This document shows, piece by piece, positions 1 to 64,000 of a stretch of DNA of 64,000 nt (its first letter is position 1; every line of letters starts with the position of its first letter). The position numbers were made by a program, and so were the translations under genes. The DNA is from an uncultured Acidimicrobiaceae bacterium. Its GTDB lineage: Bacteria; Actinomycetota; Acidimicrobiia; Acidimicrobiales; Bog-793. The notes beneath the pieces were generated by a model. It saw nothing but the letters and a program-made list of their open reading frames with translations, had not been told where the DNA came from and made no database searches. The stretch is from positions 125,176 through 189,175 of the forward strand of contig CAWECD010000017.1 of the NCBI GenBank assembly GCA_963807575.1. The letters run 5' to 3'.

Positions 1-1
1 C

Positions 2-508
2 AAGCGAGCCGCGCGCCGGTTGTCGGGTTCTCTCGCTCTGGAGTCCGGCGATGGCGACATCGAGCGTCTGACCGGAGGCGTCGACCTCATCGTCGACTGC
101 GTCGGCACCTCGGCATCCTTGGAGCAGTGCCTCGAGGTCGTGCGCCCCGGTGGCCGGATCGTGCTCGTCGGCATGCCAGGCGTGGTGAGAGTGGACCTGG
201 CCCCCCTCTGGCAACGCGAGATCGAGCTGCGCGGCGCCTACGCTTATGGGAGTGAGGACCGACCCGGAGGGCCACGGTCGACCTTCCAGCTCGCCTTGGA
301 GCTCGTGCGGGAGGCTCGTCTCGATCGTCTTGTCTCGGCGCGCTACCCCCTGGAACGTTACGAAGACGCCGTCGCGCACGCCGCCGCGGCGGGCCGTCGT
401 GGTGCGGTGAAGATCGTGTTCGACATGCGCAAGGCCGTACCCGGCCCGGACGCGCCCAACTCACGGAGCGCCAGGCCCGACTCGGCACCGACCAAGGAGG
501 CAATGTGA
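2..508 (+). CDS. Zn-dependent alcohol dehydrogenase (MDR) family protein, C-terminal part; 5' end lies outside window
   Basis: Frame open to window start; Rossmann-type motifs VDLIVDCVG and GGRIVLVGMPG typical of medium-chain dehydrogenase/reductase C-terminal domain. Confidence 0.6.
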   Translation, partial: KRAARRLSGSLALESGDGDIERLTGGVDLIVDCVGTSASLEQCLEVVRPGGRIVLVGMPGVVRVDLAPLWQREIELRGAYAYGSEDRPGGPRSTFQLALELVREARLDRLVSARYPLERYEDAVAHAAAAGRRGAVKIVFDMRKAVPGPDAPNSRSARPDSAPTKEAM

Positions 509-2094
509 GTCCTAGGCCTGGCTTCGTCCTCGAGGTCGACCGATCGACTCCGGCGACGTTGATTTGGCACGGCGAGGGGTTCCGGCTCGAGCGGCTCCCT
601 GTCGGGACCAGGGTCGTCTATGGGCCGGAAGCCCTCGATCCCCTCGCGGATCCCGACCAAGCCATCCGACACGCCCTCGAGAACCCCCTCGGTGACTCGC
701 AGCCTCTCCGCACGCTGCTGTTTCCCGGTATGCGGCTCACGATCGCGTTCGACGACATCTCGCTCCCCCTGCCACCGATGCGGCCCCCCGACTCGCGCCA
801 GCGCGTGATCGAAGCGGTACTCGACCTGGCCGCCGACGCGGGTGTGGACGACGTCGTGCTCATCGCGGCACTCGCCCTGCACCGTCGCATGACCGATCCC
901 GAGCTGCGCCACGCCCTCGGCGACCGCGTGTTCGAAGCGTTTGCCCCGCACGGGCTTCTGTTGCAGCACGATGCCGAGGACCCGTCGAACCTCGTCCACC
1001 TCGGAATGACCGAGCAGGGAGAGGACGTCGAGATCAGCCGCCGGGCGGCCGAGAGCGACCTGCTCGTGTACGTGAACATCAACCTCGTCCCCATGGACGG
1101 GGGCCACAAGTCCGTCGCGACGGGTCTCGCCTCCTACCGGAGCCTCAAGCACCACCACAACGTGCGCTCGATGCTCAACAGCCGCTCGTTCATGGACATC
1201 CACCGCTCCGAGTTGCACCACTCGAACTGGCGCATGGGCCGGGTGATAGCCGAGTCCGGCGTGAAGATCTTCCAGATCGAGACGACGCTCAACACCAATA
1301 CGTTCCCCGAACAGCTCGGTTTCCTGCAAAAGCGTGAATGGGAGTGGTCGCTGCGTGACCGGGCAAGCTTCCTCGCGGCTTCCAGCGCACTCGAGCGGAC
1401 GCCGGCGGGAATCAGCCGCAAGATCTTCCACGCCGTTCGTGCACCCCATGAGATGACCTCGGTCCAGGCCGGCGCCGTGGAGGCCGTTCACGAGGTCACG
1501 CTCGCCAACATCTACCGACAGCAGTTGGTCGAAGTCTCGGGGCAGACCGACGTGCTCACGATGGGCTTGCCCTACATCGGTCCGTACAACGTCAACTCGA
1601 CGATGAACCCGATTCTCGTCGCGTGCTTGGGGCTCGGCTACTTCTTCAACCTCTATCGCGGCAAGCCCCTTGTGCGCGAGGGCGGTGTAGTGATCATCTC
1701 GCACCCGACACAGTGGGAGTTCAACCCAGTACATCACCCTAGCTACATCGACTTCTTCGAACAGGTGCTCGCCGAGACCACCGACATGTTCGAGATCGAG
1801 GCGAAGTACGAAGAGTCCTTTGCCACCGATCCTTGGTACATCCACCTCTACCGGACCAGCTACGCCTACCACGGTGTCCACCCGCTCTACATGTGGTACT
1901 GGTGCGCCCACGCCCTTTCGCATCTCGGTCGCGTGATCGTGGTCGGGGGCGATCGGGCGGCCGTGCGCCGCTTGGGCTTCTCCCCCGCGTCCAGTTTCGC
2001 TGATGCCCTGGAGCTCGCCGAGGACGTCGTCGGCAGGGATCCCACGATCACTCACCTACACGTGCCGAGCTTGCTCTTCGCGGACGTGAAATGA
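505..2094 (+). CDS. LarA-like / DUF2088 (lactate-racemase-domain) protein, tentative
   Basis: 529-aa ORF, start overlaps upstream stop (ATGA); internal PMDGGHKS and His-rich segment loosely resemble LarA Ni-pincer anchoring region; assignment from memory only. Confidence 0.4.
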   Translation: MSPRPGFVLEVDRSTPATLIWHGEGFRLERLPVGTRVVYGPEALDPLADPDQAIRHALENPLGDSQPLRTLLFPGMRLTIAFDDISLPLPPMRPPDSRQRVIEAVLDLAADAGVDDVVLIAALALHRRMTDPELRHALGDRVFEAFAPHGLLLQHDAEDPSNLVHLGMTEQGEDVEISRRAAESDLLVYVNINLVPMDGGHKSVATGLASYRSLKHHHNVRSMLNSRSFMDIHRSELHHSNWRMGRVIAESGVKIFQIETTLNTNTFPEQLGFLQKREWEWSLRDRASFLAASSALERTPAGISRKIFHAVRAPHEMTSVQAGAVEAVHEVTLANIYRQQLVEVSGQTDVLTMGLPYIGPYNVNSTMNPILVACLGLGYFFNLYRGKPLVREGGVVIISHPTQWEFNPVHHPSYIDFFEQVLAETTDMFEIEAKYEESFATDPWYIHLYRTSYAYHGVHPLYMWYWCAHALSHLGRVIVVGGDRAAVRRLGFSPASSFADALELAEDVVGRDPTITHLHVPSLLFADVK

Positions 2095-3035
2095 CGCGGC
2101 GCGTCCGTGGGGTCGCGGGGCTCGACCGGGACGGACTGCGCTTCGTAACCGAGAAGCCGATGAGGCCCGTCGGCCTCGTCACGCCCATACCCAAGCGCAA
2201 ACTCGGCATCGACTACGACACTGCGTGGACCCGGCGTTACCCTGTGCGCCTCGCGCGCGCCGTCGTCCTGGACGACATCGCGCGGCCGGTCGCGCGCGTG
2301 GTGCTCTCACCCCGAGTGATCGGCCTCGAACATCTCGATCCTGTTCAGGGTCCGATGATCCTCGCTGCAAACCACGCGAGCCACCTCGACACCGGCCTGT
2401 TGCTTTCGAGCCTGCCGGTGCGGTTACGCCACCACACCGTCGTCGCCGCGGCGGCCGACTACTTCTTCGACCGCCGTTGGAAGGCCGCCTTCTGGTCCTT
2501 CGGCCTCGGAGCCATCCCGATGGAGCGCTCCAAGCTCAATCGCCGTTCGGCGGATCTGGCCTCGAGCCTCATCAACGACGGGTGGAACCTCATCATCTTC
2601 CCCGAAGGCGGCCGTACTGAAGACGGGTGGGGACGTGAGTTCAAGGGCGGCGCGTCTTATCTAGCCAAACGCTGCGGTGTCCCGGTGATCCCCGTGCATA
2701 TTCGGGGAACGCGCGCCGTGCTCGCAAAGAGCAGCTCCCGCTTTCGTCCGGGCTCGACGGAGATCCGCCTCGGCGACGCTCTCATCGCCTTCGAGCACGA
2801 GGACGCGCGCAAGTTCGCCGCCCGGATAGAGCGGGCCGTCGCTGCCCTCGCCGACGAGGCCGAGTCGGACTGGTGGTCCGCCCGCCGTCGTGCCGCGGCC
2901 GGCACGACGCCGCCGTTCCGAGGTCCCGAGGCCGCCGCATGGCGGCGCGAGTGGTCCCTGCCGGACTCAGCGCGTAAGGACCAGCGCACAGCCCGCGAAC
3001 ACCACAAACGCAAACCATGGAGCCGCGATGACTGA
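2091..3035 (+). CDS. 1-acyl-sn-glycerol-3-phosphate acyltransferase (PlsC family)
   Basis: HxxxxD acyltransferase motif (NHASHLD) and FPEGGR motif; start overlaps previous stop. Confidence 0.75.
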   Translation: MTRRVRGVAGLDRDGLRFVTEKPMRPVGLVTPIPKRKLGIDYDTAWTRRYPVRLARAVVLDDIARPVARVVLSPRVIGLEHLDPVQGPMILAANHASHLDTGLLLSSLPVRLRHHTVVAAAADYFFDRRWKAAFWSFGLGAIPMERSKLNRRSADLASSLINDGWNLIIFPEGGRTEDGWGREFKGGASYLAKRCGVPVIPVHIRGTRAVLAKSSSRFRPGSTEIRLGDALIAFEHEDARKFAARIERAVAALADEAESDWWSARRRAAAGTTPPFRGPEAAAWRREWSLPDSARKDQRTAREHHKRKPWSRDD

Positions 3036-3576
3036 ACCTGAGCTGTCCCCTCACAGGCGCGGCGTGCGCCGAGTGCCCGCCGCCGTGCGTTCGAGGCTCA
3101 CGGTCCTCGCGCTTGTGGCATTCGCGGGCGCCCTGTCCAGTTGCGGGGTCAGCACGTCGCTCGGCAACGCGGCGCTCGCTCCCCTCTCGGCGCTGCCCGA
3201 CACAGACGTGGTACTCGAGACGAACCTCCAGTCCGCGGTAGAGGGCGGGATCGCCCAAGCCGGCATTTCCGGCTCCAGCGGCGGCCTGACGACGACCGGG
3301 CCGCCGACTTCACCGAGCGTGGTGAGTGTTGCGAGTACCACCGCCGTGTCCGTCTACACCGCTTTCAATCCGGCCGACCGGCACTGCCTGGGGACCTTCG
3401 TCCTCGCGCCGGGCGCTCCCTTCGCCGTGCTCGGAGAGACGACTTCCGGCCGCTACGACTTCTGGTTCGGGCCGACGACGACTGTGGACTGCACCGCCAG
3501 CGTGTTCACGACCGAGACCACGGTGCCCTCGGGATGGGCCGCGGGCGATCCCTCCACGAATTGGCCGGGCATCTGA
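3028..3576 (+). CDS. putative lipoprotein (hypothetical)
   Basis: Internal ATG at 3028 gives signal peptide LTVLALVAFAGALSSC with lipobox-like LSSC; Thr/Ser/Gly-rich mature part. Confidence 0.5.
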   Translation: MTEPELSPHRRGVRRVPAAVRSRLTVLALVAFAGALSSCGVSTSLGNAALAPLSALPDTDVVLETNLQSAVEGGIAQAGISGSSGGLTTTGPPTSPSVVSVASTTAVSVYTAFNPADRHCLGTFVLAPGAPFAVLGETTSGRYDFWFGPTTTVDCTASVFTTETTVPSGWAAGDPSTNWPGI

Positions 3577-3605
3577 GCAGGGGCCGCCGCCTCAAGCACG
3601 CTGAG

Positions 3606-4328
3606 TCAGAGACGCGACCTCGCTGCCATTGAGCCCCAGGTCGCGCCGATCACGTAGCCCCTCCCACGAACCAGGCTCCGGCGCCACTCGACCGGCCGAT
3701 CGCCGGCGTAGGCGACGCGCTCGACCTCGAAGACACCTTCGCCACGGCCTGGTCGCAGCAGCTTGCGCTCGACCTGGTTACAGGTGACTGCCCGGAGCCT
3801 CTCGCTCCCGCCGGTGATCCGCACGGCACAGAGCGTCTCGAGCAGGCCATAGAGGGAGCCCTGAGTGAGATCACCACTCACCAACGCCCGTCGTTGCGTG
3901 GCATCGATCGCCAGTGCCGACCGATCCAGCGCGAGCGGCACATCGTCCGCGTACCGGAGGCGCTCGATCCACTGGACCACCTCGTGACTGTCGGTCCCGA
4001 GCGCCCGACCGGCCGTCTCACCCGCCGGCCCTTCCGCGATGCGTAGCACCCTGCTCGCCTCAGCGAGCCCAGCGGCTGTGATCGCCTGCGCGAGCCCTGC
4101 GGTCCCAAGTATCGGGGCGTCGAGCTGGCGGCGCACGACGAAGGTCCCGCTGCCACGCCGGGCGTCGAGCAACCCCTCGTCGCGTAGGTGGCGAATGGCC
4201 TCTCTGACCGTCGCCCGGCTCACGCCGAAGGTCGTCACGAGCTCGGCCTCTGTGGGGAACCGGTCGTCGAACTCGCCGACACCCAGGCTTCGCCGGAGCT
4301 CAGCGGCAAGCTGCGCCCAAAGCGGCAT
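3606..4328 (-). CDS. GntR-family transcriptional regulator (HutC/UTRA subfamily)
   Basis: N-terminal winged HTH (FPTEAELVTTFGVSRATVREAIRHLRDEGLL) plus UTRA-like effector domain; start taken at internal ATG (MPLWAQL) since upstream part of ORF is low complexity. Confidence 0.75.
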   Translation of the reverse strand: MPLWAQLAAELRRSLGVGEFDDRFPTEAELVTTFGVSRATVREAIRHLRDEGLLDARRGSGTFVVRRQLDAPILGTAGLAQAITAAGLAEASRVLRIAEGPAGETAGRALGTDSHEVVQWIERLRYADDVPLALDRSALAIDATQRRALVSGDLTQGSLYGLLETLCAVRITGGSERLRAVTCNQVERKLLRPGRGEGVFEVERVAYAGDRPVEWRRSLVRGRGYVIGATWGSMAARSRL

Positions 4329-4401
4329 CGGATCGCTCGCATCCAGGGGCCTCACCGCGTCCGGCCCCCGCAGCGGTCCGGACTTGGCTGCCCGGTCGTC
4401 G

Positions 4402-4773
4402 TCACGCTGACAACCACCCGACCAGGAACGACCCCAGGATGACCGAGAGCACAGTTGCCGAGATCGCAGTGAAGAGCCAGTCGCGACGGCGTGTGAACGC
4501 GACCGCACTAGTGAGGAGCCCCGCGACGGGAGTGAGGATCAGCAGCAGAACCCCGGCCACAATTATCGCCTCACCACTGCCGCGCAGGATCCCGTGCCAC
4601 ACTGCCGTGAACGAATGCGGGAAGCCCGCCCTTCCTGCGAGGTGAGCCTGTTCGACAGCGTGCGAGCCGAAGGACGCCGGGTCGCCGATGAGGCCGACGA
4701 CATATCCCGTCAGCAGGATCGCCGCGCTCACGAGCACGCCGACGCGCAACACCTTCCCCACGGCCGCGCGCAC
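4402..4773 (-). CDS. DUF1634-like small membrane protein
   Basis: Two to three hydrophobic helices (VLRVGVLVSAAILLTGYVVGLIG ... IIVAGVLLLILTPVAGLL); immediately downstream of TauE gene as is typical; start uncertain (GTG chosen, ORF extends to 4923). Confidence 0.5.
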   Translation of the reverse strand: MRAAVGKVLRVGVLVSAAILLTGYVVGLIGDPASFGSHAVEQAHLAGRAGFPHSFTAVWHGILRGSGEAIIVAGVLLLILTPVAGLLTSAVAFTRRRDWLFTAISATVLSVILGSFLVGWLSA

Positions 4774-4826
4774 TCCACGCGGCGAAGGCGGGGTGAGGGC
4801 GCCATGGCCCCGAGCCGGCACAGCCG

Positions 4827-5717
4827 TCAACCGATCCCCTTCCAGATCATCTGGACGGCGACAACGCCGAGCACGCTGACAAACACCACCCGAAGACGAT
4901 CCGAGCGCATGCCCGCGAGCCACTTGGACCCCTGCGTCGCACCCAAGAGGATGCCGATCGCGACCGGGCCCGCGATGAGCGGGTCGATGTCGCCCCGGGC
5001 GAAATAGACCACTGCGCTCGCTGCCGCAGTCAGCCCGATCAACAGGTTGCTAGTCGCGGTCGAGACCTTCATGGGGATGTGCATCGCCAAGTCCATCGCC
5101 GGCACTTTCAGCACGCCCGAACCGATCCCCAGCAAGCCGCTGAGCATCCCGGCAAGGTACATCAGCGCGAGACCGAGCCCCGTGTTGGCCACGACATAGG
5201 GCACATCCAACCCTTCGGCCTCGTCGTAGTAGGCCGAATGGAGCGCCAGTCGGTCAGCCAGCCTGCCCCCGTGAACCGCTCCCTCCACGACGCAGGCGGA
5301 CGCGCCGACGCTCTCCAACGCAGGGTCGCGGCCCTTGGGCACCGGGATCCTGCGCTTGCGGATCATCCGCACTCCCGAGACTGCGAGAACTATGCCGAAC
5401 AGGGCAAACAGGAAGCGCGCATCGAAAACGCCGGCCAGCAGTGCTCCCGTCACGGCCCCAAGCGTCGTCGCCAGTGCGAGAAACGTAGCGACCCGCAGGT
5501 TGGTGATGCTCTCGCTTACGTTCCTCGCGGCACCTGCCGAAGACGTGGCCGCCACCGCGACGATCGAGGTTCCGATCGCAAGCCGGATATCGAGGTGAAA
5601 GGCCAGCGTGAGGACCGGCACGATCACGAAGCCACCGCCGAGGCCGAGCAACGCGCCCAGCGCGCCCGCCAAGATCGAGACCCCGAAGAGCACAAGGGAC
5701 AGCTCGATGAGGGTCAC
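4827..5717 (-). CDS. sulfite exporter TauE/SafE family membrane protein
   Basis: Duplicated 4-TM halves with GxGGG-type motif (LLGLGGGFVIVPVL) characteristic of TauE/SafE. Confidence 0.8.
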   Translation of the reverse strand: MTLIELSLVLFGVSILAGALGALLGLGGGFVIVPVLTLAFHLDIRLAIGTSIVAVAATSSAGAARNVSESITNLRVATFLALATTLGAVTGALLAGVFDARFLFALFGIVLAVSGVRMIRKRRIPVPKGRDPALESVGASACVVEGAVHGGRLADRLALHSAYYDEAEGLDVPYVVANTGLGLALMYLAGMLSGLLGIGSGVLKVPAMDLAMHIPMKVSTATSNLLIGLTAAASAVVYFARGDIDPLIAGPVAIGILLGATQGSKWLAGMRSDRLRVVFVSVLGVVAVQMIWKGIG

Positions 5718-6009
5718 GAAACTAGAGCCTACAGTTGTTCGTACAATCGGACAACACTGATCTGTGCGAAGCGTCGGACCGCTGGTTCCTCATCGCCTAC
5801 AACCCCATGGAGGAACCCTCCCAGCGACCTCAGCACGGAGCAAAACCCGCCCGCAGACGCGGAGAAAGGGCCGGTGGGGGGGATACCGGCCCCTTCTCAA
5901 GACTCTTCAGTTGCTGGAGGGGGGATTCCGCTACTGAGGTCTATGTACATAGTGCACGATTTCACAGCATCGGTCAAACAGTTCTTACCGATAGCTGATA
6001 TCGTCGATA

Positions 6010-6981
6010 GTGATGGAGCTGCGCCAACTGAGTGCGATCGTCGGCATAGCCGATCATGGTTCGTTCTCCGCGGCCGCCGGCGCGCTCCAAACAGTCCAGT
6101 CGAACATCTCTGCCCACGTTAAGAAGCTCGAACGTGAGCTCGGCTGCGAGCTGGTCGATCGCCCCACCGGACGGTTGACCGAGGCCGGCGCGCTCGTCGT
6201 CGCCCGCTCGCGGCGGGTTCAGGTGGAGCTTGACGCGATGCTCTCCGATGTGCTCGCGCTTACCCGCGAAGTTGCCGGAACCGTCCGGATCGGGATCATC
6301 GGGACGACCGCCCGGTGGCTCGTGCCTCAGTTGCTGCGCACTGCCCCCCAGCGATACCCCCACCTCCATCTGGTCTTCGTTGAATTGACAACCACGAGGC
6401 TTGATGCCCAACTCGCAACGGGCGAGGTCGACCTCGCCGTGCTCAACCTTCCGGCGAAGGGAACCGATCTCGCGCTGACCCCACTTTTCGAAGAGGATCT
6501 TGTCCTGGTCGTGCCCGCCGACCACCCTCTGGCAGGCTCGCGCGAGGTCAGCATCCGCGCGCTGAAGGGGATGCCCTTGTTGCTGCCCGTTGCCGGCACC
6601 GCGTTTCGGGCCGACCTCGATGCCGTCCTCAACTTGACCGACACGACGTTGCTCGCGCGCGCCGAGATCGACGGAACTCGCCTCATCGCCTCGCTGACCT
6701 TCGAGGGTTGGGGCCCCTCCATCCTGCCGGCGACCGCCGTGCCGAGCTACCTGCGTGGCAGCTTCGCGCTCGTCAAACTCACCGAGATTCCCCGCCGGCT
6801 CATCGGGGTCGTCCAGCGGGCGACGGGACTGCCCTCGGCGCCGGCGCGGGCCGTGCTCGACCTGCTGACCGAGATCGTCTTCGATCCCTCCAGGATCCCC
6901 GAGGGGCTTTCCCCGGTCCCTCCCGATTCCCAGCACCCTCGCAGTGCCGGTGCCCCCGAACCAGGCGTCGTCGTGCTATAG
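6010..6981 (+). CDS. LysR-family transcriptional regulator
   Basis: N-terminal HTH (MELRQLSAIVGIADHGSFSAAAGALQTVQSNISAHVKKLE) and LysR substrate-binding domain; divergent from TauE/DUF1634 pair. Confidence 0.85.
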   Translation: MMELRQLSAIVGIADHGSFSAAAGALQTVQSNISAHVKKLERELGCELVDRPTGRLTEAGALVVARSRRVQVELDAMLSDVLALTREVAGTVRIGIIGTTARWLVPQLLRTAPQRYPHLHLVFVELTTTRLDAQLATGEVDLAVLNLPAKGTDLALTPLFEEDLVLVVPADHPLAGSREVSIRALKGMPLLLPVAGTAFRADLDAVLNLTDTTLLARAEIDGTRLIASLTFEGWGPSILPATAVPSYLRGSFALVKLTEIPRRLIGVVQRATGLPSAPARAVLDLLTEIVFDPSRIPEGLSPVPPDSQHPRSAGAPEPGVVVL

Positions 6982-7587
6982 GCGCGGCCTGAGAGGCTCT
7001 CGCCACATCAGCCACAACCGGACCGAGCTGCCAGGCACACTCACCTCGCCGGTGACTTCGAAGCCGTGGTGTCGGTAAAAGCTGACGTTGCCCTGCTTCG
7101 AGGACTCCAGATAGGCAGCGAGCCCATCGCGGTCGCAGATCTCCAGCACCGGAGCCAGCACAGCAGAGCCAAGACCTCTTCCTTGCCACCCTGGGTCCGT
7201 GCCGAGCCCGCCCAGGTAATAGTGGGGAGCCTTCGGGTGGTGGGACTCGACGAGCCGGACGAGCCGGAGTGCCGGTCCCGTCCGCCTCCCCAAGATCCAG
7301 AGCAGCGGAAGCTCCGCGATCACCTCGCGCATCGGGGGTGGACCGGACTGAGGAGGCATCCACATCGCGATCGATCGGCAGTCTTCGGTCGTGTAGGCCG
7401 ATCCTCTCTTCATGTACGTATTGCGGAGCTGAAACCTGAAGAAACGGCGCAAGGCTTGGTCTCGTGTTCGCGGATCGGGGAACACGTAGGCCAGCATCGG
7501 ATCGTCGTGGAAGGCCCGGACGAGGGACGCGGCAGCCGCGGGCACATCGGCTGGACGCACCAGGTGAACCTGTGGCACCGCAGGCAT
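6976..7587 (-). CDS. GNAT-family N-acetyltransferase
   Basis: C-terminal acetyl-CoA binding motif QGRGLGSAVLAPVLEICDRDGLAAYLES...FYRHHGFE; start placed at internal ATG. Confidence 0.7.
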   Translation of the reverse strand: MPAVPQVHLVRPADVPAAAASLVRAFHDDPMLAYVFPDPRTRDQALRRFFRFQLRNTYMKRGSAYTTEDCRSIAMWMPPQSGPPPMREVIAELPLLWILGRRTGPALRLVRLVESHHPKAPHYYLGGLGTDPGWQGRGLGSAVLAPVLEICDRDGLAAYLESSKQGNVSFYRHHGFEVTGEVSVPGSSVRLWLMWREPLRPRL

Positions 7588-7665
7588 GGTAGTGGTGTCG
7601 TCATCGTGCCCGGGGAGCATTGGCTGACGGGGAATCCGCGGGTGCCTCGCGGGGTTCTCGCTCTC

Positions 7666-8271
7666 ATGACCCCAACCCCCTTCTCCATCAACTGGGACTA
7701 TCGCTGCCCCTTTGCCCGCAACGCACACGAGCACCTTGTGGTCGCCCTCGAGGCCGGCGCCCCGTTCGAGGCCAGCTTCGTGCCGTTCTCACTCGACCAG
7801 GTGCACGCCGAGGAGGGCAGTACGCCGGTCTGGGAAGACCCGCAACGACAAGCGGGCCTGCTCGCCGGACAGGTCGGGATCGTCGTGCGCGACCGTTTCC
7901 CCGAGAAGTTCCTGCGCACCCACCTGGCACTGTTCGCGCTCCGCCATGACCACGGTCGCGACCTGCGCGACAGGGATGCGCTGGCCTCGGTGCTGGCGCA
8001 GGAGGGTGTCGATCCCGATCAGGTCTTCGACGAGATCATGAGCGGGTGGCCGCTCGACGAGTACCGCAAGTCTCACGAGAGGGCGGTCGTCGACAATGCT
8101 GTCTTCGGAGTGCCGACATTCGTGACGAACGGCCAGGCAGCCTTCGTGCGGATCATGACAAGGCCGGGCAACGACGCCACGTTGGCGACCCAGACCATCG
8201 AGCGGGTTCTCGACCTTCTCGGCAATCACGTCGAGTTGAACGAGTTCAAGCACACCTCAATCCCCAACTAA
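7666..8271 (+). CDS. DsbA-like thioredoxin-fold protein (2-hydroxychromene-2-carboxylate isomerase/FrnE-like)
   Basis: Only the last 201 codons of the 7066-8271 ORF look protein-like (INWDYRCPFARNAHEHL ... VFGVPTFV); upstream part is antisense to GNAT gene. Confidence 0.65.
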   Translation: MTPTPFSINWDYRCPFARNAHEHLVVALEAGAPFEASFVPFSLDQVHAEEGSTPVWEDPQRQAGLLAGQVGIVVRDRFPEKFLRTHLALFALRHDHGRDLRDRDALASVLAQEGVDPDQVFDEIMSGWPLDEYRKSHERAVVDNAVFGVPTFVTNGQAAFVRIMTRPGNDATLATQTIERVLDLLGNHVELNEFKHTSIPN

Positions 8272-8305
8272 ACGTCCACGGCCCCCCACTGCTAGGGTCG
8301 GCTGC

Positions 8306-9571
8306 ATGCGGATAATTTCAGAGCAAGAGCTCGGGAACAGGCTCGGTTCCCTGTCCGAGACGGCGCCGCGGGTTGTCGTCACCGGCAACTGGGGCTCGCC
8401 CAGGAGGGCACTCGAGATCCTCGACGCGAACCTCGAAAACTACCGGGTGTTCATGGTGGGTTCCCATCATCCCATCTCGTCCCGGCCGGGCGTGCGTTAC
8501 GAGACGCCCTTTGTCGGGGCCGGAATGCGCCATTCCTCCGCGCTCGACTACATACCAATGCGACTCTCCCTGGTTCCGCGGCTGTTTGCGATCTCCCACC
8601 CGCCCGATGTCCTCCTGCTCCAAACCTCGACATCGAGAGACGGCAAAGTGTCGCTCGGCATCGAGGTCAACGTCCTGCCGGCGGCTTTGGAGGCGGCACG
8701 CGCACGCGGTGCGCTCGTTGTCGCCCAGGTCAATCCTCAGATGCCGTACACCTTCGGCGAAGGGGAGATCGCGACGGACATCATCGACGTCGCCATCGAG
8801 GTGGATGAAGCTCTCGACATCACCGAGGCGCACTCCTCTGATGGCCGAAAGGATCAGATCGGTGACTACATAGCCAATCTCGTGCCAGACGGCGCCACGC
8901 TGCAACTCGGGATAGGCGCGATACCCGATGCAACCTTGGAACGGCTCGTGCGGCGCCGCGGGCTGCGGATCTGGTCGGAGATGATCAGCGACGGCGTTCT
9001 CACTCTGGAGCGGTCGGGAGCTCTTGACCCAGACCGTCAGATCGTCACGTCGTTCATCGGCGGATCCGAGGAGCTCTACAAGTGGGCCGACGGCAATCCC
9101 AGGCTGCGGATGTTCCGGACCGAGACCACCAACGACCCGGCGATGATCGCGGTCAACCCGATGATGATCTCCATCAACGCGGCCGTGCAGATCGACCTAT
9201 TTGCCCAGGCGAACGCGAGCTACGTCGGTGGCCGCATCTTTTCCGGCTTCGGTGGTCAGACCGACTTCATCGTCGGGGCGCTGCACTCCGCCGGCGGGCA
9301 GGCCGTGATCGGTCTGCCATCGTGGCACGAAAAGTCGAAGACCTCTACCGTGGTCCCGCTCTTGGACATGCCCGCGACTTCGTTCCAGCATTCGGTCGTG
9401 GTCACCGATCAAGGTTGCGCCCACGTCTTCGGGCGCAGCCAGCACGACCAGGCCCGCCTGCTCATCGAAAAGGCTGCCGCTCCGCAGGCTCGCGACGAAC
9501 TCTGGGACGCCGCCGAGCGACTCGGCCTCGCGGACGCCAACAGCGGGACCAAGCCGCCCGACAATCTCTAG
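8306..9571 (+). CDS. acetyl-CoA hydrolase/transferase family protein (4-hydroxybutyrate CoA-transferase-like)
   Basis: 421 aa with family-typical two-domain layout and SGFGGQTDF motif region. Confidence 0.8.
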   Translation: MRIISEQELGNRLGSLSETAPRVVVTGNWGSPRRALEILDANLENYRVFMVGSHHPISSRPGVRYETPFVGAGMRHSSALDYIPMRLSLVPRLFAISHPPDVLLLQTSTSRDGKVSLGIEVNVLPAALEAARARGALVVAQVNPQMPYTFGEGEIATDIIDVAIEVDEALDITEAHSSDGRKDQIGDYIANLVPDGATLQLGIGAIPDATLERLVRRRGLRIWSEMISDGVLTLERSGALDPDRQIVTSFIGGSEELYKWADGNPRLRMFRTETTNDPAMIAVNPMMISINAAVQIDLFAQANASYVGGRIFSGFGGQTDFIVGALHSAGGQAVIGLPSWHEKSKTSTVVPLLDMPATSFQHSVVVTDQGCAHVFGRSQHDQARLLIEKAAAPQARDELWDAAERLGLADANSGTKPPDNL

Positions 9572-9657
9572 CTCCCAGCCCAGAGGCGACGCGCCCAGCT
9601 AACAACCACCGCGGCCGTGAGCACACGCCCCGGTGCGCGAAAACGGGCTCGCGACGC

Positions 9658-10713
9658 TCAGTCGAGCGAGATGGGCTCGTCGTCGTCGGCCAAGCCTCCA
9701 ACTCCGATCGGCGTCTCAACCGCAAGAGCCGCTTTCTCGGCTACCAGGCTACGGATCCGCTGATGGAGCTCGATCATGAGCTCTGGGCTCTCCCGTAGGA
9801 ATTGCTTGGCATTCTCACGGCCCTGGCCCAGCTGCTCGCCCTCGTAGGTGTACCACGCGCCGGACTTCTTCGCGATCCCCAGATCGACGGCCACGTCGAG
9901 CACGGAGCCCTCTCGGCTGATACCCCTGCCGTAGACGATGTCGAACTCGGCCATGCGGAAGGGGGGAGCACACTTGTTCTTCACGACCTTGACCCGCGTG
10001 CGGTTGCCGATGACCTCGGTCCCGTCCTTGATGGACTCCAACCTGCGAATATCGAGCCGGACCGAGGCGTAGAACTTGAGCGCGCGCCCTCCGGGCGTGA
10101 CTTCCGGCGATCCGTAAACCACGCCGATCTTCTCTCTCAGCTGGTTGATGAACAGGGCGATCGTCGATGACTTGCTGAGCGTGCCCGTGAGCTTGCGCAG
10201 CGCCTGGGACATCAGGCGTGCCTGCAGGCCGACATGGGTGTCACCCATGTCACCTTCGAGCTCGGCACGTGGTGTGAGCGCCGCCACCGAATCGATGACG
10301 ATCACGTCCATCGCTCCGGAGCGGATCAGCATGTCGGCGATCTCGAGTGCTTGTTCGCCTGTGTCGGGCTGGGAGATCAGCAGCTCGTCGATGTCGACAC
10401 CGATGGCTTTGGCGTAGACGGGGTCAAGCGCGTGCTCCGCATCGATATAGGCACAGATTCCCCCATTACGCTGGGCTTCCGCGACCACGTGCAACGCGAG
10501 GGTCGACTTGCCGGAGGACTCGGGCCCGAACAGTTCAATTATCCGCCCTTTGGGGAGCCCACCGATTCCGAGTGCGAGGTCAAGGGCCATCGCCCCAGTC
10601 GAGATCACTTCGATCCCCATGCCGGTGTGCTCACCCATGCGCATGACTGAGCCCTTTCCGAACTGCTTCTCGATCTGGCTGAGTGCCGCCTCGAGTGCCT
10701 TGTCACGCTCCAT
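9658..10713 (-). CDS. recA: recombinase RecA
   Basis: Walker [11 protein letters not shown]1/L2 loops, canonical RecA sequence throughout; start at internal [14 protein letters not shown] (352 aa, no intein). Confidence 0.95.
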
Positions 10714-10894
10714 GGTCGGGTCCCTCTCCTCTCGTGCTGCCTGTCGACGGTCCAATTCCGAGACGGGACCTCTCTGCTGTGGTGTTGCGTCATCCCGCCT
10801 CACCGGTATCACGCCGGCAGGCCGCAACCTACGAAATGGGTATGTCACTCCCGTCACGGGTCCCTGCTGCGAGGTCATGACATCACTGTAGTTC

Positions 10895-10908
10895 CAAACA
10901 TATGTTCG
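10895..10908. promoter_or_regulatory. putative SOS (Cheo/LexA) box upstream of recA
   Basis: CAAACATATGTTCG, one mismatch from Gram-positive/actinobacterial CGAAC-N4-GTTCG palindrome, about 180 bp upstream of recA start. Confidence 0.45.
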
Positions 10909-10984
10909 TTGGTGGACCTTGGCGCGGCTTGGTCCCCGGGCGACGCTGGTACGCAAAGGCCCCGCAGAACCTGACGTTCGCCTC

Positions 10985-12247
10985 CTAGGCTTCCTCACCG
11001 GTTGCGCAAAGCCGGCGCCGCAGGACGTTCAGGGCCGAGATGGTCGCAAGCTGTCGGACACGCTCCCGATCGCCAGGCAGGCGAAGCTCGACGGCATCGG
11101 CCGCCGACCCCGGGACAGCGAGGCCCACGACAACGGTGCCGACCCGTCGGCCCTCCTGTTCGGAGGGGCCGGCGACACCGGTCGTCGCGAGGCCAACCTC
11201 GGCACCGAGAACACGCCGCGCACCTTCAGCCATGGCCGCCGCCGCGTCACGCGAAACGACCGGCCCCTCCCCCACTCCGAGCACCGACTGCTTGACGCCG
11301 GCGTCGTAGGCCACGACGGCTCCCCGGAACCACTCGCTCGCACCCGGTACGCCGACGACCCGAGCCGCGACAAGACCGCCCGTCACTGATTCGGCCATCC
11401 CGAGGTGCCAGCCGCGCGCGAGCAAGAGCCGGCCCACCGCGCCCTCCATCGTCTCCTCGTCGACACCGAAGACCGCTTCACCGACGAGCGCGCGTATCTC
11501 GGCTTCCTCGGCATCGAGCGCCCTGTCAGCGGTGTCGTCGTCAGCAGCCTTCACGGTGAGGCGAACCTTGATCCCTTCGATGCCGCTGGCCAGGAAGGCA
11601 ATAGTCGGCACGCCCAGTCCTCCTGCCTCGAGAGCCTCGACGCGGCCTGCGACAAGCTCGGCCAGACCGGACTCGCTGTAGCCCCAAGTCTTGAGCGTCC
11701 GGCTGCGGATCACGGCCGCCTGCCCGGATCGCCTCCGAAGATCGGGCAGCACAGCTCGGTCCATCATGTCGTGCAGCTCGTAAGGCACTCCGGGCAGCGC
11801 GTACATAACCTTGTCCCCGACAGGGCAGATGAGGCCCGGCGCGGTTCCGATGGTCTGACGGATCACAGTCGCGCCTTCGGGCACGTCAGCTTGTTGCTCG
11901 TTGTTGGCCGGCATCGTCCGGCTCGAGCCACGAGGCACGAACCGGTCCCTGATGGTCTGCATGACGGCCGCGTCCCGGCGCAATGGCGCGTTCATCACGA
12001 GCGCGATCGCCTCCCGGGTGAGATCGTCCTGGGTGGGCCCGAGACCGCCACACACGATCACTGCTTCGTTTCGCTCGAGTGCGGTGCGCAGCACAGAGAC
12101 AATCCGCGCGACGTTGTCACCCACCCTCGTCTGGAAATGGCAGTCGACTCCCGACAGGGCTAGCCGCTCTCCGATCCAGGCAGAGTTCGTATCGACGATC
12201 TGGCCAAGGAGAAGCTCCGTCCCGACTGCCACGACCTCGGCTCGCAT
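10985..12247 (-). CDS. cinA: competence/damage-inducible protein CinA (MoCF-binding N-domain + CinA C-domain)
   Basis: N-terminal [25 protein letters not shown] molybdopterin-binding fold and C-terminal CinA domain (MAESVTGGL); conserved pgsA-cinA-recA order. Confidence 0.85.
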
Positions 12248-12275
12248 ACGACGTCCCCCGGACCAACGCCCGTGC

Positions 12276-12881
12276 TCAGGCGACGTGACGATCGACGTTG
12301 CCGGGCGTCGGCGCGTCGGCACTGGCGAGGAGTTTGCGCGAGTCGCGCAGGTACTCGAGACCGGTCCACAACGTGACCGCGACAACGAACCACAGCACCC
12401 AGCCCACGGCCCTCGCGTGGTGTAGACCTACCGGTGGCAGGAACGCGAGCCCTATCACGACGTCTTGCAGCAAGGTCTTCGCCTTCGCCGTCGTCCTGGC
12501 CGGCACCGACACTCCGCGTCGTGCCGCGTAGCCCCGGAAAACGCTCATGGAGACCTCACGTGCCGCGATCAGGATCACAGGCAGCCAGCTCACCTCTCCA
12601 ATCGCCGCAAGCGCCGCAAGCACGCCGAGGACGATGCACTTGTCGGCGAGCGGGTCGAGGAACGCTCCGGAGCGTGTCGTGCCGTGGCGCCTTGCGACGA
12701 AGCCGTCGAGGCCGTCGGAAGACGAGCAAATGAACCAGAGACCCACCAGCAGCCAGCTGGACGGCCCGGTGGCGACCACAAGCGCCACCATGAGCGGCGA
12801 CGCAAGCAACCTCGCGAGCGTGAGCGCGTTCGCAGGCGTCATCAGAGCTGACGGCCCGAAGACCTTGTCCCGGTCACTCAT
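12276..12881 (-). CDS. pgsA: CDP-diacylglycerol--glycerol-3-phosphate 3-phosphatidyltransferase
   Basis: CDP-alcohol phosphatidyltransferase motif DGxxAR...G...D..xD (DGLDGFVARRHGTTRSGAFLDPLADK); start may be at downstream ATG (MTPANALTLARLL). Confidence 0.8.
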   Translation of the reverse strand: MSDRDKVFGPSALMTPANALTLARLLASPLMVALVVATGPSSWLLVGLWFICSSSDGLDGFVARRHGTTRSGAFLDPLADKCIVLGVLAALAAIGEVSWLPVILIAAREVSMSVFRGYAARRGVSVPARTTAKAKTLLQDVVIGLAFLPPVGLHHARAVGWVLWFVVAVTLWTGLEYLRDSRKLLASADAPTPGNVDRHVA

Positions 12882-14203
12882 GGGGCCGCCGCCATGAGCT
12901 CGAGCACGGGGACCGCCTCAAGATCGGGCCCGACCGCGCCGGTGCAGCGGACCGGGCCCAGCCAGCCTTCCGGGACAGAACGTGGCACCCGCACGATGCC
13001 GTCGATCTCCGGTGCTTCCCGATAGGACCGGGCACGGCCGGGCCGGTCGACCAGTACTTCGCTCGTCGTCCCAACCAGCTGCTGGCGCCGACGGGCCGTG
13101 ATCGCCTCCTGGAGCTCCGAGCACTCCTGGAGTCGCTCGAGTGCGAGCGAGCTCGGGACCTGCTCGGCGAGACCGGCGGCCAGCGTTCCGGCTTCGCGGG
13201 AGAACGTGAAGAAGCCCGCCCAGTCGAGGTTCGCCTCTTCGATGAACCTGAGCAGCTCGTCGTGGTCACCTTCGGTCTCGCCCGGATAACCGAGTATGAA
13301 TGACGAGCGGAACACCGCGCCTGGCTCGAGGCGCCGGATCCGTCCGATCCGTTCGAGGAACCGGGTCGCGTCCCCCCAACGCCGCATCTTGCGTAACAGA
13401 GACCCCGAAGCGTGCTGCAGGGAGAGATCGAAGTAGGGAACGCCAGTCCCGACGATCGCCTCGACGAGCCGATCGCTGAGCGAGGACGGGTAAAGGTAGA
13501 GCAGGCGGACCCGATCGACTCGCTGGGACACCGCGCCGATGAGCTCGACAATGCCGGGACCCGCTCTGTCGGGCTTCCCCACCGCGGAGGTGCGATCACG
13601 ACCGTACGAAGCAAGATCCTGCGCGACAAGGACGATCTCCCGCACCTTCAGCGCCTCGACTTCGGCAAGGATCGAAGCCGCCGGCCTCGAGCGCTGCTTT
13701 CCGCGGAACGACGGGATCGCGCAGAACCCGCACCGCCGGTCGCAGCCTTCGGCCACCTTGACATAGGCCCATGGCGCGGTCGCTTGTGGCCGCGGGAGCT
13801 CCAACAGGTCGAAGCTCTGCGGCAAGCCATCAGCGCTCGAGTCATCGCAATGGGCCCGCACAACTCGCCGGTCAGTCTTCATCTCGACCGGCACCCCGAA
13901 ACCGGCGACGAGGTCGATCTCACCGAGCGCCGCCACGAGCTCTTCACCCGAGCGCTCGGCGAGGCACCCAGTGACGACGAGCCGAGACCCGGGCTTTCGC
14001 AGGCCGTCGAGCTCGAGGATGGTCTCGATCGACTCCTCGCGCGCGGCCTCGATGAAAGCGCACGTGTTCACGACGACAAGGTCGGCCTCACCAGGATCCC
14101 GTGCCGGCTCATAGCCGCCGGCGGCCAAGCGACCGATCAGCTTCTCCGAGTCCACCTCATTCTTCGGGCACCCGAGCGTCGTGATCCAAAAGCGCTCGTC
14201 CAC
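12878..14203 (-). CDS. rimO: ribosomal protein S12 methylthiotransferase RimO (radical SAM MTTase)
   Basis: N-terminal GCPKNEVDSE MTTase motif, radical-SAM CxxxCxxC (CDRRCGFCAIP), TRAM domain; stop overlaps pgsA start. Confidence 0.85.
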   Translation of the reverse strand: MDERFWITTLGCPKNEVDSEKLIGRLAAGGYEPARDPGEADLVVVNTCAFIEAAREESIETILELDGLRKPGSRLVVTGCLAERSGEELVAALGEIDLVAGFGVPVEMKTDRRVVRAHCDDSSADGLPQSFDLLELPRPQATAPWAYVKVAEGCDRRCGFCAIPSFRGKQRSRPAASILAEVEALKVREIVLVAQDLASYGRDRTSAVGKPDRAGPGIVELIGAVSQRVDRVRLLYLYPSSLSDRLVEAIVGTGVPYFDLSLQHASGSLLRKMRRWGDATRFLERIGRIRRLEPGAVFRSSFILGYPGETEGDHDELLRFIEEANLDWAGFFTFSREAGTLAAGLAEQVPSSLALERLQECSELQEAITARRRQQLVGTTSEVLVDRPGRARSYREAPEIDGIVRVPRSVPEGWLGPVRCTGAVGPDLEAVPVLELMAAAP

Positions 14204-14248
14204 CTACGAAGCGTACCAATGCCGGGGGGCACCGGCCTCTTGGCCTTC

Positions 14249-14992
14249 TCAGAGCCGCTCAAGTAGTTCTCGACGCTTCTGCTCGTACTCGGCATCGGTG
14301 ACGACGCCATGGCGGTGCAGCTCGGCCAGCTCGCCAAGCTGCTGAGCAACGGTCGGCACCGCGGCACGCAAGATCGGCTCCACGCCCTGTGGTGATACGA
14401 CACGCGGAATGGGATCGGTGACCGGTGGTGCTGTGTGCACACTCGGAGCCGCCGTCGACCGTGCAGCTTCGAGTGGGACTGCTCCCTCAGAACCCGGCGC
14501 CGGCGGGTAGCCACCAGCGCTCTTGGCCACGACACGGTTGATCAGTGACTGCACCTCGTCGGGCCTGCTGATGTCGGGAAATGGATCTTGCCCGTGGCGA
14601 CCGGCGGACTCGACGGTGAGACTGCCCGCTCTCACGATCCGCTCGACGACGGTCTGGTGATAGGTCACGTCCTGCACACGCCCGATCGGGATCTCCCGAC
14701 CGGTCCTCCTCAGCACACCGGTCCGGTAGACGATCCGCTGAGAGGTGACGACGAAAGTGGTAGTGCGCCAACCGATGTAGCGAGAACCGAGGTAGACGAT
14801 CGCGACGACGGCGATGCCGAGCCGGGCCCACCCAGCGACGGCTGGTGCATTCGTCCATAGCACGACTGAGGCCACGCAGCCGGCGAGGACCACTGCGGTG
14901 CAGACCGACGGCCAGAACAGGTAAGACCAGTTCGGCCTCGAGTCGAGGTAGATCTCCTCGCCAGGACCCAACAGTCTCGTGGGAAAGGTCAC
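14249..14992 (-). CDS. membrane protein with bacterial PH (DUF304/YdbT-like) domain and C-terminal SHOCT domain
   Basis: Two TM helices then PH-like core; C-terminal ELAELHRHGVVTDAEYEQKRRELL matches SHOCT short oligomerisation motif. Confidence 0.6.
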   Translation of the reverse strand: MTFPTRLLGPGEEIYLDSRPNWSYLFWPSVCTAVVLAGCVASVVLWTNAPAVAGWARLGIAVVAIVYLGSRYIGWRTTTFVVTSQRIVYRTGVLRRTGREIPIGRVQDVTYHQTVVERIVRAGSLTVESAGRHGQDPFPDISRPDEVQSLINRVVAKSAGGYPPAPGSEGAVPLEAARSTAAPSVHTAPPVTDPIPRVVSPQGVEPILRAAVPTVAQQLGELAELHRHGVVTDAEYEQKRRELLERL

Positions 14993-15020
14993 CTCGCCTG
15001 CCCGAGCGTCGACCTGCGGT

Positions 15021-16250
15021 TCATCCCAGCTTGCTCGCGATGGATCCCGCGAGTCTCAGGACCGACCCGTCCGAGCCCGCCGACGAGTAGGCGGCCGCGG
15101 GCCGTCTGGTGGCTTCTGCCACCAAGTCAAGCAACAGCGCTGTGAAAGGCAAACGGGGATCGATCCATAGGTAGTGCGAGAGCGAACCGGGGATCGTGTT
15201 GATCTCGTTTATGAAGACGTCCTCACCATCGGACAGGAAGTCCAGCCGCGCGACACCGCGCAAGCCCACCAGCGAGGCCACCTCGGTTGCAAGCGCCCTA
15301 ATGCGCTGCTCGACCTCGGGCTCGATCTGCGCAGGCAGTTCGCGCGGGGCAGATGTCATCCCTCCCGACCCGACGTACTTGTCCTGATAGCCAAGGATCT
15401 CTCCTCCACTGCGCGTCCGGAGCGGCCGTTCGATGGCAGACAGCTGGAGCTCCGGCCAGCTCCTGACGGCGAGCTGCAAGTCGAACATCTCCGCTTCGTA
15501 CGGCTCGAGAACCGCGCCTCGACGCAGGTGGGGGTTCGCCTTCAGCCGCGCCCGGGCTGTGTCGAAGTCTGCGACGACCTCGACGCCGATGGAGGAGCCG
15601 CCGAAGCGCGGCTTGACGATGAAGGGGGGAGGGAATCCTGGTTCCTCACTGTCCTCGCCCAGTGGCACCCGTGGTAAGGCAGGCAAGCCCGCATAGATCA
15701 CAAGCGCGCCAAAAGCGAGCTTGTCCATGCCGAGGGCAGCGCCCATCGCCGTCGGGCCGGAATAAGCAACCCCCGTCAGGTCCAAGGCACCCTGGAGGGT
15801 CCCGTCCTCTCCCGGGCCGCCGTGACAGCAGACGAGCACTGCATCAAGGTCGAGGCGGTCCTCCTTGGACCGCAGCCCGCTCGCGGGCCTGGCAAACCCA
15901 CCACCCGGGCCGCTTATCAGGCGCAGGCGCACTGCGTTGGCGGGGACTCCCTCGACAAATCCCGCCGCCTCCGTCGCGGCCTGAACCTCGTACCAGTCAC
16001 CCGACTTTGACCAGTACAACGACCGTACGCTGCCGACTCCCGGAGCGTGGGCGAGTGTGTGAGCGACCTGAAGGCCCGTGAGGATAGACACGTCGTGCTC
16101 GGGCGATGGGCCGCCGTAGATCACTCCCACGCGCGCCGGGCGGCTGCCCGGACCCGCGCCGATCTCACCCGAACGTGCCTGAACGACCGCTTTCGGCAAG
16201 ACGAACGCTCCCCGATCGTCGAAATCCAGGCGCCTCGCACTTGGCCTCAT
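15021..16250 (-). CDS. ddl: D-alanine--D-alanine ligase (ATP-grasp)
   Basis: N-terminal VGVIYGGPSPEHDVS, ATP-grasp core, C-terminal EINTIPG motif; about 35 aa N-terminal extension so true start uncertain. Confidence 0.8.
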   Translation of the reverse strand: MRPSARRLDFDDRGAFVLPKAVVQARSGEIGAGPGSRPARVGVIYGGPSPEHDVSILTGLQVAHTLAHAPGVGSVRSLYWSKSGDWYEVQAATEAAGFVEGVPANAVRLRLISGPGGGFARPASGLRSKEDRLDLDAVLVCCHGGPGEDGTLQGALDLTGVAYSGPTAMGAALGMDKLAFGALVIYAGLPALPRVPLGEDSEEPGFPPPFIVKPRFGGSSIGVEVVADFDTARARLKANPHLRRGAVLEPYEAEMFDLQLAVRSWPELQLSAIERPLRTRSGGEILGYQDKYVGSGGMTSAPRELPAQIEPEVEQRIRALATEVASLVGLRGVARLDFLSDGEDVFINEINTIPGSLSHYLWIDPRLPFTALLLDLVAEATRRPAAAYSSAGSDGSVLRLAGSIASKLG

Positions 16251-16341
16251 CGTGGGGCCACTCTATGCCACTCTCCGGTCGCGAAGGTTGACCCGGCTTC
16301 GCCGAATCGGCGTCTTCTGCTCCCACGGATCGGTACTGCGC

Positions 16342-17892
16342 TCAGGGGAAGTGGTCCGGGAGATCGTTCTCGAACAGCACGGCGTCGGCCGGGCCCAGCT
16401 TCTCATGCGCCCACTCGACCGCCTCCTCCCGTGTGCCCACAACCTTGACCGACACAGGACGTCCGGCCCGGAGACAACCCTCGACCAGCGCCGCCCTGTT
16501 CGTCCTTCCAACAACAACCAGATCTGTCACAACGGCCGCCGCGCTCTCGGCCAAGGCGGCATTCTCAGCAGGCTGGGTCCTGCCGAGCTCCACCATTCCA
16601 GGCGTCACCAGGACCCGTCGGCCTTGACAAGCCTCGGACCCGAGTACCTCGAGGGCATGCCGGGCACCGGCCGGGTTCGCGTTGAACGTGTCGTCGAGCA
16701 CGACATAACCGGCATTGGCCTGGTAGCGCTGCAGCCTGTTCGGCACGCCCGGCAAGGAGGCGAGGCGCCTCACCACCGCCTCAGGATCGATTCCGAGCTC
16801 GACCGCCACCGCTACCGCACAAGCGGCGTTCGTTCGGATAGGCGGTGGGGACCCCGGTGCCAGCACGATGACGCCCGACGACCTTCCACTGAGTCGTAGC
16901 TCGAGGCCGTCCGAGTGTTCAATCACGGCCACGTCCGCGCCCGGATCGGTCCCCGAGACGCGCACCAGTTTCTGGGTCGCTCCAAGGTGTCGCGCGAGTC
17001 CCTCGAGCCGTTCGTCGTCGACGTTGAGCACGACCACCCGAGCGGCCGAGGTGATCTCCGCCTTGGCCGAGAGCGTCCTGTCGAGGGTGCCGAAGCGCTC
17101 CAGATGCGCTGGGCCGATTGAGGTGATGACCGCAACCTCGGGCTGGAGCCAGCCACAAAGCGCCGAGATCTCACCAGGGCCGTACGCACCCATCTCGGCC
17201 ACGAGCACTTCGGTCCCAGCCACGAGATGCTCGTTGACCGTGCGGGCGAGCCCAGCGCGGTTGTTGAAGCTGCGTGGGCTCGCCACGACGCTGCGATCGC
17301 CGGCGATGAGGTGAGCGACGTAGGTCTTCGTCGTCGTCTTCCCGTACGAGCCCGTGATAGCCACCACGAGGGGCCGAATCCTGGCAAGCACAGCTGACGC
17401 GTGCGCGACGTAGCGTTGCGCCAGCAGGTTCTCCACTGGCCTCAGAACCGCGAGCGCCACGTCGACAAACAACGGAACGGTGATCGCGCTCCACGCTGCT
17501 GCGAGCACAGCGCCGGAAAGACCCTCGTAAACCGCGGTCAGCGCGATGCCGAGGCCTTCCAGCCCCACGGTGACGAGCGCGACCTGAGACATCCGGCGTG
17601 TCCACACCAGCCGCGACGTGCGACCCCGCAAACGAAGGCCGATCGGTCCAACCCCCACGACGGCGGCAGTCGCCACGCCCGCAACCGCGGTAACCGCCGC
17701 CATGCCGGCGCCAACCGCGGCCACTAGGGCCAAAGCCATGTTCAACGGCGTGCCTGCCCACCAACGCCATCCGAAGCGCGCAGCCGAGCCTGGCAGGTAG
17801 TGCTCGCGTTGGGAGACGCGAAGCCATCGCAGGTCGGCGCAGACCATCGAAGCGACGAGTGCGCCGAGGGTTACGGCGCCGAGCGCGGTCAC
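16342..17892 (-). CDS. Mur ligase family protein (MurF-like) with hydrophobic N-terminal domain
   Basis: Central ATPase motif ITGSYGKTTTKTY and Mur ligase C-domain; first ~165 aa are Ala/Val/Gly-rich hydrophobic segments replacing the usual MurF N-domain. Confidence 0.75.
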   Translation of the reverse strand: MTALGAVTLGALVASMVCADLRWLRVSQREHYLPGSAARFGWRWWAGTPLNMALALVAAVGAGMAAVTAVAGVATAAVVGVGPIGLRLRGRTSRLVWTRRMSQVALVTVGLEGLGIALTAVYEGLSGAVLAAAWSAITVPLFVDVALAVLRPVENLLAQRYVAHASAVLARIRPLVVAITGSYGKTTTKTYVAHLIAGDRSVVASPRSFNNRAGLARTVNEHLVAGTEVLVAEMGAYGPGEISALCGWLQPEVAVITSIGPAHLERFGTLDRTLSAKAEITSAARVVVLNVDDERLEGLARHLGATQKLVRVSGTDPGADVAVIEHSDGLELRLSGRSSGVIVLAPGSPPPIRTNAACAVAVAVELGIDPEAVVRRLASLPGVPNRLQRYQANAGYVVLDDTFNANPAGARHALEVLGSEACQGRRVLVTPGMVELGRTQPAENAALAESAAAVVTDLVVVGRTNRAALVEGCLRAGRPVSVKVVGTREEAVEWAHEKLGPADAVLFENDLPDHFP

Positions 17893-17926
17893 GACCCGGA
17901 CGTGCCCCCGGTCGACTTTCCGGCGA

Positions 17927-18760
17927 TCACGGCTTCAGCCGCCCGATCGCTGCCCGCAGCTCGCCTGGAACCGTGAGAGGTGTGAGATGGCCCGCGCCAG
18001 GACAAACGACCAGATGCGAATTGGCCAGCTCATGTTGCAGCTGTTGGGCCACCGCCAACGGAGCGGCCGTGTCGTCGTCGCCCCAGACCAGCTCGACGGG
18101 ACACCGCACCGCAGCCAGCGGCGCGGCATAATCCTCGGCAAGAGTGCGCACGAGAACGCCCCGCATGACACCAGAGGCCGCGCGGTAGTCATCGGACCCG
18201 TAACGCTGCCGTAGCGCTTCCATCCTCTCCTGGCCTATCACTCCGTGCGCCGCGAGCCCGCGCGCCATCTTGAAACGCCGCCGCTGCCTCGAACGGGCTC
18301 CAGGAGGCCGGTGAAGCGGTGTTCCGCTCAAAACCAGGCCGGCAATCCTGTCCGGGTGGCTCGCGGCGAGATGCACCGCGACGCGACCGCCGAAGGAATG
18401 CCCGAGCACCACCACCCGCGGCTGCATTTCGTCGAGCACTGCGGCAACGGCGTGGGCGTACTCCGGACTCCCCCACACTGCCTCGGGCGCAGCGGCGCTC
18501 CCGAAGCCGGGCAGGTCAAGTGCGATCGCGTCGATTCCCGCGGGCGCGAGGACCGCGTCGAAATCCCGGTGGTCCCGTCGCCATCCGTGCAGGGCCAGGA
18601 CCCAAGGCACGCCCGCGCCGTACGACTCCCCGAACAGGCGTGAGCCGGCGAAGGACGTGATCATTTCGAAAAAGCTAACGCTTCCTTGAGCCAGCGCACC
18701 TGGCACCTGCAGAGAACTGCCCCCCCCCGTCGCCCCCGTGCCCCCTGAACTCTGAGACAC
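17927..18760 (-). CDS. alpha/beta-fold hydrolase
   Basis: Nucleophile elbow GHSFGG and HGW oxyanion-region motif. Confidence 0.65.
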   Translation of the reverse strand: MSQSSGGTGATGGGSSLQVPGALAQGSVSFFEMITSFAGSRLFGESYGAGVPWVLALHGWRRDHRDFDAVLAPAGIDAIALDLPGFGSAAAPEAVWGSPEYAHAVAAVLDEMQPRVVVLGHSFGGRVAVHLAASHPDRIAGLVLSGTPLHRPPGARSRQRRRFKMARGLAAHGVIGQERMEALRQRYGSDDYRAASGVMRGVLVRTLAEDYAAPLAAVRCPVELVWGDDDTAAPLAVAQQLQHELANSHLVVCPGAGHLTPLTVPGELRAAIGRLKP

Positions 18761-18780
18761 CCGACCGCTACCGTCTGTTC

Positions 18781-20706
18781 ATGGACTCGAGCCTGACACG
18801 GTGGAGCGACTTGGCTTCCCGGCTGCTAGCCGGCTGCGACCCGCTCCAACGCGAGGCGATCACGACTCAAGCAAGGCCCCTGTGCGTGCTGGCACCTGCT
18901 GGCTCTGGCAAGACGAGGGTGCTTACGCGCCGCATCGCCTGGCGGGTCAACGAAGAGACTGCCTCGGCACGGTATGTGCTGGCTCTCACCTTCACTCGCA
19001 AAGCCGCATCAGAGCTCCGGGGCCGCCTGGCGAGCCTCGGTCTCAGCGAGCCGGCGACGGTCGGGACCTTTCATGCGGTGGCGCTCGGGGAGCTCAGGCG
19101 CCTCGCAGCCGAACGTAGCCGGCCAGCGCCAGTTGTCATCGCGTCCAAGGCTCGTTTGCTCGCCGCGGCCGGCGGCCAGGACATCGGCCACGACCGCACG
19201 ACGCTTGCCGATCTCGCCTCCGAGATCGAGTGGGCGCAGGCTCAGTGCCTCACGGCCCGTGACTACCAGCGAGCCGTCATCACCTCAGGGCGACCGAGCC
19301 AATGGGACCCAGTCGTCGTCACGGAGATCTGGAAGCGCTACGACCGCGAGAAGCAGCGCCGAGGTGTGCTCGACTTCGACGACCTTCTGCTGCGCTGCGC
19401 GACAGAGCTCGAGAGCGACCCCGAGTTCGCAGCTTCGGCCCGGTGGAGGTTCCGCCATCTCTTCGTTGACGAGTACCAGGACGTGAACCCGGCACAGGTG
19501 CGGCTGCTCGATGCCTGGCTCGGCGACAACGACGACCTCTGCGTGGTCGGCGACCCCGACCAGGCCATCTATGCGTGGAACGGGAGTGACCCCCGGGCCC
19601 TCATCGACTTTTCGAAACGGTATCCCGGTTCTCAGGTAGTTCGGCTTGCGGTCAACTACCGCTCGACCGACGTCGTGGTCGCGATCGCGTCATCGGTCCT
19701 GACGGCTGAACCGACCCTCGGCGCCGGGCCGTCGGTCAACGATCAGTCGGGTGCGTCGAGTGCCGCAGCCGCAGACCTGGTAGTGGCCGGTTACCCGCGG
19801 CCGGGCAGTCCGGCACGACCGATCGTCGCCTACGAGACCGACACCGATGAGGCGCTCGGCGTTGTCACCGAACTGAGACGGGCCCGCAGCCCTGGCGCGG
19901 CGTGGTCCAGCCTCGCTGTGCTCGCTCGTACGAACGCCCAGCTCGTGCTCTTCGAGCGTGAGTTAGAGGCCGCGGGCATCCCGTTCCGAAGTGGAGGCGG
20001 TCGCGCGTTTCTCGCGCGCCCAACGGTTCGCCGAGCCTTGGATCGCCTGACGAGCCCCTCAGGCTCACCGGGCATTCCAGGGTGGCTCGAAGAGCTGGCT
20101 GGGTTGGCAACTGGGCCACCAGCAGTAGTCATGGACGATGACTTCGATGTCTTCGACACCCCCCGGGGTGGCAATGACGTTGGCGAGATCACGCCGATCG
20201 ACGATGATCTCGTCGAGCTCGGCGTGCTGGCAGCGGAGTACCTCCGGTACGACGCGAACGCGAGCGCAACCGGCTTCGTCTCCTGGCTCGAGGCGAGCCT
20301 GCGTTTCGATCCTCCTCGGCAAGTCGGCGACGCTGTCGACGTCATGACCTTTCACCGCGCAAAAGGTCTCGAGTGGAGGGTCGTCTTCGTTACCGGCCTC
20401 GAGGATGGTCTCGTCCCGATCGCCCATGCCCGCAGTCCCGAGGCCGCCGCCGAAGAGCGCAGGCTGCTCTACGTCGCCTGCACGAGGGCCATGGACGAGC
20501 TTCGATGCTCGTGGGCGCGCGAGCGGTCCTTCGCAGGTCGCCGTTCGGCCCGCAGGCCTTCGCCATATCTTTCGGCCATCGAGGCCACCTATCACGACCT
20601 TGCACGACTGGCCGAGGTGACACCCGAGCAATCCCACGCCTCGCAACGGGCGCTGAAGGCCCTACTCGCAGGCCGACAGCGAGCGAGGCAGGCACCTGAC
20701 TATTAG
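18781..20706 (+). CDS. UvrD/REP-family ATP-dependent DNA helicase (short form)
   Basis: Motif I APAGSGKTRVL, Ia LALTFTRKAA, II FVDEYQD, V/VI region (MTFHRAKGLEW, LYVACTRA). Confidence 0.8.
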   Translation: MDSSLTRWSDLASRLLAGCDPLQREAITTQARPLCVLAPAGSGKTRVLTRRIAWRVNEETASARYVLALTFTRKAASELRGRLASLGLSEPATVGTFHAVALGELRRLAAERSRPAPVVIASKARLLAAAGGQDIGHDRTTLADLASEIEWAQAQCLTARDYQRAVITSGRPSQWDPVVVTEIWKRYDREKQRRGVLDFDDLLLRCATELESDPEFAASARWRFRHLFVDEYQDVNPAQVRLLDAWLGDNDDLCVVGDPDQAIYAWNGSDPRALIDFSKRYPGSQVVRLAVNYRSTDVVVAIASSVLTAEPTLGAGPSVNDQSGASSAAAADLVVAGYPRPGSPARPIVAYETDTDEALGVVTELRRARSPGAAWSSLAVLARTNAQLVLFERELEAAGIPFRSGGGRAFLARPTVRRALDRLTSPSGSPGIPGWLEELAGLATGPPAVVMDDDFDVFDTPRGGNDVGEITPIDDDLVELGVLAAEYLRYDANASATGFVSWLEASLRFDPPRQVGDAVDVMTFHRAKGLEWRVVFVTGLEDGLVPIAHARSPEAAAEERRLLYVACTRAMDELRCSWARERSFAGRRSARRPSPYLSAIEATYHDLARLAEVTPEQSHASQRALKALLAGRQRARQAPDY

Positions 20707-20921
20707 TGGCGTCCGGGTTGCGCCTTGTGGTGCCGTGGTCGTGCCCCAAGCGGGATCATACGAGTAGCATCGTGAGCGCACTAGCATCCCTTGTGCTCAA
20801 GGGTCCCGGTGCCACGGGAACCGAAAGCCTAACTACACAGAACGGCATGTAATGGGCGGCTTTGTGAGAAGACGAGGCGTCGGGCGATTGTTCGGAACTC
20901 TGCACGGGAGGAGGGTGGCTG

Positions 20922-21413
20922 ATGCCTAGAGACGGCGACAGCGGCGCGTCGGACCTGGAGGCACGCAACCACTACCTGAGCATCATCGACGATGCCTGGG
21001 AGGTCTATCGCGAGGCCGTCGAGGGTGCATGGGCAGGCTACGAGGAAGCCCTCAAGCCCGTGCGCGACGTGTACGAGGAAGCACAAGCTGCCGCCGAGGA
21101 GGCCCATGGCAGTGCGATCGACGCAGCCTGGGCCGACTACAAGCAGGCGGTGGCGAGCGCACCGGCGACAATGCGCCGTGACATCGTGGCCCAAGCACGT
21201 GCTACCTACAACGAGTTGGCTGCGCAGATCCGCAAGGCATACAACGAGAGCATGGCTATCGCCCGGGACGGCTACCTCAGATCTGTGGACGATGCAAGGG
21301 CGTCCTACCGGGCGGCAGTGGACAGTGAGCTCGACGCTCATCGTGAAGCCGTCCGCGCGGCCTGGAGCAGCTACCTGCAGGCGGTCGACTCGAGCCTGCT
21401 CGCCGAGGATTGA
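20922..21413 (+). CDS. hypothetical protein built from ~11-residue amphipathic repeats (A-x-x-x-Y-x-x-A-V)
   Basis: Repeated AWEVYREAVEG / AWAGYEEALKP / VRDVYEEAQAA / AWADYKQAVAS / ARASYRAAVDS units; good RBS (GGGAGGAGGG) upstream. Confidence 0.45.
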   Translation: MPRDGDSGASDLEARNHYLSIIDDAWEVYREAVEGAWAGYEEALKPVRDVYEEAQAAAEEAHGSAIDAAWADYKQAVASAPATMRRDIVAQARATYNELAAQIRKAYNESMAIARDGYLRSVDDARASYRAAVDSELDAHREAVRAAWSSYLQAVDSSLLAED

Positions 21414-21541
21414 GCTGAGTCAGTCCACGGCTGACCCGCGCCACTGATAGATTCTGACTACCTAATCGGTCCAAATGATCGATTTGAAGCTAGATGGGGC
21501 TTCCGAGCTCGCTGGCGGCCCTTGGGCGACTGGACGCAGGC

Positions 21542-21997
21542 ATGCATATCTCAGCCAGAATTGAGTACGCGCTTCGGGCGCTGTGCACTTTGACCGCCCG
21601 AACAGGCGAGCCGCTCACCGCTGAAGAGTTGGCTGAAGCTCAGGGACTTCCCGTTCGCTTCTTGCGCGCCATACTCAACGACCTGCGCCGGGTGGGGATC
21701 GTCACGAGCCAGCGCGGCAACGAAGGTGGCTACAAGCTCGCGCGGCCAGCGTCGGAGATCACCATTGGCGAGGTGTTCCGTCGGCTCGAGGGTCCCCTAG
21801 CAGAAGTACGCGGCATGCGGCCCGAGTCGGCCAGCTACGAAGCTGACGCAGTACATCTGCAAAAGGTTTGGGTAGCAGTCCGAGCATGCCTGCGAGGTGT
21901 GCTGGATGAAGTGACCCTGGACCAAGTCGTGTCCGGCAAGCTTCCCGACCAAGTCGTCCGCCTCGTGACGAGCCCTGGAGCGTGGGAACCCCACTAA
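21542..21997 (+). CDS. Rrf2-family transcriptional regulator
   Basis: MHISARIEYALRALCTL...LTAEELAEAQGLPVRFLRAILNDLRRVGIVTSQRGNEGGYKLAR is canonical Rrf2 wHTH. Confidence 0.8.
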   Translation: MHISARIEYALRALCTLTARTGEPLTAEELAEAQGLPVRFLRAILNDLRRVGIVTSQRGNEGGYKLARPASEITIGEVFRRLEGPLAEVRGMRPESASYEADAVHLQKVWVAVRACLRGVLDEVTLDQVVSGKLPDQVVRLVTSPGAWEPH

Positions 21998-22017
21998 CCC
22001 ACGACCCGGCCGGCTGA

Positions 22018-22515
22018 CTAATCCATCCGCCCGCCCGGGCCCCCGACAGTCTCCGAACTCAGGCCCGCTATTCGCGGGCCCGTCACAATCCAACGACCGT
22101 CCACTGCGTAAGGCTCGATCGGGAACCCGAGGGCCAACAACAGCGGTCCAAGAGCTTCGTTGAGTATGTCCACGGACTCGATCTCGGCCGAAGGCCCAGT
22201 CTCGCCAGGGACACCTGAGTCCAGCCAAGTCCAGCCCACCACGACGCCGCTTTGACCATGATGGTCCTCGGGCACGATCGACAGGTAACACCCGGCGGCA
22301 GCAGAGCCATCGTCCGCCAGCACGCGGGACCCCAGGCCTAGGTCCTCGATGGCCGCGAGAAGATCGTTCCGTACTTCCTCTGGCGCCGGCGCCCCCGTGC
22401 CATCTGTCTCAGACGCACCCGCACTGTCGGGTTCTGACGCACCCGCACTGTCGGTCGCGGACGTAGATGACTCAAATTCCGGGGGTTCGAACGTCCCGTC
22501 CATCTCTTCGCTCAT
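22018..22515 (-). CDS. hypothetical acidic protein with DSAGASE(P/T) tandem repeat
   Basis: ORF 22018-22590; start placed at MSEEMDG; contains in-frame 24-bp tandem duplication; no recognisable domain. Confidence 0.4.
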   Translation of the reverse strand: MSEEMDGTFEPPEFESSTSATDSAGASEPDSAGASETDGTGAPAPEEVRNDLLAAIEDLGLGSRVLADDGSAAAGCYLSIVPEDHHGQSGVVVGWTWLDSGVPGETGPSAEIESVDILNEALGPLLLALGFPIEPYAVDGRWIVTGPRIAGLSSETVGGPGGRMD

Positions 22516-22895
22516 CGGTTCCTGACCATTCGGTGCCCCTCGGTATGTCGTGTCGAGTGCAAGTGGACGGCGCCTGTACCACCATCCCACGCCTGTTCAG
22601 CGCAGATTCCCAAACTTATGCTACGTGGCCCGACTTCGTCGGCAGTGGATCGACGGATTTCACCGCGCGGTCGTCCGCAAGCCTCAGACCTTGACCCGTG
22701 ACCGAGCTGACACGAGAGTGCAGCGCTCGGCTACTTGGGCATCATCCCGGCTTCAGTCAGATGGTTCACCTGAGTTCCGACCAGTGGCTCCTGGTGCGCA
22801 TCGGGGCGGGTCCGATCGCATTGCCCAGAGCGAGGGCAGCGACTCTTCGTCCACGGTGGGCCTGCCCAAGCGGTCGCTAGCAGGTCGACCTCGAC

Positions 22896-23480
22896 CTAGC
22901 GCTTGGCATCGCACAAGGCGACGTCGACGTCCTGGAGGAGTTCAGCGCATTTCTTGCTCTTCCCCTCCCAGGCCACGATCCCGATGCTCGCATGCTGATC
23001 GACGTGCATCCCAGCAAGGGAGAACGGCGCGGCAAGCGCCCCCAGGAGACGCTCGGCCACCTCCTCGGCCTGAGCCGGGGACGCCAGTCCCTCGGCCAAG
23101 TAGAGGAACTCGTCACCCCCCAGGCGACACAGTGTGTCCGAAGAGCGAGTCACCTCGTTGAGGCGTCGGGCGACCGCTACGAGCAGCAGATCGCCTACCT
23201 GGTGGCCGAGAGTGTCGTTCACCCCCTTGAAGTCATCGAGGTCCAAGATCAGCACCGCACTCCACCCGCCCCGGCGAACGGTCCTCTCGTTCGCCAGAAA
23301 AAGCCGGTCCTCGAAGAGCACCCGGGTGGCGAGTCCCGTAAGTGAATCGTGCAATGCCTGGTGGGAGAGCTCGGCGCTGAGCGCCCGTTCTTGGATGACA
23401 TCCCAGCCCGAGATGACGAAGTAGAGCGTCGCCCCCGCCGCGTCGAGCGCACGGGACCTCGACACCTCGACAACGATCAC
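22896..23480 (-). CDS. stand-alone GGDEF-domain protein (putative diguanylate cyclase)
   Basis: A-site LGGDEF present, I-site-like RxxD, GGDEF core from LTGLATR; no sensor domain; ends at ...ALCDAKR just before the usual GRN tail. Confidence 0.75.
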   Translation of the reverse strand: MIVVEVSRSRALDAAGATLYFVISGWDVIQERALSAELSHQALHDSLTGLATRVLFEDRLFLANERTVRRGGWSAVLILDLDDFKGVNDTLGHQVGDLLLVAVARRLNEVTRSSDTLCRLGGDEFLYLAEGLASPAQAEEVAERLLGALAAPFSLAGMHVDQHASIGIVAWEGKSKKCAELLQDVDVALCDAKR

Positions 23481-23571
23481 TCGTCGGTTCTTGTGTATGT
23501 AGTGGTCAACATAGGTAGCGTAGTCAACCCCGAGTAACTAGTTTCGAGACAGGGTTGGCTATTGTCTTGGC

Positions 23572-23886
23572 GTGCCGAATTGGAGCTTTGTGACCAACCA
23601 CGCCCGAGTTCTGATGTGCGTCGCGCTCGATCCGGGCGCACGCCTTCGCGACATCGCGGCCAGTCTGGACATCACCGAACGACGCGCCTACGGCATCGTC
23701 ACCGACCTCACCGAAGCTGGCTACGTTCTCAAGACCAAAGACGGTCGTCGCAACCGCTACGAGATCCAGGCGCACTTGCCGCTACCTGAATCCACCGGCC
23801 GAGAGCGCGCCATCGGCGACTTACTGGACCTCTTGGCCGGCAGCGACGTCATCTTGACGCAGAAGCACGATCTGCCCCACGGCTAA
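23572..23886 (+). CDS. small winged-helix DNA-binding protein
   Basis: 104 aa; ARLRDIAASLDITERRAYGIVTDLTEAGYV resembles MarR/ArsR-type HTH; divergent from GGDEF gene. Confidence 0.5.
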   Translation: MPNWSFVTNHARVLMCVALDPGARLRDIAASLDITERRAYGIVTDLTEAGYVLKTKDGRRNRYEIQAHLPLPESTGRERAIGDLLDLLAGSDVILTQKHDLPHG

Positions 23887-24090
23887 GGGTTGACAGCACA
23901 TTCTCATCCCGATCAGGGTCTCGTGTGGGTCCAGTTCGCCGTTCGGAGCTCTTGGCGCTTGTCACGGCGAGCCTGGCGGGCGTCGGTACATCCTCGCCAG
24001 GCGCTAAGTGTGCCTCTTGCGAGCTAAGGATTAGACGGTCTCGACACGCTATGTGATAGCGCTGACCCTGCAATTAGAACCGCTCGCCCG

Positions 24091-24167
24091 TGGCGCCCCC
24101 GGGAGGACTCGAACCTCCGACCGTCTGCTTAGAAGGCAGCTGCTCTATTCCGCTGAGCTACGGGGGC
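24091..24167 (-). tRNA. tRNA-Arg (anticodon TCT), CCA encoded
   Basis: Reverse complement GCCCCCGTAGCTCAGCGGAATAGAGCAGCTGCCTTCTAAGCAGACGGTCGGAGGTTCGAGTCCTCCCGGGGGCGCCA folds as cloverleaf with loop CTTCTAA. Confidence 0.85.
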
Positions 24168-24296
24168 TTGCCCGTCCCTGCGATATCGCCGCCCGCAAGC
24201 GTACGGGATCTCGGCACCTACTCTGGGGGAACCGGGGTCGGCATGCTCGTCTTGGTGCGTCGGCCTCGTCGTCCGAAGACGAGAGGAGCCTCGCCC

Positions 24297-24656
24297 ATGG
24301 CCGTCCGCATCGAGATCGGGATCGACACTGTCATGCCGGAGATACTTGCCCAGTTCTGGGCAAGTGCCCTCGGATACACCGTCGGCGACATGGACCGAGC
24401 TGGAACTTATCTCGATCTTGTGCCTCCGGATCCGGGCTTGCCCGTCGTGTACCTGCAACGGGTCCCGGAAGCGAAGACTGGCAAGAACCGCCTGCATCTC
24501 GACATTCTGACGGCCGAAGCGGAGCAGACCATCGCTCGGCTCATCACGCTCGGGGCCACGCGGTTAGGCACCGCGATGTCTGGGAGCGAGGGAGGCTGGT
24601 GGCAGGTGATGGCCGACCCGGAAGGCAACGAGTTCTGCGTCTGCCGCGTCGAGTAG
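24297..24656 (+). CDS. VOC-family (glyoxalase/bleomycin-resistance fold) protein
   Basis: 119 aa from internal ATG (MAVRIEIGIDT...); NRLHLDI and GNEFCV motifs typical of VOC; upstream part of ORF is antisense of tRNA-Arg. Confidence 0.7.
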   Translation: MAVRIEIGIDTVMPEILAQFWASALGYTVGDMDRAGTYLDLVPPDPGLPVVYLQRVPEAKTGKNRLHLDILTAEAEQTIARLITLGATRLGTAMSGSEGGWWQVMADPEGNEFCVCRVE

Positions 24657-24741
24657 CCCGGGCGCCAGCGGCGGCTGGCTTCGGGTTGTCGCCTCGACTG
24701 TGCCATGCTTTAGGTGCATCGAGAGGCACAGCCTCAAGATC

Positions 24742-24816
24742 ATGGTGGCCGTAGCTCAGTTGGTTAGAGCGCCAGGTTGTGGCCCTGGAGGTCGGGGGTT
24801 CAAGTCCCCTCGGTCA
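24742..24816 (+). tRNA. tRNA-His (anticodon GTG) with extra 5' G(-1)
   Basis: GGTGGCCGTAGCTCAGTTGGTTAGAGCGCCAGGTTGTGGCCCTGGAGGTCGGGGGTTCAAGTCCCCTCGGTCACC; anticodon loop TTGTGGC. Confidence 0.85.
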
Positions 24817-24867
24817 CCCTCTGTTGGTCGGTACGGTCGCGAGACCGACTAGGCTCACCGGCCGGAC

Positions 24868-24944
24868 GCGCCTCTAGCTCAATTTGGCAGAGCAACGGAC
24901 TCTTAATCCGCAGGTTCCGGGTTCAAGTCCCGGGGGGCGCACCA
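24868..24944 (+). tRNA. tRNA-Lys (anticodon CTT), CCA encoded
   Basis: GCGCCTCTAGCTCAATTTGGCAGAGCAACGGACTCTTAATCCGCAGGTTCCGGGTTCAAGTCCCGGGGGGCGCACCA; anticodon loop CTCTTAA. Confidence 0.85.
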
Positions 24945-25094
24945 GGTCAGGGGTCGAAAACGATCCAAGTCGGCACCCTCCGCATAGCCCTCAGCGTCTG
25001 CGAGAGGCCTGGCAGCGGCTGGGCTGCGAAGGGCTCCCACGAGTTGCAACCTGGACTTTCGCGTGTCCAACCCCCACGCACCAAGTGCGCGAGG

Positions 25095-25562
25095 ATGAGC
25101 GTAACCCCGACGAGAACGGGCGTCCCAGGAGTTGTCGCAATGCCGAGTCATGAAGACTGGAAGCTGTTGCTTCGCCGGTCATTTGGTGTACCTGACCTGA
25201 TCGACGATCGGGTCGCCTCCAGAAACCTTCAGGAGCAGGCGTCAAGAGGCATTCCCATACCCGCCATGACGCGTGACCCAGCGGAGGACGCGAAGCAATG
25301 GTTGATGATCGTCGACGCCATCGTCTACAAAGTGAGGGACTGCGGCGAGCGCGGCCAGCTAGATGAGTATCTGCTTGGGATGAATGGCGCCACCCTCGAG
25401 AAGACAGCCAATGAGATCAGCGCGGCGATTCCGCCTCGAGTTGTGGAAGAGTCCCAAGTCGCGCAACGTGTCCTTGCCGCCGTCTGCGCGTTCGTGAGGT
25501 CACATCCGTTCCGCGACGAGGGCGGCTACTTCGGCGAGCTCGATCCTGCCGGACACGAGTAG
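25095..25562 (+). CDS. hypothetical protein
   Basis: 155-aa ORF immediately 3' of tRNA-Lys; no recognisable motifs. Confidence 0.4.
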   Translation: MSVTPTRTGVPGVVAMPSHEDWKLLLRRSFGVPDLIDDRVASRNLQEQASRGIPIPAMTRDPAEDAKQWLMIVDAIVYKVRDCGERGQLDEYLLGMNGATLEKTANEISAAIPPRVVEESQVAQRVLAAVCAFVRSHPFRDEGGYFGELDPAGHE

Positions 25563-25704
25563 CCGCGACTACAACTCGCGGCCAGGCTCTGCGCGCCGCC
25601 GTAGCTCCCTGAGTACCCGCGCGGTCTGACCGCAGGGGGGCGAGCCGGGAGGGCAGTCCGAGGGGGCGACCCGGCCGTCCGGCCGTAGGGCTGCTGGCCG
25701 CCTC

Positions 25705-25895
25705 TGCTACCCTTCGTTGCGACGGCTTCGGCCGTCTCGCTGCCTACAGGGGAAGTCCGGTCAAACTCCGGCGCTGGCCCGCAACCGTAGGCGAGGCTCG
25801 TCCTCGCAAGCCGGGAAACCTGTCGGTGGCGAGTCCTACTAACCGTCGAGGAAAGCGGGGACTGGGAACCGGTACGGCAGCGGTGTCCCAGCGCT
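25705..25895 (+). promoter_or_regulatory. cobalamin (B12) riboswitch-like leader
   Basis: AGGGGAAGTCCGGTCAAACTCCGGCGCTGGCCCGCAACCGTAGG and downstream GGGGACTGGGAACCGGTACGGCAGCGG match the conserved core (GGGAA / GGTG-AA-CC / CCCGC-ACTGT) and B12-box region (GCCACTG ... GGGAAGG) as I remember them; located in 5' leader of the operon starting at 25929. Confidence 0.7.
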
Positions 25896-25928
25896 TCTCC
25901 GGGGTCCAGTATCCGGGAGAGGACGTTC

Positions 25929-27056
25929 GTGTCACCATCCGCCCTTAGCACGGCCCGGACCTGCCTTGTGGCAGCCCTCCTCGGCCTCGGAGCCGCCACC
26001 GTGCCAGTTGCGTCGGCCGCCACCACTCAGCCGCCTCACGCGCCGCTTGGATTCCAAGCCCACGCCGCGACAGTGACGGCGGCGGCTTCCGGTGCAGGCT
26101 GGATCGCCCGCGACTTGAGCGCGAGTGGAGCGCTCGTCGACGCCGTCTCGCACAAGCCCAGCGTCGGCGACACGGCGGACGCAATCTTGGCCCTGGCCGC
26201 CGCCGGCGATGGTGCCAAGCAGGTCAAGGCCGCCACTTACTGGCTCGAGCAGCACTTCGGCTCCTACGTCTCTGCCAAGGGCGTCGACATCCCGGGAGGG
26301 CTCGGTCTCGTGGTCCTCGCAGCGGTTGCAGCGGGCGCGAACCCGGCGCGCTTCGGTGGCGAGGCCAGTTCGAACGACCTGGTTGCCAGACTCCAGGCAA
26401 CCGAGCAGTTGAAGGGCGCATACGCCGGAGTCTTCGGCGCCACCGGCTCGGCCAACGCGTTCAGCCAGTCGCTGGCAGTTCTCGCGCTCGTCTCGGCGAA
26501 GGGCTCTGCAAAAGCGATCCACCTCGCTCAGGCCTATCTGGCAAGCCGCCAGTGCACCGACGGGGGCTGGGAGTACTCCCTCACCACGCCTTGTGCCAAG
26601 CCGGACCCGAAGACATACGCCGGTCCCGACACCAACTCGACGGCACTGGCCGTCATGGCGATCGTGGCCGCCGGCGGGTACTTTGCCCATGGCCCACTGA
26701 CTTTCTTCAAGAGCTCACAAGAGGCCGATGGGTCGTTCGGGTACTACGGCGTGGCCGGGGACGGGCAGCAGGGCGATCCTGACTCGACAGGCGAGGTGGT
26801 CCAGGCCCTGATCGCCCTCGGCGCGCTGAACGACCCCCAGTTCATGCGCAACGGCACGACGCCCGAGCAGGCCCTCGGGCAATTCCAGTACGGCTGCCAA
26901 TCGCCGGTGAGCGAGCGCGGTGAGTTCTCCTACGACGGCGCCCCCAGTCAGTACGCCACATTGCAGGCCGTTCCCGCAGCAGCGGGCGTCGCGTTCCCCC
27001 TCGCCGCCCACAAGCTGTCTGCCGCCGAGCCACAGCTCAACTGCGGTGCGGGCTGA
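25929..27056 (+). CDS. secreted alpha/alpha-toroid protein with prenyltransferase/squalene-oxidase-type repeats
   Basis: GTG start after GGGAGAGG RBS; signal peptide LVAALLGLGAATVPVASA; repeats QCTDGGWEY and QEADGSFGYYG of the QxxDGGW class. Confidence 0.7.
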   Translation: MSPSALSTARTCLVAALLGLGAATVPVASAATTQPPHAPLGFQAHAATVTAAASGAGWIARDLSASGALVDAVSHKPSVGDTADAILALAAAGDGAKQVKAATYWLEQHFGSYVSAKGVDIPGGLGLVVLAAVAAGANPARFGGEASSNDLVARLQATEQLKGAYAGVFGATGSANAFSQSLAVLALVSAKGSAKAIHLAQAYLASRQCTDGGWEYSLTTPCAKPDPKTYAGPDTNSTALAVMAIVAAGGYFAHGPLTFFKSSQEADGSFGYYGVAGDGQQGDPDSTGEVVQALIALGALNDPQFMRNGTTPEQALGQFQYGCQSPVSERGEFSYDGAPSQYATLQAVPAAAGVAFPLAAHKLSAAEPQLNCGAG

Positions 27057-27084
27057 CTCGAGGCCGACCGGGGCTGTCACGCTG

Positions 27085-27810
27085 ATGGCGGTCGCGGTTG
27101 TCGCGGCCGCCATCAGCGCAGTTGTGTCGCCGTGTACGGTGGGGTCCGCGGCAGCGAGTGCGGCTCCGCGCTCGAAGGACCCCTCGCTGTCATGCACGGT
27201 TCCCGCACACGTCGCCGCCGACCAGATCGTCGTCCCTGTCGTCGCCGATTTCGGCGGGGTGAACGGCAGGGTCCTGGTCACTTGCGTTGCTGTCCAAGCC
27301 GGTGACAACGGCGAGCAAGTGTTGCAAGCCCAGGCCGCGCTCCTGCGATACCCATCTCCCCGTTATGCCCAGTCGGGCTCCGGCCTCCTGTGTGCCATTG
27401 ACGGCTACCCGACGAGCGGTTGCGGGAACCAATCGGGGCCCCATTACGCCTATTGGGCCTACTGGCACGGCGGGAAGCGATGGCAGTACGCGAGCCAAGG
27501 ACCCGGCGAGTGGAAGGTCTCCAAAGGCGACGTCGAGGGGTGGCGTTTCGAGCCGGCTGGCAGCGCGACACCGACCGATCCTCCTCCGCGGGCCGCTTCG
27601 AGCGCGACTGCGCTCGAGACACCCTCCACTGCCACTCCAAAGACGTCGTCGCCAACTTCGGGCGGACACGGGGCTGGCCCCGTCGGCTCATCGGGCGGCG
27701 GCAGGAAAGACACAGCCCCGATCCCGTTCATCCTCAGCGTCGCCTTTATCCTCCTGATCGGCGCCACCGCCCTGCTTCGCTCCCGGCGCGCGAACAGCCG
27801 TGCCGCTTAG
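27085..27810 (+). CDS. DUF4430-like (transcobalamin beta-domain-like) protein, signal peptide plus C-terminal TM anchor
   Basis: Core GPHYAYWAYWHGGKRWQYASQGPGEWKVSKGDVEGWRFE matches W-x-Y...G...GD-x-x-x-W/Y pattern of DUF4430; Pro/Thr/Ser linker then IPFILSVAFILLIGATALL anchor. Confidence 0.65.
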   Translation: MAVAVVAAAISAVVSPCTVGSAAASAAPRSKDPSLSCTVPAHVAADQIVVPVVADFGGVNGRVLVTCVAVQAGDNGEQVLQAQAALLRYPSPRYAQSGSGLLCAIDGYPTSGCGNQSGPHYAYWAYWHGGKRWQYASQGPGEWKVSKGDVEGWRFEPAGSATPTDPPPRAASSATALETPSTATPKTSSPTSGGHGAGPVGSSGGGRKDTAPIPFILSVAFILLIGATALLRSRRANSRAA

Positions 27811-28908
27811 ATGCTGAGAACCCGCCTCCAGCCGCTGCACCCGATCGCCTGGTGGTGCTGGGCCGGGGCCCTGGCCGTCGCCGCCAGCCGCACGACAGAC
27901 CCGCTCCTGCTCGGTCTCATCCTCGCAGTGGTGGCCTGGGTCGCGACCACACGGCGCGGCAACAGTCCCTGGGCACGCTCGTTCGGCACGCTCATGCGAC
28001 TTGGGCTAGTTGTCATCGTCATCCGAGTCGTCGTCCAAGTCCTGTTCGGTGACCGGGTGCCGGGCGCCACGTGGTTCAGCCTTCCCGAAATCCCACTGCC
28101 CTCATGGACCGCCGGTGTGACAATCGGAGGGCCCGTGACGGCTCAAGCAGTTATCGGGGCGTTCTGCCAGGGCCTGCAAATCGCAGTGATCCTGGCTTGT
28201 TTCGGCGCTGCCAACTCCCTGGCGAGCTCGTTCCGGCTCTTGCGTTGCGTGCCGGCGGGCCTGTACGAGGTGGCCGTGGCGGTGACCGTGGCGATCTCGT
28301 TCACGCCACAGGTCGTGGTATCAATTGCCCGAGTCCGAGACGCCCGGCGCTTGAGGGGCCGGGGCACGACCGGCCTGAAGGGTTGGCGTGGCCTGGCGGT
28401 GCCGGTTCTCGACGGCGCACTCGAGCGCTCGGTCGCATTGGCGGCTTCAATGGACGCCCGTGGGTTCGGGCGACGCTCCACTTCGCCAAGGCGCCGGCGG
28501 GCCACCGCGGCGGCGACACTCGGGGGTCTCGTCGGGCTTGGCATAGGACTGTTCGAGGTGCTCGACTCCGGCTCGGCTTCGGGAATCGGGCTTGCCGTCG
28601 TCCTGGTCGGAGGCGCCCTCGTCTTGGGGGGCCTCGTCGCCTCATCGCACGGCTCGAGGAGTCGTTACCGGCCCGATCGCTGGCATGTCGCCGAATGGCT
28701 CGTCGTGGCGGCGGGGCTCGCGGCCGTTGCCGGGATCGTGGCAGCAGGCAGCAACGACCCGAGCGCGCTCGTGCAGCCTCTTTATCCCCTCGCGCTGCCG
28801 CAGGGCCCGGCCGTTGCGCTGGCCGGCATCCTCGTCGCCACCGCGCCATCTGCCGTCGCACCGGTGCCGGCGACGGGGCACACCGAGCTCAAAGAGGCCT
28901 GGGCGTGA
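27811..28908 (+). CDS. energy-coupling factor transporter transmembrane protein EcfT (CbiQ family)
   Basis: Multi-TM protein with CbiQ-like layout and the Arg-rich coupling helices (VRDARRLRGRG). Confidence 0.8.
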   Translation: MLRTRLQPLHPIAWWCWAGALAVAASRTTDPLLLGLILAVVAWVATTRRGNSPWARSFGTLMRLGLVVIVIRVVVQVLFGDRVPGATWFSLPEIPLPSWTAGVTIGGPVTAQAVIGAFCQGLQIAVILACFGAANSLASSFRLLRCVPAGLYEVAVAVTVAISFTPQVVVSIARVRDARRLRGRGTTGLKGWRGLAVPVLDGALERSVALAASMDARGFGRRSTSPRRRRATAAATLGGLVGLGIGLFEVLDSGSASGIGLAVVLVGGALVLGGLVASSHGSRSRYRPDRWHVAEWLVVAAGLAAVAGIVAAGSNDPSALVQPLYPLALPQGPAVALAGILVATAPSAVAPVPATGHTELKEAWA

Positions 28909-30536
28909 TCGCCTTCGACCGCGTCACGGTCACCTACCCCGGTGCCGGCGCACCCGTCCTCGCGAACGTGAGCTTGGAGATCGAAGAAGGTCATCTTGCC
29001 CTCGTCATAGGCGCGACGGGTTCGGGGAAGTCGACGGTGCTGCGCTGCGTCAACGGCCTCGTCCCTCATTTCTCCGGCGGCCGGCTCAACGGGACCGTGA
29101 CCGTCGACGGGCGCAGCACCGAGCAGTACCGTCCCCGCGACCTGGCCGATGCCGTCGGTTACGTCGGCCAGGACCCTGATGCGACCTTCGTCGCCGACAC
29201 GGTCGAAGACGAGCTCGCATATGCCATGGAGAACCTCGGCGTGGACCCGGCGACGATGCGACGGCGGGTCGAAGACGTGCTGGACACCTTGAACCTGCAC
29301 GCACTGCGCCACCGGGCCATCACGACGCTATCGGGCGGTCAGCGCCAGCGCGTCGCCATCGGCGCCGCGTTCACCGCCGCGCCTCGCACCCTCGTGCTCG
29401 ACGAGCCGACGTCATCGCTCGACCCCGTCTCGGCCGAGGAAGTGCTGGCGTCACTCGCACGCCTCGTCCACGACCAGGGCACGACCATCCTCGTCGCCGA
29501 GCACCGTCTCGAGCGCATCGTGCAGTTCGCGGACATCGTCGTCGAGCTCGGTACCGCTCCTGGTGGGGTCCGTAGCGGCACGCCGGGCGCCGTCTTCGCC
29601 ACGGCGGAGCTGGCGCCGCCGGTCGTCCGTCTTGCCCGTGTCGCCGGATGGTCGCCCGTCCCGCTCTCGGTGCGAGACGCGCGCCGCCATGCCCCCGAGC
29701 TCCGGCACCGCCTCGAGCCAAGGACGCGCCCGCCGGCTCCCGCGTCCCGAGGTGACCGCGTCGCCAGGGTGAAGGGCCTCACCGCCTCCTACGGGCCAAT
29801 CCCGGCACTGGCGGAGGTGACCGTCGATCTCCACCAGGGTGAAGTGGTCGCAGTCATGGGAAGAAACGGAGCCGGGAAGTCCACCCTCCTCCACCATCTC
29901 GTCGGGCTTCGCCGCCCCCAGCGAGGCTCGGTGGAAGTCCTTGGCCGCGCGCCGGGTGAGCTCGCCGCGTCCGAGGCCATCCGGCTCGTCGGTCTCGTGC
30001 CCCAGGACCCCGGGGCGCTGCTGTGTGCCGAGACCGTGGCAGCCGAATGCCGAGACGGCGACCACGACGCCAGGCTTGCAGAGGGGACGACGCGAACGAT
30101 GCTCGAGTCCATCGTCGCCGGCATCTCCGACAAGACGCACCCCAAGGACCTCTCCGAAGGTCAGCGCCTCGCACTGGCGCTGGCGATAGTGCTGGCGCCC
30201 GAGCCACCGCTGCTGCTGCTCGACGAGCCCACGCGCGGGCTCGACTACGGGGCCAAGGAGCGCCTGTCCCAGCAGCTCCGCCAGCTCGCGGCCCGGGGTC
30301 ACTGCGTCGTCGTGGCGACCCATGACGTCGAGCTGGTGGCCGAAGTTGCCGACAGAGTGGTCGTGCTTGCCGACGGCGAGGTGATCACCGACGGCCCCGC
30401 CCGCTCGGTCGTCTGCCATTCGGCCGGTCTTGCCTCCCAGGTGGCCCGGGTCCTCGCCCCGGCGGAGTGGCTGACGGTCGAGGAGGTCGCCACGGCCCTT
30501 GGAGGGCGGCCGAACGGAGACGGGGCGTCCTCGTGA
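28905..30536 (+). CDS. fused tandem ECF ATPase (EcfA-EcfA')
   Basis: GTG start overlapping ecfT stop (GTGA); two complete ABC cassettes: Walker A GATGSGKST and GRNGAGKST, two LSGGQ/LSEGQ signatures, two Walker B (LVLDEPTS, LLLDEPTR). Confidence 0.85.
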   Translation: MIAFDRVTVTYPGAGAPVLANVSLEIEEGHLALVIGATGSGKSTVLRCVNGLVPHFSGGRLNGTVTVDGRSTEQYRPRDLADAVGYVGQDPDATFVADTVEDELAYAMENLGVDPATMRRRVEDVLDTLNLHALRHRAITTLSGGQRQRVAIGAAFTAAPRTLVLDEPTSSLDPVSAEEVLASLARLVHDQGTTILVAEHRLERIVQFADIVVELGTAPGGVRSGTPGAVFATAELAPPVVRLARVAGWSPVPLSVRDARRHAPELRHRLEPRTRPPAPASRGDRVARVKGLTASYGPIPALAEVTVDLHQGEVVAVMGRNGAGKSTLLHHLVGLRRPQRGSVEVLGRAPGELAASEAIRLVGLVPQDPGALLCAETVAAECRDGDHDARLAEGTTRTMLESIVAGISDKTHPKDLSEGQRLALALAIVLAPEPPLLLLDEPTRGLDYGAKERLSQQLRQLAARGHCVVVATHDVELVAEVADRVVVLADGEVITDGPARSVVCHSAGLASQVARVLAPAEWLTVEEVATALGGRPNGDGASS

Positions 30537-31369
30537 CTGCCACGCACGGCCGGCGGCCCGTCGGTCTCGACCGGTTCGGCTCTTTGGCCATCGCGATCGC
30601 GTCGATGATGGGAGCGGTCGCGTTCGCGTGGCCGCTCTTCATCCCGGCGCGCGCGTCACTGAACCAGGCGCACGCCGGCGATGCGCCCTGGATCGTCGCC
30701 GCGCTCCTGCCCCTGTTGCTCGTGGCCGTGCTCGGCGAGTTCAACTCTGGCGGCATGGACGCGAAGGGCGTCGCCATGCTCGGAATGCTCGGCGCCTGCG
30801 GCGCTGCGCTGCGGCTTCCCTCAGGTGGTGCCGCCGGATTCGAGCCCGTCTTCTTCCTGCTCTTCCCTGCCGGTTATGTGTTCGGGCGCCACTTCGGCTT
30901 CCTACTCGGTGCCCTTACCCTCTTCGCCTCGGCCCTCGTCACCGGTGGCGTCGGTCCCTGGTTGCCCTTCCAGATGATGGCGGCAGCGTGGATGGGTTAT
31001 GGCGCCGGCTGTCTTCCCCACTTACCGGGCCGCCGCGAGCTTGTCGTGCTGGCGGCGTATGCAGCCCTTGCGTGCCTTGCCTACGGGCTGCTGCTCAACT
31101 TGTGGTTCTGGCCCTTCGGCGCTGGGACCTCATCGACCCTCTCGTTCGAGCCCGGGGCGGCGCTGGCACACAACCTGGTCCGTTTCCTGCTGTTCGATGC
31201 CTCGACGTCGCTCGGGTTCGACCTGCCTCGGGCCGCGCTGAACGCCGGACTGCTCCTGGTCGCGGGGCGCCCTGTGCTGGCCGCTCTGCGCCGGGCCAGT
31301 CACCGTGCAGCCTTCGGTGCCCCAGTCGAAGTTGCGCCCCACGCACTGGATGCACCGACGAGCTCCTGA
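30533..31369 (+). CDS. putative ECF substrate-specific (S) component / integral membrane protein
   Basis: GTG start overlapping ATPase stop; ~6 hydrophobic helices, no soluble domain; position and size fit an S component but no family-level match I can state. Confidence 0.55.
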   Translation: MTATHGRRPVGLDRFGSLAIAIASMMGAVAFAWPLFIPARASLNQAHAGDAPWIVAALLPLLLVAVLGEFNSGGMDAKGVAMLGMLGACGAALRLPSGGAAGFEPVFFLLFPAGYVFGRHFGFLLGALTLFASALVTGGVGPWLPFQMMAAAWMGYGAGCLPHLPGRRELVVLAAYAALACLAYGLLLNLWFWPFGAGTSSTLSFEPGAALAHNLVRFLLFDASTSLGFDLPRAALNAGLLLVAGRPVLAALRRASHRAAFGAPVEVAPHALDAPTSS

Positions 31370-31409
31370 TCAGTCGGGAGGCAGCGCCTCCCCTACCTCG
31401 ATCAGGGAG

Positions 31410-32591
31410 CTACGCCCCTGTGACCGGCGCCGGGCTCCCGGCGGTACCCGGATCCGCGATCGCCACCGCCTTCGGACTGTCGCCGGACGGTGCCTCCAGC
31501 CGCGTTGCCAAGACCTGGGGGACGCCCGCCTTTATCGCCTCGTAGATCGAGTAGCCCTGGGTCACAAGGTTCGTCAGCAGATCGGTCATGCCCGCGGTGC
31601 CGTTGACAAGGACGATGTTCGCCCCGCTGAGCCCCTTTGCCGCGGCCTCGACCAGTGCCGGCAGCTGCTCGACGATCCTGTTGGCAGCAATGAGGCTCTG
31701 GTTGCCGCCCGCGAGCGCCTCGGCCCTCGCCTTGATGGCATCCCTGTCGGCCTCCGCGAGACGGATCGTGCGGTAGGCGTCTGCGTCAGCAGGCTTCTCG
31801 ACCTCTGCGATTAGGTCCTTCTCACGCTTTTGGGCCTGTAAGGCCGCCAGCCGGGTCTGCTCTTCGGTCACCTGCTGGGCCGCCTTGGCCTGCGCCAGGG
31901 GGCCGGCCTGACTCGCGGCAGCCTGGGCCTGCTCGATCTCGGCCCGGTAGCCCGCCTGCTTGATCTCGGCTTCGCGCACGAAGCCGGCCTTGAGCGCGTT
32001 CGCCTCCTGCTCCTTCTCGGTGGCAGCCTGGTCGGCTTGTGCGGCGGCGATGCGAGCGTCACGCGCGACGGCGGCCGCGTGCGGAGCGGCGAGATTGTCG
32101 ATGTAGCCGGTCGCGTCCTTGATCTCCTGGATCTGGAAGGCGTCGATCACGAGCCCGAGCTTCTCCATCTCGTCGGTCGACGCTGCCTTGACCTCCTGAG
32201 CCACCCGGTTGCGATCGCCGATGATCTCCTCCACCGTGAGGCCGCCGACAATCGAGCGGAGGTGGCCGGCAAGCACCTGTGCGGTGAGCCGTTCCATGCC
32301 CTGCTGCTGGTCAAGGAAACGACGCGCTGCATTGGCTATCGAGGAGTTGTCGTCGCCGACCTTGAAGACTGCCACGGCCTCGACGGTGAGCGGAATGCGC
32401 AGCTTGGTCACACAGCTCTCGGAGATGAGGGCTTCTCTGAGGTCGAGCGAGAGCCAACGAGCCCTGTTCTTCCAAGGAAGGACGAACGACCCCCTGCCCG
32501 TCACGATACGGAACTGTCCCCCATCGGTGCCGCGCTTGGATCCCGACACCACCATCGCCTCGTTCGGCGCTGGGATTCTGTAGAAGAACAT
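31410..32591 (-). CDS. flotillin-like SPFH/band-7 protein
   Basis: N-terminal SPFH core followed by long Ala/Glu/Gln-rich coiled coil typical of bacterial flotillins (YqiK/FloT-like). Confidence 0.8.
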   Translation of the reverse strand: MFFYRIPAPNEAMVVSGSKRGTDGGQFRIVTGRGSFVLPWKNRARWLSLDLREALISESCVTKLRIPLTVEAVAVFKVGDDNSSIANAARRFLDQQQGMERLTAQVLAGHLRSIVGGLTVEEIIGDRNRVAQEVKAASTDEMEKLGLVIDAFQIQEIKDATGYIDNLAAPHAAAVARDARIAAAQADQAATEKEQEANALKAGFVREAEIKQAGYRAEIEQAQAAASQAGPLAQAKAAQQVTEEQTRLAALQAQKREKDLIAEVEKPADADAYRTIRLAEADRDAIKARAEALAGGNQSLIAANRIVEQLPALVEAAAKGLSGANIVLVNGTAGMTDLLTNLVTQGYSIYEAIKAGVPQVLATRLEAPSGDSPKAVAIADPGTAGSPAPVTGA

Positions 32592-32613
32592 CCGCCCTCT
32601 TTCTCTCGGGGGA

Positions 32614-32838
32614 TCAGCAGGTCGTCACAAGCAGTGTCCGCGACGACAGCTGCTCGACGACGACAATACGTGTGTTCACCGCGAGAGGCTCTTCACTTTC
32701 AGTGTAGGCCGTGTAGGCCTCCGAGCCCCCGCGGATCTGGATGATCACCTCACCGGGGACGCCTTGGGAGATAGGCACGGAGACCCGACCCACCTTGCCT
32801 ACGGCTTCCTCGGCCGGCCCACCGGAGTCCAAGTCCAT
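32614..32838 (-). CDS. NfeD-like OB-fold protein (no membrane segment)
   Basis: GKVGRVSVPISQGVPGEVIIQIRGGSEAYTAYTESEEPLAVNTRIVVVEQ resembles NfeD/YuaF C-terminal beta-barrel; start placed at internal ATG; upstream part of ORF non-hydrophobic. Confidence 0.45.
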   Translation of the reverse strand: MDLDSGGPAEEAVGKVGRVSVPISQGVPGEVIIQIRGGSEAYTAYTESEEPLAVNTRIVVVEQLSSRTLLVTTC

Positions 32839-33005
32839 CTGCTCGCGCGCTCCTCCTGGTACAACGGGGCTCTGCCGATCATGTCCCTGCCGACCGGCAG
32901 GAGGTGACCACTCTGATCGGTCAACTGTCAAGCGTACTTGTCGGCTGGTACCGCACCTCAAGGACAGCTGGAACCGCACCTGGTGACCAAGAGGGCCCCG
33001 GAGAC

Positions 33006-33377
33006 TCAACCCTGCAGGGCGCGAATGGCCTTGATGTCCTTCGCTATCTGCTCGACCAGTTCATCCTCGGTCGCGTAGCTGCGCTGCTCTCGTACCGCGG
33101 TTCCGACTTCCACCCGGATCTTCTCGCCATAAAGGTCCCGGTCAAAGTCAAGCAGGCACGCCTCGACGAGCCGCTCTCCGGCCTCGTAATAATGCGGTCG
33201 ACGACCCACAGATACGGCCGCCAGGTGTCTGGTCCCGTCGCCGAGCTCGACGAAGCCCGCATAGACACCGTCGGCGAGCTCCACCTCCGGACCGATCCTC
33301 ACGTTGGCTGTCGGGAACCCGAGCTTGCGGCCCCGACCGTCGCCCATCACCACGGTCCCCTCGACGAAGGTATCCAC
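33006..33377 (-). CDS. monofunctional riboflavin kinase (RibF C-terminal-domain homolog)
   Basis: GRGRKLGFPTANV flavokinase motif and following E...LLDFD...YG region; GTG start at 33377; no FAD-synthetase domain upstream (upstream ORF part is Arg-rich low complexity). Confidence 0.65.
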   Translation of the reverse strand: MDTFVEGTVVMGDGRGRKLGFPTANVRIGPEVELADGVYAGFVELGDGTRHLAAVSVGRRPHYYEAGERLVEACLLDFDRDLYGEKIRVEVGTAVREQRSYATEDELVEQIAKDIKAIRALQG

Positions 33378-33460
33378 CTCCCGAAAACTAACCTGCCCCG
33401 GCGAGGTGCGACGTTGGAATAGGCGAGCGCGAGCAGCCTCATCGGGTACATACTCTCCCC

Positions 33461-34573
33461 GTGACCTATGTGACTGCTTCCAGGTTCCGCGCCAGAGCCG
33501 TCGACCATCTTGCCGTGGCGATCGGCACCTCCCAGGGCCTCTTCTTCGTAAGCGACGGCGTGGTCGACGGGCCCTTCTTGGCCGGTGAAGCAGTACGTGC
33601 TCTTGCGCAGCTCCCTGGTCGTCTTCTCGCAGCATCCACCGACCCCCTTTGTGGCCCGAACATCCGCGTGAGCGAAGATGGCGGCCTCAGCTGGGGCGAG
33701 CCAGGAGCGCGACCGGTCACGTTCCCCGCCGATGCCCGAGCCGTACTCGACTCGGTGTGGCAACTGCACCTCGATCGGAGACCGACTGCCAGCAAGACGC
33801 TCTGGGCGGGCGTGAAGCCGGCAGCGCTGTTGCGCTCCAACGACCGTGGTGACACTTTCGAGCTCGTCCGCGGTCTTTGGGAACACCCCGACCGACCGAG
33901 CTGGGAAGCTGGCCCCTGTGGGCTCACGCTGAACACCGTGGTGACCCACCCGGCGCGGCCGGACCGGATCGTTGTCGCGATCTCCTCAGTCGGCGTGTAC
34001 CGCTCCGATGACGGCGGAGATACCTGGGTGGCGCGCAATCAGGGCATCGAAGCCCGGTCCGTGACCGGAGCGTTGCCTGCATCAGGTCGCTGCGTTCACA
34101 AGCTCGCCGTCGACGCGGTGAACCCCGACGTCCTCTGGGCCCAGAGCCATTGGGGGATCTACAGGACCGACGACGCCGGTGACCAATGGGAGTCCGTGGG
34201 CCGCGCCGGTGAGCCCGGCGGCGTACCCTCGGACTTCGGCTTCCCGATCGTCTCCCACCCTGAGGAGCACGAGACCGCGTACGTGCTGCCACTGGAGTCC
34301 GACCTCTACCGCTGCACACCCGAAGGTCGGTGCCGCGTCTACCGGACCACAAACGGGGGGCTCAGCTGGGAGGCGATGTCCGATGGCCTTCCGGGCAGCA
34401 ACGCCCATCTGACCGTACTGGGCGATGCATTCACCGCCGCAGCCAACCCACCGTACGCACTCGTGTTCGGCTCCAAGTCAGGGCAGCTCTTCGCCTCGGT
34501 GGACAGTGGTGAGTCGTGGCGTGTCGTCACCTCTTACCTGCCGCCCATCTTGTGCGTGCGCGTCCTGGACTGA
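33461..34573 (+). CDS. BNR/Asp-box repeat protein (sialidase/sortilin-like beta-propeller)
   Basis: Multiple S-x-D-x-G-x-T-W Asp-box repeats (SDDGGDTW, TDDAGDQW, TNGGLSW, SVDSGESW). Confidence 0.6.
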   Translation: MTYVTASRFRARAVDHLAVAIGTSQGLFFVSDGVVDGPFLAGEAVRALAQLPGRLLAASTDPLCGPNIRVSEDGGLSWGEPGARPVTFPADARAVLDSVWQLHLDRRPTASKTLWAGVKPAALLRSNDRGDTFELVRGLWEHPDRPSWEAGPCGLTLNTVVTHPARPDRIVVAISSVGVYRSDDGGDTWVARNQGIEARSVTGALPASGRCVHKLAVDAVNPDVLWAQSHWGIYRTDDAGDQWESVGRAGEPGGVPSDFGFPIVSHPEEHETAYVLPLESDLYRCTPEGRCRVYRTTNGGLSWEAMSDGLPGSNAHLTVLGDAFTAAANPPYALVFGSKSGQLFASVDSGESWRVVTSYLPPILCVRVLD

Positions 34574-34674
34574 CGCAAGCTGCCCGTCCCGGCTCATATG
34601 CCTCCCTTCAGATCCCGTTCAGACCCGTTGGAGCCGTCCCTGGCTCCGGTCCGCCGTGTGCCAGGAGGTAATGG

Positions 34675-35628
34675 ATGAAACTACGGATCTTCACTGAACC
34701 TCAACAGGGCGCGAGCTACGAACAGCTCCTCGCCGTCGCACGTTGCGCCGAGGAGTGTGGTTTCGACGCGTTCTTCCGCTCGGACCACTACCTGCGTATG
34801 GGTGAAGGCGATGGGCGACCCGGTCCGACCGACGCGTGGATCACGCTCGCGGGCCTGTCCCGTGACACGAGCAAGATTCGCCTGGGCACTCTGTTGAGCG
34901 CGGCAACCTTCAGGCTCCCTGCCCAGCTCGCCGTGATCGTCGCCCAGGTGGACGCCATGAGTGGCGGCCGGGTCGAGCTCGGGCTCGGCGCGGGCTGGTT
35001 CGAGGACGAACACCGGGCCTTCGCCATCCCCTTCCCTCCCTCGGTCGGCGAGCGGTTCGATCGGCTCGAGGAACAGCTCGAGATCGTGTCGGGGATGTGG
35101 GCTACAGCCGAGGGGGGCCGCTACTGCTTCGACGGCAAGCACTATCAGATCGTGGACAACGCCGGCCTGCCCAAGCCGGTGCAGATACCGCGACCGCCGA
35201 TCATCGTCGGAGGAAAGGGGCTGAGACGTACACCAGCGATCGCCGCCCGCTTCGCCGACGAGTGCAATGTCTCCTTCGCGCCTGCCGAGCACTGTGCCGA
35301 GCTCTTTTCTGCACTCGACACCGCTTGCATCCGGATCGGCCGAGACCCTTCGACGATCCGGAGATCGGCCGCGCTCGCGGTGTGCGCCGGTCGCAACGAC
35401 GATGAGATCAGCGCTCGGGCGGCTGCGATGGGGCGCGAGGTTGGCGAGCTCCGTCGCAACGGCGCCACCGGCACCGCCGTGGAGGTCGCCCGTCGGCTGA
35501 GGCTCTACGGCACGACCGGGGCGACGACGGTCTATCTTCAGATCCTCGATCTCGGCGACCTTGATCATCTTCGTTTCATCGCCGAGGAAGTCGCACCGCT
35601 CCTCGAGGAGTCGGCCGAGACGGCGTAG
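34675..35628 (+). CDS. LLM-class F420-dependent oxidoreductase (luciferase-like monooxygenase family)
   Basis: TIM-barrel LLM signatures; typical actinobacterial F420-dependent family N-terminus MKLRIFTEPQQGASYEQL. Confidence 0.8.
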   Translation: MKLRIFTEPQQGASYEQLLAVARCAEECGFDAFFRSDHYLRMGEGDGRPGPTDAWITLAGLSRDTSKIRLGTLLSAATFRLPAQLAVIVAQVDAMSGGRVELGLGAGWFEDEHRAFAIPFPPSVGERFDRLEEQLEIVSGMWATAEGGRYCFDGKHYQIVDNAGLPKPVQIPRPPIIVGGKGLRRTPAIAARFADECNVSFAPAEHCAELFSALDTACIRIGRDPSTIRRSAALAVCAGRNDDEISARAAAMGREVGELRRNGATGTAVEVARRLRLYGTTGATTVYLQILDLGDLDHLRFIAEEVAPLLEESAETA

Positions 35629-35691
35629 GCGGACAAGGCCACCGGTCGCAGGTTCGACGTCGTTACGAGCAACTGACAAGGGAGACACTCG

Positions 35692-35934
35692 ATGGAAGAC
35701 CGAGAGCTGCACAAGCGCATCGCGAAGCTCGTCGCCGAAGAACGCGACCTCGAGGAGGGCCACATTGGCGCGCGAGTCACCGCCGAACAGGAACAGCGTC
35801 TGCGGGAAGTCCGGGCCGCCCTCGACCAGTCTTGGGACCTCTTGCGACAAAGGCGGGCACGCCGGGAGTACAACCAGGACATCGCCACCACGAGCGCCCG
35901 ACCACCAGAGGTCGTAGAGGGCTACCAACAATAG
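35692..35934 (+). CDS. DUF2630-family small protein
   Basis: 80 aa; LDQSWDLLRQRRARRE core typical of DUF2630. Confidence 0.6.
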   Translation: MEDRELHKRIAKLVAEERDLEEGHIGARVTAEQEQRLREVRAALDQSWDLLRQRRARREYNQDIATTSARPPEVVEGYQQ

Positions 35935-36074
35935 GCCAGGTGCCACGTCCGTCTGAGACTGCGACCGACTGACGGCGGCCTGCTTGACCGTCGCGCATAG
36001 TCTCGCCAGAGTGGTCACATGAGCCCGTCGCGTCCCACCGTGAGCTTCACCAGCTCGGGGCCGAGGGGCTGACC

Positions 36075-37550
36075 GTGGAGGGGGGACGGACCACGGCGCC
36101 ACGAAGCGCTAAACGACAGCCGGGCATCACCTCCCACACGGGCCTCGCCATGGTCGTGGTGATGACAGGGGTCCTCATCACCGCCGTCGACACGACGATC
36201 GTGGTCCTAGCGCTTCCGGAGATCGAACGAGGGCTGCACGTAGCACTCTCCTCGGTCATCTGGATCGTCATCGGCTACCTGCTCGTCATCACCCTGCTCG
36301 CCACCCAGGTCGGACGGCTCGGGGACATGTTCGGACGGGTACGCATGTACGAGATGGGCTTCCTTGTCTTCATCCTGGGTTCGCTCGCGTGTGCTCTCGC
36401 GTGGAACGAGACGGCCATCATCGGCTTTCGGATTCTTCAGGCCGTCGGCGGGGCGTTCGTCACCGCCAACAGCGGTGCGGTGATCGCCGACCTGTACCCT
36501 GTCGAACGGCGTGGACGCGCCTATGGGTACAACTCGATCGGTTGGAGCATCGGGGCCGTCCTCGGGATCGTGCTGGGGGGCCTGATCGTCACCTACATCT
36601 CGTGGCGCTGGATCTTCTGGATCAACGTGCCGATCGGCGCTGCCGCGTTGGTCCTCGCAACCAGGGTGCTCCACGATCACGGCCAGCGGGCCCGCCGCCA
36701 CTTCGACCTCCTGGGCATGGTTACCCTCGGCCTCGGGCTGTTCGGCGTGCTCTGGGCCATGACAACGCTCGCCACATCGGCATTCGACGCCTCCGTGGCC
36801 GGCTACTTGATCGGTGGGGTCGTGCTCATCTGCGTCTTTGTCGTCGTTGAGCTGCGCCAGTCCGAGCCGATGCTCCGCCTCTCGCTGTTCAAGGTCCCGA
36901 TGCTCGCACCGTCGCTGCTCGCCGCGTTGTTCCAGGGACTCGCCAACTTCGCCGTGCTCTTCCTGGTCATCATGTACCTCCAGGGACCCCGGGGACTTTC
37001 CCCAATCCACGGCTCGCTACTGCTCGTGCCCGGCTACGTGGTCGGTTCGGCTGTCGGCCCCTTCGCCGGGCGATCGGCGGATCGGTTCGGACCGGTGATA
37101 CCGGCAACAGTTGGGCTCGGTATCCAGGTGATTGCCCTGTTCCTCTACGCGCAGCTCTCGCTTGGCAGCGGCCTGTGGCTCGTCGTCGTCGCGAGCGTCG
37201 TGAATGGGATCGGGGCAAGCTCCTTCTTCCCCGCCAACAACTCGGCAGTGATGAAGGCCTCACCGCCTGACGTGTTCGGGATCTCCTCGGGAATGCTCAG
37301 GACCTTCGCCAACATCGGGATGGTCTTCTCGTTCTCGGTGGCGATCCTCGTCGCCTCCCGCTCGATCCCCAAGCACCTCGCCTTCGCGATCTTCGTAGGC
37401 ACCACGAGCCTGCACGGCCACTTGGCGAAGGTCTTCACGACCGGGCTGCACGCCGCCTTCTATGCCTCGATGGGTTTCATGGCCCTGGCCGCCGTGCTGT
37501 CGGCAACAAGGGCCCAACGCTCACGAGGAGCTCCCGCCAAGAAACCTTGA
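36075..37550 (+). CDS. MFS transporter (DHA2-like, 14 TM)
   Basis: Motif A-like GRLGDMFGRVRMY, 14 predicted helices. Confidence 0.8.
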   Translation: MEGGRTTAPRSAKRQPGITSHTGLAMVVVMTGVLITAVDTTIVVLALPEIERGLHVALSSVIWIVIGYLLVITLLATQVGRLGDMFGRVRMYEMGFLVFILGSLACALAWNETAIIGFRILQAVGGAFVTANSGAVIADLYPVERRGRAYGYNSIGWSIGAVLGIVLGGLIVTYISWRWIFWINVPIGAAALVLATRVLHDHGQRARRHFDLLGMVTLGLGLFGVLWAMTTLATSAFDASVAGYLIGGVVLICVFVVVELRQSEPMLRLSLFKVPMLAPSLLAALFQGLANFAVLFLVIMYLQGPRGLSPIHGSLLLVPGYVVGSAVGPFAGRSADRFGPVIPATVGLGIQVIALFLYAQLSLGSGLWLVVVASVVNGIGASSFFPANNSAVMKASPPDVFGISSGMLRTFANIGMVFSFSVAILVASRSIPKHLAFAIFVGTTSLHGHLAKVFTTGLHAAFYASMGFMALAAVLSATRAQRSRGAPAKKP

Positions 37551-37564
37551 CCAGGGAGAAGCGC

Positions 37565-40500
37565 CTATGAGCAACCACTCGTCGAACCGCAGCTCGGGCA
37601 GGCATAACACGAGCCGGCACGCTGCATGACGTTGCCGCAGGCGTAGCAGAACGGGGCGTCCTTGCTCTCCATCTGTCCCGCCTGCCTCATCTGTTCGGTG
37701 TCACTCGGTCGACGCCTTGCCGCTGTGTCCCCGCCGGCGCCGAACCGCTCGCGATCGGTCCGCTCCGCGTCCCCGTTGTCGACATCCTCGAGCCCGGGCA
37801 ATGTCGGTTGCGTCCGTTCCCCCGTCGAGAGCACTCCGAGCTCGAGCCGCTCGTCAAAGCTCAAGTAGTCGAGGGCCAGCCGCCTGAAGATGTAGTCGAC
37901 GAGGCTCGAAGCCAGTCGCAGCTCCGGGTCGTCGGTGATCCCTGCCGGCTCGAACCGGAGGTTGGTGTACTTCCGGACGAAAGTCGACATCGGAACGCCG
38001 TGCTGGAGCCCGAGACTGACGGCGATGGAGAAAGCATCCATGACACCCGATAGGGTCGAACCCTGCTTGGAGACCTTCATGAAAACCTCACCGGGGCGGC
38101 CGTCTTCATACTCGCCCACTGTGACGTAGCCCTCGCAGTCGGCCACCCGGAAGGCGAAGGTATTGGAGCGACGTTTGCGGGGCAGCCGGGTTCGCGTCGT
38201 AGTGGCAGGGGCGATCACATGTCTCTGCTGCAGCGCACCCTCGAGCTCCGCGATGCGCTCGAGCAGCGCTCCCTCCCGCACGAGGCTTGCCCGTGAGGCT
38301 TCTGACGCGACATCGTCATCGTCGCCCAGGAGCGGTGCGCCGGCACCCGCCCACTTCGTCGTCGCCAGCGGCTGGGCAACCTTGCAGTTGTCGCGGTAGA
38401 CGGCGACCGCTTTCAGGCCCATTTGCCAGGCATCGATGTGCAGCTGCTCGACTTCTTCGACCGTAGCCTGCTCGGGAAGATTCACCGTCTTTGAAATGGC
38501 ACCCGAGATGAACGGCTGCGCCGCGGCCATCATCTTCACGTGACCCAGATAGTGGATCGTGTTGTCACCCATGGAACAGGCGAAGACCGGCAAATGCGCC
38601 GCCTTCAGACTGGGCGCCCCCAGGATGGTCTTGTGCTCGTCTATGTAGGCGACAATCTCGTCGATCTCGTCAGCACTGTAGCCAAGCCGCTTCAACGCGC
38701 GGGGAACGGTCTGATTGACGATCGACATCGTGCCGCCACCGACGAGCTTCTTCGTCTTCACAAGTCCAAGATCAGGCTCGATCCCCGTCGTATCGCAGTC
38801 CATGAGGAACGAGATCGTTCCCGTAGGCGCCAGCACCGTCGCCTGGGCATTGCGCACGCCATAGGCCTCGGCTAGATCGACCGCGGTGTCCCAGGCCTCC
38901 TGCGCCGCGCAGAGAAGCTCGGTCGAGACCTGTTCCTCGTCGATCTTCGCCACCTCGACGCGGTGCATCCGCAGTACGTCCAGCATCGGGCCCGCGTTCT
39001 CATGGAAGCCGGCGAACGGCCCCATTCTCGCTGCCGTGCGGGCCGAGGTCGCGTACGCCGCGCCCGTCATGAGAGCCGTGATCGTCGCCGCGATGGCCCG
39101 GCCCTCGTCCGAGTCGTAGGGCACGCCCTGAGCCATGAGCAGCGCCCCGAGGTTTGCGTAACCGAGGCCCAGCTCTCGGAACCGGCGCGTTGTGTCAGCG
39201 ATCTTCGCCGTCGGGTAGTCGGCGTTGCCGACAAGGATCTCCTGAGCCGTGAACACGATGGTGACGGCCGCTTCGAACCCCTTGGCGTCGAAGGTGTCGT
39301 CGTCGTTCAAGAAGCGCATGAGGTTGAGGCTGGCGAGGTTGCAGCTGCTGTTGTCGAGGTGAACATACTCAGAGCAAGGGTTGCTGGCCGTGATCCGGCC
39401 TGTGTTGGGCGCCGTGTGCCACTTGTTGATGGTCGTGTCGAACTGGATGCCGGGGTCCGCGCACTCCCACGCGGCCTCTGCGATCTGACGGAACAGGCCA
39501 CGCGCCCTGAGAGTCTCGATGACCTCGCCCGAAGTCCGGCTGATGAGATCCCAGTCGGCGTCGTCGAGCACTGCCCGCATGAACTCGTCTGTCAGCCGGA
39601 CCGAGTTGTTGGCGTTCTGGTACTGAACGGACTGGCTGTCCCTGCCATCCAGGTCCATATCGAAGCCGGCCTGTGCCAACACACGCGCCTTGCGCTCCTC
39701 ACGGGCCTTGCACCAGATGAACTCTTGGATGTCCGGGTGGTCGGCATCCAGGATCACCATCTTTGCCGCGCGACGCGTCTTGCCGCCGGACTTGATCGTT
39801 CCTGCAGAGGCGTCCGCCCCGCGCATGAAGCTCACGGGCCCCGAGGCCGTCCCGCCCCCGTGAAGCAGCTCCCGGGAAGACCGGATGTTCGAAAGGTTGA
39901 CTCCCGCGCCAGACCCACCTTTGAAGATCGTGCCCTCCTCGACGTACCAATTGAGAATGGAGGCCATCGAGTCCTCGACGCCCAGGATGAAGCAGTTGTG
40001 AACACGCAGACCGGAGCTCAGGTACTCGCCGCTCTCGGTCTGGATGTCAAAGACGTCCATCTCGCCGACGTCCTCGATCCCTGTGATGTCCAGTCGCCCG
40101 GAGATCTCCCCTTCACAAGAGGAATCGGTCCGGTGCCAGCTCAGCTGGTCCCCCACCTGCAGCTCAGCGGCGGGAACGAACCGGCCGGTATCTTCGCCGC
40201 TCGCCCGCCACACGAGATGATCAGCGGTGACGTCGAGCTGGTGCCCGGCCTTGGTCGTAACGCGCAGCACGTGCTTGCGCCCGTTGGCCTTGACCGCCAC
40301 GATGCGGGTCAGACCATCGGCGTCGAACACCTTCTGACCGACGGCTTCGTCCTCGACGAGGCGCCCGATCGGGACAGGGCCGCCAGGAGTCGAGACCAGC
40401 GCGTCATAGGGTTGGCACGCGGCAGCCTGCTGCGGCACACCTTCAACGCCGATGTTGAACCAGACCGGTGAGTTGAACGCCGCCTTCTGCTGCACGACGA

Positions 40501-40894
40501 GGTGCTTGAGCTCGTCGCTGAAGATGGCCGCCTCGGCCGAATCAACGAAATACCCGTCTTTCAAGCCCCATGCCGTGATCGTGTCCACGACACGGTCGAC
40601 AATCTGCCGCAGCGAGTGTTCCCGTCCCGGCATGCCGACGGTACCTCGGAAGTACTTCTGAGCGAGGATGTTGGTCGCATTCAGGCTCCAGGTCGAAGGC
40701 ACCTCGACACCGGGCTGTTCGAACGCGACAGCCCCGGTGCGGTAGTCGCTGATGCGGGAGTCACGGAGCTCCCAGACGACCTCGCCGTAGGGATGGCGGG
40801 ACTCCGTGGTGAAGTGTCGTCGGATGCCAATTCCGAGGCGCTCTCCTGCAACGGCCATTGAACGGTGCCCTCCTTGGCGGAACCTGTCCACCAC
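37565..40894 (-). CDS. nrdJ: class II (adenosylcobalamin-dependent) ribonucleotide reductase NrdJ, intein-containing, C-terminal zinc ribbon
   Basis: FNSPVWFN and active-site ...AAAC|FILGVED split by intein; long actinobacterial NrdJ form; C-terminal CYACGN...CYACPSCG; true start may be the ATG 12 codons in (MAVAGERLG). Confidence 0.9.
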   Translation of the reverse strand: MVDRFRQGGHRSMAVAGERLGIGIRRHFTTESRHPYGEVVWELRDSRISDYRTGAVAFEQPGVEVPSTWSLNATNILAQKYFRGTVGMPGREHSLRQIVDRVVDTITAWGLKDGYFVDSAEAAIFSDELKHLVVQQKAAFNSPVWFNIGVEGVPQQAAACQPYDALVSTPGGPVPIGRLVEDEAVGQKVFDADGLTRIVAVKANGRKHVLRVTTKAGHQLDVTADHLVWRASGEDTGRFVPAAELQVGDQLSWHRTDSSCEGEISGRLDITGIEDVGEMDVFDIQTESGEYLSSGLRVHNCFILGVEDSMASILNWYVEEGTIFKGGSGAGVNLSNIRSSRELLHGGGTASGPVSFMRGADASAGTIKSGGKTRRAAKMVILDADHPDIQEFIWCKAREERKARVLAQAGFDMDLDGRDSQSVQYQNANNSVRLTDEFMRAVLDDADWDLISRTSGEVIETLRARGLFRQIAEAAWECADPGIQFDTTINKWHTAPNTGRITASNPCSEYVHLDNSSCNLASLNLMRFLNDDDTFDAKGFEAAVTIVFTAQEILVGNADYPTAKIADTTRRFRELGLGYANLGALLMAQGVPYDSDEGRAIAATITALMTGAAYATSARTAARMGPFAGFHENAGPMLDVLRMHRVEVAKIDEEQVSTELLCAAQEAWDTAVDLAEAYGVRNAQATVLAPTGTISFLMDCDTTGIEPDLGLVKTKKLVGGGTMSIVNQTVPRALKRLGYSADEIDEIVAYIDEHKTILGAPSLKAAHLPVFACSMGDNTIHYLGHVKMMAAAQPFISGAISKTVNLPEQATVEEVEQLHIDAWQMGLKAVAVYRDNCKVAQPLATTKWAGAGAPLLGDDDDVASEASRASLVREGALLERIAELEGALQQRHVIAPATTTRTRLPRKRRSNTFAFRVADCEGYVTVGEYEDGRPGEVFMKVSKQGSTLSGVMDAFSIAVSLGLQHGVPMSTFVRKYTNLRFEPAGITDDPELRLASSLVDYIFRRLALDYLSFDERLELGVLSTGERTQPTLPGLEDVDNGDAERTDRERFGAGGDTAARRRPSDTEQMRQAGQMESKDAPFCYACGNVMQRAGSCYACPSCGSTSGCS
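39995..40417 (-). other. 141-aa mini-intein inside nrdJ (no homing-endonuclease domain)
   Basis: Starts with Cys (CQPYDALVSTPGGPVPIG, block A), TxxH block B (VTTKAGHQL), ends ...GLRVHN followed by Cys+1 (CFILG); removal reconstitutes the conserved RNR active-site AACF motif. Confidence 0.75.
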
Positions 40895-40933
40895 ACGAGA
40901 TCCTTCGCCTGGAAATCACCCAAGTCCCGCATA

Positions 40934-40949
40934 CCACAATATCTTGTGG
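40934..40949. promoter_or_regulatory. NrdR box upstream of nrdJ
   Basis: CCACAATATCTTGTGG, 16-bp palindrome matching acaCwAtATaTwGtgt consensus; about 40 bp 5' of nrdJ ORF start. Confidence 0.55.
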
Positions 40950-41110
40950 TGCAGCAGAATATGACTACCAGATAGGTGGCTAATTACAACACCGTAGTTC
41001 CGGCCGTGTCAACGGACGGCCGCGTCGGTCATCCCTGCTCAGAGACCGCTCGCGAAGGTTCCCGTTTGCTTGCTCACGCAAAGGGCGCGCCCTCCACACC
41101 CTAACGAGGT

Positions 41111-42700
41111 GTGTGTGCACCCACCTGGGCGCTCGGCCGACGGACCGGGTACCGTGCCGTCGTGGCCGTCGTGATCGCGATCGATGCCGGGACCTCAGGG
41201 GTGCGGGCACTTGCCGTCGACGAGGACGGCCAAGTCGTGACCGCTTCCTACAGGGAGCTCCACCAGTACTTTCCCGCTCCCGGACTTGTCGAGCACGACG
41301 CTGCCGAGATCTGGTCCCTTGTCGAGACGACCCTGGCGGAGCTGCAGTCGGAGCTGACGCGACGTTCGTTGACAGCCGCCGCGATCGGGATCGCCAACCA
41401 ACGTGAGACGGCGGTGGCATGGGACCGTTCGACAGGCCGACCGTGCCATCGCGCCATCGTGTGGCAGGACCGTCGGACGGCCGCGCGATGCGTCGAGCTC
41501 GCCGAAGCCGGTCGGCTCCCGCTCGTTCGCGAACGGACCGGGCTCGTGCTCGACCCGTACTTCTCGGGCACCAAGTGGTCGTGGATGCTCGAGCGCGGCG
41601 GGGTCGAGCCCGGTCCTTCGCTCGCGTTGGGAACTGTCGACGACTGGATCTGCTGGAACCTGACGGGAGGTACGAAGTCGGGAGTGCACGCCACGGATCC
41701 CTCCAACGCCAGCCGTACGCTCTGTTACGACATCTCGCAGCGGACCTGGTCGGCGGAACTGTGCGAGATCCTCGGAGTACCGCTCGACGCCCTCGGCGAG
41801 GTCCTCCCGTCCACGCGCAGGTACGCAACAGCAGCGGCCGGTGTCGCAGGTGGCTGTGTCAAGGGTGTCCCGGTGAGCGCCATGATCGGCGACCAGCAGG
41901 CTGCGCTCTTCGGGCACGGCTGCCACCTGCCCGGCGACATTAAGGTCACCTACGGCACCGGGAGCTTTGTGCTCATGAACCTCGGCGCGCGGCGACCCCC
42001 ACCAATCGAGGGGCTCCTGACCACGGTTGCCTGGGACCTCGGGGACCACGCGCCGAAGGGCATTGACGGCTTCAGTTACGCCCTCGAAGGCTCCATATTC
42101 TCCTCCGGCGCGACGATCCAGTGGCTGCGCGATGGTCTCGGGTTGATCGGCGAGGCGGCCGAGGCCGGCCCGCTTGCCTCCCAGATCCCGGGCAACGACG
42201 GGGTGTACCTCGTCCCTGCTTTCGCCGGCCTGGGGAGTCCCTGGTGGGACCCACAGGCGCGGGGCACCATCGTGGGCATTTCAAGAGGGACCGGGCGGGC
42301 ACACTTCGCCCGTGCGGCTGTCGAGGCCATGGCCTACCAATGCCGCGACGTCCTCGAGGCGATGGTGCTTGCCGCTGGTCAGAGGATGGTCCGCCTCCAT
42401 GCCGACGGCGGAGCCTCCGCGATGGACCTTCTCTTGCAGCTCCAAGCGGACCAGTGTGGAGTGCCTGTGACCCGTCCTCACACAACTGAGGTCACAGCGA
42501 TGGGCGCCGCCATGCTCGCCGGGCTCGCTGAGGGCGTCTGGGGCTCCCTGGAGGAATTGGGGGCTTTGCCGACCAGGGCCGAGGTCTTCGAGCCTGCGCC
42601 GAAGCGCGGTCGGGCGGACGCAGATCACGCCGCTTGGACAAGAGCGCTCGAACGGTCCAGAGGCTGGGAACGAGACTCGACGCAGACCACGACGCCCTAG
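41111..42700 (+). CDS. glpK: glycerol kinase
   Basis: FGGY motifs: IAIDAGTSGVRA, VWQDRRTA, YFSGTKWSWML; true start probably a GTG ~40 nt downstream of 41111. Confidence 0.85.
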   Translation: MCAPTWALGRRTGYRAVVAVVIAIDAGTSGVRALAVDEDGQVVTASYRELHQYFPAPGLVEHDAAEIWSLVETTLAELQSELTRRSLTAAAIGIANQRETAVAWDRSTGRPCHRAIVWQDRRTAARCVELAEAGRLPLVRERTGLVLDPYFSGTKWSWMLERGGVEPGPSLALGTVDDWICWNLTGGTKSGVHATDPSNASRTLCYDISQRTWSAELCEILGVPLDALGEVLPSTRRYATAAAGVAGGCVKGVPVSAMIGDQQAALFGHGCHLPGDIKVTYGTGSFVLMNLGARRPPPIEGLLTTVAWDLGDHAPKGIDGFSYALEGSIFSSGATIQWLRDGLGLIGEAAEAGPLASQIPGNDGVYLVPAFAGLGSPWWDPQARGTIVGISRGTGRAHFARAAVEAMAYQCRDVLEAMVLAAGQRMVRLHADGGASAMDLLLQLQADQCGVPVTRPHTTEVTAMGAAMLAGLAEGVWGSLEELGALPTRAEVFEPAPKRGRADADHAAWTRALERSRGWERDSTQTTTP

Positions 42701-42844
42701 GGTCATGAGGGGCTTCGAGCCCCTCCACAACATGGTGATCCAACAGGCAGCACCAAGGGGTCGACGGGTCTGCCCCAAGTAAGGCTCAGTGCCGTTTCCA
42801 CCGGTGCCGATGGTTACTCCACAGCTGTTGCAAGTGCGGATCAT

Positions 42845-43639
42845 GTGGGAGCCGGTAAATCGATGGTCGGACGCGACTTCACAACAGCAGGGAGAACCCG
42901 CGTCGGGTCGATCCGGCCCTTCGTCACGGTGTCGATGGCACTGCTCATCGGGCTGGCCGTTCTTGGCCCCTTCGGGCTCCTCACGGCCGGCGATGCGAAC
43001 GGGCAGCCTGCGCCGATTGGCCGCCTCGCGCCGGGCGTGTCCGCGGCTGCGCGAAGCGTTGAGTCTCCCAGCTGGTGGCAGGGTGGCACCTGCGATCCAA
43101 GAAACGCCCCCGGATCTCAGATCCTTGGTGCCTCCTGGCACGGTCTGGTGGCGTGTGGTCCAGGTACGACGCAGGGCGGCAGTGACCACATTGTCTTCTT
43201 CTTTCCCGGCGCTTGGGGCGAGCTCGAATGGGAATGTGTGGAGCTCTCGATGCGCTGGATGTACCTCGCCTGGGGTGTGAGCCCCTACCCGGCCGACGGT
43301 TGGGACCTCGTGCGCAACTACGACCTCTTCAAGGCCAGGTACAACCCCTACGGGCCCCAACTACTGGTCGTCGCGAACGGCACGGTCGGAGCCGTCCCGC
43401 AACCCGGCGACGTCGTGTCGGTCGGCCGCACCCACACCGACAGCTTCGGCCACACGGCGGTCGTGACCGCGAGCGCTGTGGACGCCCAGGGCAACGGGAC
43501 CATCACCTTGATCCAACAGAACGGCGGTGCCGGCAACGACGGATGGGCAACCTATGCCATGAACAACTGGGTCGTCGCCGACGGGGTCACCGGTTGGCTC
43601 CACGACCCTTCGTGGACGTTTCAGCGGCCGCTGGTCTGA
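42845..43639 (+). CDS. secreted CHAP-domain peptidoglycan hydrolase
   Basis: Signal peptide; catalytic Cys (EWECVELSMRW), His (DSFGHTAVVTAS) and following TLIQQNGG (EQN-like) motif of CHAP amidase/peptidase domains. Confidence 0.7.
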   Translation: MGAGKSMVGRDFTTAGRTRVGSIRPFVTVSMALLIGLAVLGPFGLLTAGDANGQPAPIGRLAPGVSAAARSVESPSWWQGGTCDPRNAPGSQILGASWHGLVACGPGTTQGGSDHIVFFFPGAWGELEWECVELSMRWMYLAWGVSPYPADGWDLVRNYDLFKARYNPYGPQLLVVANGTVGAVPQPGDVVSVGRTHTDSFGHTAVVTASAVDAQGNGTITLIQQNGGAGNDGWATYAMNNWVVADGVTGWLHDPSWTFQRPLV

Positions 43640-44401
43640 TACACCGGGCCACCCGGGTTCGAGGCAGGCATTGCAGCACCTGGCAACGGCTTCGAGCTTG
43701 TTGCCACCAACGCGAGCTCTATTTCCGTTTCCGGTTACGCGGGCGTCATGGGACCTGACGGCGGTGCCGTCTACGGTCACATCGACCAGCTCGGCAACTT
43801 CTTCGTGCGATAGGGCGCGCCCCCGGCCTGGTATCTCGCGGCCCAGCACGCCACGTCGATTGCCATCGCCACTACCCCGTCGGGAGTGCTGGTCCTGGCC
43901 TTTTTGAGCACGACTGGTGACTTCTATGCCGAGCAGGGCTCGCTCACTGGGCCCTTCACTCTCGAGGCTACGGGCGTCAGCTCGATCGCACTCGCCGAGG
44001 GCACCACGCCGTCGAGTGGGTTGATGGGATACCTATCGATCAACGGGAGTTTCTTCGTGAGCGAGGTCTCCCTTGAGGTGCAGTGGACGCTCGAAGCGCG
44101 CGGCGTGGCGGCCATTTCCCTGGCCGCAGTCGGACCCACGGGCGAACCGCTCCTCGGCTACCTGGCGGGGAGCTGCTTCTACGCAGCCGAGGGCCTCACC
44201 CCGGCCACCTGGGTCCCGGAGGCGACCGGTGTGGCTGAGATGGCGGTCGCGTCCGACTCCGCACCGGGCGCCTCGCCAGTCCTCGGCTATGTCACGATCA
44301 CCGGCAACCCCGAAGTGCTGCAAGGTCAGCCCTCCAGCCGTTTCTCGTTGCAGGCCAGTGACGTCTCGTCGCTTGCTCTCTCGAGCGTCACCGACTCCTG
44401 A
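43640..44401 (+). pseudogene. 43-aa tandem-repeat region in the same frame as the CHAP gene, separated from it by in-frame TGA (43637) and TAG (43811)
   Basis: No stop other than those two across 42845-44401 in this frame; peptide between the stops (…ASSISVSGYAGVMGPDGGAVYGHIDQLGNFFVR) aligns with downstream repeats (TLEATGVSSIALAEG…LMGYLSINGSFFVSE). Confidence 0.4.
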
Positions 44402-44752
44402 ACGCTTCGTCTCAGGGCGCCTTGTGAGGCAATAGGCGGCGCCTTGCCAAGTAGGTCGGTTGGTCCCGACTGGCCCGCCTGCCGCCGCTCAAGGGCGAGT
44501 GCACCCGTGCCGATGATTGTTGTACGACCCCGATTGCCTTGCGAGGGAAGTTGGGAACCACGGCCGGCGTTGCATGGCCCGCCAAGCCGAAGATGAAGCA
44601 TGACCCCTTTCAGGTGCGCTCAGCTCTCGATTCGCGGATCGAGAGCTGGCCGGCGCCCGCGACCACTCCCCGGGCCAACAGTCGACCCGGCTCGGGACGG
44701 GAATAGCGCGCGACGGCCGTGCGGTTGACGCTTGGAGTGAGGGGGTGCACCG

Positions 44753-45448
44753 ATGAACTTGACCGACGAGTTCGAAGTTCCGCTGGGTGTTGCCGAGGCA
44801 TGGACCGTCCTCACAGATGTCGAGAAGATCGCACCTTGCCTGCCCGGAATCTGGCTCCGAGAGGTGGCGGGAGACGAGTACCAGGGCGTCGTGAAGGTCA
44901 AGGCCGGACCGGTCACGGCGTCATACGAGGGCGTCGCCCGCTACCTGCTGCTCGATGCGGACGCACACCAGGCCGTGCTGAAGGCAGAAGGACACGAGAT
45001 CCGTGGGCAAGGAAAGGGCACGGCCCTGGTCACCGCAACCCTGTTCCCCTCAGCCGCAGGCACCAGGGTCCAGGTCGTCACGGTTCTCTCGATCGACGGG
45101 AGGCTCTCGTTCCTTGCCGGTGATGCGCTGGCCGCCGTGTCGCGCAATCTGATCGCCGAGTTCGCCGAGAACCTGGAGAAGACGGTGTTGGCCACGCCCG
45201 AGGCCGTCACCGCATCGCCAGCCGATCAAGCCCCCTCCGAGGCACTCCCCGGGAATCTCACCGAAGTCTCTGCCGATGCCGAGCCGCCAGCAGCCGGTAC
45301 AGACCAGGCCCAGAGCCACGCGTCGACTGCCGGGGCCGAGCAGGAGCGGGGGTCGTTGACGAGGCGCCTCGCGCCGTACCTGACCGTTGCGGTGTTCCTT
45401 CTCATCGCGCGGATCGTCCTTAACTCGCAGCGTCGGCGACGGCGATAG
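44753..45448 (+). CDS. SRPBCC-fold protein, CoxG-like, with C-terminal membrane anchor
   Basis: N-terminal 140 aa match carbon-monoxide-dehydrogenase subunit G family pattern; Ala/Pro-rich linker; terminal LTVAVFLLIARIVL helix and RRRRR. Confidence 0.6.
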   Translation: MNLTDEFEVPLGVAEAWTVLTDVEKIAPCLPGIWLREVAGDEYQGVVKVKAGPVTASYEGVARYLLLDADAHQAVLKAEGHEIRGQGKGTALVTATLFPSAAGTRVQVVTVLSIDGRLSFLAGDALAAVSRNLIAEFAENLEKTVLATPEAVTASPADQAPSEALPGNLTEVSADAEPPAAGTDQAQSHASTAGAEQERGSLTRRLAPYLTVAVFLLIARIVLNSQRRRRR

Positions 45449-45537
45449 CGACGGCGATAGGCCAAATCGACTGTGAGGCCTTCGCCGGGCTGCTCGAAGG
45501 CCGATGCCAGTGCCCTCATCGATGACCTTGAGCGGGG

Positions 45538-47418
45538 TCAGTCCGCCCCCGGCACACCCGATTCAGGCTCACCGTCGGGACCGAAGCCCAACGACTTTGC
45601 GAACATCTCGGTGAAGGACCGATGCACCGTCAGCTCCACGTAGCGTACGCGGTTGGCCAGGCTGTCCGCCATCGCCCGACGTTCTCGCGACAACAGCAGC
45701 TGCTGGGCCCCCCGGCCCGCGGCATTTCCCACCTGCCGGTAGCGCTCTCGCCCCACATTCACTAACAGCCCCACGCCTATCGCGCTCTCGAGATCCAGGT
45801 AGGTGCCAAAAGCACCCGCCACAATGACGCTGTCCAGGCTCTTGGCCCCGATGCCGGCCTCTCTCAACAAGATCTCTGTACCGGCCCGGATCGCACCTTT
45901 GGCAAGCTGAATCTCGTTCACGTCAGAACGAGTGAAGACCACGTCGCGCCCATGGCCTGCCCGGCCCGCCGGCACCAGCAGGCAGGTGGGCCCGCTCTCG
46001 GTGCTGCTCACCAGCGGATGACCCTTGACGAGCGACCCTCGCTGGTCGATGATCCCGGCTTTCAATCCCTGGGCCACCACGTCCAGGATGCCCGAACCGC
46101 AGATGCCGATCGGTGGCGCCTTGGCGATGGTCTGCACCTGGAAAGCGCCCCCGTGAAAGCGCACGTGCTCGACGGCGCCGGGCGCCGCCCGCATCCCGTC
46201 ATGAATGTGCGCCCCCTCAAATGCCGGACCCGACGCAGTCGAGCAGCTCCAGATCGCGCCCTTGTGCGACAAGCTGATCTCCGTGTTCGTGCCAATGTCA
46301 AGGGCCAGCACAGTCAGTGTGGTGTCTGCCAGCCCGCTGGCCAGGAGCATCGCCACGTGGTCGGAGCCGACATAGCCCGCGATATTCGGCGGCAGATAAA
46401 GGGTGGCTCCCCCGTCGAGGTGCACGCCGATCTCCTCGGCACGCACCACCATTGAGTCGCTCACGCAAGCGACGTAGGGGGCCTCGCCCAACTGGCGCAC
46501 AGGCAGATCGGTCACAAAATGGTGCATGGCCGTGTTCCCGACCACGACGGCATCGACTATCTGGCCACGGTCCGCGCCGGCTTGCTGGCACAGCTCGCCC
46601 ACCATTCGGTTCAGCTCGTCAACCAGCCTCTCGTGCAGCAACTGTTTAGCCCCGTCAGCGGTGTTCGCGTAGGTGATACGAGTAACGACGTCTTCGCCGT
46701 AGGCCGTCTGAGGATTCATGGCGCCGACCTTGGCCAACGTCTCGCCACTGGCGAGGTCGACCAAGTACCCGGCCAGCTTGGTCGTTCCGGCGTCCACGGC
46801 CAGGCCGAGCAGCGCCCCGCCGGCAGGTTGGACCGAGACGAGCACCCCGGTACCCTCTGGGTGCCTGTACACAGCCCCTCGTCCCCGCCACTGTTGTGCG
46901 CGCAGCCGGTTCGAGCACGCCCTGGCACTCCCCAGGCTGATAGTGGTCGCTCCCGCGCCCGCCTGAGCCAGCGCCTCTTGCAACCGCGTGGTGTCGGCGC
47001 GCAAGTCATGCAGTGAAGGAGGTTCGAGCACCAGATCTACGCCGATGACCGGTGGGTCCAGTGTGAAGTCCACAGCCTGACCTTCGGTCTGCAGACGCTG
47101 TGGGGCACTGAGCGACTCGGGAGGTATTTCCAGGCGGACCGCACCACACACCAGCGCCTGGCAGGCCAGCCGCCAGCCCTCGCCACGCTCGATGGCAGTC
47201 AGCAGGCTCTCTTCCTCGGCGGTCTCAGCGCCGAGCGGGCCGTCGACCGCCCGGACGCGACAGGTGCCGCAGGTGCCCCCCCCGCCACACACCGACACCA
47301 TCTCGACGCCCGATGCCTGTGTGGCCTCCAAGACCGTCACGCCGGGCGCTACTCGCACTCGCCGGCCCACCGGCTGCAGCTCCACGCTGACAAGCGCTGC
47401 GGGATCGGCCTCAGCCAT
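45538..47418 (-). CDS. RACo-type reductive activator of corrinoid proteins ([2Fe-2S] ferredoxin + ASKHA ATPase, DUF4445)
   Basis: N-terminal plant-type ferredoxin CGGGGTCGTC; C-terminal sugar-kinase/Hsp70/actin fold with DAGTTK and DIGTNTE phosphate motifs. Confidence 0.8.
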   Translation of the reverse strand: MAEADPAALVSVELQPVGRRVRVAPGVTVLEATQASGVEMVSVCGGGGTCGTCRVRAVDGPLGAETAEEESLLTAIERGEGWRLACQALVCGAVRLEIPPESLSAPQRLQTEGQAVDFTLDPPVIGVDLVLEPPSLHDLRADTTRLQEALAQAGAGATTISLGSARACSNRLRAQQWRGRGAVYRHPEGTGVLVSVQPAGGALLGLAVDAGTTKLAGYLVDLASGETLAKVGAMNPQTAYGEDVVTRITYANTADGAKQLLHERLVDELNRMVGELCQQAGADRGQIVDAVVVGNTAMHHFVTDLPVRQLGEAPYVACVSDSMVVRAEEIGVHLDGGATLYLPPNIAGYVGSDHVAMLLASGLADTTLTVLALDIGTNTEISLSHKGAIWSCSTASGPAFEGAHIHDGMRAAPGAVEHVRFHGGAFQVQTIAKAPPIGICGSGILDVVAQGLKAGIIDQRGSLVKGHPLVSSTESGPTCLLVPAGRAGHGRDVVFTRSDVNEIQLAKGAIRAGTEILLREAGIGAKSLDSVIVAGAFGTYLDLESAIGVGLLVNVGRERYRQVGNAAGRGAQQLLLSRERRAMADSLANRVRYVELTVHRSFTEMFAKSLGFGPDGEPESGVPGAD

Positions 47419-48067
47419 GGTGGGAGATGTGCTCTTCCCGGTAGTGGCAGGTCGCAGCCATAGAGCAGTAGTCGCAGGACTCGCCGGCGTGCTCTACGTC
47501 CGGCCCGATACCGATCGCCATGGAGGTCGACTTCTTCGGCACCATCATGTAGCCGTCGGTCAATCTGACACCCGCCGAGGCCGCGTCGAGGAGGGCGAAG
47601 ATCTGGCGCTGGCCGCTCGCTACCGGCCAGCCCACCAGGCCCGGGCTCAGGGGCACGGTGGTCTGAAGTCCCTCGGCGTTGGCCCGCTCGTCCACCATCT
47701 GGCACATGGCTTGGCCCAACAGGTCAACCGCGGCCGAGCCGAAGGCGTCAAGAGCGAGCGCCAGGGCCGGGTTCTCGGCGAAGCACGCCGAGGCCGTCTC
47801 CTCGAGCGCGGGGCCGATGGAGCAGACGGCCAGCACTACCGAGAGTGCGGCATGCAGGTGCTCGGCGACGAGCGGGCCGGAAAGATAGCCCCCCTCTTCG
47901 AGGCGGACCCGCTCGTGGCGGAACTCTCTCACCGGGAAGCTCTCGGTCACCACGACCGGGGCCAGGAGGGGCCTACCGGCTGTGACCGCCTGCTCAGCGA
48001 CACCGAGCGCCGATGACCGGCGCCGGCGCACGACCGTCGGGTCCGCGCCAAGTGAGCGCAGAACCAT
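47411..48067 (-). CDS. hypothetical protein of corrinoid-methyltransferase operon (C-terminal CxxC...C..H motif; possibly DUF1638-like)
   Basis: 218 aa, start/stop overlaps with neighbours (translational coupling); C-terminal ESCDYCSMAATCHYREEH. Confidence 0.45.
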   Translation of the reverse strand: MVLRSLGADPTVVRRRRSSALGVAEQAVTAGRPLLAPVVVTESFPVREFRHERVRLEEGGYLSGPLVAEHLHAALSVVLAVCSIGPALEETASACFAENPALALALDAFGSAAVDLLGQAMCQMVDERANAEGLQTTVPLSPGLVGWPVASGQRQIFALLDAASAGVRLTDGYMMVPKKSTSMAIGIGPDVEHAGESCDYCSMAATCHYREEHISHHG

Positions 48068-48105
48068 CTCGGCGTCGGGGCTGAGCGCCCAGTCCTTGAT
48101 CAGTT

Positions 48106-48741
48106 TCAGGCGGCAAGCACCTCTTTCACCAGGCGCACGGCACTGGAGGCGTCCTCCGCGTAGCCGTCGGCCCCGATCTCGTCCGCATACGACTTGGTGA
48201 TCGGCGCCCCTCCGATGACGATGCGCACCTGGTCGCGGAGTCCCGCCGCTTTGATCGCCTCGATGGCGACCTGCATGTTGATCATCGTCGTTGTCAACAG
48301 CGCCGACATCGCCACCACGTTCGCCCCGTCGCGGATCGCCTGGATGAACTTCTCCGCCGGAACGTCCACGCCCAGGTCGACGATCTCGTAGCCCGAGCCC
48401 TCGAGCATCATCGCCACGAGGTTCTTCCCGATGTCGTGCAGGTCCCCCTGGGTGGTGCCGATCGCCACCTTGCCGCTGGATGCCACCCCCTCTTCTACGA
48501 GGTGGGGCTTGAGCACGCTGAGCGCCGCTGTCATGGCCCGGGCGGCCACCAGCATCTCGGGCACGAAGATCTCACCTTCCTCATAGAGCTTGCCCACCTC
48601 GGCCATGGCCTTGATCAGGCCCTCCCGCAGCAAGGTCCCCGCCTCGATGCCGCCGTCCAAGCCCTCGGTCACCTTGGCGACGGCAAGCTTTGCCTGCCCG
48701 TCCACTACTGCCTCACGAAGCTCCTCGATCAACGCCATGGC
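48106..48741 (-). CDS. cobalamin-binding corrinoid protein (MtaC/MtbC-like)
   Basis: B12-binding N-cap helix bundle then Rossmann domain with DxHxxG motif (GDLHDIGKNLVAMMLEGSGYEIVDLG) and SALLTTT; start at internal ATG MALIEEL. Confidence 0.8.
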   Translation of the reverse strand, partial: AMALIEELREAVVDGQAKLAVAKVTEGLDGGIEAGTLLREGLIKAMAEVGKLYEEGEIFVPEMLVAARAMTAALSVLKPHLVEEGVASSGKVAIGTTQGDLHDIGKNLVAMMLEGSGYEIVDLGVDVPAEKFIQAIRDGANVVAMSALLTTTMINMQVAIEAIKAAGLRDQVRIVIGGAPITKSYADEIGADGYAEDASSAVRLVKEVLAA

Positions 48742-48879
48742 GTTCCTGCTCCATTCTCCTGGTGTTCGATGCGGACGTGCACAGCTTCGGGACACGCGAG
48801 CCCAGATCGTCGTCGACCCCGAGCGAGCGGACTTCCCGCGATGTTGCCGCCACACGCGGATGCCTGGCCAAAGACACTG

Positions 48880-50295
48880 CTAGTCGCCGTACTGCTCGGT
48901 CAGTTCGCTTGCCATCTGGGCCCACTGCCACAGGCGCTGAGGCTCATAGCGCACGGTGCTCACGTCTTTCATGATGACCTCGACGACGCACCCGTGCGCC
49001 TTGGTCTTGTCGAGGACGGTCTTCAAGTCGTGCCTGGCCTTGTCGAGGTTCCAGGTGGTCTCGGCGAACACCGCCGGGTTGGGCTTGTGGGAGAACACGT
49101 AGCGGCTGCCCACATTGGCCACGGCCTCGTCGATATTGACCCAGGGGCTCATCGACACCTTGCGCAGGTTGGGCACCTTCTCCAAGATGGCCATCTTGCG
49201 GTGCAGGGGATCGCAGCAGCCGTAGTAGGTCAAGCCGAACCGGCTCATCCACCTCAGCTCGTACTGCAGCGAGAACTCCCAGTGCATGCGCGGCGAGACG
49301 TCGGAGAAGATCTGGGCGGCGCCGCTGCCCCAGAGGTCCTTCGCCCGTACGTGTGCAGGGTCGAAGTCCGGAGGCGGCAGCTCGTGCGTGTAGCCGAGGC
49401 CGCCAGAACCTATCCGGAAGTAGGCGTTGTTGAGCGTCAGCAGGTCCTGGGCTTCAAACTGGTCGAGCATGGCGCAGTAGGCGTTCACGAGCTTGTCTAT
49501 GGCCTTGTGGACGAACTCGGGACGGTCGTAGAGGTCCACCATGGCCTCCTGGACGCCCCACCACCTGATCATCTCGTCCCAGGGCGCGAACCAGAAGCAG
49601 AAACCATTCGCCCCAAGCTTGTTGACCTCGACGACCCCGTCCATGATCTCCGACAGCTGCTCGTGCTGCTCCTCGGATGCCGCAGCGTCATGGGTAATGA
49701 CCGGGACCTTGATCTTCTCGAGGTCGTCCTCATCTCGTATCTGGATGTTGAAGTGCCGGGAGACAACCGAATTCGCCTCGTCGGTGACGGCAATGTCCAC
49801 GTCTTCGGCGATACCGAACGCCGTGTTGTGCACCACCAACGGCGACCACACCACCGGTTCCACGACCATGTCCGCCGCCATGTGCTGCCATTGATAGATC
49901 AGCTTGCGCATCTCCCATTCGTGGTAGCGGCTCCACTCGCTGGATGTCTGCAGGCGCAACTCGCCGTCGACGTCCATCTCGTGCCACGGGACCTCGTCGA
50001 TCCAGACCATCGGCTTGACATGCTTGAGCCCGTTCATGGCACGCCAGCTGGAGGCGGTCTCGGCGTGCCCCGGCAGCGCGGCGATGGCCGCCAGCCGCTC
50101 GCCCAAGTGGCGCAGGACCTTCTTGTCGGCTTCGGTGACCTCTGCGGGGGTACCCGTCAAGGTCCCTCTTCGTGACGGGTCGACCAGCCAGTTTGTATCC
50201 TCCATCGAAACTCGCCCCAATCCTTGGGCTTGAAACGAAATTTCTGCGACCTTACCAGATCCGATCTGAGCCTCAGAAATCGTTATCTGAGTCAT
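48880..50295 (-). CDS. URO-D-fold methyltransferase (MtaA/CmuA-like) with ~150-aa N-terminal extension
   Basis: Segment FAPWDEMIRWWGVQEAMVDLYDRPEFVHKAIDKLVNAYCAML parallels HemE/MtaA SPWTLA...LYxEPELLHxLLDKLT region; operon context with corrinoid protein and RACo. Confidence 0.55.
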   Translation of the reverse strand: MTQITISEAQIGSGKVAEISFQAQGLGRVSMEDTNWLVDPSRRGTLTGTPAEVTEADKKVLRHLGERLAAIAALPGHAETASSWRAMNGLKHVKPMVWIDEVPWHEMDVDGELRLQTSSEWSRYHEWEMRKLIYQWQHMAADMVVEPVVWSPLVVHNTAFGIAEDVDIAVTDEANSVVSRHFNIQIRDEDDLEKIKVPVITHDAAASEEQHEQLSEIMDGVVEVNKLGANGFCFWFAPWDEMIRWWGVQEAMVDLYDRPEFVHKAIDKLVNAYCAMLDQFEAQDLLTLNNAYFRIGSGGLGYTHELPPPDFDPAHVRAKDLWGSGAAQIFSDVSPRMHWEFSLQYELRWMSRFGLTYYGCCDPLHRKMAILEKVPNLRKVSMSPWVNIDEAVANVGSRYVFSHKPNPAVFAETTWNLDKARHDLKTVLDKTKAHGCVVEVIMKDVSTVRYEPQRLWQWAQMASELTEQYGD

Positions 50296-50376
50296 GGGAC
50301 CTTGGCGGCGGTGGCGCGGCGAGCCCCGTCGGCCTCGTTCTGCAGTTCTCGGCGCTCTACGGGCGTTCTCGAGGAG

Positions 50377-51570
50377 CTACAGCTTCAGGACTCCCCGAAG
50401 GTTCCTCACGGCCTGGGCGATCCTCTGCTCGTTCTCGATGAGAGCGAATCTGACGTAGCCCTCTCCCCCGGGCCCGAAGCCGTTTCCTGGAGACGTCGCC
50501 ACCTTCGCCTCGGAGACGAGGAACTTGGAGAACCCGAGTGAGCCCATCTCCCGATAGGGCTCTGGGACCCTGGCCCAGACGAACATAGTGCCCTTGGGCT
50601 TGGGCACTTCCCAACCGAGACGCGCGAGTCCCTCGCAGAGGGCGTTGCGACGCCCCTGGTAGATCTCGGTCACCAGCTTGGGGTAGTCCGGTGCCTCGTT
50701 CATGGCGACGATCGCTGCGATCTGTATCGGCTGGAAAGTTCCATAGTCGAGGTAGCTCTTGAGCTTGGTAAGGCCCTGGACGATCTCGGCATTGCCGACA
50801 AGAAAGGCCACTCGCCAGCCCGCCATGGAGAACGACTTGGTGAGGGTGTAGAGCTCGACAGCTACTTCGGACGCGCCCGGGACCTGGAGGATCGAAGGAG
50901 GTTGGTACCCGTCAAAGGCCGTGTCCGAATAGGCGAAGTCGTGCACCAGGACCACGCCATGCTCACGAGCGAACTCGACGAGCCTGGTCATGGTGACGAG
51001 GTCGATGCACGCCGTCGTCGGGTTGTGAGGAAACGAGAGGATCGCGACCCGGGGCTTCGGCCACACCGACTCCCACGCCTCGACGAGGTTGGCGAAGAAG
51101 GTCTCACCGGCGTCCATCTCGTCGTTGCCGAGCCCCTCCAGCCTCACCATCTGGACATCGGCGCCGGCAAAGAGCGGTGCGTACAGATGGATCGGGTACG
51201 ACGGCGAGGGAACCAGAGCCGTGTCGCCAGGTCCTACAAGGACCCACATCAGGTGCGAGAGCCCCTCTTTGGCCCCGATGGTGGTCACCACCTCGCGGTC
51301 GGGGTCCAGGTGAACATCGAGACGCCGCAGGTACAAGTCCGCTATCGCCTGCCTGAGCCGGGGTATCCCGCGGCTGGCCGAATAGCGGTGATTGCGGGGA
51401 TTTCGAGCGGCCTCGGCCAGCTTCTCGACGGCCACGTCTGGCGATGGGATATCGGGGTTCCCAAAGCCGAGGTCGATGACATCGTCACCAGCACGGCGCG
51501 CCTGCAACTTCAACTGATCGATCTCCGCGAAAACGTACGGAGGAAGTCCTTGGATCCTGCGAAGCTCCAT
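50377..51570 (-). CDS. class I PLP-dependent aminotransferase (AlaA/DapL-like)
   Basis: N-terminal LPPYVFAEI, PLP lysine region SKSFSMAGWRVAF, 397 aa. Confidence 0.85.
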   Translation of the reverse strand: MELRRIQGLPPYVFAEIDQLKLQARRAGDDVIDLGFGNPDIPSPDVAVEKLAEAARNPRNHRYSASRGIPRLRQAIADLYLRRLDVHLDPDREVVTTIGAKEGLSHLMWVLVGPGDTALVPSPSYPIHLYAPLFAGADVQMVRLEGLGNDEMDAGETFFANLVEAWESVWPKPRVAILSFPHNPTTACIDLVTMTRLVEFAREHGVVLVHDFAYSDTAFDGYQPPSILQVPGASEVAVELYTLTKSFSMAGWRVAFLVGNAEIVQGLTKLKSYLDYGTFQPIQIAAIVAMNEAPDYPKLVTEIYQGRRNALCEGLARLGWEVPKPKGTMFVWARVPEPYREMGSLGFSKFLVSEAKVATSPGNGFGPGGEGYVRFALIENEQRIAQAVRNLRGVLKL

Positions 51571-51586
51571 CGTGCGACGTTAGCCT

Positions 51587-52294
51587 CTACTCTCCGTCGT
51601 CTTGCAAGCCTGCCAGGCGCAAGGCCTCGGTGACGAGATCGACCGAGCGCGGCCAGCTCCAGATCGCCCATGTGGCCCCGGCGGCCCGCAGGTTCATCAG
51701 CTGGTCAGCTGCAGGGCCCGCTTCGGCCGGAAACGAGCCCGCCCAGGTCGCCGGCCCGAGAGCGGCCTCGGCCTCCAACCGGCCCAGTCCCACTTCCCAC
51801 AAGTTGACCGTCGCTCCCATGCCATGGGCTATCTCGAGGGTCGCCGGTGCCATCGCTCCCACCCAGCATTCGATCCCGCGCCGAGTGAGCTCGGCGAGCA
51901 TGGCGACCAACGATGCCCGCCGGTCCTCGAGTGAAGGCCACTCGATCCCGTAAGCCTCGTTCTCGGCAACGCTCTTCGCGTCGCCGATGCCGAGCGCGGC
52001 CACCAGACGGTGCCCGGTCAGCTCATGCAGAGAAACGAACGACTCGACCACCAGCCGGTCGGGCAGGAAGCCCACCCTTGCCACGAGCGATCCGATCCGG
52101 ATGTTCCGCGTCGTTGCTGCGACAGCGCCCAGTATCGGGAACATCGACAGAGCGGGCCGCGACCTCTTGGTGCCCCGCCAGAGGTGATCGAAGACGAAGA
52201 CGCCATCGATCCCGGCTCTTTCCGCGGCACTTGCTGCCGCGAGCGCTGCAGCGGCGGTCGGCTCGAACGTCGGGAGGGTGATGCCGACCTTCAC
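51587..52294 (-). CDS. LLM-class flavin/F420-dependent oxidoreductase (short form)
   Basis: MKVGITLPTFEP and GIDGVFVFDHL signatures of luciferase-like family. Confidence 0.7.
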   Translation of the reverse strand: MKVGITLPTFEPTAAAALAAASAAERAGIDGVFVFDHLWRGTKRSRPALSMFPILGAVAATTRNIRIGSLVARVGFLPDRLVVESFVSLHELTGHRLVAALGIGDAKSVAENEAYGIEWPSLEDRRASLVAMLAELTRRGIECWVGAMAPATLEIAHGMGATVNLWEVGLGRLEAEAALGPATWAGSFPAEAGPAADQLMNLRAAGATWAIWSWPRSVDLVTEALRLAGLQDDGE

Positions 52295-52330
52295 GCCGTT
52301 AGACCTCCCTGAGCCCTGGGCTCGGAAGGT

Positions 52331-52813
52331 TCACGACGTCGACTCGACCCGTGCCTTCAGGTCCCGGATCGCAGCATGGATGATGTTGCCCTCGGCCCTT
52401 CGCTTGATGAAACCCGGCAGTGGCACCCGCAGCTCGACGGCAAGCTGGTAGGTGACTTCGGTCCCGCCTTCAGGTGCAGACTTGAAGCGATATATGCCGT
52501 CGAGGCGGCTCGTGAGATCCCCTTCTCGCTGGACCCAGCGAAGCTCCGTCGGTGCCTGCGCATAGTCGTAGGCAAGGGTGTAGTTCGTGCTGCGCCCGAA
52601 AGCAGCCGCCCGGAACGAGACAAGCGAAGGCCGTCCCTGCTGGTCGCGCTCGTGGACGTGAACCTCCTTCAAATCGGCGACCCATTCCGGATAACTCTCG
52701 ATGTCAGCCACGACCTCGAAGCACCGCGTTGGGGAGCCGTCGACGACCATCCGCTCAATGGTCTGATCGGTCACACGTCCTCCTCTCTGCACTGGTGGAC
52801 TCCAGCCTCGCAT
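52331..52813 (-). CDS. SRPBCC (polyketide cyclase/dehydrase-like) protein
   Basis: FEVVADIESYPEWVADLKEV motif region; start uncertain within first 15 codons. Confidence 0.6.
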   Translation of the reverse strand: MRGWSPPVQRGGRVTDQTIERMVVDGSPTRCFEVVADIESYPEWVADLKEVHVHERDQQGRPSLVSFRAAAFGRSTNYTLAYDYAQAPTELRWVQREGDLTSRLDGIYRFKSAPEGGTEVTYQLAVELRVPLPGFIKRRAEGNIIHAAIRDLKARVESTS

Positions 52814-52895
52814 CTCCTCGGGCTGTCGGCCAGCATTGGCCGACCGCTGATGCCGGTCCAGCCCTCGCCGACGATCAGCACATCAACTGGCGTGA

Positions 52896-54023
52896 TCAAG
52901 TTCCCATCTCTACCAGGGTCCGGTGCAAGATTCGGGCCAGCTTGTCGTAGTCGAACTCACTGACGGCCCTCCGGCGTGCCTCGGCGCCCAGGCGCTCACG
53001 AAGCTCCGGATCGTCCAGCAAACTTGCCAACGCGGCCGCGACCGCGGTCGCGTCGCCCGGGCGGTCCACCACGAGCCCCGTCTTGCCGTCGAGGACGGCC
53101 TCGTCCGAGCCGCCGCTGCGCCCGGCGAGCTGGGCGACACCGGCGGCGGCAGCTTCGAGAAACACGATCCCGAATCCCTCCTGCTCAAGACCGAACCATC
53201 GGTCACGACAGCACATCGCCCAGACGTCCGCGGCGGCATCGAGCATCGGCAGGTCATCGTCGCCGACCCGGCCGAGAAACCGCACTGGCGCTCCACAACG
53301 TCTCGCCGCCAGCTCCAGACGTCTGCGATCCCGGCCGGAGCCTCCGATCGCGAGCGTCAGGTCCGGTCGCTCCTCGCTCAGCTGCCCCACCGCCTCGATC
53401 AGCACGTCCATACCTTTGCGCGGAACGAGCCGGCTCACACTAACGACAAGCCTGCCCTCGGTGGGCAGACCCATCCTTCGCCTCACTGCCACTCGCTCAT
53501 CAGAGCCGAGCGGATGGAAGCGCTCGTGGTCGACGCCGGGCGGCACTATGACGAACCGCGGCTTACGCGCGCTGGCGACACGCGCGGCCTCGGCGGCCGG
53601 ATAGCCGCCCGCGGCAATGGCAAGCGACGCCCCGGACAACACGGACCCCAAGAGCTGGCGCGAGACCGGCAGGCGTCCGGGAAGGGCCACCTCGGCGCCG
53701 TGGAGTACCACGCCGTACGGCGCCTGCAGCCAGTTGCCGAGCAGGCCGAGTGGAAGTGCGGGATCCAGCAGCACGAGCCCGCCGCCTGTGGCTTGCGACA
53801 GTTGTCGCACCGTCCGCGCCAGGTGGGGCGTCGGCAGCAGGACCGGCGACCGCGACCGCTCGACGCGAAAACCCTGCCGGCGGTCGAACTCCCCAGCACC
53901 GCGGAAGGCGGTCGTGAGGACCGTGAGCTCCTGAGGGGGCAGCCGGCGGAACAGCTCGTACAGGTACGACTGGATGCCACCGACCTTGGGCGGAAAGTCA
54001 TTGGTGACGAGCATGTACCCCAT
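52896..54023 (-). CDS. GT4-family glycosyltransferase (PimB/MshA-like)
   Basis: N-terminal MLVTNDFPPKVGGIQSY and C-terminal EGFGIVFLEAAAAG...E motif of retaining GT-B enzymes. Confidence 0.8.
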   Translation of the reverse strand: MGYMLVTNDFPPKVGGIQSYLYELFRRLPPQELTVLTTAFRGAGEFDRRQGFRVERSRSPVLLPTPHLARTVRQLSQATGGGLVLLDPALPLGLLGNWLQAPYGVVLHGAEVALPGRLPVSRQLLGSVLSGASLAIAAGGYPAAEAARVASARKPRFVIVPPGVDHERFHPLGSDERVAVRRRMGLPTEGRLVVSVSRLVPRKGMDVLIEAVGQLSEERPDLTLAIGGSGRDRRRLELAARRCGAPVRFLGRVGDDDLPMLDAAADVWAMCCRDRWFGLEQEGFGIVFLEAAAAGVAQLAGRSGGSDEAVLDGKTGLVVDRPGDATAVAAALASLLDDPELRERLGAEARRRAVSEFDYDKLARILHRTLVEMGT

Positions 54024-54065
54024 CAGCCGAGCACTCCGGGCGCTGTGGGCCGGTCACGGCGTCGA

Positions 54066-54269
54066 TCACCCGACGCGCCGACGAAAGCGTAGCTCGGGCA
54101 CCAGGCCAGCTCGCTGGAGCATGCGGACGGCGCGAGCCTCAGCGACGTCGACCACGATCCCAGCGGTGACCGGGTGACCCAGCACGAAGGTGACGACGCA
54201 ATCCTCACAAGCTGAGGTCTCATGCAGGACACACTCATCGCAGCTTATGGACACGCTCTCGGTCGGCAT
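54066..54269 (-). CDS. small Cys4 zinc-ribbon-like protein (hypothetical)
   Basis: 67 aa, SCDECVLHETSACEDCVV (CxxC-x7-CxxC); non-GC-biased composition unlike surrounding spurious ORFs. Confidence 0.35.
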   Translation of the reverse strand: MPTESVSISCDECVLHETSACEDCVVTFVLGHPVTAGIVVDVAEARAVRMLQRAGLVPELRFRRRVG

Positions 54270-54355
54270 CGCTCCTCTTCCTGATCTCTGTCACACGCAA
54301 CACGGGCCATCCGCCCGCCCCTGAAGGCAGGCGGCCGGTCAAGGACCACCAGGAG

Positions 54356-55951
54356 ATGATGCCGCAAGGATGTATCAGGCGCGTCAGGCTACCGGTGATC
54401 GGCAGCCGATTCCGGCTACGTTCTCACTCCATGGTCTCCGACCGGCTTCGTGCGATCTGGAAGTTGCACATGCCCGAGACCCGCGAGTCCGCCGGCTTGC
54501 ACGAGTTCGATGGCCAGGTCCAGGACCTCTCGCCGGCCGGAGTCAAGGCCCTCCTCGCGTTGCTCGGACGCGGCGCGCCCGAGCCGAATGCTCATGACGA
54601 GGCACACCTGGCCGCAGCAGAGGCCGGAGCGTATGCCTCCTTCTCCGTGGCCGAGATCCACAGGTGGAACCCGTTCGTCCACCTGGAGAATCTCGACCTC
54701 GCGTGCTACGACCGCGAATACGCGTCCACTGACGAGCGTGCGAAGGCCAAAGCGGCTCACCTGAGCAGATGGCCAGACGCCATCCACGGCGCCCTCGAGT
54801 CGCTCGACTCCGTGCCCGCTCCGGTGGCTGCTGCTCTCCTGCCGGCGATGCGCGGCCTTGGCGAAGGCATCGGGGCCGTGACCGCCGATGCTACGGTTCT
54901 CGATCGCGGCCGGACCTGTCTCGAAAGGCTGATCGCCCATCTGGAAGATGCGGCAACGAACGGCCCGCGCGACGCGAGTCTGGGCTCGGCCAAGCTGGCT
55001 CGGCTGCTGGGCGATCCCGAGGCGATGACCGTGGACCTCGGCCGGCTCGAAGAGGTCGCGGACGGAGAAAGAACCCGTCTTACTGAACGGCTCGTTCACG
55101 ATTGCGATCGGCTGCGACCCGGCCTTTCTCCTGCAGAAGTCGTCCGGGAGCTGCTGAGCGACCATCCCGACGATAAGGGCATCTACGTCGCCGCTCGCCA
55201 CCTGATCGGAGAACTGAGCACCTTCACGACTGAGCACGGCCTTCTGCCCGAGCTCGGAGGCACCTGTCGTGTCGGCCCGGCCCCACCATCGAGGCGCTAC
55301 GCGGTGGCGATGATGTCGTGGACCGGCGCGTATGAAGCCGACGCACCTGCGTGGTTCCATGTGAACCCGCCGGATCCTTCCTGGGACGACGAGACCAAGG
55401 AACGATGGCGGTCGCTCTTCAGTGCCACGACGCTGCCTGTCATCACTGCCCACGAGGTGACGCCAGGGCACTTCGCCCACGGACGGATGATCCGGCTCAC
55501 CGCCCGTGGGGACGTCCGCCGGTCACTGTCTTCACTCGCGTTCGTCGAGGGCTGGGCTCACTATGCAGAGGAGCTGTTGGTGGATGAGGGCTTTCGCGAG
55601 GATGACCCGCGCTTTGCGATCGGAGTCTGGATCGAGGCTCTCGTGCGGGTGACACGTCTCGCGGCGGCGCTTGGGATCCATCGCGGGACCATGACGGTGC
55701 CGGACGCGGCGGCGCGCTTCCGCGAGGATGCCTTCCTGGAAGCACCTGCGGCTCAGTCCGAGGCGAACCGGGCGACATTCGACCCGACCTACGGCCGCTA
55801 CACGTGGGGCAAGCTCGAGATCCAGGCGCTTCGCGACGAGGCGATCACACGCTGGGGCAGACGCTTCAGCCTCCGACGGTTCCACGAAGCACTGCTCGAG
55901 CTCGGCGCACCGCCGCTGGGGACCCTGGGCGACGCGCTCGAACCGGCATAA
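54356..55951 (+). CDS. DUF885-family (gluzincin-like) protein
   Basis: HEVTPGH (HExxPGH) and downstream EGWAHYAEEL motifs characteristic of DUF885; start may be at 54431. Confidence 0.7.
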   Translation: MMPQGCIRRVRLPVIGSRFRLRSHSMVSDRLRAIWKLHMPETRESAGLHEFDGQVQDLSPAGVKALLALLGRGAPEPNAHDEAHLAAAEAGAYASFSVAEIHRWNPFVHLENLDLACYDREYASTDERAKAKAAHLSRWPDAIHGALESLDSVPAPVAAALLPAMRGLGEGIGAVTADATVLDRGRTCLERLIAHLEDAATNGPRDASLGSAKLARLLGDPEAMTVDLGRLEEVADGERTRLTERLVHDCDRLRPGLSPAEVVRELLSDHPDDKGIYVAARHLIGELSTFTTEHGLLPELGGTCRVGPAPPSRRYAVAMMSWTGAYEADAPAWFHVNPPDPSWDDETKERWRSLFSATTLPVITAHEVTPGHFAHGRMIRLTARGDVRRSLSSLAFVEGWAHYAEELLVDEGFREDDPRFAIGVWIEALVRVTRLAAALGIHRGTMTVPDAAARFREDAFLEAPAAQSEANRATFDPTYGRYTWGKLEIQALRDEAITRWGRRFSLRRFHEALLELGAPPLGTLGDALEPA

Positions 55952-56003
55952 GACAAACTGCCTTCAAGCCACGGGCTCTCGCACACTTGCGACACTGCGC
56001 CCA

Positions 56004-56618
56004 CTACCACCGGCGGCTGTCGTGCCTACCTACCAGTCCGCCAATGTTCAGGACCTCCACCAGGCGAACGACGCGCTTTACGCTGTCGAGGCGGTAGATC
56101 ACGAGCGCAGTCTCTACCCTTGCCGCAAAGCGCCGAGCCAGGAAACCGTGCAGCTCCACCCCCGACGCGGCGGGGTCAACGAGCAAACGGCCAAAGATCA
56201 AACGTCGGGCCTCATCCGCGACGTGGAACTGAAGCTCATCGAGCGCCTTACGCGCCGGCTCGCTAGCGACAAGACCCCACCGGTTGTCAGCACTCGATCG
56301 CGCCGTCGCCGGCAGCGAAGTCCCTCCCGTCACGGTGCGCACCACAAAGCGAGCATCTGGGTCGAGTGCTGCCAGCTCCTCGCCCATGTACAGGTTCCCG
56401 CTCTGAAGCGCGGCCTCGGCCTCGATGATGCGGCGCACCGTCTTCGGCTCGGACAAGAGATCGATCGTGTATTCGAGCCCTTCCAAGTCACGGACAGACA
56501 TGACGACCGCGGCCGGCGCACCATCTCGTTCGGCGAAGATCCGCTCCCGTGTGGCCAGCACATGGTCGACCACGTCGTCTAGCTTGTCGCCCTTGCCCGC
56601 GAGCGCTGCCATCGGCAA
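56004..56618 (-). CDS. type II toxin-antitoxin: Phd/YefM antitoxin domain fused in-frame to RelE/ParE toxin domain
   Basis: N-terminal ERDGAPAAVVMSVRDLEGLEYTIDLLSEPK...LQSGN (Phd/YefM) continues without stop into NRWGLVASEPARKALDEL...ETALVIYRLDSVKRVVRLVEVLNIGG (RelE/ParE fold). Confidence 0.7.
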   Translation of the reverse strand: MPMAALAGKGDKLDDVVDHVLATRERIFAERDGAPAAVVMSVRDLEGLEYTIDLLSEPKTVRRIIEAEAALQSGNLYMGEELAALDPDARFVVRTVTGGTSLPATARSSADNRWGLVASEPARKALDELQFHVADEARRLIFGRLLVDPAASGVELHGFLARRFAARVETALVIYRLDSVKRVVRLVEVLNIGGLVGRHDSRRW

Positions 56619-56650
56619 AGCGTACCGCTCCTCCCACCTAACCTGGGTGG

Positions 56651-57016
56651 GTGAAGATCGACGCGCTCAGGACCCCGGCTCTCGTGATGGACGTTGCTTA
56701 CGGGCGCCTCGGCCTTCCGTTTCGCCGGGCGCTCTTTGTGCATGCCACTGTGGTCTCCAGCTGCGCAAAATGGGCCGTGGCAGACGCCGGGCTCAAGGCG
56801 TTCGGCATGGATCACGGCAATCCGGAAGCTGAGGGAGCCAACGTCTGGTTCTGTTCGGACGAACATGTGACCTTCGAGCCACCGCGGAACGTCGGTGACA
56901 AGCTCCGCCTCGTGCCCGCTCACCTCGACCCGACGATGGCCTACCACGAGCGGGTTCACCTGGTGTCAGGCGACGACGTCCTCGAGACGTGGCCGATCGA
57001 TCTACGGGGTTGGTAG
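56651..57016 (+). pseudogene. internally deleted remnant of a DSD1/alanine-racemase-like PLP enzyme
   Basis: 121 aa: family-typical N-terminus (IDALRTPALVMDV) joined directly to the C-terminal beta-domain (GMDHG...VPAHLDPTMAYHERVHLVSGDDVLETWPI); ~250 aa TIM-barrel missing. Confidence 0.45.
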
Positions 57017-57631
57017 CCGCGCCGACGAAGTTGGCGCGGCGGCCTTGCTCTGCTTGAGGCGCGCCGCGAAGCTGCGGAGAGCGAGACCACGGTGGGACAG
57101 GTCGTGTTTCTCGGTTGGGCTCATCTCGGCAAACGTGCGCCCGCCCCCGCCTTCAGGCGCGAACACCGGGTCGTAGCCGAAGCCCCCTTGACCGCGCGGG
57201 GCCGGCTTGATCTCCCCTTCGACAACACCCTCGCCCACGATCTCGGTGCCGTCGGGAAAACGGCAGACCACCACGGTACGAAAGCGCGCACGCCGGTCGG
57301 TCTCGCCCTGGAGGACGGCGAGCAACTTGGCGACGTTGTCGGCGTAGGAGGCGGTCTCCCCGGCAAAGCGGGCCGACCACGCACCCGGCGCTCCTCCGAG
57401 CGCCGCCACCTCGAGACCGGTGTCATCGGCAACGGCCGCCTCGCCGGTTGCTGCCACGACTGCGACGGCCTTGAGGCGAGCATTGTCCTCGAGGGTCTCC
57501 CCGGTTTCCTCGACCGCGCCGACGTTTTGCGGACGAGCGACGAGCTCGATCAGGTCACCGAGCTCCTCCTCCAGGATGGCTGCCACCTCCGCGGCCTTGT
57601 CTGGATTCGCCGTGGCGAGCACCAACCGCAT
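57002..57631 (-). CDS. rdgB: non-canonical purine NTP pyrophosphatase RdgB/HAM1
   Basis: MRLVLATANPDK, DDTGLEV, FGYDPVF signature motifs. Confidence 0.9.
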   Translation of the reverse strand: MRLVLATANPDKAAEVAAILEEELGDLIELVARPQNVGAVEETGETLEDNARLKAVAVVAATGEAAVADDTGLEVAALGGAPGAWSARFAGETASYADNVAKLLAVLQGETDRRARFRTVVVCRFPDGTEIVGEGVVEGEIKPAPRGQGGFGYDPVFAPEGGGGRTFAEMSPTEKHDLSHRGLALRSFAARLKQSKAAAPTSSARLPTP

Positions 57632-57668
57632 GACGGCCCCTTCCTTCTCGGCGTCGCGAGCTGAGCCG

Positions 57669-58451
57669 TCAGGGTGTGGCGGCCGCGGTACGGTCCGGTG
57701 GAGGCGTTGCCAGCACTTCTGCCTGGACCTCGAGGATCTGGTTGATGCCGAGCTCGGCGAGGGCGAGCATCTCCTCGAGCTCGGTGCGATCGAACGGCAG
57801 TCCCTCGGCGGTCCCTTGCACCTCGACGAAGCGTCCCGAGGACGTCATCACGACGTTCATGTCGACCTCGGCAGCGGAGTCTTCGGCGTAATCGAGATCG
57901 AGCATGCAGACCGCCTCGACGACGCCGACCGAGATGGCCGCACACGCCTCGCGCACCGGATGAGCAGCGATCACTCCCGAGTGGCACAGACGTGAGCAGG
58001 CGTCGTGAAGCGCGACGTAAGCGCCTGATATCGCGGCCGTGCGCGTCCCCCCGTCTGCCTGCAACACGTCGCAGTCGATCAGTATCTGCCGCTCGCCGAG
58101 TGCACCGAGGTCGATGATGCTGCGCAGCGCCCGGCCGATCAGCCGCTGGATCTCCTGCGTGCGCCCGGACTGGCGGCCTTTGGTCGCCTCTCTGCTCACG
58201 CGTTCGGGCGATGATCCCGGGAGCAGGGAATACTCCGCTGTCACCCAGCCCCGGCGGGTCCCACGCATCCATCTGGGGACGTCCTCGTCGACCGAAGCCG
58301 TACACAGGACCTTGGTGCGGCCTGAAACCGCGAGCACCGAGCCGGCGGCGAATTCGGTGAAGTCCCGGACGAAAAAGCCCGGGCGGAGCTCGTCGAGGGC
58401 CCTGCCGTCGCGGCGCACGAAAGCCAGGGCATCACCTTGCGGGTCGGTCAT
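57669..58451 (-). CDS. rph: ribonuclease PH
   Basis: RNase PH motifs RxDGR (RRDGRALDELRP), TQEIQRLIGRALR, DCDVLQADGGTRTAAI; start at internal ATG MTDPQGD. Confidence 0.9.
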   Translation of the reverse strand: MTDPQGDALAFVRRDGRALDELRPGFFVRDFTEFAAGSVLAVSGRTKVLCTASVDEDVPRWMRGTRRGWVTAEYSLLPGSSPERVSREATKGRQSGRTQEIQRLIGRALRSIIDLGALGERQILIDCDVLQADGGTRTAAISGAYVALHDACSRLCHSGVIAAHPVREACAAISVGVVEAVCMLDLDYAEDSAAEVDMNVVMTSSGRFVEVQGTAEGLPFDRTELEEMLALAELGINQILEVQAEVLATPPPDRTAAATP

Positions 58452-58654
58452 CCCGGCAGGGTACCCGGCTGGGGGCCGCGCGGCCAGGAACAGCTCGCGT
58501 GACGACGTCACCGGATGCGAGCTCAACGCTGTTGGCGATGGGCACGCGTCGGTATCGGTGTGCGAGTGGAACACGCCTCTCACAGCCCGCCCATCAGTCT
58601 CGGCAGCCCGGTGTTGGAATCGCTCCTCAGGGCCGCACGGTAGCGTTTCTCGCG

Positions 58655-59191
58655 ATGGCCACGAGAAAGACAACCGGGACTCAGCACGCCCCGGGCAAGC
58701 CCAGGATGCCCGGTGAGCCGCACGAGCCTGTGATCCGCAGCGTGGCACGTAACCGGCGCGCTAGGCACGACTACGACATCCTCGATGTTTACGAGTGCGG
58801 TATCGCCCTCAGAGGTGCGGAGGTCAAGTCGCTTCGGCTGGGACAAGCGTCGTTGCAGGACGCGTACGCCAGGATCGACGACGGTGAGCTGTGGCTCCTC
58901 GGGGCCCACTTGGCACCGTACGAGTACGCGTCCGGATACGGTCGTTTCGAGCCGGTCAGGGCCCGCAAACTGCTGTTGCATCGCCAACAGATAGACGAGC
59001 TCTCCGGTCGCGTCGCCCAGAAGGCGCTCACGCTCGTGCCACTCAGCATTTACTTCAAGGACGGCCTGGCCAAGGTCGAGCTGGCACTCGCACGAGGACG
59101 CCGGCTGTATGACAAGCGACACGCCATCGCCGAACGCGACGCGGATCGAGAAGCCCAGCGCGTGATCCGGGAACACGAGCGCCGGCGCTGA
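58655..59191 (+). CDS. smpB: SsrA-binding protein SmpB
   Basis: ARNRRARHDYDILDVYECGIALRGAEVKSLR and C-terminal basic tail; immediately upstream of tmRNA. Confidence 0.9.
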   Translation: MATRKTTGTQHAPGKPRMPGEPHEPVIRSVARNRRARHDYDILDVYECGIALRGAEVKSLRLGQASLQDAYARIDDGELWLLGAHLAPYEYASGYGRFEPVRARKLLLHRQQIDELSGRVAQKALTLVPLSIYFKDGLAKVELALARGRRLYDKRHAIAERDADREAQRVIREHERRR

Positions 59192-59238
59192 CGCCGCGGC
59201 CAAGGCGGTATCCTGCTGTCAGGAACAAACACTACCAA

Positions 59239-59590
<352 letters not shown>

Positions 59591-59614
59591 GATTTTTTCG
59601 ACAAAAGTGCTGAC

Positions 59615-59639
59615 GGGAGCCCTCTTTGAGAGGGCTCCC
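59615..59639 (+). terminator. hairpin following ssrA
   Basis: GGGAGCCCTC-TTTG-AGAGGGCTCCC perfect 10-bp stem just after a T6 run at the tmRNA 3' end. Confidence 0.4.
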
Positions 59640-59990
59640 GTCGCGCCAGGGCTCGCTCGGGACACACCAGGACGCAGGAGCATCGGCGCTTGCGGGCGCA
59701 CGCCGCTTGGGCTCGACCAAGACCGCCGAGCCACGGGTGCCGGGAGACCATTGCGCCGGACTGCGTCGGTCGAACCGTCGAGTGGCGCGGGGAGTAGATC
59801 AATGAATCTTTGGGAGACTGGCGCGAAATCAGCGGTCTCCCTTTCCCGGATCTGGCTGCGGCCGAGGTTCGTGCTAGTAGCACAACCCCGTGGGGAGACT
59901 GCCATCCTTGCCTCCGACCGATGGTCGACTAATGCTTGCAGGAGGACAGAGAACACACAGCGTCGCTTCTGTACCGGAATGTGGGGGGAT

Positions 59991-62530
59991 ATGAGCACTA
60001 GCGCCACGAGAGTGGTGTGGTACCGCTCGCGAACCACGTTCGCGCGCCGGTGGAGCGCCTATCTGGGTTTGATGTTGCTGATCGCGCTGATCGGTGGGAT
60101 TGCCATGGGGTCAATCGCGGCGGCCCGGCGGACGCAGTCTTCTTATCCAGCCTTTCTCGCTAGCACGAACGCGTCGGACTTGACGATGTCGACCTATGGC
60201 ATCGCCAACGCCTCCGCGGCGAGCAACTACTCGCCAACACTGACGCGCGAGATCGCCCGTCTTCCTGAGGTCAAGCTGGTCGAGAGCTGGGTGGGGGCAC
60301 AGGTTGCGCCGCTGGAGCGGGACGGGGCCCCGAACCTGACCGCCCCCATCAACCCGGTCGGCAGCGTCGACGGCCTGTATTTCAATGAGGACCGAGCCAC
60401 CCCCGTCGTGGGTCGGATGGCAAATCCGCGTCGCGCCGACGAGTTCGTCACCACTGCTTTGGGAGCTGAAGCTTTGGGACTTCGCGTCGGTCAGGTCGTT
60501 CCCATGGGCGTCTACACGTCAAATCAGTTCAACTCGCCAGGCTTCGGCACGCCGCGCGTACCACCTGAGCGCAAGATCGACATGAAACTTGTCGGAATCG
60601 TGGTCTTCAACGACCAGGTGATCGAGGACGACACGGACCGTCTCCCGACCGACATCCTGTTCACGCCCGCACTGACCCGCACACTCATCGCCTCCAAAGC
60701 CGTTCAGGGCACCTGGTACGCCATGCAACTCGTGCACGGCAGCCGCGACATTCCCACAGTGGAAAAGGCGCTCATCCGCCTGCTCCCGAGCGGGAGCGAC
60801 GCCAACTTCAGTGTCACCTTGCTCACGGAGACCAAGGTGGAGCGGGCCGTCAAACCAGAGTCGATCGCTCTCGGCGTGTTCGGGGCAATCGCCGCTCTAG
60901 CAGCGTTGGCGATCGCGGACATCGCCATCTCCCGGCAGCTGCGCTCGAGCGATGAGGAGCTTCGGGTGCTCCGCGCGCTCGGTGCCAGTCCGGCCGTGAC
61001 TGTCGCCGACAAGCTGGTCGGAGTCCTCGCCGCGACTCTGGCTGGCTCGCTGCTCGCGGTCGCGGTCGCGGTCGCGCTCTCGCCGCTGTCTCCACTCGGA
61101 CCGATCCGAGACGTCTACCATCCGCCCGGGATCGCGTTCGACTGGACGGTCCTGGGCTTTGGAGCGCTCGTGCTGATGGGGGTGCTGGGCGTGACCGCCG
61201 TGACACTGGCCTACCGAGGAGCCCCCCACCGTCTGGCCACCAGGTCCGACATTGACCCACCGCGCGACTCGAAACTGTTAGAGGTGGCGACCTCTGCGGG
61301 CCTGCCGACCTCCGGCGCCGTCGGGCTCCGCTTCGCGCTGAACCCGGGGCGTGGTCGCGTCGCGGTCCCCGCCCGCTCCGTCCTGTCAGGCGCGATCCTG
61401 GCAGTCGTCATTGTCACGGCGACACTCACCTTCGACAGCGGACTGCGCACGTTGGTGTCAAGCCCTGCACTCTACGGATGGAACTGGAGCTACGCGCTGA
61501 GCTCGGGAAACGTCGTCCCCCCCAAGCCCTCACCGCTCTCAACCGCGACCGTGATGTTGCGGCCTGGGCGGGATACCACAATCTTTCCGTCCAAATCGAC
61601 GGCCTGACTGTCCCTGTCCTATTAGGTGACAACCACGCCGCGGTCGCGCCACCGGTCCTGTCCGGCCATGCCGTCTATAACAACAACCAGATCGTCTTGG
61701 GTGCCGTCACGCTCTCGCTCTTGCACAAACGCCTTGGCGACACTGTCGTCTTCTCCTTCGGCAGCCCAAACACTGCCCCGCTCTACCTGCCTCCCGCGAA
61801 GCTGGTCATCGTGGGCACCGCCACCCTGCCCGCAATTGGCGGTGCCAGCACCTTCGCCGACCACCCTTCGATGGGAACGGGAGCCGTGCTCTCCGACCAC
61901 GTCAGTCCGGCTTTTGTACGCGCTATTCAGAACCCTGACCCCAACCTCAGAGGACCGGGTCTGGTCTTCGTACGCCTGCACAGCGGCGTGAGCTCTGCCG
62001 TAGGACTCGCCGACATGAACCGCATCGCCAATCTCGCCAACAAGGTCTTTGCCGCGGACCCGAATGCTACCGGCGACACTGTCGAAGTCCTCGGCGTCCA
62101 ACACCCGGCTGAGATCGTCAACTACCAATCCACCGGAGCCACACCTGTCGTTCTCGCCGCCGGCCTTGCAGCCGGCGCGATCGTCGCACTGGCTCTCACC
62201 TTGATCGCGTCGGTCCGCCGACAAAGACGCGACCTCGCCTTGTTGAAGACCCTCGGATTCACCACCCGGCAGTTGGCCGCAACCGTTGCCTGGCAGGCTT
62301 CGGCGATCGCCGCGATCGCTGCCGTAGTCGGAGTGCCCATCGGCATTGCCATCGGACGGCAGCTATGGATCCTCTTCGCCCACAACATCAATGCTGTGCC
62401 CGAAGCCACGGTTCCCGCCACCCTGATACTGGTCGCGGCCGGCTCGCTCGTCCTCGGCAATCTCGTCGCCGCCGTGCCCGCGCGCATGGCCGCGCGCACG
62501 CCCGCCGCCTTGGTACTACGAAGCGAGTGA
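59991..62530 (+). pseudogene. FtsX/MacB-type ABC permease with two FtsX domains, reading frame broken at C7 homopolymer (61517-61523)
   Basis: Frame A (59991-61607) is protein-like up to ...GWNWSYALSSGNVV, frame B (61478-62530) protein-like from PQALTALNRDRDVAAW onward and carries the second FtsX domain (LKTLGFTTRQLAATVAWQAS); switch coincides with CCCCCCC run. Confidence 0.6.
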
Positions 62531-62635
62531 GGCAGCCGGGCGAGCGACAGCCCGAGCCACAGTGGCGTCTCCGGGTTCTTCAGATGTTCGCGATGCCGAA
62601 ATCGTGCGTTCACATCCAATGCGTACGGTGACAGC

Positions 62636-63364
62636 ATGTTCCGTTACGTGGTCGTCCGGCTGTGGCTCGCGGACCGCCCGGGCTCGCTCGGCGAGATCGC
62701 CACCAAGATCGGGGAGCTCGGCGGCGATCTTGTCGGCATCGACATCCTCGAGCGGGATGGAGCCCGAGCGGTGGACGAGCTCACGGTCGAGCTCCCCGAG
62801 GGGTTTCATCCGGAGGCTCTCGCCAATGCCCTGTCGCAGCTCTCCGGCGTCGAGGTGGAAGATCTGCGCCATCGCGTCTCCCAGGTGCCCTATGCCGGTC
62901 GCGATCCTCTCGATGCAGCCGTGCTTCTCGCCGAGTCGATCGGCCCGGCCGAGCTTTGGGACGCGCTCGCCCACGGCGTCCGCTGCGCCTTCGCCTGCGA
63001 CTGGCTCTCGGTGCTGGACATGAGCGGCACGCCGGCCGTCGTACTGGCGGAGGCGGGCGATCCGCCCGGTGCCTCCTGGCTCGGCGCGTTTGTAGCCGGA
63101 GCGCGAGCAGGTCTGGCGGTGTCCACCCGCGGCGGCGCAGGCCTGGTCGGTCCTCGGGACGTCGCCTGGTCACCACTCGACTCATCTTGTCTTGCCGTCG
63201 TGGCAGGGCGAGACGGTCCGCCGTTCCGTAGCCGAGAACGCCGGCAACTCCAGCAGTTGTGCCGGATCGCCGACGCGAGGTTGATCGGGTTCGTTGGCAC
63301 AGGCGCCGGAACCATTCTCTCAGGCGCGGGACTGTCGCTTGACCTGCGCCTCGCAGCCTCGTGA
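62636..63364 (+). CDS. ACT-domain-containing protein
   Basis: N-terminal ACT fold pattern (VVVRLWLADRPGSLGEIATKIGELGGDLVGIDI). Confidence 0.5.
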   Translation: MFRYVVVRLWLADRPGSLGEIATKIGELGGDLVGIDILERDGARAVDELTVELPEGFHPEALANALSQLSGVEVEDLRHRVSQVPYAGRDPLDAAVLLAESIGPAELWDALAHGVRCAFACDWLSVLDMSGTPAVVLAEAGDPPGASWLGAFVAGARAGLAVSTRGGAGLVGPRDVAWSPLDSSCLAVVAGRDGPPFRSRERRQLQQLCRIADARLIGFVGTGAGTILSGAGLSLDLRLAAS

Positions 63365-63459
63365 ACGCCCGGTCCCGGGTTCTCAGTTGAGCCTCCGACG
63401 CCTCCGCTCGCGCAACGATGCCAACGGGAGCCGTCGGATCGACACGGATGTATCGCTGG

Positions 63460-64000
63460 CTATCCGGCCGCTCCAGTGAGCAAGTCGCGGAGCTTGACCC
63501 GTCTGCCCGTGCGGAGAATGGCCTTGCGGTAGATGCCCGTTGCGAACCTTGCCATCCCGACGGTGCACGCAATGCTGATTGCCGCCGACGCAAGAAACTC
63601 CCACCATGTCACCGTCTCGAGACTGACGAGGACTGGCATCGCGAATGGGGCCGTCGGCGGTAGATAGGCGAGGACCTTGAAGAAAAGGGACGGGTTGGCC
63701 GAGCCGGCCGCGGTCAGGGCCATGATGTACCCGAAGACGATCGGAAGGCTCAAGGGAAAGGCCAGGCTCTGCACCTGGTCCTGGCGCTCGGCCAGAGAAC
63801 CTGCGGCGGCGTATACCCAACAGTAGAACGCGTAGCCCAGCACCAACCACGCCAAGGTGCTCACGAGCACCACAGGTGCCGTTCCGTGCAGGAGATCGGA
63901 GCCGACGCCCTTGGCCAGTACCAGGGCGAAAGCCACGATGAGGGACGCCTGGGCGAAGGCCACGAGGCCTATGCCGAGCACCTTGCCCGTGAGCAGCTGA
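63460..64000 (-). CDS. ABC-2 type transporter permease, partial (5' end beyond window)
   Basis: Hydrophobic multi-TM C-terminal region; ORF open to window end. Confidence 0.5.
   Translation of the reverse strand, partial: QLLTGKVLGIGLVAFAQASLIVAFALVLAKGVGSDLLHGTAPVVLVSTLAWLVLGYAFYCWVYAAAGSLAERQDQVQSLAFPLSLPIVFGYIMALTAAGSANPSLFFKVLAYLPPTAPFAMPVLVSLETVTWWEFLASAAISIACTVGMARFATGIYRKAILRTGRRVKLRDLLTGAAG

Follow-up and report, generated by a model that had tools for sequence, protein, structure and literature searches.

The DNA analysed here, a stretch of 64,000 nucleotides from an uncultured Acidimicrobiaceae bacterium (hereafter the window), contains what the evidence supports as a cobalamin-riboswitch-led operon encoding a dedicated ECF transporter and two extracytoplasmic proteins. 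Five tightly coupled genes on the + strand follow the riboswitch, encoding in order a toroid protein, a beta-domain protein, EcfT, a fused EcfA-EcfA' ATPase and a probable S component (Table 1). The first two products are Sec-exported proteins, each resembling one half of transcobalamin, the human B12 carrier. A riboswitch-led ECF operon with two extracytoplasmic proteins had been proposed in the initial annotation of this DNA and is borne out by Rfam, family and fold matches, and both GTGA overlaps (at 28905 and 30533) of the co-directional five-gene run described there were found again. The operon probably encodes a dedicated (group I) ECF importer that is repressed by cobalamin, is predicted to take up corrinoids and has a transcobalamin-like module for capturing them outside the membrane.

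Table 1 Features of the operon and B12-related genes in the window
Feature	Position	Strand	Basis or remark
Cobalamin riboswitch aptamer (RF00174)	25703..25841	+	cmscan 44.8 bits, full model 1-189
Expression platform	25842..25928	+	RNA fold
Secreted alpha/alpha-toroid protein, 375 aa	25929..27056	+	SCO2321 family relative
Membrane-tethered beta-domain protein, 241 aa	27085..27810	+	probable PF28005 (SCO2322) family member
EcfT, 365 aa	27811..28908	+	Pfam PF02361 (CbiQ), 38.2 bits vs cutoff 25
Fused EcfA-EcfA' ATPase, 543 aa, two ABC domains	28905..30536	+	ABC_tran, ECF ATPase models
Probable ECF S component, 278 aa, multi-pass membrane protein	30533..31369	+	PF12822, names of relatives
nrdJ (B12-dependent, class II ribonucleotide reductase)	37565-40894		within window
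RACo	45538-47418		within window
Corrinoid protein	48106-48855		within window

The leader had been read as a cobalamin riboswitch, with an Rfam covariance search proposed as the check, and RF00174 indeed matches it over the full length of the model, well above the gathering score of 31.5 bits, with the B12 box AGCCGGGAAACCUG lying within the aptamer at about 25809-25823. The riboswitch core sequence quoted in the initial annotation likewise falls inside the aptamer. A second element described there as B12-box-like, GGGGACTGGGAACCGG (25857-25872), was mislabelled, because it sits 3' of the aptamer, in the expression platform. A hairpin is predicted by RNA folding at 25891-25926, in which CUUCUCC (25894-25900) would pair with the Shine-Dalgarno sequence GGAGAGGA (25916-25923) just 5' of the toroid gene's GTG start at 25929, and no intrinsic terminator was found in the expression platform (25842-25928). 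The overall fold energy is no better than that of shuffled sequences (z 0.34), and a translational mechanism of the riboswitch is therefore one that we infer.

The transporter core comprises an EcfT scaffold of the CbiQ family and two EcfA-type ABC domains, as in dedicated (group I) ECF systems. EcfT, the ATG of which directly adjoins the TAG stop of the beta gene, carries its CbiQ domain at residues 16-221, followed by a C-terminal extension of ~140 aa with about four extra hydrophobic segments by hydropathy, and its tblastn alignment to related loci covers most of the query, typically residues 5-350. The start of the ATPase overlaps the EcfT stop (GTGA). It contains two ABC_tran domains (182 bits) and scores 305.7 bits against TIGR04520 and 294 bits against TIGR04521, a little short of their equivalog cutoffs (315 and 330), both models having been built for single-domain proteins. 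With PF02361, ABC_tran and the two TIGR models matched, EcfT and the fused double EcfA stand as first assigned.

The probable S component, whose start overlaps the ATPase stop in the same way, falls slightly short of the PF12822 cutoff (27.8 against 30.7 bits). Among 19 orthologues, this family matches 11 at E<=0.1, with a best E value of 2.5e-8. NCBI and JGI give the name 'ECF transporter S component' to its relatives, of which there are at least 7830. Two specific assignments were considered and rejected. As for CbiM/NikM, the cobalt/nickel families against which the initial annotation had proposed to check this S-like protein, PF12822 and PF07155 were the only Pfam matches, in keeping with a generic ECF S family, and no CbiN-like gene was found. 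As for CbrT, the profile of the S family finds no sequence similarity to the Lactobacillus delbrueckii protein, and against the PDB sequence set it matched no solved S component at E<=10, ECF-CbrT included.

B12 riboswitches also commonly precede metal ion transporters of the CbiMNQO/NikMNQO type, cobalt ECF systems such as that of C. difficile being classic cases. The T component and the ATPase match the Pfam family 'CbiQ' and cbiO-type models, respectively, which would fit the import of cobalt (or nickel). However, CbiQ and CbiO stand for EcfT and EcfA in general, the Pfam matches of the S component are PF12822 or PF07155 and not CbiM, CbiN is absent, and a protein with the predicted transcobalamin beta fold makes no sense in an operon for a metal ion. 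Metal transport is thus barely credible.

The second gene of the operon encodes a protein with a signal peptide, a beta domain at residues ~35-185, a flexible, Pro/Ser/Thr-rich linker, a C-terminal TM helix and an RSRR tail, a topology that agrees with the signal peptide and C-terminal TM anchor claimed for it earlier. An alternative GTG start at 27046 would give a signal peptide with a charged n-region. The beta domain contains the invariant YxYWxYWHG...VEGWRF motifs and conserved cysteines. By sequence, the protein probably belongs to PF28005 (SCO2322), which is annotated in all 120 listed homologues, including P0001 (81% identity), and its best NCBIfam model is SCO2322_fam (NF040672), at 57.7 bits against a cutoff of 85. 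A Pfam search with a set that did not contain PF28005 gave no match even at E<=10, DUF4430 (PF14478) included, and the profile of the beta family found no transcobalamin or DUF4430 chain among PDB sequences.

A transcobalamin beta-domain fold is supported for this protein by its AF2 model, in which pLDDT exceeds 90 over most of the core. In a Foldseek search of the PDB, the top 16 matches of the model are all transcobalamin or haptocorrin, the free transcobalamin beta domain, or the DUF4430 structure 3u7z, the transcobalamin and haptocorrin matches spanning ~111-121 columns. The best match is 5no0 (E 3.3e-4, probability 1.00, TM 0.70), intrinsic factor ranks 19th, and the matches include 5np4, which according to its PDB title is the isolated transcobalamin beta domain with cyanocobalamin. 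The designation of the protein as DUF4430 therefore failed at the sequence level, with no PF14478 match at E<=10, but held at the level of the predicted fold.

The toroid protein carries an N-terminal signal peptide and no membrane anchor. The evidence supports an alpha6/alpha6 toroid, a fold class shared with the alpha domain of transcobalamin, in keeping with the secreted alpha/alpha-toroid protein originally proposed. Its best NCBIfam match is the SCO2321 family (123.7 bits against a curated cutoff of 300), and the cysteines C209 and C222 are conserved. The Pfam HMM for the alpha domain of the eukaryotic cobalamin-binding protein (PF01122) did not match it. Its closest structural neighbours are terpene cyclases, not B12 carriers, and its nearest folds take in cyclases and glycoside hydrolases. 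A class II terpene cyclase of the squalene-hopene cyclase (SHC) type was considered and rejected: the DxDD(TA) general-acid motif is absent, PDVDDTA of SHC aligning to PDTNSTA. Within the toroid family, D234, T235, N236 and T238 are nearly invariant; the catalytic aspartates of terpene cyclases are lost, and the toroid is also secreted.

The operon layout is real and widespread in Actinobacteria. The order toroid-beta-T-AA-S recurs in ~75 of 80 related loci, and all 73 loci with upstream DNA have a single copy of the riboswitch core motif, always on the + strand and in the same place. Loci with this core span Acidimicrobiales, Microthrixaceae, Iamiaceae and Mycobacteriales MAGs. The core lies 110-220 nt upstream of the toroid gene; in loci without a toroid, it precedes the aligned portion of the beta gene by ~300-450 nt. 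The RF00174 gathering score was passed in eight of ten tested loci with an upstream region and also in L083. The recurrent gene order and core position argue that the layout is not due to chance. Genes for B12 salvage or B12-dependent enzymes recur in the neighbourhood: CbiZ and/or CobU adjoin the operon in L047, L054, L058 and L060, and methylmalonyl-CoA mutase is present in the related loci L053, L067 and L083. The tie of the operon to corrinoids is strongly backed by the universal conservation of the riboswitch, and the B12 genes nearby back it as well.

Related loci also vary in how the two exported proteins are combined. Of the 73 loci with an upstream region, 62 have the toroid gene next to the beta gene, and 11 riboswitch-led loci keep the beta gene without a toroid, so that the toroid is not essential. 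Fusions of toroid and beta domains in the transcobalamin domain order are found in P0196, P0199, P0211, P0214 and P0232, the C-terminus of the last matching the beta family with 93.6% probability in hhalign. The fusions of L081 and L082 stand alone with neither a riboswitch nor an adjacent ECF operon, showing that the toroid-beta module is not always linked to B12. In other loci the toroid bears different C-terminal additions, such as the repeat domain of L053 and P0220.

In the proposed mechanism, a high level of coenzyme B12 in the cell would fold the aptamer and keep the Shine-Dalgarno sequence sequestered in the 25891-25926 hairpin, switching the operon off, and B12 shortage would switch it on. 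The tethered beta domain may then bind the corrinoid outside the membrane, an ability that the human transcobalamin beta domain has in isolation; a toroid, in the loci that have one, would close over the other face of the corrinoid, like the alpha domain of transcobalamin, intrinsic factor and haptocorrin, which may confer high affinity at very low ambient concentrations. The corrinoid, predicted to be cobalamin and probably also cobinamide-type precursors, would be handed to the S component, which would topple in the EcfT scaffold, ATP hydrolysis by EcfA-EcfA' resetting the cycle. Nearby genes encode a class II ribonucleotide reductase and a corrinoid methyltransferase system, which would use the imported cofactor.

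In this scheme, the toroid and beta proteins would form a putative heterodimer around B12. Alternatively, the ECF core and the S component may import B12 while the exported proteins form no transcobalamin-like sandwich; the beta protein alone might be the binder or a wall-spanning relay, or the toroid might do something unrelated, for instance bind carbohydrates or lipids at the envelope or free B12 from environmental complexes. The 11 toroid-less loci, the varying C-terminal additions, the nearness of the toroid folds to cyclases and glycoside hydrolases, and the ability of the transcobalamin beta domain alone to bind cyanocobalamin (by the title of 5np4) all speak for such a division of roles, whereas the usual adjacency of the two genes, which may even overlap in the window, the fusions in transcobalamin order in several Actinobacteria and the loss of the cyclase catalytic motif from the toroid speak against it. 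On balance it appears unlikely.

The system closest in description is Lactobacillus sakei lsa1836-1840, whose five parts match those of the present operon and in which Lsa1839 and Lsa1840 are described as homologues of the transcobalamin beta and alpha domains, respectively (bioRxiv 10.1101/864751). In its authors' proposal, both proteins act as extracellular scavengers that deliver the substrate to the S component; the system was tested genetically with a deletion mutant, and the reported substrate is heme, not B12 (bioRxiv 10.1101/864751). The statement in the initial annotation that no split binder-plus-ECF system had been characterised was thus incorrect, and the novelty of such a system was overstated, because Lsa1836-1840 shares the architecture and has been genetically tested for heme. 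The likeness is one of five-part architecture, compared by description. The L. sakei system is from a Firmicute, whereas the present operon is actinobacterial and predicted to serve corrinoids; no riboswitch is mentioned for the former in the accessible text, whereas the latter and its relatives are always under a cobalamin riboswitch. The present beta protein also differs in its Pfam family (PF28005) and its anchoring by a C-terminal TM helix, and the present EcfT in its long extra C-terminal membrane region.

By analogy, the substrate here could be heme or another tetrapyrrole instead of corrinoids. Tetrapyrroles are chemically alike, the S component is unlike CbrT, and the L. sakei deletion mutant is reported to accumulate less heme, which complementation restores (bioRxiv 10.1101/864751). 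However, all complete related loci have the operon under a cobalamin riboswitch, the genes nearby serve B12 salvage or encode B12-dependent enzymes and none is for heme, a DUF4430 gene in L. rhamnosus adjoins rtpR, the gene of a B12-dependent reductase, and automatic annotation had assigned even the L. sakei operon to cobalamin transport (bioRxiv 10.1101/864751). A heme transporter is therefore improbable. Counting against the importer reading are the cyclase-like folds of the toroid, the toroid-less loci, L081 and L082, the heme analogue, an S component unlike CbrT and a beta protein with no sequence match to DUF4430 or transcobalamin chains.

For the corrinoid importer favoured here, other known systems offer partial parallels. 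The actinobacterial gene pair is curated under the names SCO2321/SCO2322 (NCBIfam NF053823 and NF040672; Pfam PF28005), and the present toroid and beta proteins are outlying relatives, because both score under the curated cutoffs. The functional annotation of these families is limited to the name. ECF transporters are classically defined as having no extracytoplasmic binding proteins. CbrT works with a shared ECF module and is not known to have extracytoplasmic helper proteins. ECF-CbrT of L. delbrueckii (PMC5997447) is also an ECF-type ABC importer and shares the predicted substrate class, cobalamin and cobinamide, whereas the present operon is dedicated, with its own T and A-A' components, and its S component lacks a sequence match to CbrT, even for the family profile at E<=10. 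In acI Actinobacteria, which are B12-auxotrophic, ECF modules downstream of cobalamin/AdoCbl riboswitches have already been proposed as B12 transporters (PMC5301498); the likeness is one of layout, and that paper describes no accessory transcobalamin-like proteins.

Mammalian transcobalamin, intrinsic factor and haptocorrin likewise pair an alpha6/alpha6 barrel with a small beta domain, the bacterial toroid-beta fusions keep the domain order of transcobalamin, and the transcobalamin beta domain is the best PDB fold match of the modelled beta protein. Unlike in these carriers, the two domains are separate polypeptides here, with no significant sequence match, the toroid is closer to terpene cyclases, B12 binding is predicted, and the recipient would be a membrane transporter, not an endocytic receptor. 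In BtuFCD and with the Bacteroides surface binders BtuG/BtuH, high-affinity extracytoplasmic capture of B12 leads to a membrane transporter under B12 riboswitch control. The present operon follows the same capture logic with unrelated folds and an unrelated transporter class.

An Rfam scan of the whole window returned one cobalamin riboswitch aptamer (RF00174), which matched the full model at 44.8 bits (gathering score 31.5) and confirmed the B12-riboswitch leader proposed in the initial annotation. A focused Rfam rerun placed both the conserved core GGGGAAGUCCGGUCAAACUCCGGCGCUGGCCCGCAACCGUA and, near 25809-25823, the B12 box AGCCGGGAAACCUG in this aptamer. A second element that had been called B12-box-like, GGGGACTGGGAACCGG (25857-25872), belongs to the expression platform beyond the aptamer and is not the B12 box. 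Read on the plus strand as GGGGACUGGGAACCGG, it is similar to the true B12 box GCCGGGAAACCUG located 40 nt upstream, and may be involved in a kissing-loop contact or an alternative pairing. Just ahead of the GTG start at 25929, a hairpin is predicted at 25891-25926, in which CUUCUCC is paired with the Shine-Dalgarno sequence GGAGAGGA. No intrinsic terminator was found in a scan of the leader, and the fold of the whole leader was no better than that of shuffled sequence. The predicted Shine-Dalgarno hairpin and the lack of a detected terminator suggest that translational control is the more likely mechanism.

The riboswitch leads an operon of five plus-strand genes, in which both previously described GTGA couplings, at 28905 and 30533, were seen. 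An alternative GTG start of the beta gene at 27046 would create an 11-nt overlap with the toroid gene and provide the beta protein with a charged signal-peptide n-region. Three tRNA genes are located just upstream of the operon, and the same trio is found ahead of the operon in the related locus L002.

Features of the window and of related loci (L-numbers)
Feature	Position	Strand	Remark
tRNA gene	24094-24167	-	window
tRNA gene	24745-24818	+	window
tRNA gene	24868-24941	+	window
Cobalamin riboswitch aptamer	25703-25841	+	RF00174
Toroid gene	25929-27056	+	28-nt gap to beta gene
Beta gene	27085-27810	+	TAG stop abuts EcfT ATG directly
EcfT gene	27811-28908	+	GTGA start/stop overlap with EcfA-A' gene
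Fused EcfA-A' gene	28905-30536	+	GTGA start/stop overlap with S gene
S component gene	30533-31369	+	last gene of unit
Class II B12-dependent ribonucleotide reductase	37565-40894	-	1109 aa; Ribonuc_red_lgC, Ribonuc_red_2_N and TSCPD domains
RACo-type reductive activator of corrinoid proteins	45538-47418	-	window
Corrinoid protein	48106-48855	-	B12-binding and B12-binding_2 domains
471-aa ORF	48880-50295	-	no Pfam match; adjoins corrinoid protein gene
tmRNA gene	59239-59590	+	window
L030, riboswitch core with toroid and beta genes	6467-8828		
L053, long toroid gene	5887-7860	+	
L083, additional 161-aa gene	8361-8846	+	between toroid and SCO2322-type genes
L081, stand-alone toroid+beta fusion	7001-8464		Amycolatopsis magusensis
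L082, stand-alone toroid+beta fusion	7001-8620		
Toroid-less loci (n = 11)	L043-L045, L048, L049, L054, L057-L060, L079		mainly Microthrixaceae, Iamiaceae

The last three genes appear to encode a complete ECF core. EcfT matches CbiQ above the Pfam cutoff, and EcfA-A' contains two ABC domains scoring about 300 bits against both ECF-ATPase models, in agreement with the EcfT and fused double EcfA originally assigned. The assignment of an S-like membrane protein holds in part: its PF12822 score (27.8 bits) falls just under the cutoff of 30.7, and at E<=0.1 this model was matched by 11 of 19 orthologues (best E 2.5e-8), with a profile search retrieving at least 7830 relatives named 'ECF transporter S component' by NCBI and JGI. 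Searches of PDB sequences with the S sequence or its family profile found none of the solved S components, including the B12-specific CbrT. The protein also gave no match to CbiM, whose family (CbiM/NikM) would have pointed to a metal substrate. A cobalt transporter was therefore rejected, the S component not being CbiM and CbiN being absent; import of cobalt or nickel is highly improbable, also in view of the transcobalamin-fold protein encoded in the operon. EcfT exceeds the usual length by about 100 residues, with the CbiQ domain stopping near residue 221 and about four additional hydrophobic segments in residues ~225-365. In related loci, tblastn aligned EcfT over most of its length. One possible role for the C-terminal extension is to dock the tethered beta protein.

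The beta protein is a membrane-tethered accessory with a transcobalamin beta fold. Its signal peptide is followed by a conserved domain of ~150 residues, a linker rich in Pro, Ser and Thr, a C-terminal transmembrane helix and an RSRR tail, with both the signal peptide and the anchor as initially annotated. The domain contains invariant motifs (consensus YAYWxYWHGG...W.Y...GP...V..GDVEGWRF) and conserved cysteines. Its description as DUF4430-type was borne out for the fold but not for the PF14478 label, since no model in the local Pfam library, DUF4430 included, matched even at E<=10. PF28005 ('SCO2322') was present on 120 of 120 beta homologues among the matches listed, and the protein scored 57.7 against NCBIfam SCO2322_fam (cutoff 85). 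In the AlphaFold model, pLDDT exceeds 90 over most of the core, and the top 16 Foldseek matches in the PDB are all transcobalamin/haptocorrin, DUF4430 structure 3u7z or the transcobalamin beta domain on its own; intrinsic factor appears at rank 19. The isolated beta domain of human transcobalamin ranks first (5no0, E 3.3e-4, TM 0.70), and its cyanocobalamin-bound form (5np4) is also on the list. A beta-family profile run against PDB sequences yielded spurious matches only (low-complexity/transmembrane tail, PsaF segment) and no transcobalamin. At 50% identity, the family falls into 3299 clusters when a cutoff of E<=1e-3 is applied and into 1257 with E<=1e-10.

The toroid protein carries a signal peptide and lacks a membrane anchor, and both accessory proteins are thus exported. 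Its sequence shares 100% identity with a protein from an Acidimicrobiales MAG. Its AlphaFold model is a confident alpha/alpha toroid (pLDDT 89.7, pTM 0.85), as expected for the secreted toroid protein first proposed. Among the prenyltransferase/SQHop models initially suggested for comparison, SQHop_cyclase_C gave a sub-threshold match (25.7 bits, cutoff 26.1); the NCBIfam 'SCO2321 family' gave 123.7 bits (cutoff 300). A toroid-family profile recovered squalene cyclases and prenylcyclases only, and no transcobalamin, from PDB sequences. Where squalene-hopene cyclase has its general-acid motif PDVDDTA, the alignment shows PDTNSTA, which is nearly invariant across the toroid family, indicating that the toroid is not a cyclase. 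An active terpene cyclase was accordingly discarded, with DxDD lost and the protein secreted. Being secreted and lacking catalytic residues, the toroid is consistent with a role in binding.

One genome per species was scanned, giving 80 loci that encode the beta family in Acidimicrobiales, Microthrixaceae, Iamiaceae, other Actinomycetes and Mycobacteriales MAGs. Searches by tblastn with the five window proteins recovered the order toroid-beta-T-AA-S in about 75 of the 80. The riboswitch core was searched as a regular expression, CCGGYRCTGNNCCGCANCYGT, over 1.2 Mb, where well under one match is expected by chance on our own estimate. In 73 of the 80 loci it gave precisely one match, always on the operon strand and 110-220 nt upstream of the toroid gene; at toroid-less loci, the core lies ~300-450 nt ahead of the aligned beta-gene segment. 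In six of the seven unmatched loci the contig ends ahead of the operon start, and in the seventh, L057, the sequence stops shortly past the beta gene. The Rfam gathering score was passed in eight of ten tested loci with an upstream region, and in L083. Cobalamin-riboswitch control is invariant across the clade in the loci examined. Leaving aside L057 and L059, whose sequences stop shortly past the beta gene, L030 is the sole transporter-less exception among the 73 loci with an upstream region: no EcfT, EcfA or S genes were detectable downstream of its toroid and beta genes, where the ORFs gave no informative Pfam matches and no recognisable transporter.

The toroid gene is absent from eleven loci, where the riboswitch stands directly ahead of the beta gene, making beta the constant accessory and the toroid optional. 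These loci and the cyclase-like fold of the toroid favour a reading in which the helpers form no sandwich or the toroid has another job, which we consider unlikely. On the other side, toroid+beta fusions in transcobalamin order occur in other Actinobacteria, such as the Amycolatopsis magusensis protein P0232, whose C-terminal domain matches the beta family with an hhalign probability of 93.6%. Neither of the two fusion contexts examined (L081, L082) has adjacent ECF genes or RF00174, so the fusions support a domain partnership and not B12 specificity. A specific sandwich of toroid and beta is put forward tentatively. Toroid variants were also seen. One subgroup (L053 and the homologue P0220) has toroids of ~630-660 aa, in whose C-terminal half about five tandem GGYWLVASDGGVFSFGDAxFxGS repeats, without a Pfam match, look like beta-propeller blades. 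The product of the additional gene in L083 has a weak, sub-threshold SH3b-like Pfam match.

Genes linked to B12 lie in the window and beside the operon in related loci. The class II ribonucleotide reductase gene, ~6 kb from the operon, encodes a likely consumer of the imported cofactor. Further along, RACo, the corrinoid protein and the 471-aa ORF, which may be a partner methyltransferase, look like a corrinoid-dependent methyl-transfer system. Elsewhere, genes for the cobinamide salvage proteins CbiZ and/or CobU adjoin the operon in L047, L054, L058 and L060, with the operon divergent from cbiZ and cobU in L054. Methylmalonyl-CoA mutase lies by the operon in L053, L067 and L083, and in L083 the operon is divergent from the mutase and MeaB. 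This neighbourhood and the universal cobalamin riboswitch speak against heme import, the function reported for a similar operon of L. sakei, and render it very unlikely here.

Taken together, the operon probably encodes an ECF importer for corrinoids that is repressed by B12 and equipped with extracytoplasmic helper proteins. In the proposed cycle, B12 would repress the operon; a corrinoid would be captured by the tethered beta domain, over which the toroid may close as in transcobalamin, and handed to the S component, which would topple within EcfT before ATP hydrolysis by EcfA-A' resets the cycle. Perhaps ECF importers of a large actinobacterial clade routinely use such a two-protein external capture device, consisting of a tethered beta and a secreted toroid protein. 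With very-high-affinity corrinoid binding and docking onto the S component, the device would correspond, in unfused prokaryotic form, to transcobalamin, intrinsic factor and haptocorrin, which may even have evolved from it; on this view the actinobacterial fusions would be bacterial 'transcobalamins' made as a single chain.

Few microbes make B12 and many need it, and to our knowledge the capture of picomolar B12 by Gram-positive and actinobacterial cells is poorly known, with few routes studied (ECF-CbrT, BtuM and BacA). ECF transporters are textbook 'binding-protein-independent' importers. The family described here is large (about 3,300 beta clusters at 50% identity and S relatives in the thousands) and always B12-riboswitch-led in the loci examined. 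If both exported proteins bind corrinoids, transcobalamin-style scavenging would occur in many soil, peat and wastewater Actinobacteria, representing a broad exception to the rule of ECF transport without external binding proteins, and the origin of animal B12 carriers would become testable.

Among known systems, lsa1836-1840 of L. sakei comes closest: this operon codes for EcfT, EcfA-A', an S component and a pair of exported proteins, and its authors proposed external scavenging followed by hand-off to the S component and showed a heme-uptake defect in the deletion mutant (bioRxiv 10.1101/864751). The initial view that no split binder-plus-ECF system had been characterised thus needs correction, since this one was tested genetically, although the reported substrate is heme, not B12. 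If corrinoid binding is true here, that heme assignment deserves re-examination. In Lacticaseibacillus rhamnosus, the DUF4430 gene LGG_02295 neighbours rtpR, a B12-dependent ribonucleotide reductase gene (PMC9963975), which hints that the lactobacillar system may serve B12 too, not heme alone. In acI Actinobacteria, riboswitch-preceded ECF modules have been proposed as B12 transporters (PMC5301498). SCO2321 and SCO2322 are curated families for the actinobacterial gene pair without functional annotation, and we found little literature on SCO2321-2325, DUF4430 or transcobalamin-like proteins. New in the actinobacterial variant are the PF28005 beta domain on a C-terminal anchor, the extended EcfT, an S component without detectable sequence relation to CbrT, cobalamin-riboswitch control that is invariant across the clade, a toroid without the cyclase catalytic motif, and the existence of toroid-less and fused forms.

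Follow-up and report, generated by a model that had tools for sequence, protein, structure and literature searches.

Ribonucleotide reductase (RNR) is the second commonest intein host in bacteria, with 211 inteins, Actinobacteria included (PMC4760082). The RNR inteins of the 'RIR1' series, for instance RIR1-1 to RIR1-3 of Pyrococcus abyssi, likewise have an RNR as host, as does the intein described here, which lies in nrdJ within a window of 64,000 nucleotides of DNA from an Acidimicrobiaceae-like actinobacterium. NrdJ-1, a metagenomic split intein used as a protein-engineering tool, shares with it the RNR host family and Cys1. However, NrdJ-1 is by nature divided between two polypeptides and has Ser at the +1 position, whereas the window intein is contiguous and has Cys+1; we also take NrdJ-1 to occupy another site, beside the thiyl-radical cysteine. 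A literature search for a named insertion site of the window allele returned RNR inteins as common elements and no name for the site.

Outside RNR, the inteins of Npu DnaB (4o1r), Ssp DnaB (1mi8, a mini-intein), Mtu RecA (2in0) and Mxe GyrA (1am2) share the HINT fold with the structural model of the window intein (TM 0.68–0.71) and likewise possess Cys1, the TxxH of block B and a terminal His-Asn. They differ in being inserted in other host proteins, with only 19–23% identity to the window intein. The window mini-intein is also natural, while several of the others were made by engineered deletion. The Hedgehog Hint domain (1at0, E 1.4e-6) and the bacterial intein-like (BIL) domains have the fold in common as well. 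Yet these do not ligate their flanks at a conserved enzyme site, while in the window element the splice-junction residues are all present and the +1 nucleophile is conserved.

The host open reading frame (ORF) at 37565–40894 on the minus strand is a class II RNR, NrdJ, as the original prediction had it. It scores 1387 bits against NF005122, the model of B12-dependent RNR (cut-off 859), and 567 bits against TIGR02504 (cut-off 400), and it contains the Pfam domains Ribonuc_red_2_N, Ribonuc_red_lgC and TSCPD. Dependence on adenosylcobalamin would follow from membership of this family. The mechanical ORF of 1109 aa is limited at its 5′ end by a GTG at 40894. The ATG at 40856–40858 (ORF residue 13), 12 codons 3′ of the mechanical start, is the likely initiation codon, because the N-terminus MAVAGERL / MAVAGERLGIGI is found in 10 of the 10 closest homologues, public assemblies contain a gene call of 1097 aa for exactly this protein, and a ribosome-binding sequence AAGGAGG is located upstream at 40869–40875. 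Counted from this ATG, the precursor coding sequence occupies 37565–40858 (minus strand, 1097 aa plus stop) and the intein corresponds to residues 148–288, or residues 160–300 in the numbering of the ORF, which is used below for residues of NrdJ.

The intein is a 141-aa in-frame insert at 39995–40417 (minus strand) and is of class 1, beginning with Cys1 and ending with His140-Asn141. Three orthologues that are 93–95% identical in the flanks (P0094, P0098 and P0100) are devoid of exactly these 141 residues, which reproduces the predicted coordinates and speaks against a normal NrdJ insertion. Alignment with these orthologues delimits an N-extein at 40418–40858 (minus strand, 147 aa, ending in GVPQQAAA) and a C-extein at 37565–39994 (minus strand, 809 aa plus stop, with a Cys-rich C-terminal tail), the latter opening with the +1 Cys codon at 39992–39994. 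Removal of the insert joins GVPQQAAA to CFILGVED and yields the exact sequence of the three intein-free proteins. The insert opens with CQPYDALVSTPGG and closes with GLRVHN, followed immediately by Cys301 of CFILGVED, in keeping with the Cys, VHN and Cys+1 predicted for its ends.

The motifs of a splicing domain can be placed along the insert, all on the minus strand. Block A, CQPYDALVSTPGG, is at 40379–40417 with the Cys1 codon at 40415–40417, and none of the 75 alleles at the same site departs from C1, Q2, P3 and Y4. Block B, GHQLDVTADHLVW, at 40208–40246, supplies the TxxH residues T64 and H67, and this T64-A-D-H67 within LDVTADHLVW is invariant among relatives. The sequence VTTKAGHQL previously assigned to block B is the preceding strand, off by about 8 residues. 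Block F, DVFDIQTESGEYLS, at 40016–40057 includes Asp124, and block G, SGLRVHN, at 39995–40015 carries the penultimate His140 and the terminal Asn141. Residues C1, T64, D66, H67, D124, H140 and N141 are invariant across the 75 same-site alleles, and Cys is the residue next after the intein in 75/75. Inteins of class 3 have no nucleophile at the N-terminus and are marked by a Trp-Cys-Thr triplet whose Cys is at position 4 of block F. A class 3 intein is ruled out by the presence of Cys1 and by Asp124 at the block F position, and a split intein by the single uninterrupted ORF and the abundance of intact full-length homologues.

Searches with profile models agreed with the proposed intein in part. 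The NCBIfam model of the intein N-terminal splicing region (TIGR01445) matched the insert at 42.2 bits (cut-off 24.5, E 1.2e-10), whereas Pfam PF14890 (Intein_splicing, 21.3 bits) and PF01079 (Hint, 18.7 bits) stayed below their gathering scores of 35.8 and 29.7, and the NCBIfam model of the intein C-terminal region reported no match on the insert. A search of the PDB by sequence gave weak matches only (DnaE intein, E 4.8e-4). The AlphaFold model of the 141 residues (pLDDT 78), which cannot be relied on in the linker and the 7 C-terminal residues, predicts a HINT fold; each of the top 50 Foldseek matches in the PDB is an intein or a Hedgehog Hint domain (best E 3.4e-7, TM 0.68). The profile match, the predicted fold, the motifs and the absence from close orthologues together support the identification of the insert as an intein, well outside what coincidence would produce. 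Since a Pfam search of the 141 aa found no endonuclease family, it is a mini-intein, as had been proposed.

The site of insertion is an active-site cysteine, although not the one that the words "catalytic cysteine" in the original prediction would bring to mind. No gap is needed to align the spliced junction with T. maritima NrdJ (1xje), and the +1 Cys (C301) is aligned to C134, a member of the redox-active pair; the insert interrupts the β-strand carrying this active-site cysteine. The second redox Cys is C518 in CNLAS (codon 39341–39343), aligned to T. maritima C333. The thiyl-radical Cys is residue 507 in NPCSE (codon 39374–39376), aligned to C322, with N505 and E509 of the same motif aligned to N320 and E324. 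Excision would restore the motif around the redox-pair cysteine, QQAAA-CFILGVED being the sequence of the intein-free orthologues, and not the motif of the radical cysteine.

We propose that an AdoCbl-dependent class II NrdJ here hosts a working mini-intein of class 1, whose splicing is predicted and whose ancestor was an intein at the same site bearing a LAGLIDADG endonuclease, and we hold this to be very probable. The precursor of 1097 aa would be translated whole, after which the 141-aa HINT domain would excise itself through the four canonical steps, as deduced from the conserved residues: an N-S acyl shift at Cys1 aided by Thr64 and His67 of block B, trans-thioesterification to the +1 Cys, cyclisation of Asn141 aided by His140 and by Asp124 of block F, and an S-N shift producing an Ala-Cys peptide bond. 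This should release an intein of about 15 kDa and leave a NrdJ of 956 aa with the predicted junction peptide ...GVPQQAAACFILGVEDSMASILNWYVEEGTIFK. Because the +1 nucleophile is the redox-active cysteine of NrdJ itself, the unspliced precursor should be inactive.

Related inteins at the same NrdJ site were identified in at least 74 other species genomes of Actinomycetota, and empty alleles are present in close relatives of the window nrdJ. The 75 same-site alleles comprise 46 mini-inteins (the window included), 27 full-length inteins that carry a LAGLIDADG endonuclease, and 2 half-deleted, partial forms. Full-length inteins such as P0087, P0089, L008 and L009 share the insertion point PQQ[AVG][AS]A|C...HN|CFIL, show 81–84% identity across the splicing domain and agree with the window intein in their catalytic residues. 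They differ in possessing about 216 aa of endonuclease (PF14528, with two LAGLIDADG-like motifs) between EGEIS and KRLEI, whereas the window allele shows at this position the scar EGEIS-GR-LDI (40085–40114, minus strand). The AlphaFold model is poorly ordered near the scar, at intein residues 97–104. The deletion breakpoint is shared with one close relative, L001, and the window allele falls among 357-aa alleles in a neighbor-joining tree without support values. The endonuclease was lost by in-frame deletion, probably between short direct repeats, as judged from present-day relatives and not from the true ancestor; in L009 the left flank of the breakpoint reads TCG CCG CGC TGG and the right flank TCG AAG CGC CTG. 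The window intein would thereby have lost its homing capacity, and would persist because splicing must be kept. Relative to L001, the dN/dS ratio of the intein is 0.22 and that of the exteins 0.08; the window intein is thus under purifying selection, which lends its predicted splicing indirect support. The intein shows no foreign base composition when compared with the exteins (GC 0.655 versus 0.640, GC3 0.81 versus 0.82). No match to the intein was obtained by tblastn in 50,697 phage records, and thus this search gives no evidence for a phage vector.

A benefit to the host is conceivable but improbable. A disulfide between Cys1 and Cys+1 could trap inactive NrdJ precursor under oxidative stress, and the mini-intein would then be a post-translational gate on dNTP synthesis instead of being merely tolerated. 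Redox-trapped inteins are known in other proteins. At this locus both junction nucleophiles are Cys, and the one at +1 already serves RNR as a redox-active residue. Purifying selection acts on the intein, and at intein position 101 the window allele has a further Cys in place of the Gly of its relatives. However, Cys101 is not conserved, the intein is wholly absent from orthologues up to 95% identical, and the need to splice out of a probably essential enzyme fully accounts for the purifying selection. Moreover, the neighbor-joining tree (again without support values) shows full-length, partial and mini alleles in scattered positions, which is the pattern of a selfish homing cycle and not of a required regulator.

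It is very unlikely that the insert is a decayed, splicing-dead remnant in an nrdJ copy that is inactive or becoming a pseudogene. The endonuclease is gone, and in several public calls of homologous genes a truncation or frameshift falls within the intein. Nevertheless, the window ORF is intact over 1097 codons with every catalytic residue of the intein and the RNR present, the dN/dS values of both parts are low, and a conserved operator-like palindrome and the ribosome-binding site are retained. The broken calls end in out-of-frame tails, and for this reason they are suggested to be assembly or gene-calling errors. In the first round of a homologue search with the intein only, all returned proteins were of 246 aa or less, many of them the NrdJ N-terminal domain plus 50–77% of the intein. 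Naturally split inteins were considered as the source of these short proteins and rejected in view of the out-of-frame tails and the plentiful intact full-length homologues. A lineage-specific structural insertion kept in the mature enzyme, suggested by the widely varying lengths of NrdJ and the occurrence of insertions in it, is effectively refuted by the predicted HINT fold with all intein motifs, the interrupted β-strand of the active-site Cys and the absence from near-identical orthologues.

The mini-intein in the window nrdJ is genuine, but elements of its kind are common and it is an ordinary one among them; it leaves existing knowledge of inteins or RNRs unchanged. Its main relevance is to annotation: public records describe a plain 1097-aa B12-dependent reductase with RNR domains only, while the mature enzyme should be of 956 aa. 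The same-site alleles (27 full-length, 2 partial and 46 mini), together with the empty ones, form a natural series for study of the homing cycle in which deletion breakpoints can be mapped. As a compact natural mini-intein with Cys1 and Cys+1, it could also be tried as a tool in protein engineering.

The original prediction tied nrdJ to a B12 uptake operon at 25.7–31.4 kb. A cobalamin riboswitch (25703–25841) indeed precedes an ECF-type transporter there, encoding CbiQ-like, double ATPase and S-component-like proteins. However, the transporter is on the opposite strand from nrdJ and 6 kb apart with unrelated genes between, and a plausible link is thematic only.

The region upstream of nrdJ contains a palindrome resembling an NrdR box, CCACAAGATATTGTGG (40934–40949), about 75 nt 5′ of the ATG, and a second, weaker candidate box, CCACCTATCTGGTAGT, at 40964–40979. 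A six-frame search of the window for an NrdR-like protein (pattern CPxC...DSR) found none. With 3 mismatches or fewer allowed, ACACWATATATWGTGT matches the window at the palindrome CCACAAGATATTGTGG and nowhere else, 0.01 being expected by chance. Of 59 related loci, 9 conserve the palindrome upstream of nrdJ, as against 0 of 59 control regions.

Residues 160–300 of the nrdJ ORF (39995–40417) begin CQPYDALVSTPGG and end GLRVHN, followed by Cys301 in CFILGVED, matching exactly the coordinates and sequence strings of the original mini-intein prediction. In the alignment with the closest homologous proteins (A1), precisely these 141 residues are absent from the orthologues P0094, P0098 and P0100 (953–956 aa; flanks 93–95% identical), which read ...GVPQQAAA-CFILGVED... 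across the empty site. TIGR01445, the profile of the intein N-terminal splicing region, matches insert residues 1–69 at 42.2 bits (cut-off 24.5, E 1.2e-10). Pfam Intein_splicing and Hint match the same stretch, both below their gathering scores, and the NCBIfam profile search reported no C-terminal intein HMM for the insert. The AlphaFold2 model, built with 16 sequences, has a mean pLDDT of 78 and is weak only at a linker (residues 97–104) and in the last 7 residues. When this predicted model was compared with the PDB by Foldseek, the top 50 matches were inteins and Hedgehog Hint domains only, the best being the Npu DnaB intein (4o1r, E 3.4e-7, TM 0.68), with the Ssp DnaB mini-intein, Mtu RecA, gp41-1 and Mxe GyrA among the other leading ones.

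Motifs were compared in 75 alleles, namely that of the window and 74 uninterrupted relatives taken from genomes of other species. None of them departs from C1, from T64, D66 and H67 in block B (LDVTADHLVW), from D124 in block F, or from H140 and N141, and a Cys directly follows the intein in every one. Block B is present as had been claimed, but the string quoted for it, VTTKAGHQL, belongs to the strand that immediately precedes the true TxxH motif. Presence and absence, profile, predicted fold and motifs are four independent lines that agree in identifying the insert as an intein; the mini-intein call was right in substance, and the element is real and almost certainly functional. Apart from the sub-threshold Pfam matches, every feature of a class 1 mini-intein that could be checked here was found in it. 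Assignments to class 3 and to split inteins were tried and failed.

Among bacterial intein hosts RNR ranks second in frequency (211 inteins, Actinobacteria among them; PMC4760082), and nrdJ inteins from phage and metagenomes have been described (PMC3653736). The NrdJ-1 tool intein is split with Ser+1 (PMC11168065), whereas the window intein lies in an uninterrupted ORF with Cys+1, and the two are therefore different alleles. No named InBase insertion site was linked to the window intein.

The conceptually spliced NrdJ aligns gap-free to Thermotoga maritima NrdJ, QAAA-C-FILGVEDS at the splice junction lying on LSA-C134-FVVPVGDS, NPC507SE on NPC322GE, and SSC518NLAS on EAC333NLGS (ORF numbering). 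In established RNR biochemistry T. maritima C322 (Escherichia coli C439) is the thiyl-radical cysteine, while C134 and C333 (E. coli C225 and C462) form the substrate-reducing redox pair. Since the +1 Cys aligns with C134, the +1 nucleophile of the intein is a redox-pair cysteine; the "catalytic cysteine" predicted at the insertion holds in this sense and not for the thiyl-radical cysteine, the C322 equivalent. As the intein splits the strand bearing the +1 Cys, the unspliced precursor is expected to be inactive. Canonical class 1 splicing would proceed through a thioester at Ala-Cys1, its transfer onto the +1 Cys, cyclisation of Asn141 and an S-N shift, releasing an intein of about 15 kDa from an NrdJ of 956 aa. 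All residues that these steps need are there and are conserved, and from these we infer the chemistry itself. Without an endonuclease the element cannot home, and it is retained because any mutation impairing splicing would damage the reductase.

The mechanical nrdJ ORF spans 37565–40894 on the minus strand, 1109 codons from GTG 40894. The real start is likely ATG 40856–40858, giving 1097 aa with the intein at residues 148–288, since all ten closest homologues begin MAVAGERLGIGI (A1), an identical 1097-aa protein is a gene call in public assemblies, and AAGGAGG lies upstream at 40869–40875. The ORF carries the Pfam domains Ribonuc_red_2_N, RNR barrel and TSCPD; its product scores 1387 bits with NF005122 (vitamin B12-dependent RNR, cut-off 859) and 567 bits with TIGR02504 (NrdJ_Z, cut-off 400), and the closest solved structures are the B12-dependent RNRs 7b9q and T. 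maritima 1xje. Beyond TSCPD lies a Cys-rich tail, FCYACGNVMQRAGSCYACPSCGSTSGCS (37568–37650), invariant in the closest homologues, which presumably resembles the zinc-finger-like C-terminal tail of many class II RNRs.

A scan taking one genome per species found a relative of the intein encoded in at least 296 genomes, and Actinomycetota account for every one of the best 80. Closest to the window allele are MAGs of Acidimicrobiaceae (locus L001, 91% identity); other hosts include Streptosporangiaceae, Geodermatophilaceae, Frankiales, Pseudonocardiaceae, Fodinicola feengrottensis and Spirillospora albida. All 74 parsable alleles occupy the same NrdJ site, and the window element belongs to a large, previously sequenced, largely unannotated family at this one site in Actinomycetota. 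With the window included, 46 of the 75 alleles are minis (135–149 aa), 27 are full-length (357–362 aa) and two are intermediate (280 and 282 aa; loci L063 and L069). Full-length alleles contain PF14528 LAGLIDADG between ...EGEIS and KRLEI..., with two LAGLIDADG-like motifs, LAGWLQSDG and LRSLFQAEG. The two intermediates, at the same NrdJ site, keep the first motif; they look as if part of the endonuclease domain had been deleted, a stage between full-length and mini.

At the scar the window allele reads ...SSCEGEIS-GR-LDITGIED..., which marks it as the full-length form minus about 216 residues; the breakpoint is common to L001. In a neighbour-joining tree of the splicing-domain columns, drawn without support values, it nests among the 357-aa alleles of loci L009 and L008. 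The other minis differ from it in breakpoint and have other nearest neighbours in this tree, which points to several independent endonuclease losses at the site. The edges of the L009 endonuclease domain are TCG CCG CGC TGG and TCG AAG CGC CTG, and the same spot reads TCC GGG CGA CTG in the window and TCC GAG CGA CTG in L001; these codons fit a deletion between short direct repeats. Residue 101 of the window intein (40115–40117, TGT) is Cys where the close relatives compared have Gly (GGT/GGC in L001, L008 and L009). This additional cysteine, which is not conserved, falls in the poorly ordered linker that remains after the endonuclease deletion.

Intein and exteins are alike in composition (GC 0.655 and 0.640, GC3 0.81 and 0.82), the intein being fully host-like, and tblastn against 50,697 phage records returned no relative of it. 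Empty, full, partial and mini alleles occur side by side among close relatives. This is the expected picture of an intein homing cycle, and it argues against a host requirement for the intein. Many public calls of nrdJ homologues (P0012, P0034, P0046, P0056 etc.) stop within the intein, several with out-of-frame tails and some on contigs of 0.2–0.7 Mb; they are probably assembly frameshift errors rather than split genes.

Cys at both junction nucleophiles, together with the extra though unconserved Cys101, could be read as redox gating of conditional splicing, but nothing in this analysis calls for such a role, and we consider it very improbable. An intact ORF, conserved residues and the Nei-Gojobori dN/dS against L001 (intein 0.22, exteins 0.08) contradict a dead remnant or pseudogene; by these values selection constrains the splicing domain, though more loosely than the enzyme. 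The empty site of the three orthologues, the gap-free spliced junction and a predicted fold whose top 50 PDB matches are all inteins or Hedgehog Hint domains contradict an insertion that stays in the mature enzyme as a structural part.

The palindrome CCACAAGATATTGTGG (40934–40949), some 75 nt upstream of the likely nrdJ start codon, resembles the NrdR operator consensus. It is the sole such match in 64 kb (0.01 expected by chance); of 59 related loci, 9 conserve it ahead of nrdJ, versus none of 59 control regions. A weaker candidate lies at 40964–40979, and a regex search found no nrdR-like gene in the 64-kb window. Downstream of a cobalamin riboswitch (RF00174, 25703–25841, plus strand; Rfam, 44.8 bits), the same strand encodes members of the SCO2321 and SCO2322 families, a T component resembling CbiQ, a double ATPase of fused ECF or CbiO type and an S-component-like protein. 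The stretch 25703–31369 (plus strand) probably encodes an ECF system, regulated by B12, for the uptake of corrinoid or cobalt. Finding such a system in one window with a B12-dependent RNR is coherent, but its proposed link to nrdJ is thematic and not structural: nrdJ is on the opposite strand, some 6 kb away, and the intervening genes are unrelated. The window also carries a tmRNA gene (59239–59590, plus strand, 131 bits) and tRNA genes at 24094–24167 (minus), 24745–24818 (plus) and 24868–24941 (plus).

The most unusual observation of the analysis concerns DNA outside the window. ORFs of 155–187 aa at three other loci (L081:4001-4468, protein P0015; L082:362-838, P0018; L083:143-706, P0014) are little more than an NrdJ-type mini-intein. 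They retain the native nrdJ start (MTET/MTDT), RBS and upstream NrdR-box-like site, and lack about 150 aa of N-extein and all C-extein past the +1 Cys; they end RVHD|C, Asp replacing the terminal Asn. In L081 the ORF is flanked on one side by a lexA/LysM pair and on the other by an oxidoreductase gene, with no other nrdJ remnant at that locus. They may be relics or domesticated proteins; pairwise dN/dS over their intein codons is 0.14–0.29 (dS 0.25–0.35), by which these stand-alone Hint ORFs appear to be under selection.

Follow-up and report, generated by a model that had tools for sequence, protein, structure and literature searches.

CHAP domains are cysteine, histidine-dependent amidohydrolases/peptidases, and the hydrolases that contain them are modular, with the catalytic CHAP joined to a wall-binding module (e.g., LysK and autolysins of the SsaA/Sle1 type). 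The isolated CHAP domain of the staphylococcal phage endolysin LysK, CHAPk, is lytic alone. The locus described here occupies positions 42845–44401 of the window (the whole stretch of 64,000 nucleotides that was analysed, from an uncultured actinobacterium of peat or soil) and, like its parts described below, lies on the forward strand. It is very probably the outcome of a recent truncation, which has left a gene for a CHAP-only enzyme followed by the pseudogene remnant of a β-propeller.

The locus and its intact relatives resemble other CHAP (PF05257) hydrolases in having a Pfam match above the gathering score together with the conserved Cys and His, and the intact family is also modular, comprising an N-terminal export signal, the catalytic domain and C-terminal non-catalytic repeats. 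Unlike CHAP hydrolases with SH3b, LysM or choline-binding repeats, the intact family bears a predicted seven-bladed β-propeller and, unlike in other CHAP hydrolases, the C-terminal module has been destroyed in the copy of the window.

The intact members of this family were retrieved with the conceptual read-through product of the locus, which found 181 relatives. About 40 of these, those with the best matches, are uninterrupted proteins of about 535–560 aa (typically ~557) that cover 95–99% of the conceptual product, and the named members among them appear as 'CHAP domain-containing protein [Acidimicrobiales bacterium]'. Intact fused orthologs occur in more than 40 lineages (uncultured Acidimicrobiaceae/Acidimicrobiales MAGs) and share the same architecture, namely a signal/anchor segment, the CHAP domain and seven repeats of 42–45 aa. 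A first-pass annotation of the DNA had proposed a comparison with uninterrupted CHAP-repeat proteins in related genomes; such proteins were found, fused and of ~557 aa, in more than 40 instances. Among the GTDB species representatives (one genome per species), in which the family derives from bogs, fens, SPRUCE peat and Danish soils, 15 of the 20 closest loci are open throughout, as are 15 more distant ones; a single frameshift, at a different position in each case, was observed in 5 of the 35 loci checked, and in the other 30 the match is free of in-frame stops. Some relatives of the CHAP domain carry other C-terminal modules (B_lectin, TIG, fn3; P0098–P0118), which fits a modular design of catalytic plus targeting domain.

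The C-terminal module of the intact family is predicted to be a seven-bladed β-propeller on the basis of a structural model, ring closure being taken from the fold matches. The AlphaFold model of the top ortholog P0001, built on a 64-sequence alignment, has pLDDT values mostly above 90 for residues 253–557, and the 28 β-strands predicted in this region fall into seven groups of four. When the model was compared with the PDB by Foldseek, all top matches were propellers (probability 1.0, TM about 0.5–0.6 on the target), including RCC1-like domains, the fungal fucose lectins AAL, AFL and AofleA, PLL5 and tectonin (tectonin 2); with a sequence identity of 9–15% and E about 1e-7, these matches represent generic propeller similarity. 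The modelled fold, with its 7 x 4 strands, is thus like that of the AAL/AFL/AofleA, PLL5, tectonin 2 and RCC1-like propellers. Unlike the fucose-lectin, tectonin and PLL families, the intact module belongs to no sequence profile of Pfam, NCBIfam or the PDB: the propeller gave no match to Pfam at E<=10 and none to NCBIfam at E<=0.1, and a sequence-profile search of the PDB retrieved no propeller and only chance matches to alanine racemase (E=0.12). A literature search combining CHAP, β-propeller and peptidoglycan hydrolase found nothing relevant.

The repeated nature of the module is evident at the level of protein profiles. Blade-versus-blade comparison in the ortholog family by hhalign related all 21 of 21 pairs (probability 96–99%, E 1e-9 to 1e-16), which also bears out an initial suggestion that the 57 codons lying between the two stops of the window are homologous to the repeats downstream. 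At the DNA level, Tandem Repeats Finder detected no repeats, so that the proposed tandem repeats stand as protein repeats and not as DNA repeats, and ungapped BLOSUM autocorrelation of the window peptide gave weak peaks at offsets of 43, 85–86 and 95 (about 2–3 sd over shuffles). The repeats are ancient, diverged blades rather than recent tandem duplications. The module starts at ~43622, just ahead of the first stop, and the estimate of ~4.5 copies of a 43-aa unit holds only for the part after the second stop, as the window contains 6 units and the intact orthologs 7. Its two stops within the frame and the loss of one blade leave the window copy devoid of a complete translatable set of blades. 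The description of the repeats as a wall-binding-type module is plausible by analogy, given a propeller fold that has lectins among its structural neighbours, and a targeting or ligand-binding role is presumed on the same grounds; the propeller would bind a cell-wall or glycan ligand, and a lectin function would be an analogy only.

In the window the coding frame extends from 42845 to its terminal TGA at 44399–44401 and is interrupted only by a TGA at 43637–43639 and a TAG at 43811–43813, while the remaining frames of the stretch contain 2–19 stops each. Long open frames arise by chance at a GC content of 66%, which is that of the genome from which the window comes. The GC content at third codon positions (GC3) in this frame amounts to 0.80 in the part preceding the TGA, 0.70 from there to the TAG and 0.82 in the part that follows, and is lower beyond the limits of the frame (0.45 upstream and 0.61 downstream), indicating a continuous coding signal through both stops and no chance frame. 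Both the frame check and GC3 agree with the single frame with exactly two stops that had been noticed in the first reading of the sequence.

The readable part of the gene (42863..43639) encodes 258 aa followed by TGA, comprises the signal/anchor segment and the CHAP domain, and ends 6 residues into blade 1. The GTG at 42845, from which the frame was initially drawn, is a possible in-frame upstream start, but the ATG at 42863 is likely the true one according to the orthologs, which begin with MVGRDF. A hydrophobic segment, PFVTVSMALLIGLAVLGPFGLLTAG, encoded at 42917..42991 behind a basic N-terminus and kept in the orthologs, is presumed from its sequence to act as a signal peptide or membrane anchor. 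The CHAP domain (43220..43522) matches PF05257 over aa 126–226 of the 264-aa ORF (E=2.4e-8; 34.8 bits, gathering cut-off 26), in line with its first assignment as a CHAP hydrolase, and contains the motifs EWECVELS and FGHTAV. The Cys of the former and the His of the latter, which we take to be the catalytic residues of CHAP, are invariant across 64 orthologs and kept in the window. From these features, the CHAP domain of the intact gene is predicted to be a peptidoglycan amidase/endopeptidase.

Downstream of the first stop, positions 43640..43810 (57 codons) correspond to what is left of blade 1 and of the first half of blade 2, as recognized by ortholog alignment, blade homology and a GC3 of 0.70, and positions 43814..44401 to the remnant of the other blades up to the ancestral stop. 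Without readthrough of the TGA, the stretch 43640..43810 is not translated. It had been thought to have no start codon, which is incorrect (an ATG at 43748 and a GTG at 43805 are in frame), and these starts would yield peptides of <=21 aa at most.

Comparison with intact orthologs, which are syntenic with the locus, revealed three lesions in the window copy, all of them at or beyond the CHAP/propeller boundary. The gene order RNR-glpK-CHAP-COXG-RACo is common to the window, L001, L090, L091 and L093, with flanks that are 93–99% identical; in L001, the locus of P0001, the order (MFS, RNR, glpK, CHAP gene, COXG, RACo, B12-binding) is that of the window and the flanks share ~93% nt identity. An intact 557-aa protein (P0123, loci L091/L092) is encoded at 95–97% nt identity over the locus. 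The first lesion is a nonsense codon (43637..43639) in which TGA replaces GGA by a single G->T change at a Gly that is nearly invariant in the orthologs; GGA is present in L001 and in L090, L091, L092 and L093, and TGA in L002–L007, L094 and L095. At 43811..43813 a single C->T change has converted CAG, encoding Gln in L001 and the closest orthologs, into TAG (L096 was read at the CAG site only). The third lesion is an in-frame deletion of 135 bp (45 codons) with its junction at 43973..43978, where the start of unit 3 is fused to the equivalent point of unit 4, as deduced from alignment with L090, L091, L093 and L001. The codons gone from the window are codons 370–414 of L001, that is, exactly one repeat with the frame kept, and the crossover lies within a short shared motif, GGNGTC (microhomology). 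Alleles with only one or two of the three lesions were not found. The first-pass annotation had listed among its options a CHAP-repeat hydrolase recently inactivated by two nonsense mutations; both mutations are apparent against the intact orthologs, and the deletion had been missed.

The stops and the deletion are hardly conceivable as sequencing or assembly errors absent from the real genome. Long-read assemblies of relatives do contain indel errors (RNR is split in L004, L090, L093 and L096) and single frameshifts affect the CHAP gene of L021, L022, L026 and L028; the lesions of the window, however, consist of two substitutions and a deletion of 135 bp rather than homopolymer indels, and they repeat base for base in eight other assemblies. 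TGA, TAG and the deletion junction are present in 8 of 8 of these (L002–L007, L094 and L095), which come from different samples and include an NCBI assembly, ENA long-read assemblies and Logan short-read assemblies of four runs. Across the 1539-nt gene, the sequences of L002, L003, L005, L006 and L007 match that of the window at 100% identity; L004 and L095 differ from it by one 1-bp indel each, and L094 by 3 mismatches over 2060 nt. Elsewhere, the lesion-bearing contigs show 0–4 SNPs with respect to the window over 2.4–12.8 kb; therefore, they are not copies of one assembly but independent samplings of one near-clonal lineage. In addition, gene calls in several other samples include precisely this 258-aa product (5 contigs listed). 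Since different samples and assemblers yield the same three lesions, the base-call errors considered in the initial reading are excluded.

The pattern of substitutions distinguishes the two parts of the gene. The sister strain L090 is 99.2–99.4% identical to the window over 12.7 kb and 99.3% across the locus, has GGA, CAG and the blade DNA, and lacks the lesions of the window; it is a noisy long-read assembly (RNR in three ORFs, small indels in the blade region), and part of its divergence from the window may stem from errors or mixed strains. Between the window and L090 there is 1 substitution in the 774-nt CHAP part and there are 21 in the 765 nt after the TGA (a rate ~20 times that of the CHAP part), against about 5 per kb in the flanking genes. 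The excess after the TGA over the flanking rate is strong (Poisson P=8e-10), the window has the derived state at 19 of the 21 sites, and the substitutions are distributed 8:5:8 over the codon positions. This contrast between 21 substitutions and 1 indicates that the propeller part is decaying and the CHAP part is conserved.

It is the density of substitutions alone that is discriminating in the comparison with L090, as neither the ratio of nonsynonymous to synonymous changes (N:S 12:9 in the remnant) nor the codon-position test separates the remnant from the flanking genes. With L001/L008 and outgroups, N:S after the TGA is 16:16 on the branch of the window and 5:17 on the intact branch, a borderline difference (Fisher P=0.05), and four replacements derived in the window (Y312H, S326P, V341I and P349L) affect sites that are invariant in the 10 outgroup orthologs used. 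The pairwise dN/dS after the TGA with respect to L001 is low (0.25) and shows no relaxation, which implies no more than an inactivation that is recent compared with the divergence from L001. At 27/kb, the substitution density of the remnant equals or somewhat exceeds a rough neutral estimate of 12–20/kb obtained from synonymous and intergenic sites, and the segment after the TGA may have been brought in by recombination. A mosaic origin of L090 with an L093-like strain was rejected as the sole explanation, L090 and L093 differing at 21 of 764 sites of the remnant.

The same figures bear on the fate of the CHAP part, for which 1 substitution was observed versus ~3.8 expected, a number that is not significantly low alone. 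It is conceivable, though unlikely, that the whole gene is dead, the CHAP-only ORF being neither expressed nor useful and its conservation reflecting recency alone. This reading would accommodate that modest deficit and the accumulation of three lesions in one gene, and loss of the gene could be tolerable given that related MAGs have paralogous CHAP proteins with other C-terminal domains (L046–L087; L075 in the MAG of L001). On the same branch, however, a single substitution in 774 nt adjoins 21 in 765 nt, the start, export signal, Pfam match and presumed catalytic Cys and His are untouched, and all three lesions are situated at or after the domain boundary. On balance, the near absence of substitutions, the intact signals and the known activity of isolated CHAP domains make it rather probable that the CHAP-only protein has kept its function.

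Under a further explanation, a full-length CHAP-propeller protein would still arise through local recoding of the two stops or through their readthrough, whether programmed or leaky. The frame and the GC3 signal run on past both stops and the downstream dN/dS of 0.25 with respect to L001 could be read in its favor, but most of the evidence makes this explanation very improbable. All aligned orthologs have a sense codon at both stop sites (GGA and CAG in the closest loci), no other ortholog examined has a stop there, the stops are accompanied by the deletion of one blade, and the downstream region changes ~20 times faster than the CHAP part, evenly over codon positions. Stable RNA structure was not observed after either stop, the 80-nt folds located 3' of each one being no more stable than shuffled sequences (z = -0.40 and +0.92). 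Furthermore, TGA and TAG terminate neighboring genes at the same places as in orthologous loci: glpK and COXG end at TAG and RACo at TGA, with lengths as in their orthologs, and 43 of the 46 coding-like frames of the window terminate with one or the other (TGA 25, TAG 18). No suppressor tRNA was found within the 64-kb window. The readthrough contemplated in the first-pass annotation is therefore not sustained, as the stops occur in no ortholog, are followed by no RNA structure and by rapid substitution, and are normal terminators in the window.

Two related possibilities were also discarded. Genome-wide reassignment of TGA/TAG was rejected, both being normal terminators in the window and no suppressor tRNA being present within it, and so was insertion of selenocysteine or pyrrolysine at the stops, where the orthologous residues are Gly and Gln (not Cys) and RNA structure is lacking. 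A crude screen of the window for other interrupted in-frame genes produced mostly neighboring genes that share a frame by chance.

A functional split, in which the CHAP part and the repeats (ORF 43886–44401 or similar) are translated separately and work as two genes, is likewise very improbable. Public gene calls do annotate a 171-aa ORF that begins at GTG 43886 (called in L002, L003 and L005–L007) and, in another species, a frameshift allele found on many contigs produces a CHAP ORF and an overlapping, otherwise intact propeller ORF of 303–307 aa. The downstream ORF of the window, by contrast, starts with a GTG within a blade, lacks blade 1, half of blade 2 and one more blade, has no signal peptide or other export signal, and accumulates substitutions of neutral type; an incomplete propeller in the cytoplasm would have no obvious role. 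The 171-aa ORF called in the public assemblies is spurious.

The frameshift allele just mentioned belongs to the species of P0002 (71% amino-acid identity) and consists of a C4->C3 change, CAGTGGCCCCTGG->CAGTGGCCCTGG, which shifts the frame 8 nt ahead of the codon replaced by TGA in the window and within three codons of the CHAP/propeller boundary. The CHAP-only ORF of the C3 allele was found on 33 contigs (P0137) and on 25 (P0149), and the overlapping propeller ORF of 303–307 aa, otherwise intact, on 16–27 contigs each (P0151, P0152 and P0164), with the intact forms listed for the P0002 cluster represented by 1–2 contigs each. The propeller ORF of this species might be kept by frameshifting or separate translation. 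According to a post hoc estimate, the chance of two independent truncations falling within three codons is roughly 1–2% per event pair, and their position near the same domain boundary could be a coincidence. It is doubtful that propeller loss represents a recurrent, selected 'domain shedding' in the two species, each giving a clean, untethered CHAP-only enzyme.

The propeller part of the window is a pseudogene, given lesions that contrast with intact syntenic orthologs, that are real in the population and that are accompanied by relaxed constraint. The truncation that we favor, with the strength expressed at the outset, would have started from a single gene, conserved in uncultured Acidimicrobiaceae, encoding a secreted/anchored protein of ~557 aa with an N-terminal CHAP domain followed by a seven-bladed β-propeller. 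A G->T change turned a Gly codon at the CHAP/propeller boundary into TGA, a C->T change a Gln codon into TAG, and illegitimate recombination between two blades would have removed 135 bp. Translation would now end at 43639, giving a 258-aa CHAP-only protein in which the export signal and the putative catalytic Cys and His are kept, whereas the downstream 762 nt would be drifting neutrally as a pseudogene remnant. The CHAP-only product would still be made and useful.

In these respects the locus is like ordinary bacterial pseudogenes, with lesions evident against syntenic intact orthologs and fixed in a near-clonal lineage, and with a disabled part that shows a raised, position-independent substitution rate; nothing essential is different. 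What is particular to the window is the position of the first stop, a few residues into blade 1, which leaves a clean catalytic domain. The locus represents an ordinary case of partial pseudogenisation, affecting an enzyme that belongs to a known class and is itself uncharacterised. It is not a recoding event, and this apparent readthrough candidate, a clean negative, is not to be counted as recoding.

The family to which the gene belongs, combining CHAP with a predicted seven-bladed propeller for which there is no Pfam/NCBIfam model, is uncharacterised and widespread among the Acidimicrobiales of peat and soil. Within it, the series of alleles from intact relatives at 93–99% identity to a lesion-bearing clone present in nine samples provides a dated snapshot of the loss of a non-catalytic module by a multidomain secreted hydrolase whose catalytic domain remains conserved.

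The C-terminal module of the intact CHAP peptidoglycan hydrolase (residues 253-557 of the ortholog P0001, equivalent to about 43622-44398 in the window) is predicted to fold as a seven-bladed β-propeller, the structural model being confident (pLDDT mostly >90). Sequence searches of Pfam, NCBIfam and the PDB returned no relatives of this module, which is common across peat and soil Acidimicrobiales and is in every case fused to this CHAP domain.

In a second species, that of the P0002 ortholog cluster, the CHAP/propeller gene is cut at the same domain boundary as by the TGA codon of the window, here by a C4→C3 frameshift located 8 nt upstream of the position matching that codon (L023 3766-3781 and L088 1049-1064; intact counterpart, L089 3766-3782). 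The split products of this cluster are listed for 16–33 contigs each and the intact forms for 1–2 contigs each; no further lesion was found in the downstream propeller ORF of the cluster.

In the ENA "contig_N" long-read assemblies of relatives, several genes are split by 1-bp indels (L004, L090, L093, and L096; L021, L022, L026, and L028), including the neighboring gene RNR, which is broken into 2–4 ORFs, and the CHAP-propeller gene itself, which carries single frameshifts at varied positions. Assembly noise, not biology, is the probable cause of these splits, which therefore make pseudogenes seem more numerous in these MAGs than they are likely to be.

Comparison of the window (37257-49956) with L090, the long-read contig of a lesion-free sister strain, revealed 83 substitutions, at nearly all of which the window carries the derived state (about 75, vs. 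6 for L090). Such an asymmetry is unexpected between two sister strains and suggests either that co-occurring strains have biased the L090 consensus in their own direction or that a long branch leads to the window lineage. The densest differences anywhere in this 12.7-kb comparison occur in the intergenic spacer that separates glpK from the CHAP gene (window 42701-42862; 7 differences in 162 nt, 43 per kb), and may represent promoter-region drift or errors in L090.

Downstream, on the minus strand (45538-48738), are encoded a RACo-type reductive activator (626 aa, Fer2 and RACo domains), a 218-aa protein with no Pfam match and a B12-binding-domain protein, neighbors that are kept at all related loci and look like a cluster for the activation of corrinoid-dependent methyltransferases. 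The window also contains a tmRNA gene (59239-59589; tag peptide AEPQLALAA) and three tRNA genes (Arg-TCT, His-GTG, and Lys-CTT; 24091-24944), none of which is a suppressor.

In the public contigs that share the three lesions of the window (L002, L003, L005-L007, L094, and L095) a 171-aa "protein," P0130, has been called at the equivalent of window positions 43886-44401. This ORF represents a remnant of the decayed propeller, best regarded as a pseudogene fragment.

Follow-up and report, generated by a model that had tools for sequence, protein, structure and literature searches.

Which methyl group is moved, and from which donor, by a corrinoid-dependent system encoded in an actinobacterium? 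The question is raised by four co-directional genes, A to D, located on the minus strand at positions 45538-50295 of a window of 64,000 nucleotides (the whole stretch of DNA analysed here) from an uncultured Acidimicrobiaceae bacterium. The earlier note had seen in them a module for corrinoid-dependent methyl transfer, with an ATP-dependent activator of RACo type, in an apparent actinobacterium. All four genes were found (Table 1), with a GC content at the third codon position of 0.79-0.86 and a codon-position GC as in real genes. The loci nearest to the window belong to Acidimicrobiaceae and Acidimicrobiales MAGs, which confirms its actinobacterial origin; the related MAGs were sampled from bog, peat and soil. 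We read the four genes as an operon for corrinoid-dependent methyl transfer and propose, at about an even chance, that A moves the methyl group of O-methylated sugars to B, while C and D repair oxidised cobalt.

Table 1. Genes of the operon, with positions counted from the first nucleotide of the window.
Gene	Position	Strand	Product
A	48880..50205	-	441-aa methyltransferase candidate; URO-D/MtaA/MetE fold superfamily; signature Y328-G-C330-C331
B	48106..48738	-	210-aa corrinoid (B12-binding) carrier; cap and Rossmann domains; DxHxxG (DLHDIG)
C	47411..48067	-	218-aa homologue of the MetH reactivation (AdoMet-binding) domain and of TM0269
D	45538..47418	-	626-aa RACo/RamA-type ATP-dependent reductive activase

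The partial overlap that had been described for these genes holds for C and D, the end of C covering the start of D over 8 nt (47411-47418), and does not extend to the rest of the operon, where A and B are separated by 141 nt and B and C by 38 nt. The reading frame of gene A is open back to position 50295 (471 codons, 48880-50295), the size previously retained for its product. However, the 90 nt located 5' of the ATG at 50205 are AT-rich and resemble non-coding DNA, nearly all close homologues have 441 aa and start at an equivalent Met or Val, and the gene is called as 441 aa on identical public contigs; the start at 50295 is therefore unlikely and over-extends the gene. The start of gene B was placed at 48738, in agreement with a public call of 210 aa, and not at 48855 where the maximal ORF begins. 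The order A-B-C-D is repeated in three related Acidimicrobiales MAGs (L005, L007 and L092, with 62-95% identity for A) and is partially found in L006, L009, L010, L013 and L089. In view of this recurrence, the arrangement is not due to chance.

The core of the earlier description is supported by the domain matches of B and D. In RACo-type activases, inactive Co(II) is reduced to Co(I) with ATP and the enzyme's own [2Fe-2S] cluster. Protein D begins with a [2Fe-2S] ferredoxin domain, continues with a linker and a middle domain and ends in an ASKHA ATPase domain, and its Pfam matches to RACo_C_ter (2.4e-77), Raco_middle (5e-51), Fer2 (8.9e-12) and RACo_linker (3.4e-9) are all above the gathering scores, giving the full RACo/RamA domain set (PF14574, PF17651, PF17650). 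The [2Fe-2S] Cys motif CGGGGTCGTC and the previously cited segment VCGGGGTCGTC are both present in D. The score of D against the NCBIfam AcsV-like model (379 bits) is below the cut-off, as is that against the RamA equivalog. By its domain composition, D is identified as a RACo-type activase, a member of the RACo/RamA family and not an AcsV or RamA orthologue by name. Protein B contains the sequence DLHDIG, which corresponds to the expected DxHxxG motif, and matches the Pfam families B12-binding (PF02310, E 3.4e-26) and B12-binding_2 (PF02607, E 6.6e-20), matches that identify it as a B12 carrier protein. Among the NCBIfam models, those of MtgC, of MtbC and of the pyl_corrinoid subfamily fit B best, with scores far below every equivalog cut-off.

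Protein C, which ends in the previously cited motif ESCDYCSMAATCHYREEH, had been left without a family; its profile and its predicted structure relate it to the reactivation domain of MetH. Its score against PF02965 (23.4 bits) is slightly below the gathering score of 25, the profile of its family matches TM0269 (PDB 1J6R) with an E of 8e-14, and the 19 top Foldseek matches of its AF2 model (pLDDT 91.5) are all MetH reactivation domains (TM 0.74 with 1j6r), so that the model displays the fold of this domain. C keeps the segments xPG and LT..MxPxKS which surround the AdoMet site of TM0269 and of the MetH domain. Compared with the RxxxGY-type AdoMet motif, P142-G143 is invariant, whereas the position of the Tyr is occupied by Leu, Ser, Asn or Gln and the Arg is not conserved; as the Tyr of the MetH motif is not conserved, the use of AdoMet by C appears uncertain. 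C also differs from TM0269 and the MetH domain by the invariant residues C198-x2-C201-x5-C207 and C82, absent from both, and by its pairing with RACo and not with MetH. The C genes always lie directly upstream of RACo, and this conserved pair is also found without A or B.

Protein A had been described as a URO-D-fold methyltransferase, a reading to be refuted if it failed to match the URO-D/MtaA/MttB families. This reading fails at the sequence level, where A has a partial match to URO-D (PF01208) of 15.5 bits (cut-off 23.9, E 0.009), no match to NCBIfam models and, at E <= 0.01, none to the MttB/MtgB, MtaB, MtbB and MtmB models of Pfam and NCBIfam; A is as distant from PF01208 as from URO-D itself. 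It stands at the level of fold and profile comparisons, by which A falls in the URO-D/MtaA/MetE superfamily with a (beta/alpha)8 barrel of URO-D type, and gene A, adjoining B, would encode a TIM-barrel methyltransferase candidate of a corrinoid-linked fold. In the profile-profile alignment with PF01208-type neighbours, residues 157-404 of A match their residues 144-374, and the N-terminal excess amounts by this alignment to a few tens of residues, including the disordered residues 1-18, instead of the extension of about 150 aa previously described. The homologues of A make up about 800 clusters at 50% identity, and GTDB species genomes of many phyla contain at least 585 stretches that match: family A is a large, unannotated and uncharacterised family.

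The signature Y-G-C-C of A is aligned with the H-x-C-G motif of MtaA, C330 coinciding with the Cys that is a ligand of the thiol-activating zinc; the H-x-C...C zinc motif of MtaA-type enzymes is as such absent from A. The Tyr replaces the His of the motif in 120 of 125 diverse members of family A, whereas HxCG is kept in 20 of 23 PF01208 neighbours. A has an MtaA/URO-D barrel, the cysteine pair being at the position of the MtaA zinc site. Together with the residues E96, D112 and E409, likewise conserved throughout the family, the signature would fit a Cys2-carboxylate metal site, and the invariant Cys pair seems to imply a metal site that URO-D lacks.

An adjacent Cys pair ligates zinc in the homocysteine domains of MetH and BHMT. 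By analogy with these domains, and from the alignment of C330 with a zinc ligand, A may be read as an acceptor-side enzyme (MT II) comparable to MtaA or to the MetH homocysteine domain. In this main rival reading, which we hold to be possible but unlikely, A would demethylate methyl-Co(III)-B, with homocysteine, another thiol or another nucleophile as the methyl acceptor, the operon would be half of a split system resembling methionine synthase or MtaA, and another locus would encode the donor enzyme, be it MtaB, a PF01208 paralogue or a pterin-binding methyltransferase. The invariant Tyr at the place of the HxC His argues against it, as does the lack of a Pfam match of A to PF02574 (Hcy domain) and PF01717 (MesA-D, core methionine synthase). 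A split MetH reactivated by RamA-like proteins provides a precedent (bioRxiv 10.1101/192971).

The genes that accompany A bear on the same alternative. As the earlier note had observed for MtrH, no second methyltransferase (pterin-binding, MtrH, MtaA-type or Hcy-type) was detected among the scanned ORFs of the 64-kb window, in which A is the only URO-D-like ORF. In L006, a pterin-binding methyltransferase (PF00809) and MTHFR come directly after genes A-B-C. This is the classical layout of O-demethylases with A as the only candidate MT I, which suggests a donor-side role; the same genes can nevertheless be matched one-to-one with the MetH modules and MetF, C being Act-like. In L009, the operon A-B-RACo-MtaB associates A with a known donor-side enzyme and by analogy with MtaABC suggests the acceptor side, as might the single copy of A in loci containing several PF01208 paralogues. 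Conversely, a core enzyme of MetE type lies beside A in L045 and in L035 (Limnocylindrales, with the order MetE-like core, A, DUF1638, corrinoid protein); this enzyme could be the acceptor-side partner of A, and an acceptor-side A would be redundant there. Moreover, a candidate donor methyltransferase is absent from most sugar loci with A, and a biosynthetic methionine synthase is unexpected in loci with fucosidases and transporters controlled by LacI or AraC.

The association of A with corrinoid genes varies among lineages. Of 15 Acidimicrobiales loci, 9 have a corrinoid protein next to A, while in L088, L090, L091 and L093, of the same order, A is alone; outside this order, corrinoid-related genes lie within 8 kb of A in 5 of about 69 loci. 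A could thus be unlinked to B-C-D and act as a corrinoid-independent URO-D-fold enzyme of a sugar pathway, for instance a decarboxylase or another lyase, while B-C-D would be a generic unit that carries and repairs the corrinoid for a methyltransferase of another locus. The loci without a corrinoid gene (about 64 of 69), the C-D pairs devoid of A and B, the gap between A and B and the fact that URO-D needs no cofactor agree with this reading, which we judge improbable. Against it, corrinoid-system genes adjoin A in four further phyla, in addition to the 9 Acidimicrobiales loci, well above our rough chance expectation of at most about 1-2 in 69. In L051 (Chloroflexia), a tight co-directional operon consists of LacI, A, a lactonase, a dehydrogenase, a corrinoid protein and, last, an enzyme resembling MtaA, which is also present in L010 and L089, and 21 of 76 loci contain HxCG paralogues of MtaA type. 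Near A, L057 (Treponemataceae) has RACo, DUF1638 and URO-D genes, L019 has RACo and DUF3786, and L085 (Firmicutes) has DUF1638 and three URO-D genes. The putative metal site of the Cys pair, absent from URO-D, also speaks against an enzyme of URO-D type. Given the 5 loci in about 69, an obligate corrinoid dependence of the whole family A is unproven on present counts.

The substrate had been considered impossible to deduce. This was too pessimistic, since the genomic context of about 90 family-A loci points to the metabolism of sugars (6-deoxyhexoses), and not of aromatics, methylamines or betaines. In a census of 76 loci (+-8 kb), GH29 fucosidases were found in 20 loci, sugar ABC ATPases in 15, Peripla_BP_4 in 11, LacI in 9, rhaM in 7 and sulfatases in 6, and GH95 was also seen; typical neighbours are GH29 fucosidases, sugar transporters, rhaM and genes of fucose or rhamnose catabolism. 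Among Acidimicrobiales, L089 and L092 contain rhaM, a sugar ABC transporter, a lactonase and a dehydratase, L091 contains GH78 and GH29, and L088 an aldolase, Aldedh, FGGY and LacI. In the window, the operon itself includes no sugar gene. About 55 of the 76 loci have no other methyltransferase near A, which indicates that A itself is the sugar-linked element.

This context weighs against A being a divergent MT I of a classical demethylase acting on methoxylated aromatics, methylamines, glycine betaine or other quaternary amines, or methanol, a reading that we regard as very improbable. It is suggested by the four-part layout, similar to that of the O-demethylases of acetogens and Desulfitobacterium, by MtgC and MtbC as best models for B, by the MtaB of L009 and by the origin of the related MAGs, from bog, peat and soil rich in lignin-derived methoxy-aromatics. 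However, catabolic genes for aromatic rings or amines are not recurrent neighbours in any of the approximately 90 loci with A, where sugar genes dominate, B scores far under the equivalog cut-offs, and A resembles none of the MttB/MtgB, MtaB, MtbB and MtmB models, its distance from PF01208, said to include the aromatic O-demethylase MT I (PMC10418091), being as large as from URO-D.

The O-demethylases of Acetobacterium dehalogenans, Desulfitobacterium hafniense and Moorella consist of MT I, a corrinoid protein, MT II and an activating enzyme. The operon shares with them a URO-D-fold MT I candidate, an MtaC-type DxHxxG corrinoid protein, a RACo-type ATP-dependent activase and, beside the module in its orthologue L006, an MT II of pterin-binding type with MTHFR. 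It differs by a protein A outside PF01208 with Y-G-C-C, by the lack of MT II among the scanned ORFs of the window, by the additional MetH-Act-like C, by its host (an actinobacterium of the Acidimicrobiales and not a strictly anaerobic Firmicute) and by a context that points to sugars instead of phenyl methyl ethers. With the methanol:CoM system MtaABC of Methanosarcina, which operates with RamA, identity is 10-16%; A has a Tyr for the HxC His and a second adjacent Cys, CoM biology is not expected, and A is proposed on the donor side, unlike the acceptor-side enzyme of MtaABC.

Aerobic Rhodobacterales possess modular MtgBCD and split-MetH systems with RamA-like and DUF1638 reactivation (PMC12478193; bioRxiv 10.1101/192971). 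These also combine, in non-anaerobes, a stand-alone corrinoid protein, exchangeable methyltransferases and the need for a RamA/RACo-like activase, and MtgC is the best model for B. Their donor enzyme is an MttB-family MtgB and their Hcy enzyme belongs to PF02574, whereas the window operon has family A, and a TM0269-like C where they have DUF1638. The Mlp1-3 proteins of the Type 1 mlp clusters (Kountz & Balskus, PMC10418091) are bona fide members of IPR000257/PF01208 close to MtaA and MtbA, limited to obligate anaerobes, with a proposed role in the metabolism of methyl-sulfur or methyl-selenium; family A is separate, far more divergent and found in a sugar context. The literature searched yielded a single route by which sugars are demethylated, the cytochrome P450 O-demethylase of marine Bacteroidetes, which acts on 6-O-methyl-D-galactose (PMC6292453). 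The role proposed for A is similar, methyl ethers being removed so that sugars can be catabolised, but the P450 performs an O2-dependent hydroxylation that releases formaldehyde, whereas A, of a different enzyme class, would depend on nucleophilic methyl transfer to Co(I).

In the demethylation of sugars that we propose, A would be the substrate-specific donor-side methyltransferase (MT I), with an MtaB-like Lewis-acid site of the Zn(Cys)2-carboxylate type activating an alkyl methyl ether, from which the Co(I) form of B would take the methyl group. Its substrate would be a sugar carrying an O-methyl group, with O-methyl 6-deoxyhexoses, for instance methyl-fucose or methyl-rhamnose, as the likeliest candidates. 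A second methyltransferase, encoded elsewhere in the genome, would pass the methyl group onward; in sister loci, this role may fall to an MtaA-like HxCG enzyme, to a core enzyme of MetE type or to a pterin-binding enzyme accompanied by MTHFR. C and D would jointly repair the oxidised cofactor, D by ATP-driven reduction and C by holding B in the reactivation conformation and/or by trapping Co(I) via AdoMet-dependent methylation or relaying electrons through a Cys4 metal site. If this is true, family A may represent an unrecognised, oxygen-independent route for removing methyl groups from sugars.

The genes A to D form a conserved unit that encodes a barrel of the MtaA fold with a remodelled, Cys-rich site (A, the methyltransferase candidate), a B12 carrier (B), a protein resembling the MetH activation domain (C) and an ATP-dependent activase (D). 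The four co-directional ORFs that the earlier note had placed between 45538 and 50295 are present on the minus strand, with a third-position GC of 0.79-0.86, as expected of real genes at 66% GC. All the motifs quoted in that note were found in the translations, namely DLHDIG in B, VCGGGGTCGTC in D and ...ESCDYCSMAATCHYREEHISHHG at the end of C. The length of A, given as 471 aa, is corrected to 441 aa with the start at ATG 50205; the 90 nt preceding this codon are AT-rich, the start matches an equivalent Met or Val start in nearly all close homologues, and A is called at 441 aa in identical public MAG contigs. The boundary of B is corrected as well, to a gene of 210 aa (48106-48738). The genes had been described as partly overlapping, which holds for C and D (8 nt) and for no other pair in the operon. 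This DNA was also found in soil and peat MAG assemblies, and the attribution to an actinobacterium is right since the closest relatives are Acidimicrobiaceae/Acidimicrobiales MAGs. A scan of the operon for promoters and terminators gave uninformative counts at chance expectation, and no Rfam element, riboswitches included, was detected in or beside the operon.

Coordinates of the features in the window and in loci of other genomes (L-numbers)
Sequence	Positions	Strand	Feature
Window	48880-50205	-	A, 441 aa
Window	48106-48738	-	B, corrinoid protein, 210 aa
Window	47411-48067	-	C, 218 aa
Window	45538-47418	-	D, RACo/RamA-type activase
Window	37565-40894	-	Class II ribonucleotide reductase with TSCPD domain
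Window	25703-25841	+	Cobalamin riboswitch RF00174
Window	25929-27056		Squalene-cyclase-repeat-like protein
Window	28071-30536		Fused double ABC ATPase
Window	30467-31369		ECF-transporter membrane component
Window	24094-24167	-	tRNA
Window	24745-24818	+	tRNA
Window	24868-24941	+	tRNA
Window	59239-59590	+	tmRNA
Window	59415-61607		ORF overlapping the tmRNA
Window	505-2094	+	LarA-like protein
L005	5421-7328	-	LarA-like protein
L006	10887-13633	-	PF00809 methyltransferase and MTHFR
L009	12035-13420	+	MtaB homologue
L009	14319-15446		Not URO-D-like
L027	14078-15397	+	Second family A paralogue
L035	1960-2991	+	MetE-like protein, 343 aa
L045	9339-10364	-	MetE-like protein, 343 aa
L008	6424-7899		Desaturase-Rieske fusion
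L010	4257-5771		Desaturase-Rieske fusion
L092	6478-7923		Desaturase-Rieske fusion
L057	5731-7290		Desaturase-Rieske fusion (tblastn match 5603-7039)
L008	2914-5793		DUF5107 protein
L089	3097-6487		DUF5107 protein
L025	12267-13151		Weak DUF5107-protein match
L094	7001-9534		C-like/RACo pair
L095	2463-4315		C-like/RACo pair

The identification of B as a corrinoid protein is confirmed by Pfam matches to the B12-binding domain (E 3e-26) and to the cap domain (E 7e-20). Of the NCBIfam models, MtgC and MtbC fit it best, with scores well under their equivalog cut-offs, and B is a canonical MtaC-type protein. D, announced as a RACo-like activator, contains the complete RACo/RamA-type domain set (Fer2, linker, middle and ASKHA C-terminal domains; Pfam E down to 2e-77). 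The 218-aa protein C, previously considered as unknown, is assigned here to the homologues of the MetH reactivation domain and of TM0269. PF02965 is its only Pfam match, below threshold (23.4 bits), and the profile of its family recovers from the PDB the structure 1J6R (E 8e-14), that of TM0269, a stand-alone protein for MetH reactivation in Thermotoga. The top 19 structural matches of its predicted model (pLDDT 91.5) are all MetH reactivation domains. The family has in addition the invariant cysteines C198-x2-C201-x5-C207 and a near-invariant C82, which suggest a metal or Fe-S site. In L093, an ORF of 218 aa located downstream of A does not encode a C homologue.

Where distant homologues of C were found without A or B, their gene always immediately precedes a RACo gene, with an overlap between the two; C and D are therefore a conserved pair. 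Overlapping pairs of this kind, with neither family A nor an adjacent corrinoid gene, occur in L094, in L095 and in a JGI contig (sample 3300075153), and one of them lies about 5 kb from an MttB-family gene. Thus, the C-D pair may serve several corrinoid systems. Among the loci orthologous to the operon, L006 contains C without D and L009 contains D without C; the two proteins may represent complementary repair routes.

The URO-D fold proposed for A is below the Pfam cut-off (partial match of 15.5 bits against 23.9), but a profile-profile comparison with the PF01208 proteins encoded beside the family members supports it with 96% probability (E 4e-9). In this comparison, the residues Y327-Y328-G-C330-C331 of A are aligned with the zinc motif Y-H-x-C-G of the PF01208 neighbours, 20 of 23 of which have HxCG; in A, the Cys is retained, the His is replaced by Tyr and an extra Cys follows. 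No NCBIfam model was found with A, and the PDB sequence searches with A (phmmer) and with the family A profile gave only noise (ACMSD, a designed binder). The most conserved residues in 125 diverse representatives are N58, E96, D112, W292, Q298, S304, Y328-G-C-C, R348, K374 and E409. Family A is large and essentially unannotated: it comprises more than 4,692 clusters at 90% identity, virtually all named "hypothetical protein" without Pfam domain, and 802 clusters at 50% identity (E <= 1e-30). In the GTDB species genomes, at least 585 stretches match the family, spread over many phyla. In L027, a Chloroflexi MAG, the main copy is accompanied at a distance of 5 kb by a divergent second paralogue (about 29% identity, 221 bits with the family HMM), which indicates diversification within the family.

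Several assignments of A were rejected. No Pfam or NCBIfam model relates it to the MttB, MtgB or MtaB types; that the substrate belongs to the classical ones (aromatics, amines, methanol) is the least probable of the alternatives considered. The core methionine synthases MesA-D belong to PF01717, and the mlp clusters consist of PF01208 members of strict anaerobes.

On one side, the operon is flanked by CoxG, a CHAP protein, an FGGY kinase and, at about 5 kb, a class II (B12-dependent) ribonucleotide reductase, so that the corrinoid dependence of the organism extends beyond the operon. The genes on the other side (aminotransferase, luciferase-like and SRPBCC proteins) were excluded from the unit because 3-5.5 kb of additional DNA lies between them and A in the close relatives L005 and L013. 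In L005, a LarA-like protein (lactate-racemase N-terminal domain, Lar_N) with a shikimate-kinase-like P-loop fusion is inserted between the aminotransferase and A when compared with the window, which encodes another LarA-like protein. As the earlier note had stated, no MtrH-like gene is nearby: pterin-binding, MtrH, MtaA-type, MetE-type and Hcy-methyltransferase genes were not found among the scanned ORFs of the window. A cobalamin riboswitch (Rfam, 44.8 bits) immediately precedes three genes, and together they look like a B12-regulated locus for corrinoid or cobalt uptake. Three tRNA genes and a tmRNA were also detected; the true start of the ORF overlapping the tmRNA must be located further downstream.

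Beyond the domain and fold assignments, all the claims on the operon rest on genomic context. The neighbours of family A were counted within 8 kb on either side in 76 GTDB loci. PF01208 paralogues (32 proteins, 21 loci) and GH29 alpha-L-fucosidases (30 proteins, 20 loci) are followed by sugar ABC ATPases (15 loci), periplasmic sugar-binding proteins (11), LacI (9), the mutarotase rhaM and MFS transporters (7 each), and sulfatases and AraC (6 each); GH95 and GH2 enzymes also occur. In about 55 of the 76 loci, A is the sole methyltransferase amid glycoside hydrolases and transporters. The neighbourhoods in related Acidimicrobiales are of a similar kind. The locus L089 (A 74% identical) contains LacI, AKR, ADH, DUF5107, URO-D, A and a corrinoid protein, then a lactonase-type amidohydrolase, rhaM, a sugar ABC transporter, an RraA-like aldolase and a sugar-acid dehydratase. 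L092 (A 62%) is composed of rhaM, a sugar ABC transporter, ADH, a desaturase-Rieske fusion, A, B, C, D and an SDR; L091 of a GH78 rhamnosidase, a GH29 fucosidase and A; and L088 of an aldolase, A, aldehyde dehydrogenase, PfkB-GatZ, ADH, an FGGY kinase and LacI. A DUF5107 protein, with TPR repeats fused or following, occurs close to family A in L008 and L089 (both Acidimicrobiales), and L025 (Verrucomicrobiota) has a weak match (23% identical). Fusions of a fatty-acid-desaturase-family protein with a Rieske [2Fe-2S] domain are immediate neighbours of A or of its corrinoid protein in L008, L010 and L092 (Acidimicrobiales), and a version 36% identical is placed likewise in L057 (Treponemataceae); they could act as an oxygen-dependent partner or be alternative demethylases.

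Outside the Acidimicrobiales, corrinoid-system genes adjoin A in only five of about 69 loci. L051 (Chloroflexia) is a co-directional series with gaps of at most 45 bp (LacI, A, lactonase, GFO/IDH/MocA dehydrogenase, corrinoid protein, MtaA-like), with an enolase-type dehydratase and an AKR lying opposite. The others are L035 (MetE-like core enzyme, A, DUF1638, corrinoid protein), L057 (LacI, URO-D, desaturase-Rieske, A, DUF1638, URO-D, RACo), L019 (RACo, DUF3786, A) and L085 (fucosidase, sugar ABC transporter, URO-D, A, two URO-D, DUF1638). Because of this low number, the alternative that A is functionally unlinked to B-C-D gains some support, although we give it only a slim chance.

In the orthologous locus L006 (A 83%), A-B-C is immediately followed by a convergent PF00809 pterin-binding methyltransferase and an MTHFR with a DUF5981 C-terminus; this module has no RACo gene. 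In L009 (A 78%), A-B-RACo-MtaB form one operon. This MtaB homologue is full-length (PF12176, E 5e-157), and methanol activation of the MtaB type was unexpected in an actinobacterium. A single-domain MetE-like protein (PF01717, "core methionine synthase"-like) adjoins A in two loci, L035 and L045, both from Chloroflexota. These contexts bear on the main alternative, where A would be an acceptor-side enzyme comparable to MtaA or to the Hcy domain of MetH. Three observations argue for it: A shares an operon with MtaB in L009, C330 is homologous to a zinc ligand that activates thiols, and L006 resembles, part for part, a split MetH plus MetF. The His to Tyr change in the motif, the presence of MetE-like proteins beside A in L035 and L045 and the setting of A in sugar catabolism argue against it, and we consider it unlikely.

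The best reading is that A is a donor-side methyltransferase for sugar methyl ethers, to which we give about an even chance. It is compatible with every context seen, notably the classical O-demethylase layout of L006, and with A as the only methyltransferase in most loci. By analogy with MtaB and methanol, A would activate the sugar methyl ether at a putative Zn(Cys)2-carboxylate-type site, and the methyl group would then be taken by Co(I)-B. A second methyltransferase, encoded elsewhere in the source genome, would pass it on from B; in the sister loci this role would belong to the pterin-binding enzyme with MTHFR, to the MtaA-like or to the MetE-like protein. D, and C, would bring oxidised cobalt back to Co(I).

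The earlier reading of a corrinoid methyltransferase module with a RACo-type activator is upheld and sharpened. The architecture is that of the O-demethylase/MtaABC/MtgBCD systems, from which the operon differs by family A, placed outside PF01208 and all curated models and having the YGCC motif, by the TM0269-like Cys4 protein C paired with RACo, and by the inferred substrate class. Sugar demethylation has been described with O2-dependent P450 monooxygenases (PMC6292453). The searched literature revealed no other enzymatic sugar demethylation, and nothing relevant on a corrinoid-dependent sugar demethylase or on URO-D-like genes in fucosidase/fucoidan loci. Reactivation by RamA-like and DUF1638 proteins is known for split MetH and MtgBCD in aerobes (10.1101/192971, PMC12478193), and PF01208 mlp clusters occur in anaerobes (PMC10418091); none of these studies covers family A.

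Family A is widespread among polysaccharide degraders of the Planctomycetota, Verrucomicrobiota, Chloroflexota, Spirochaetota, Armatimonadota, Acidobacteriota, Bacteroidota and Acidimicrobiia. With somewhat less than an even chance, it would be the catalytic part of an unrecognised oxygen-independent, corrinoid-dependent O-demethylase of methylated sugars, for instance the methyl-fucose and methyl-rhamnose that occur in pectin RG-II, in mosses and algae and in microbial glycans, and C and RACo would form a new two-protein corrinoid repair unit. Should the sugar reading prove wrong, what remains is a clear corrinoid methyltransferase module, although of ordinary type. The C-D pairing suggests a means of keeping corrinoid proteins active in oxygen-exposed actinobacteria. 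Methyl ethers obstruct sugar catabolism, and the question at stake is how methylated fucose, rhamnose, xylose and other sugars are handled by anoxic or low-oxygen communities of peat, sediment and gut; the interest of family A lies in its breadth and in its testable link to this question of glycan degradation. If A is a corrinoid-dependent sugar demethylase, it would add a new substrate class to the B12-dependent methyltransferases, tie glycan degradation to the economy of C1 units and B12, perhaps also providing methyl groups for THF or methionine, and give a function to a family named "hypothetical protein" wherever a source name is given.
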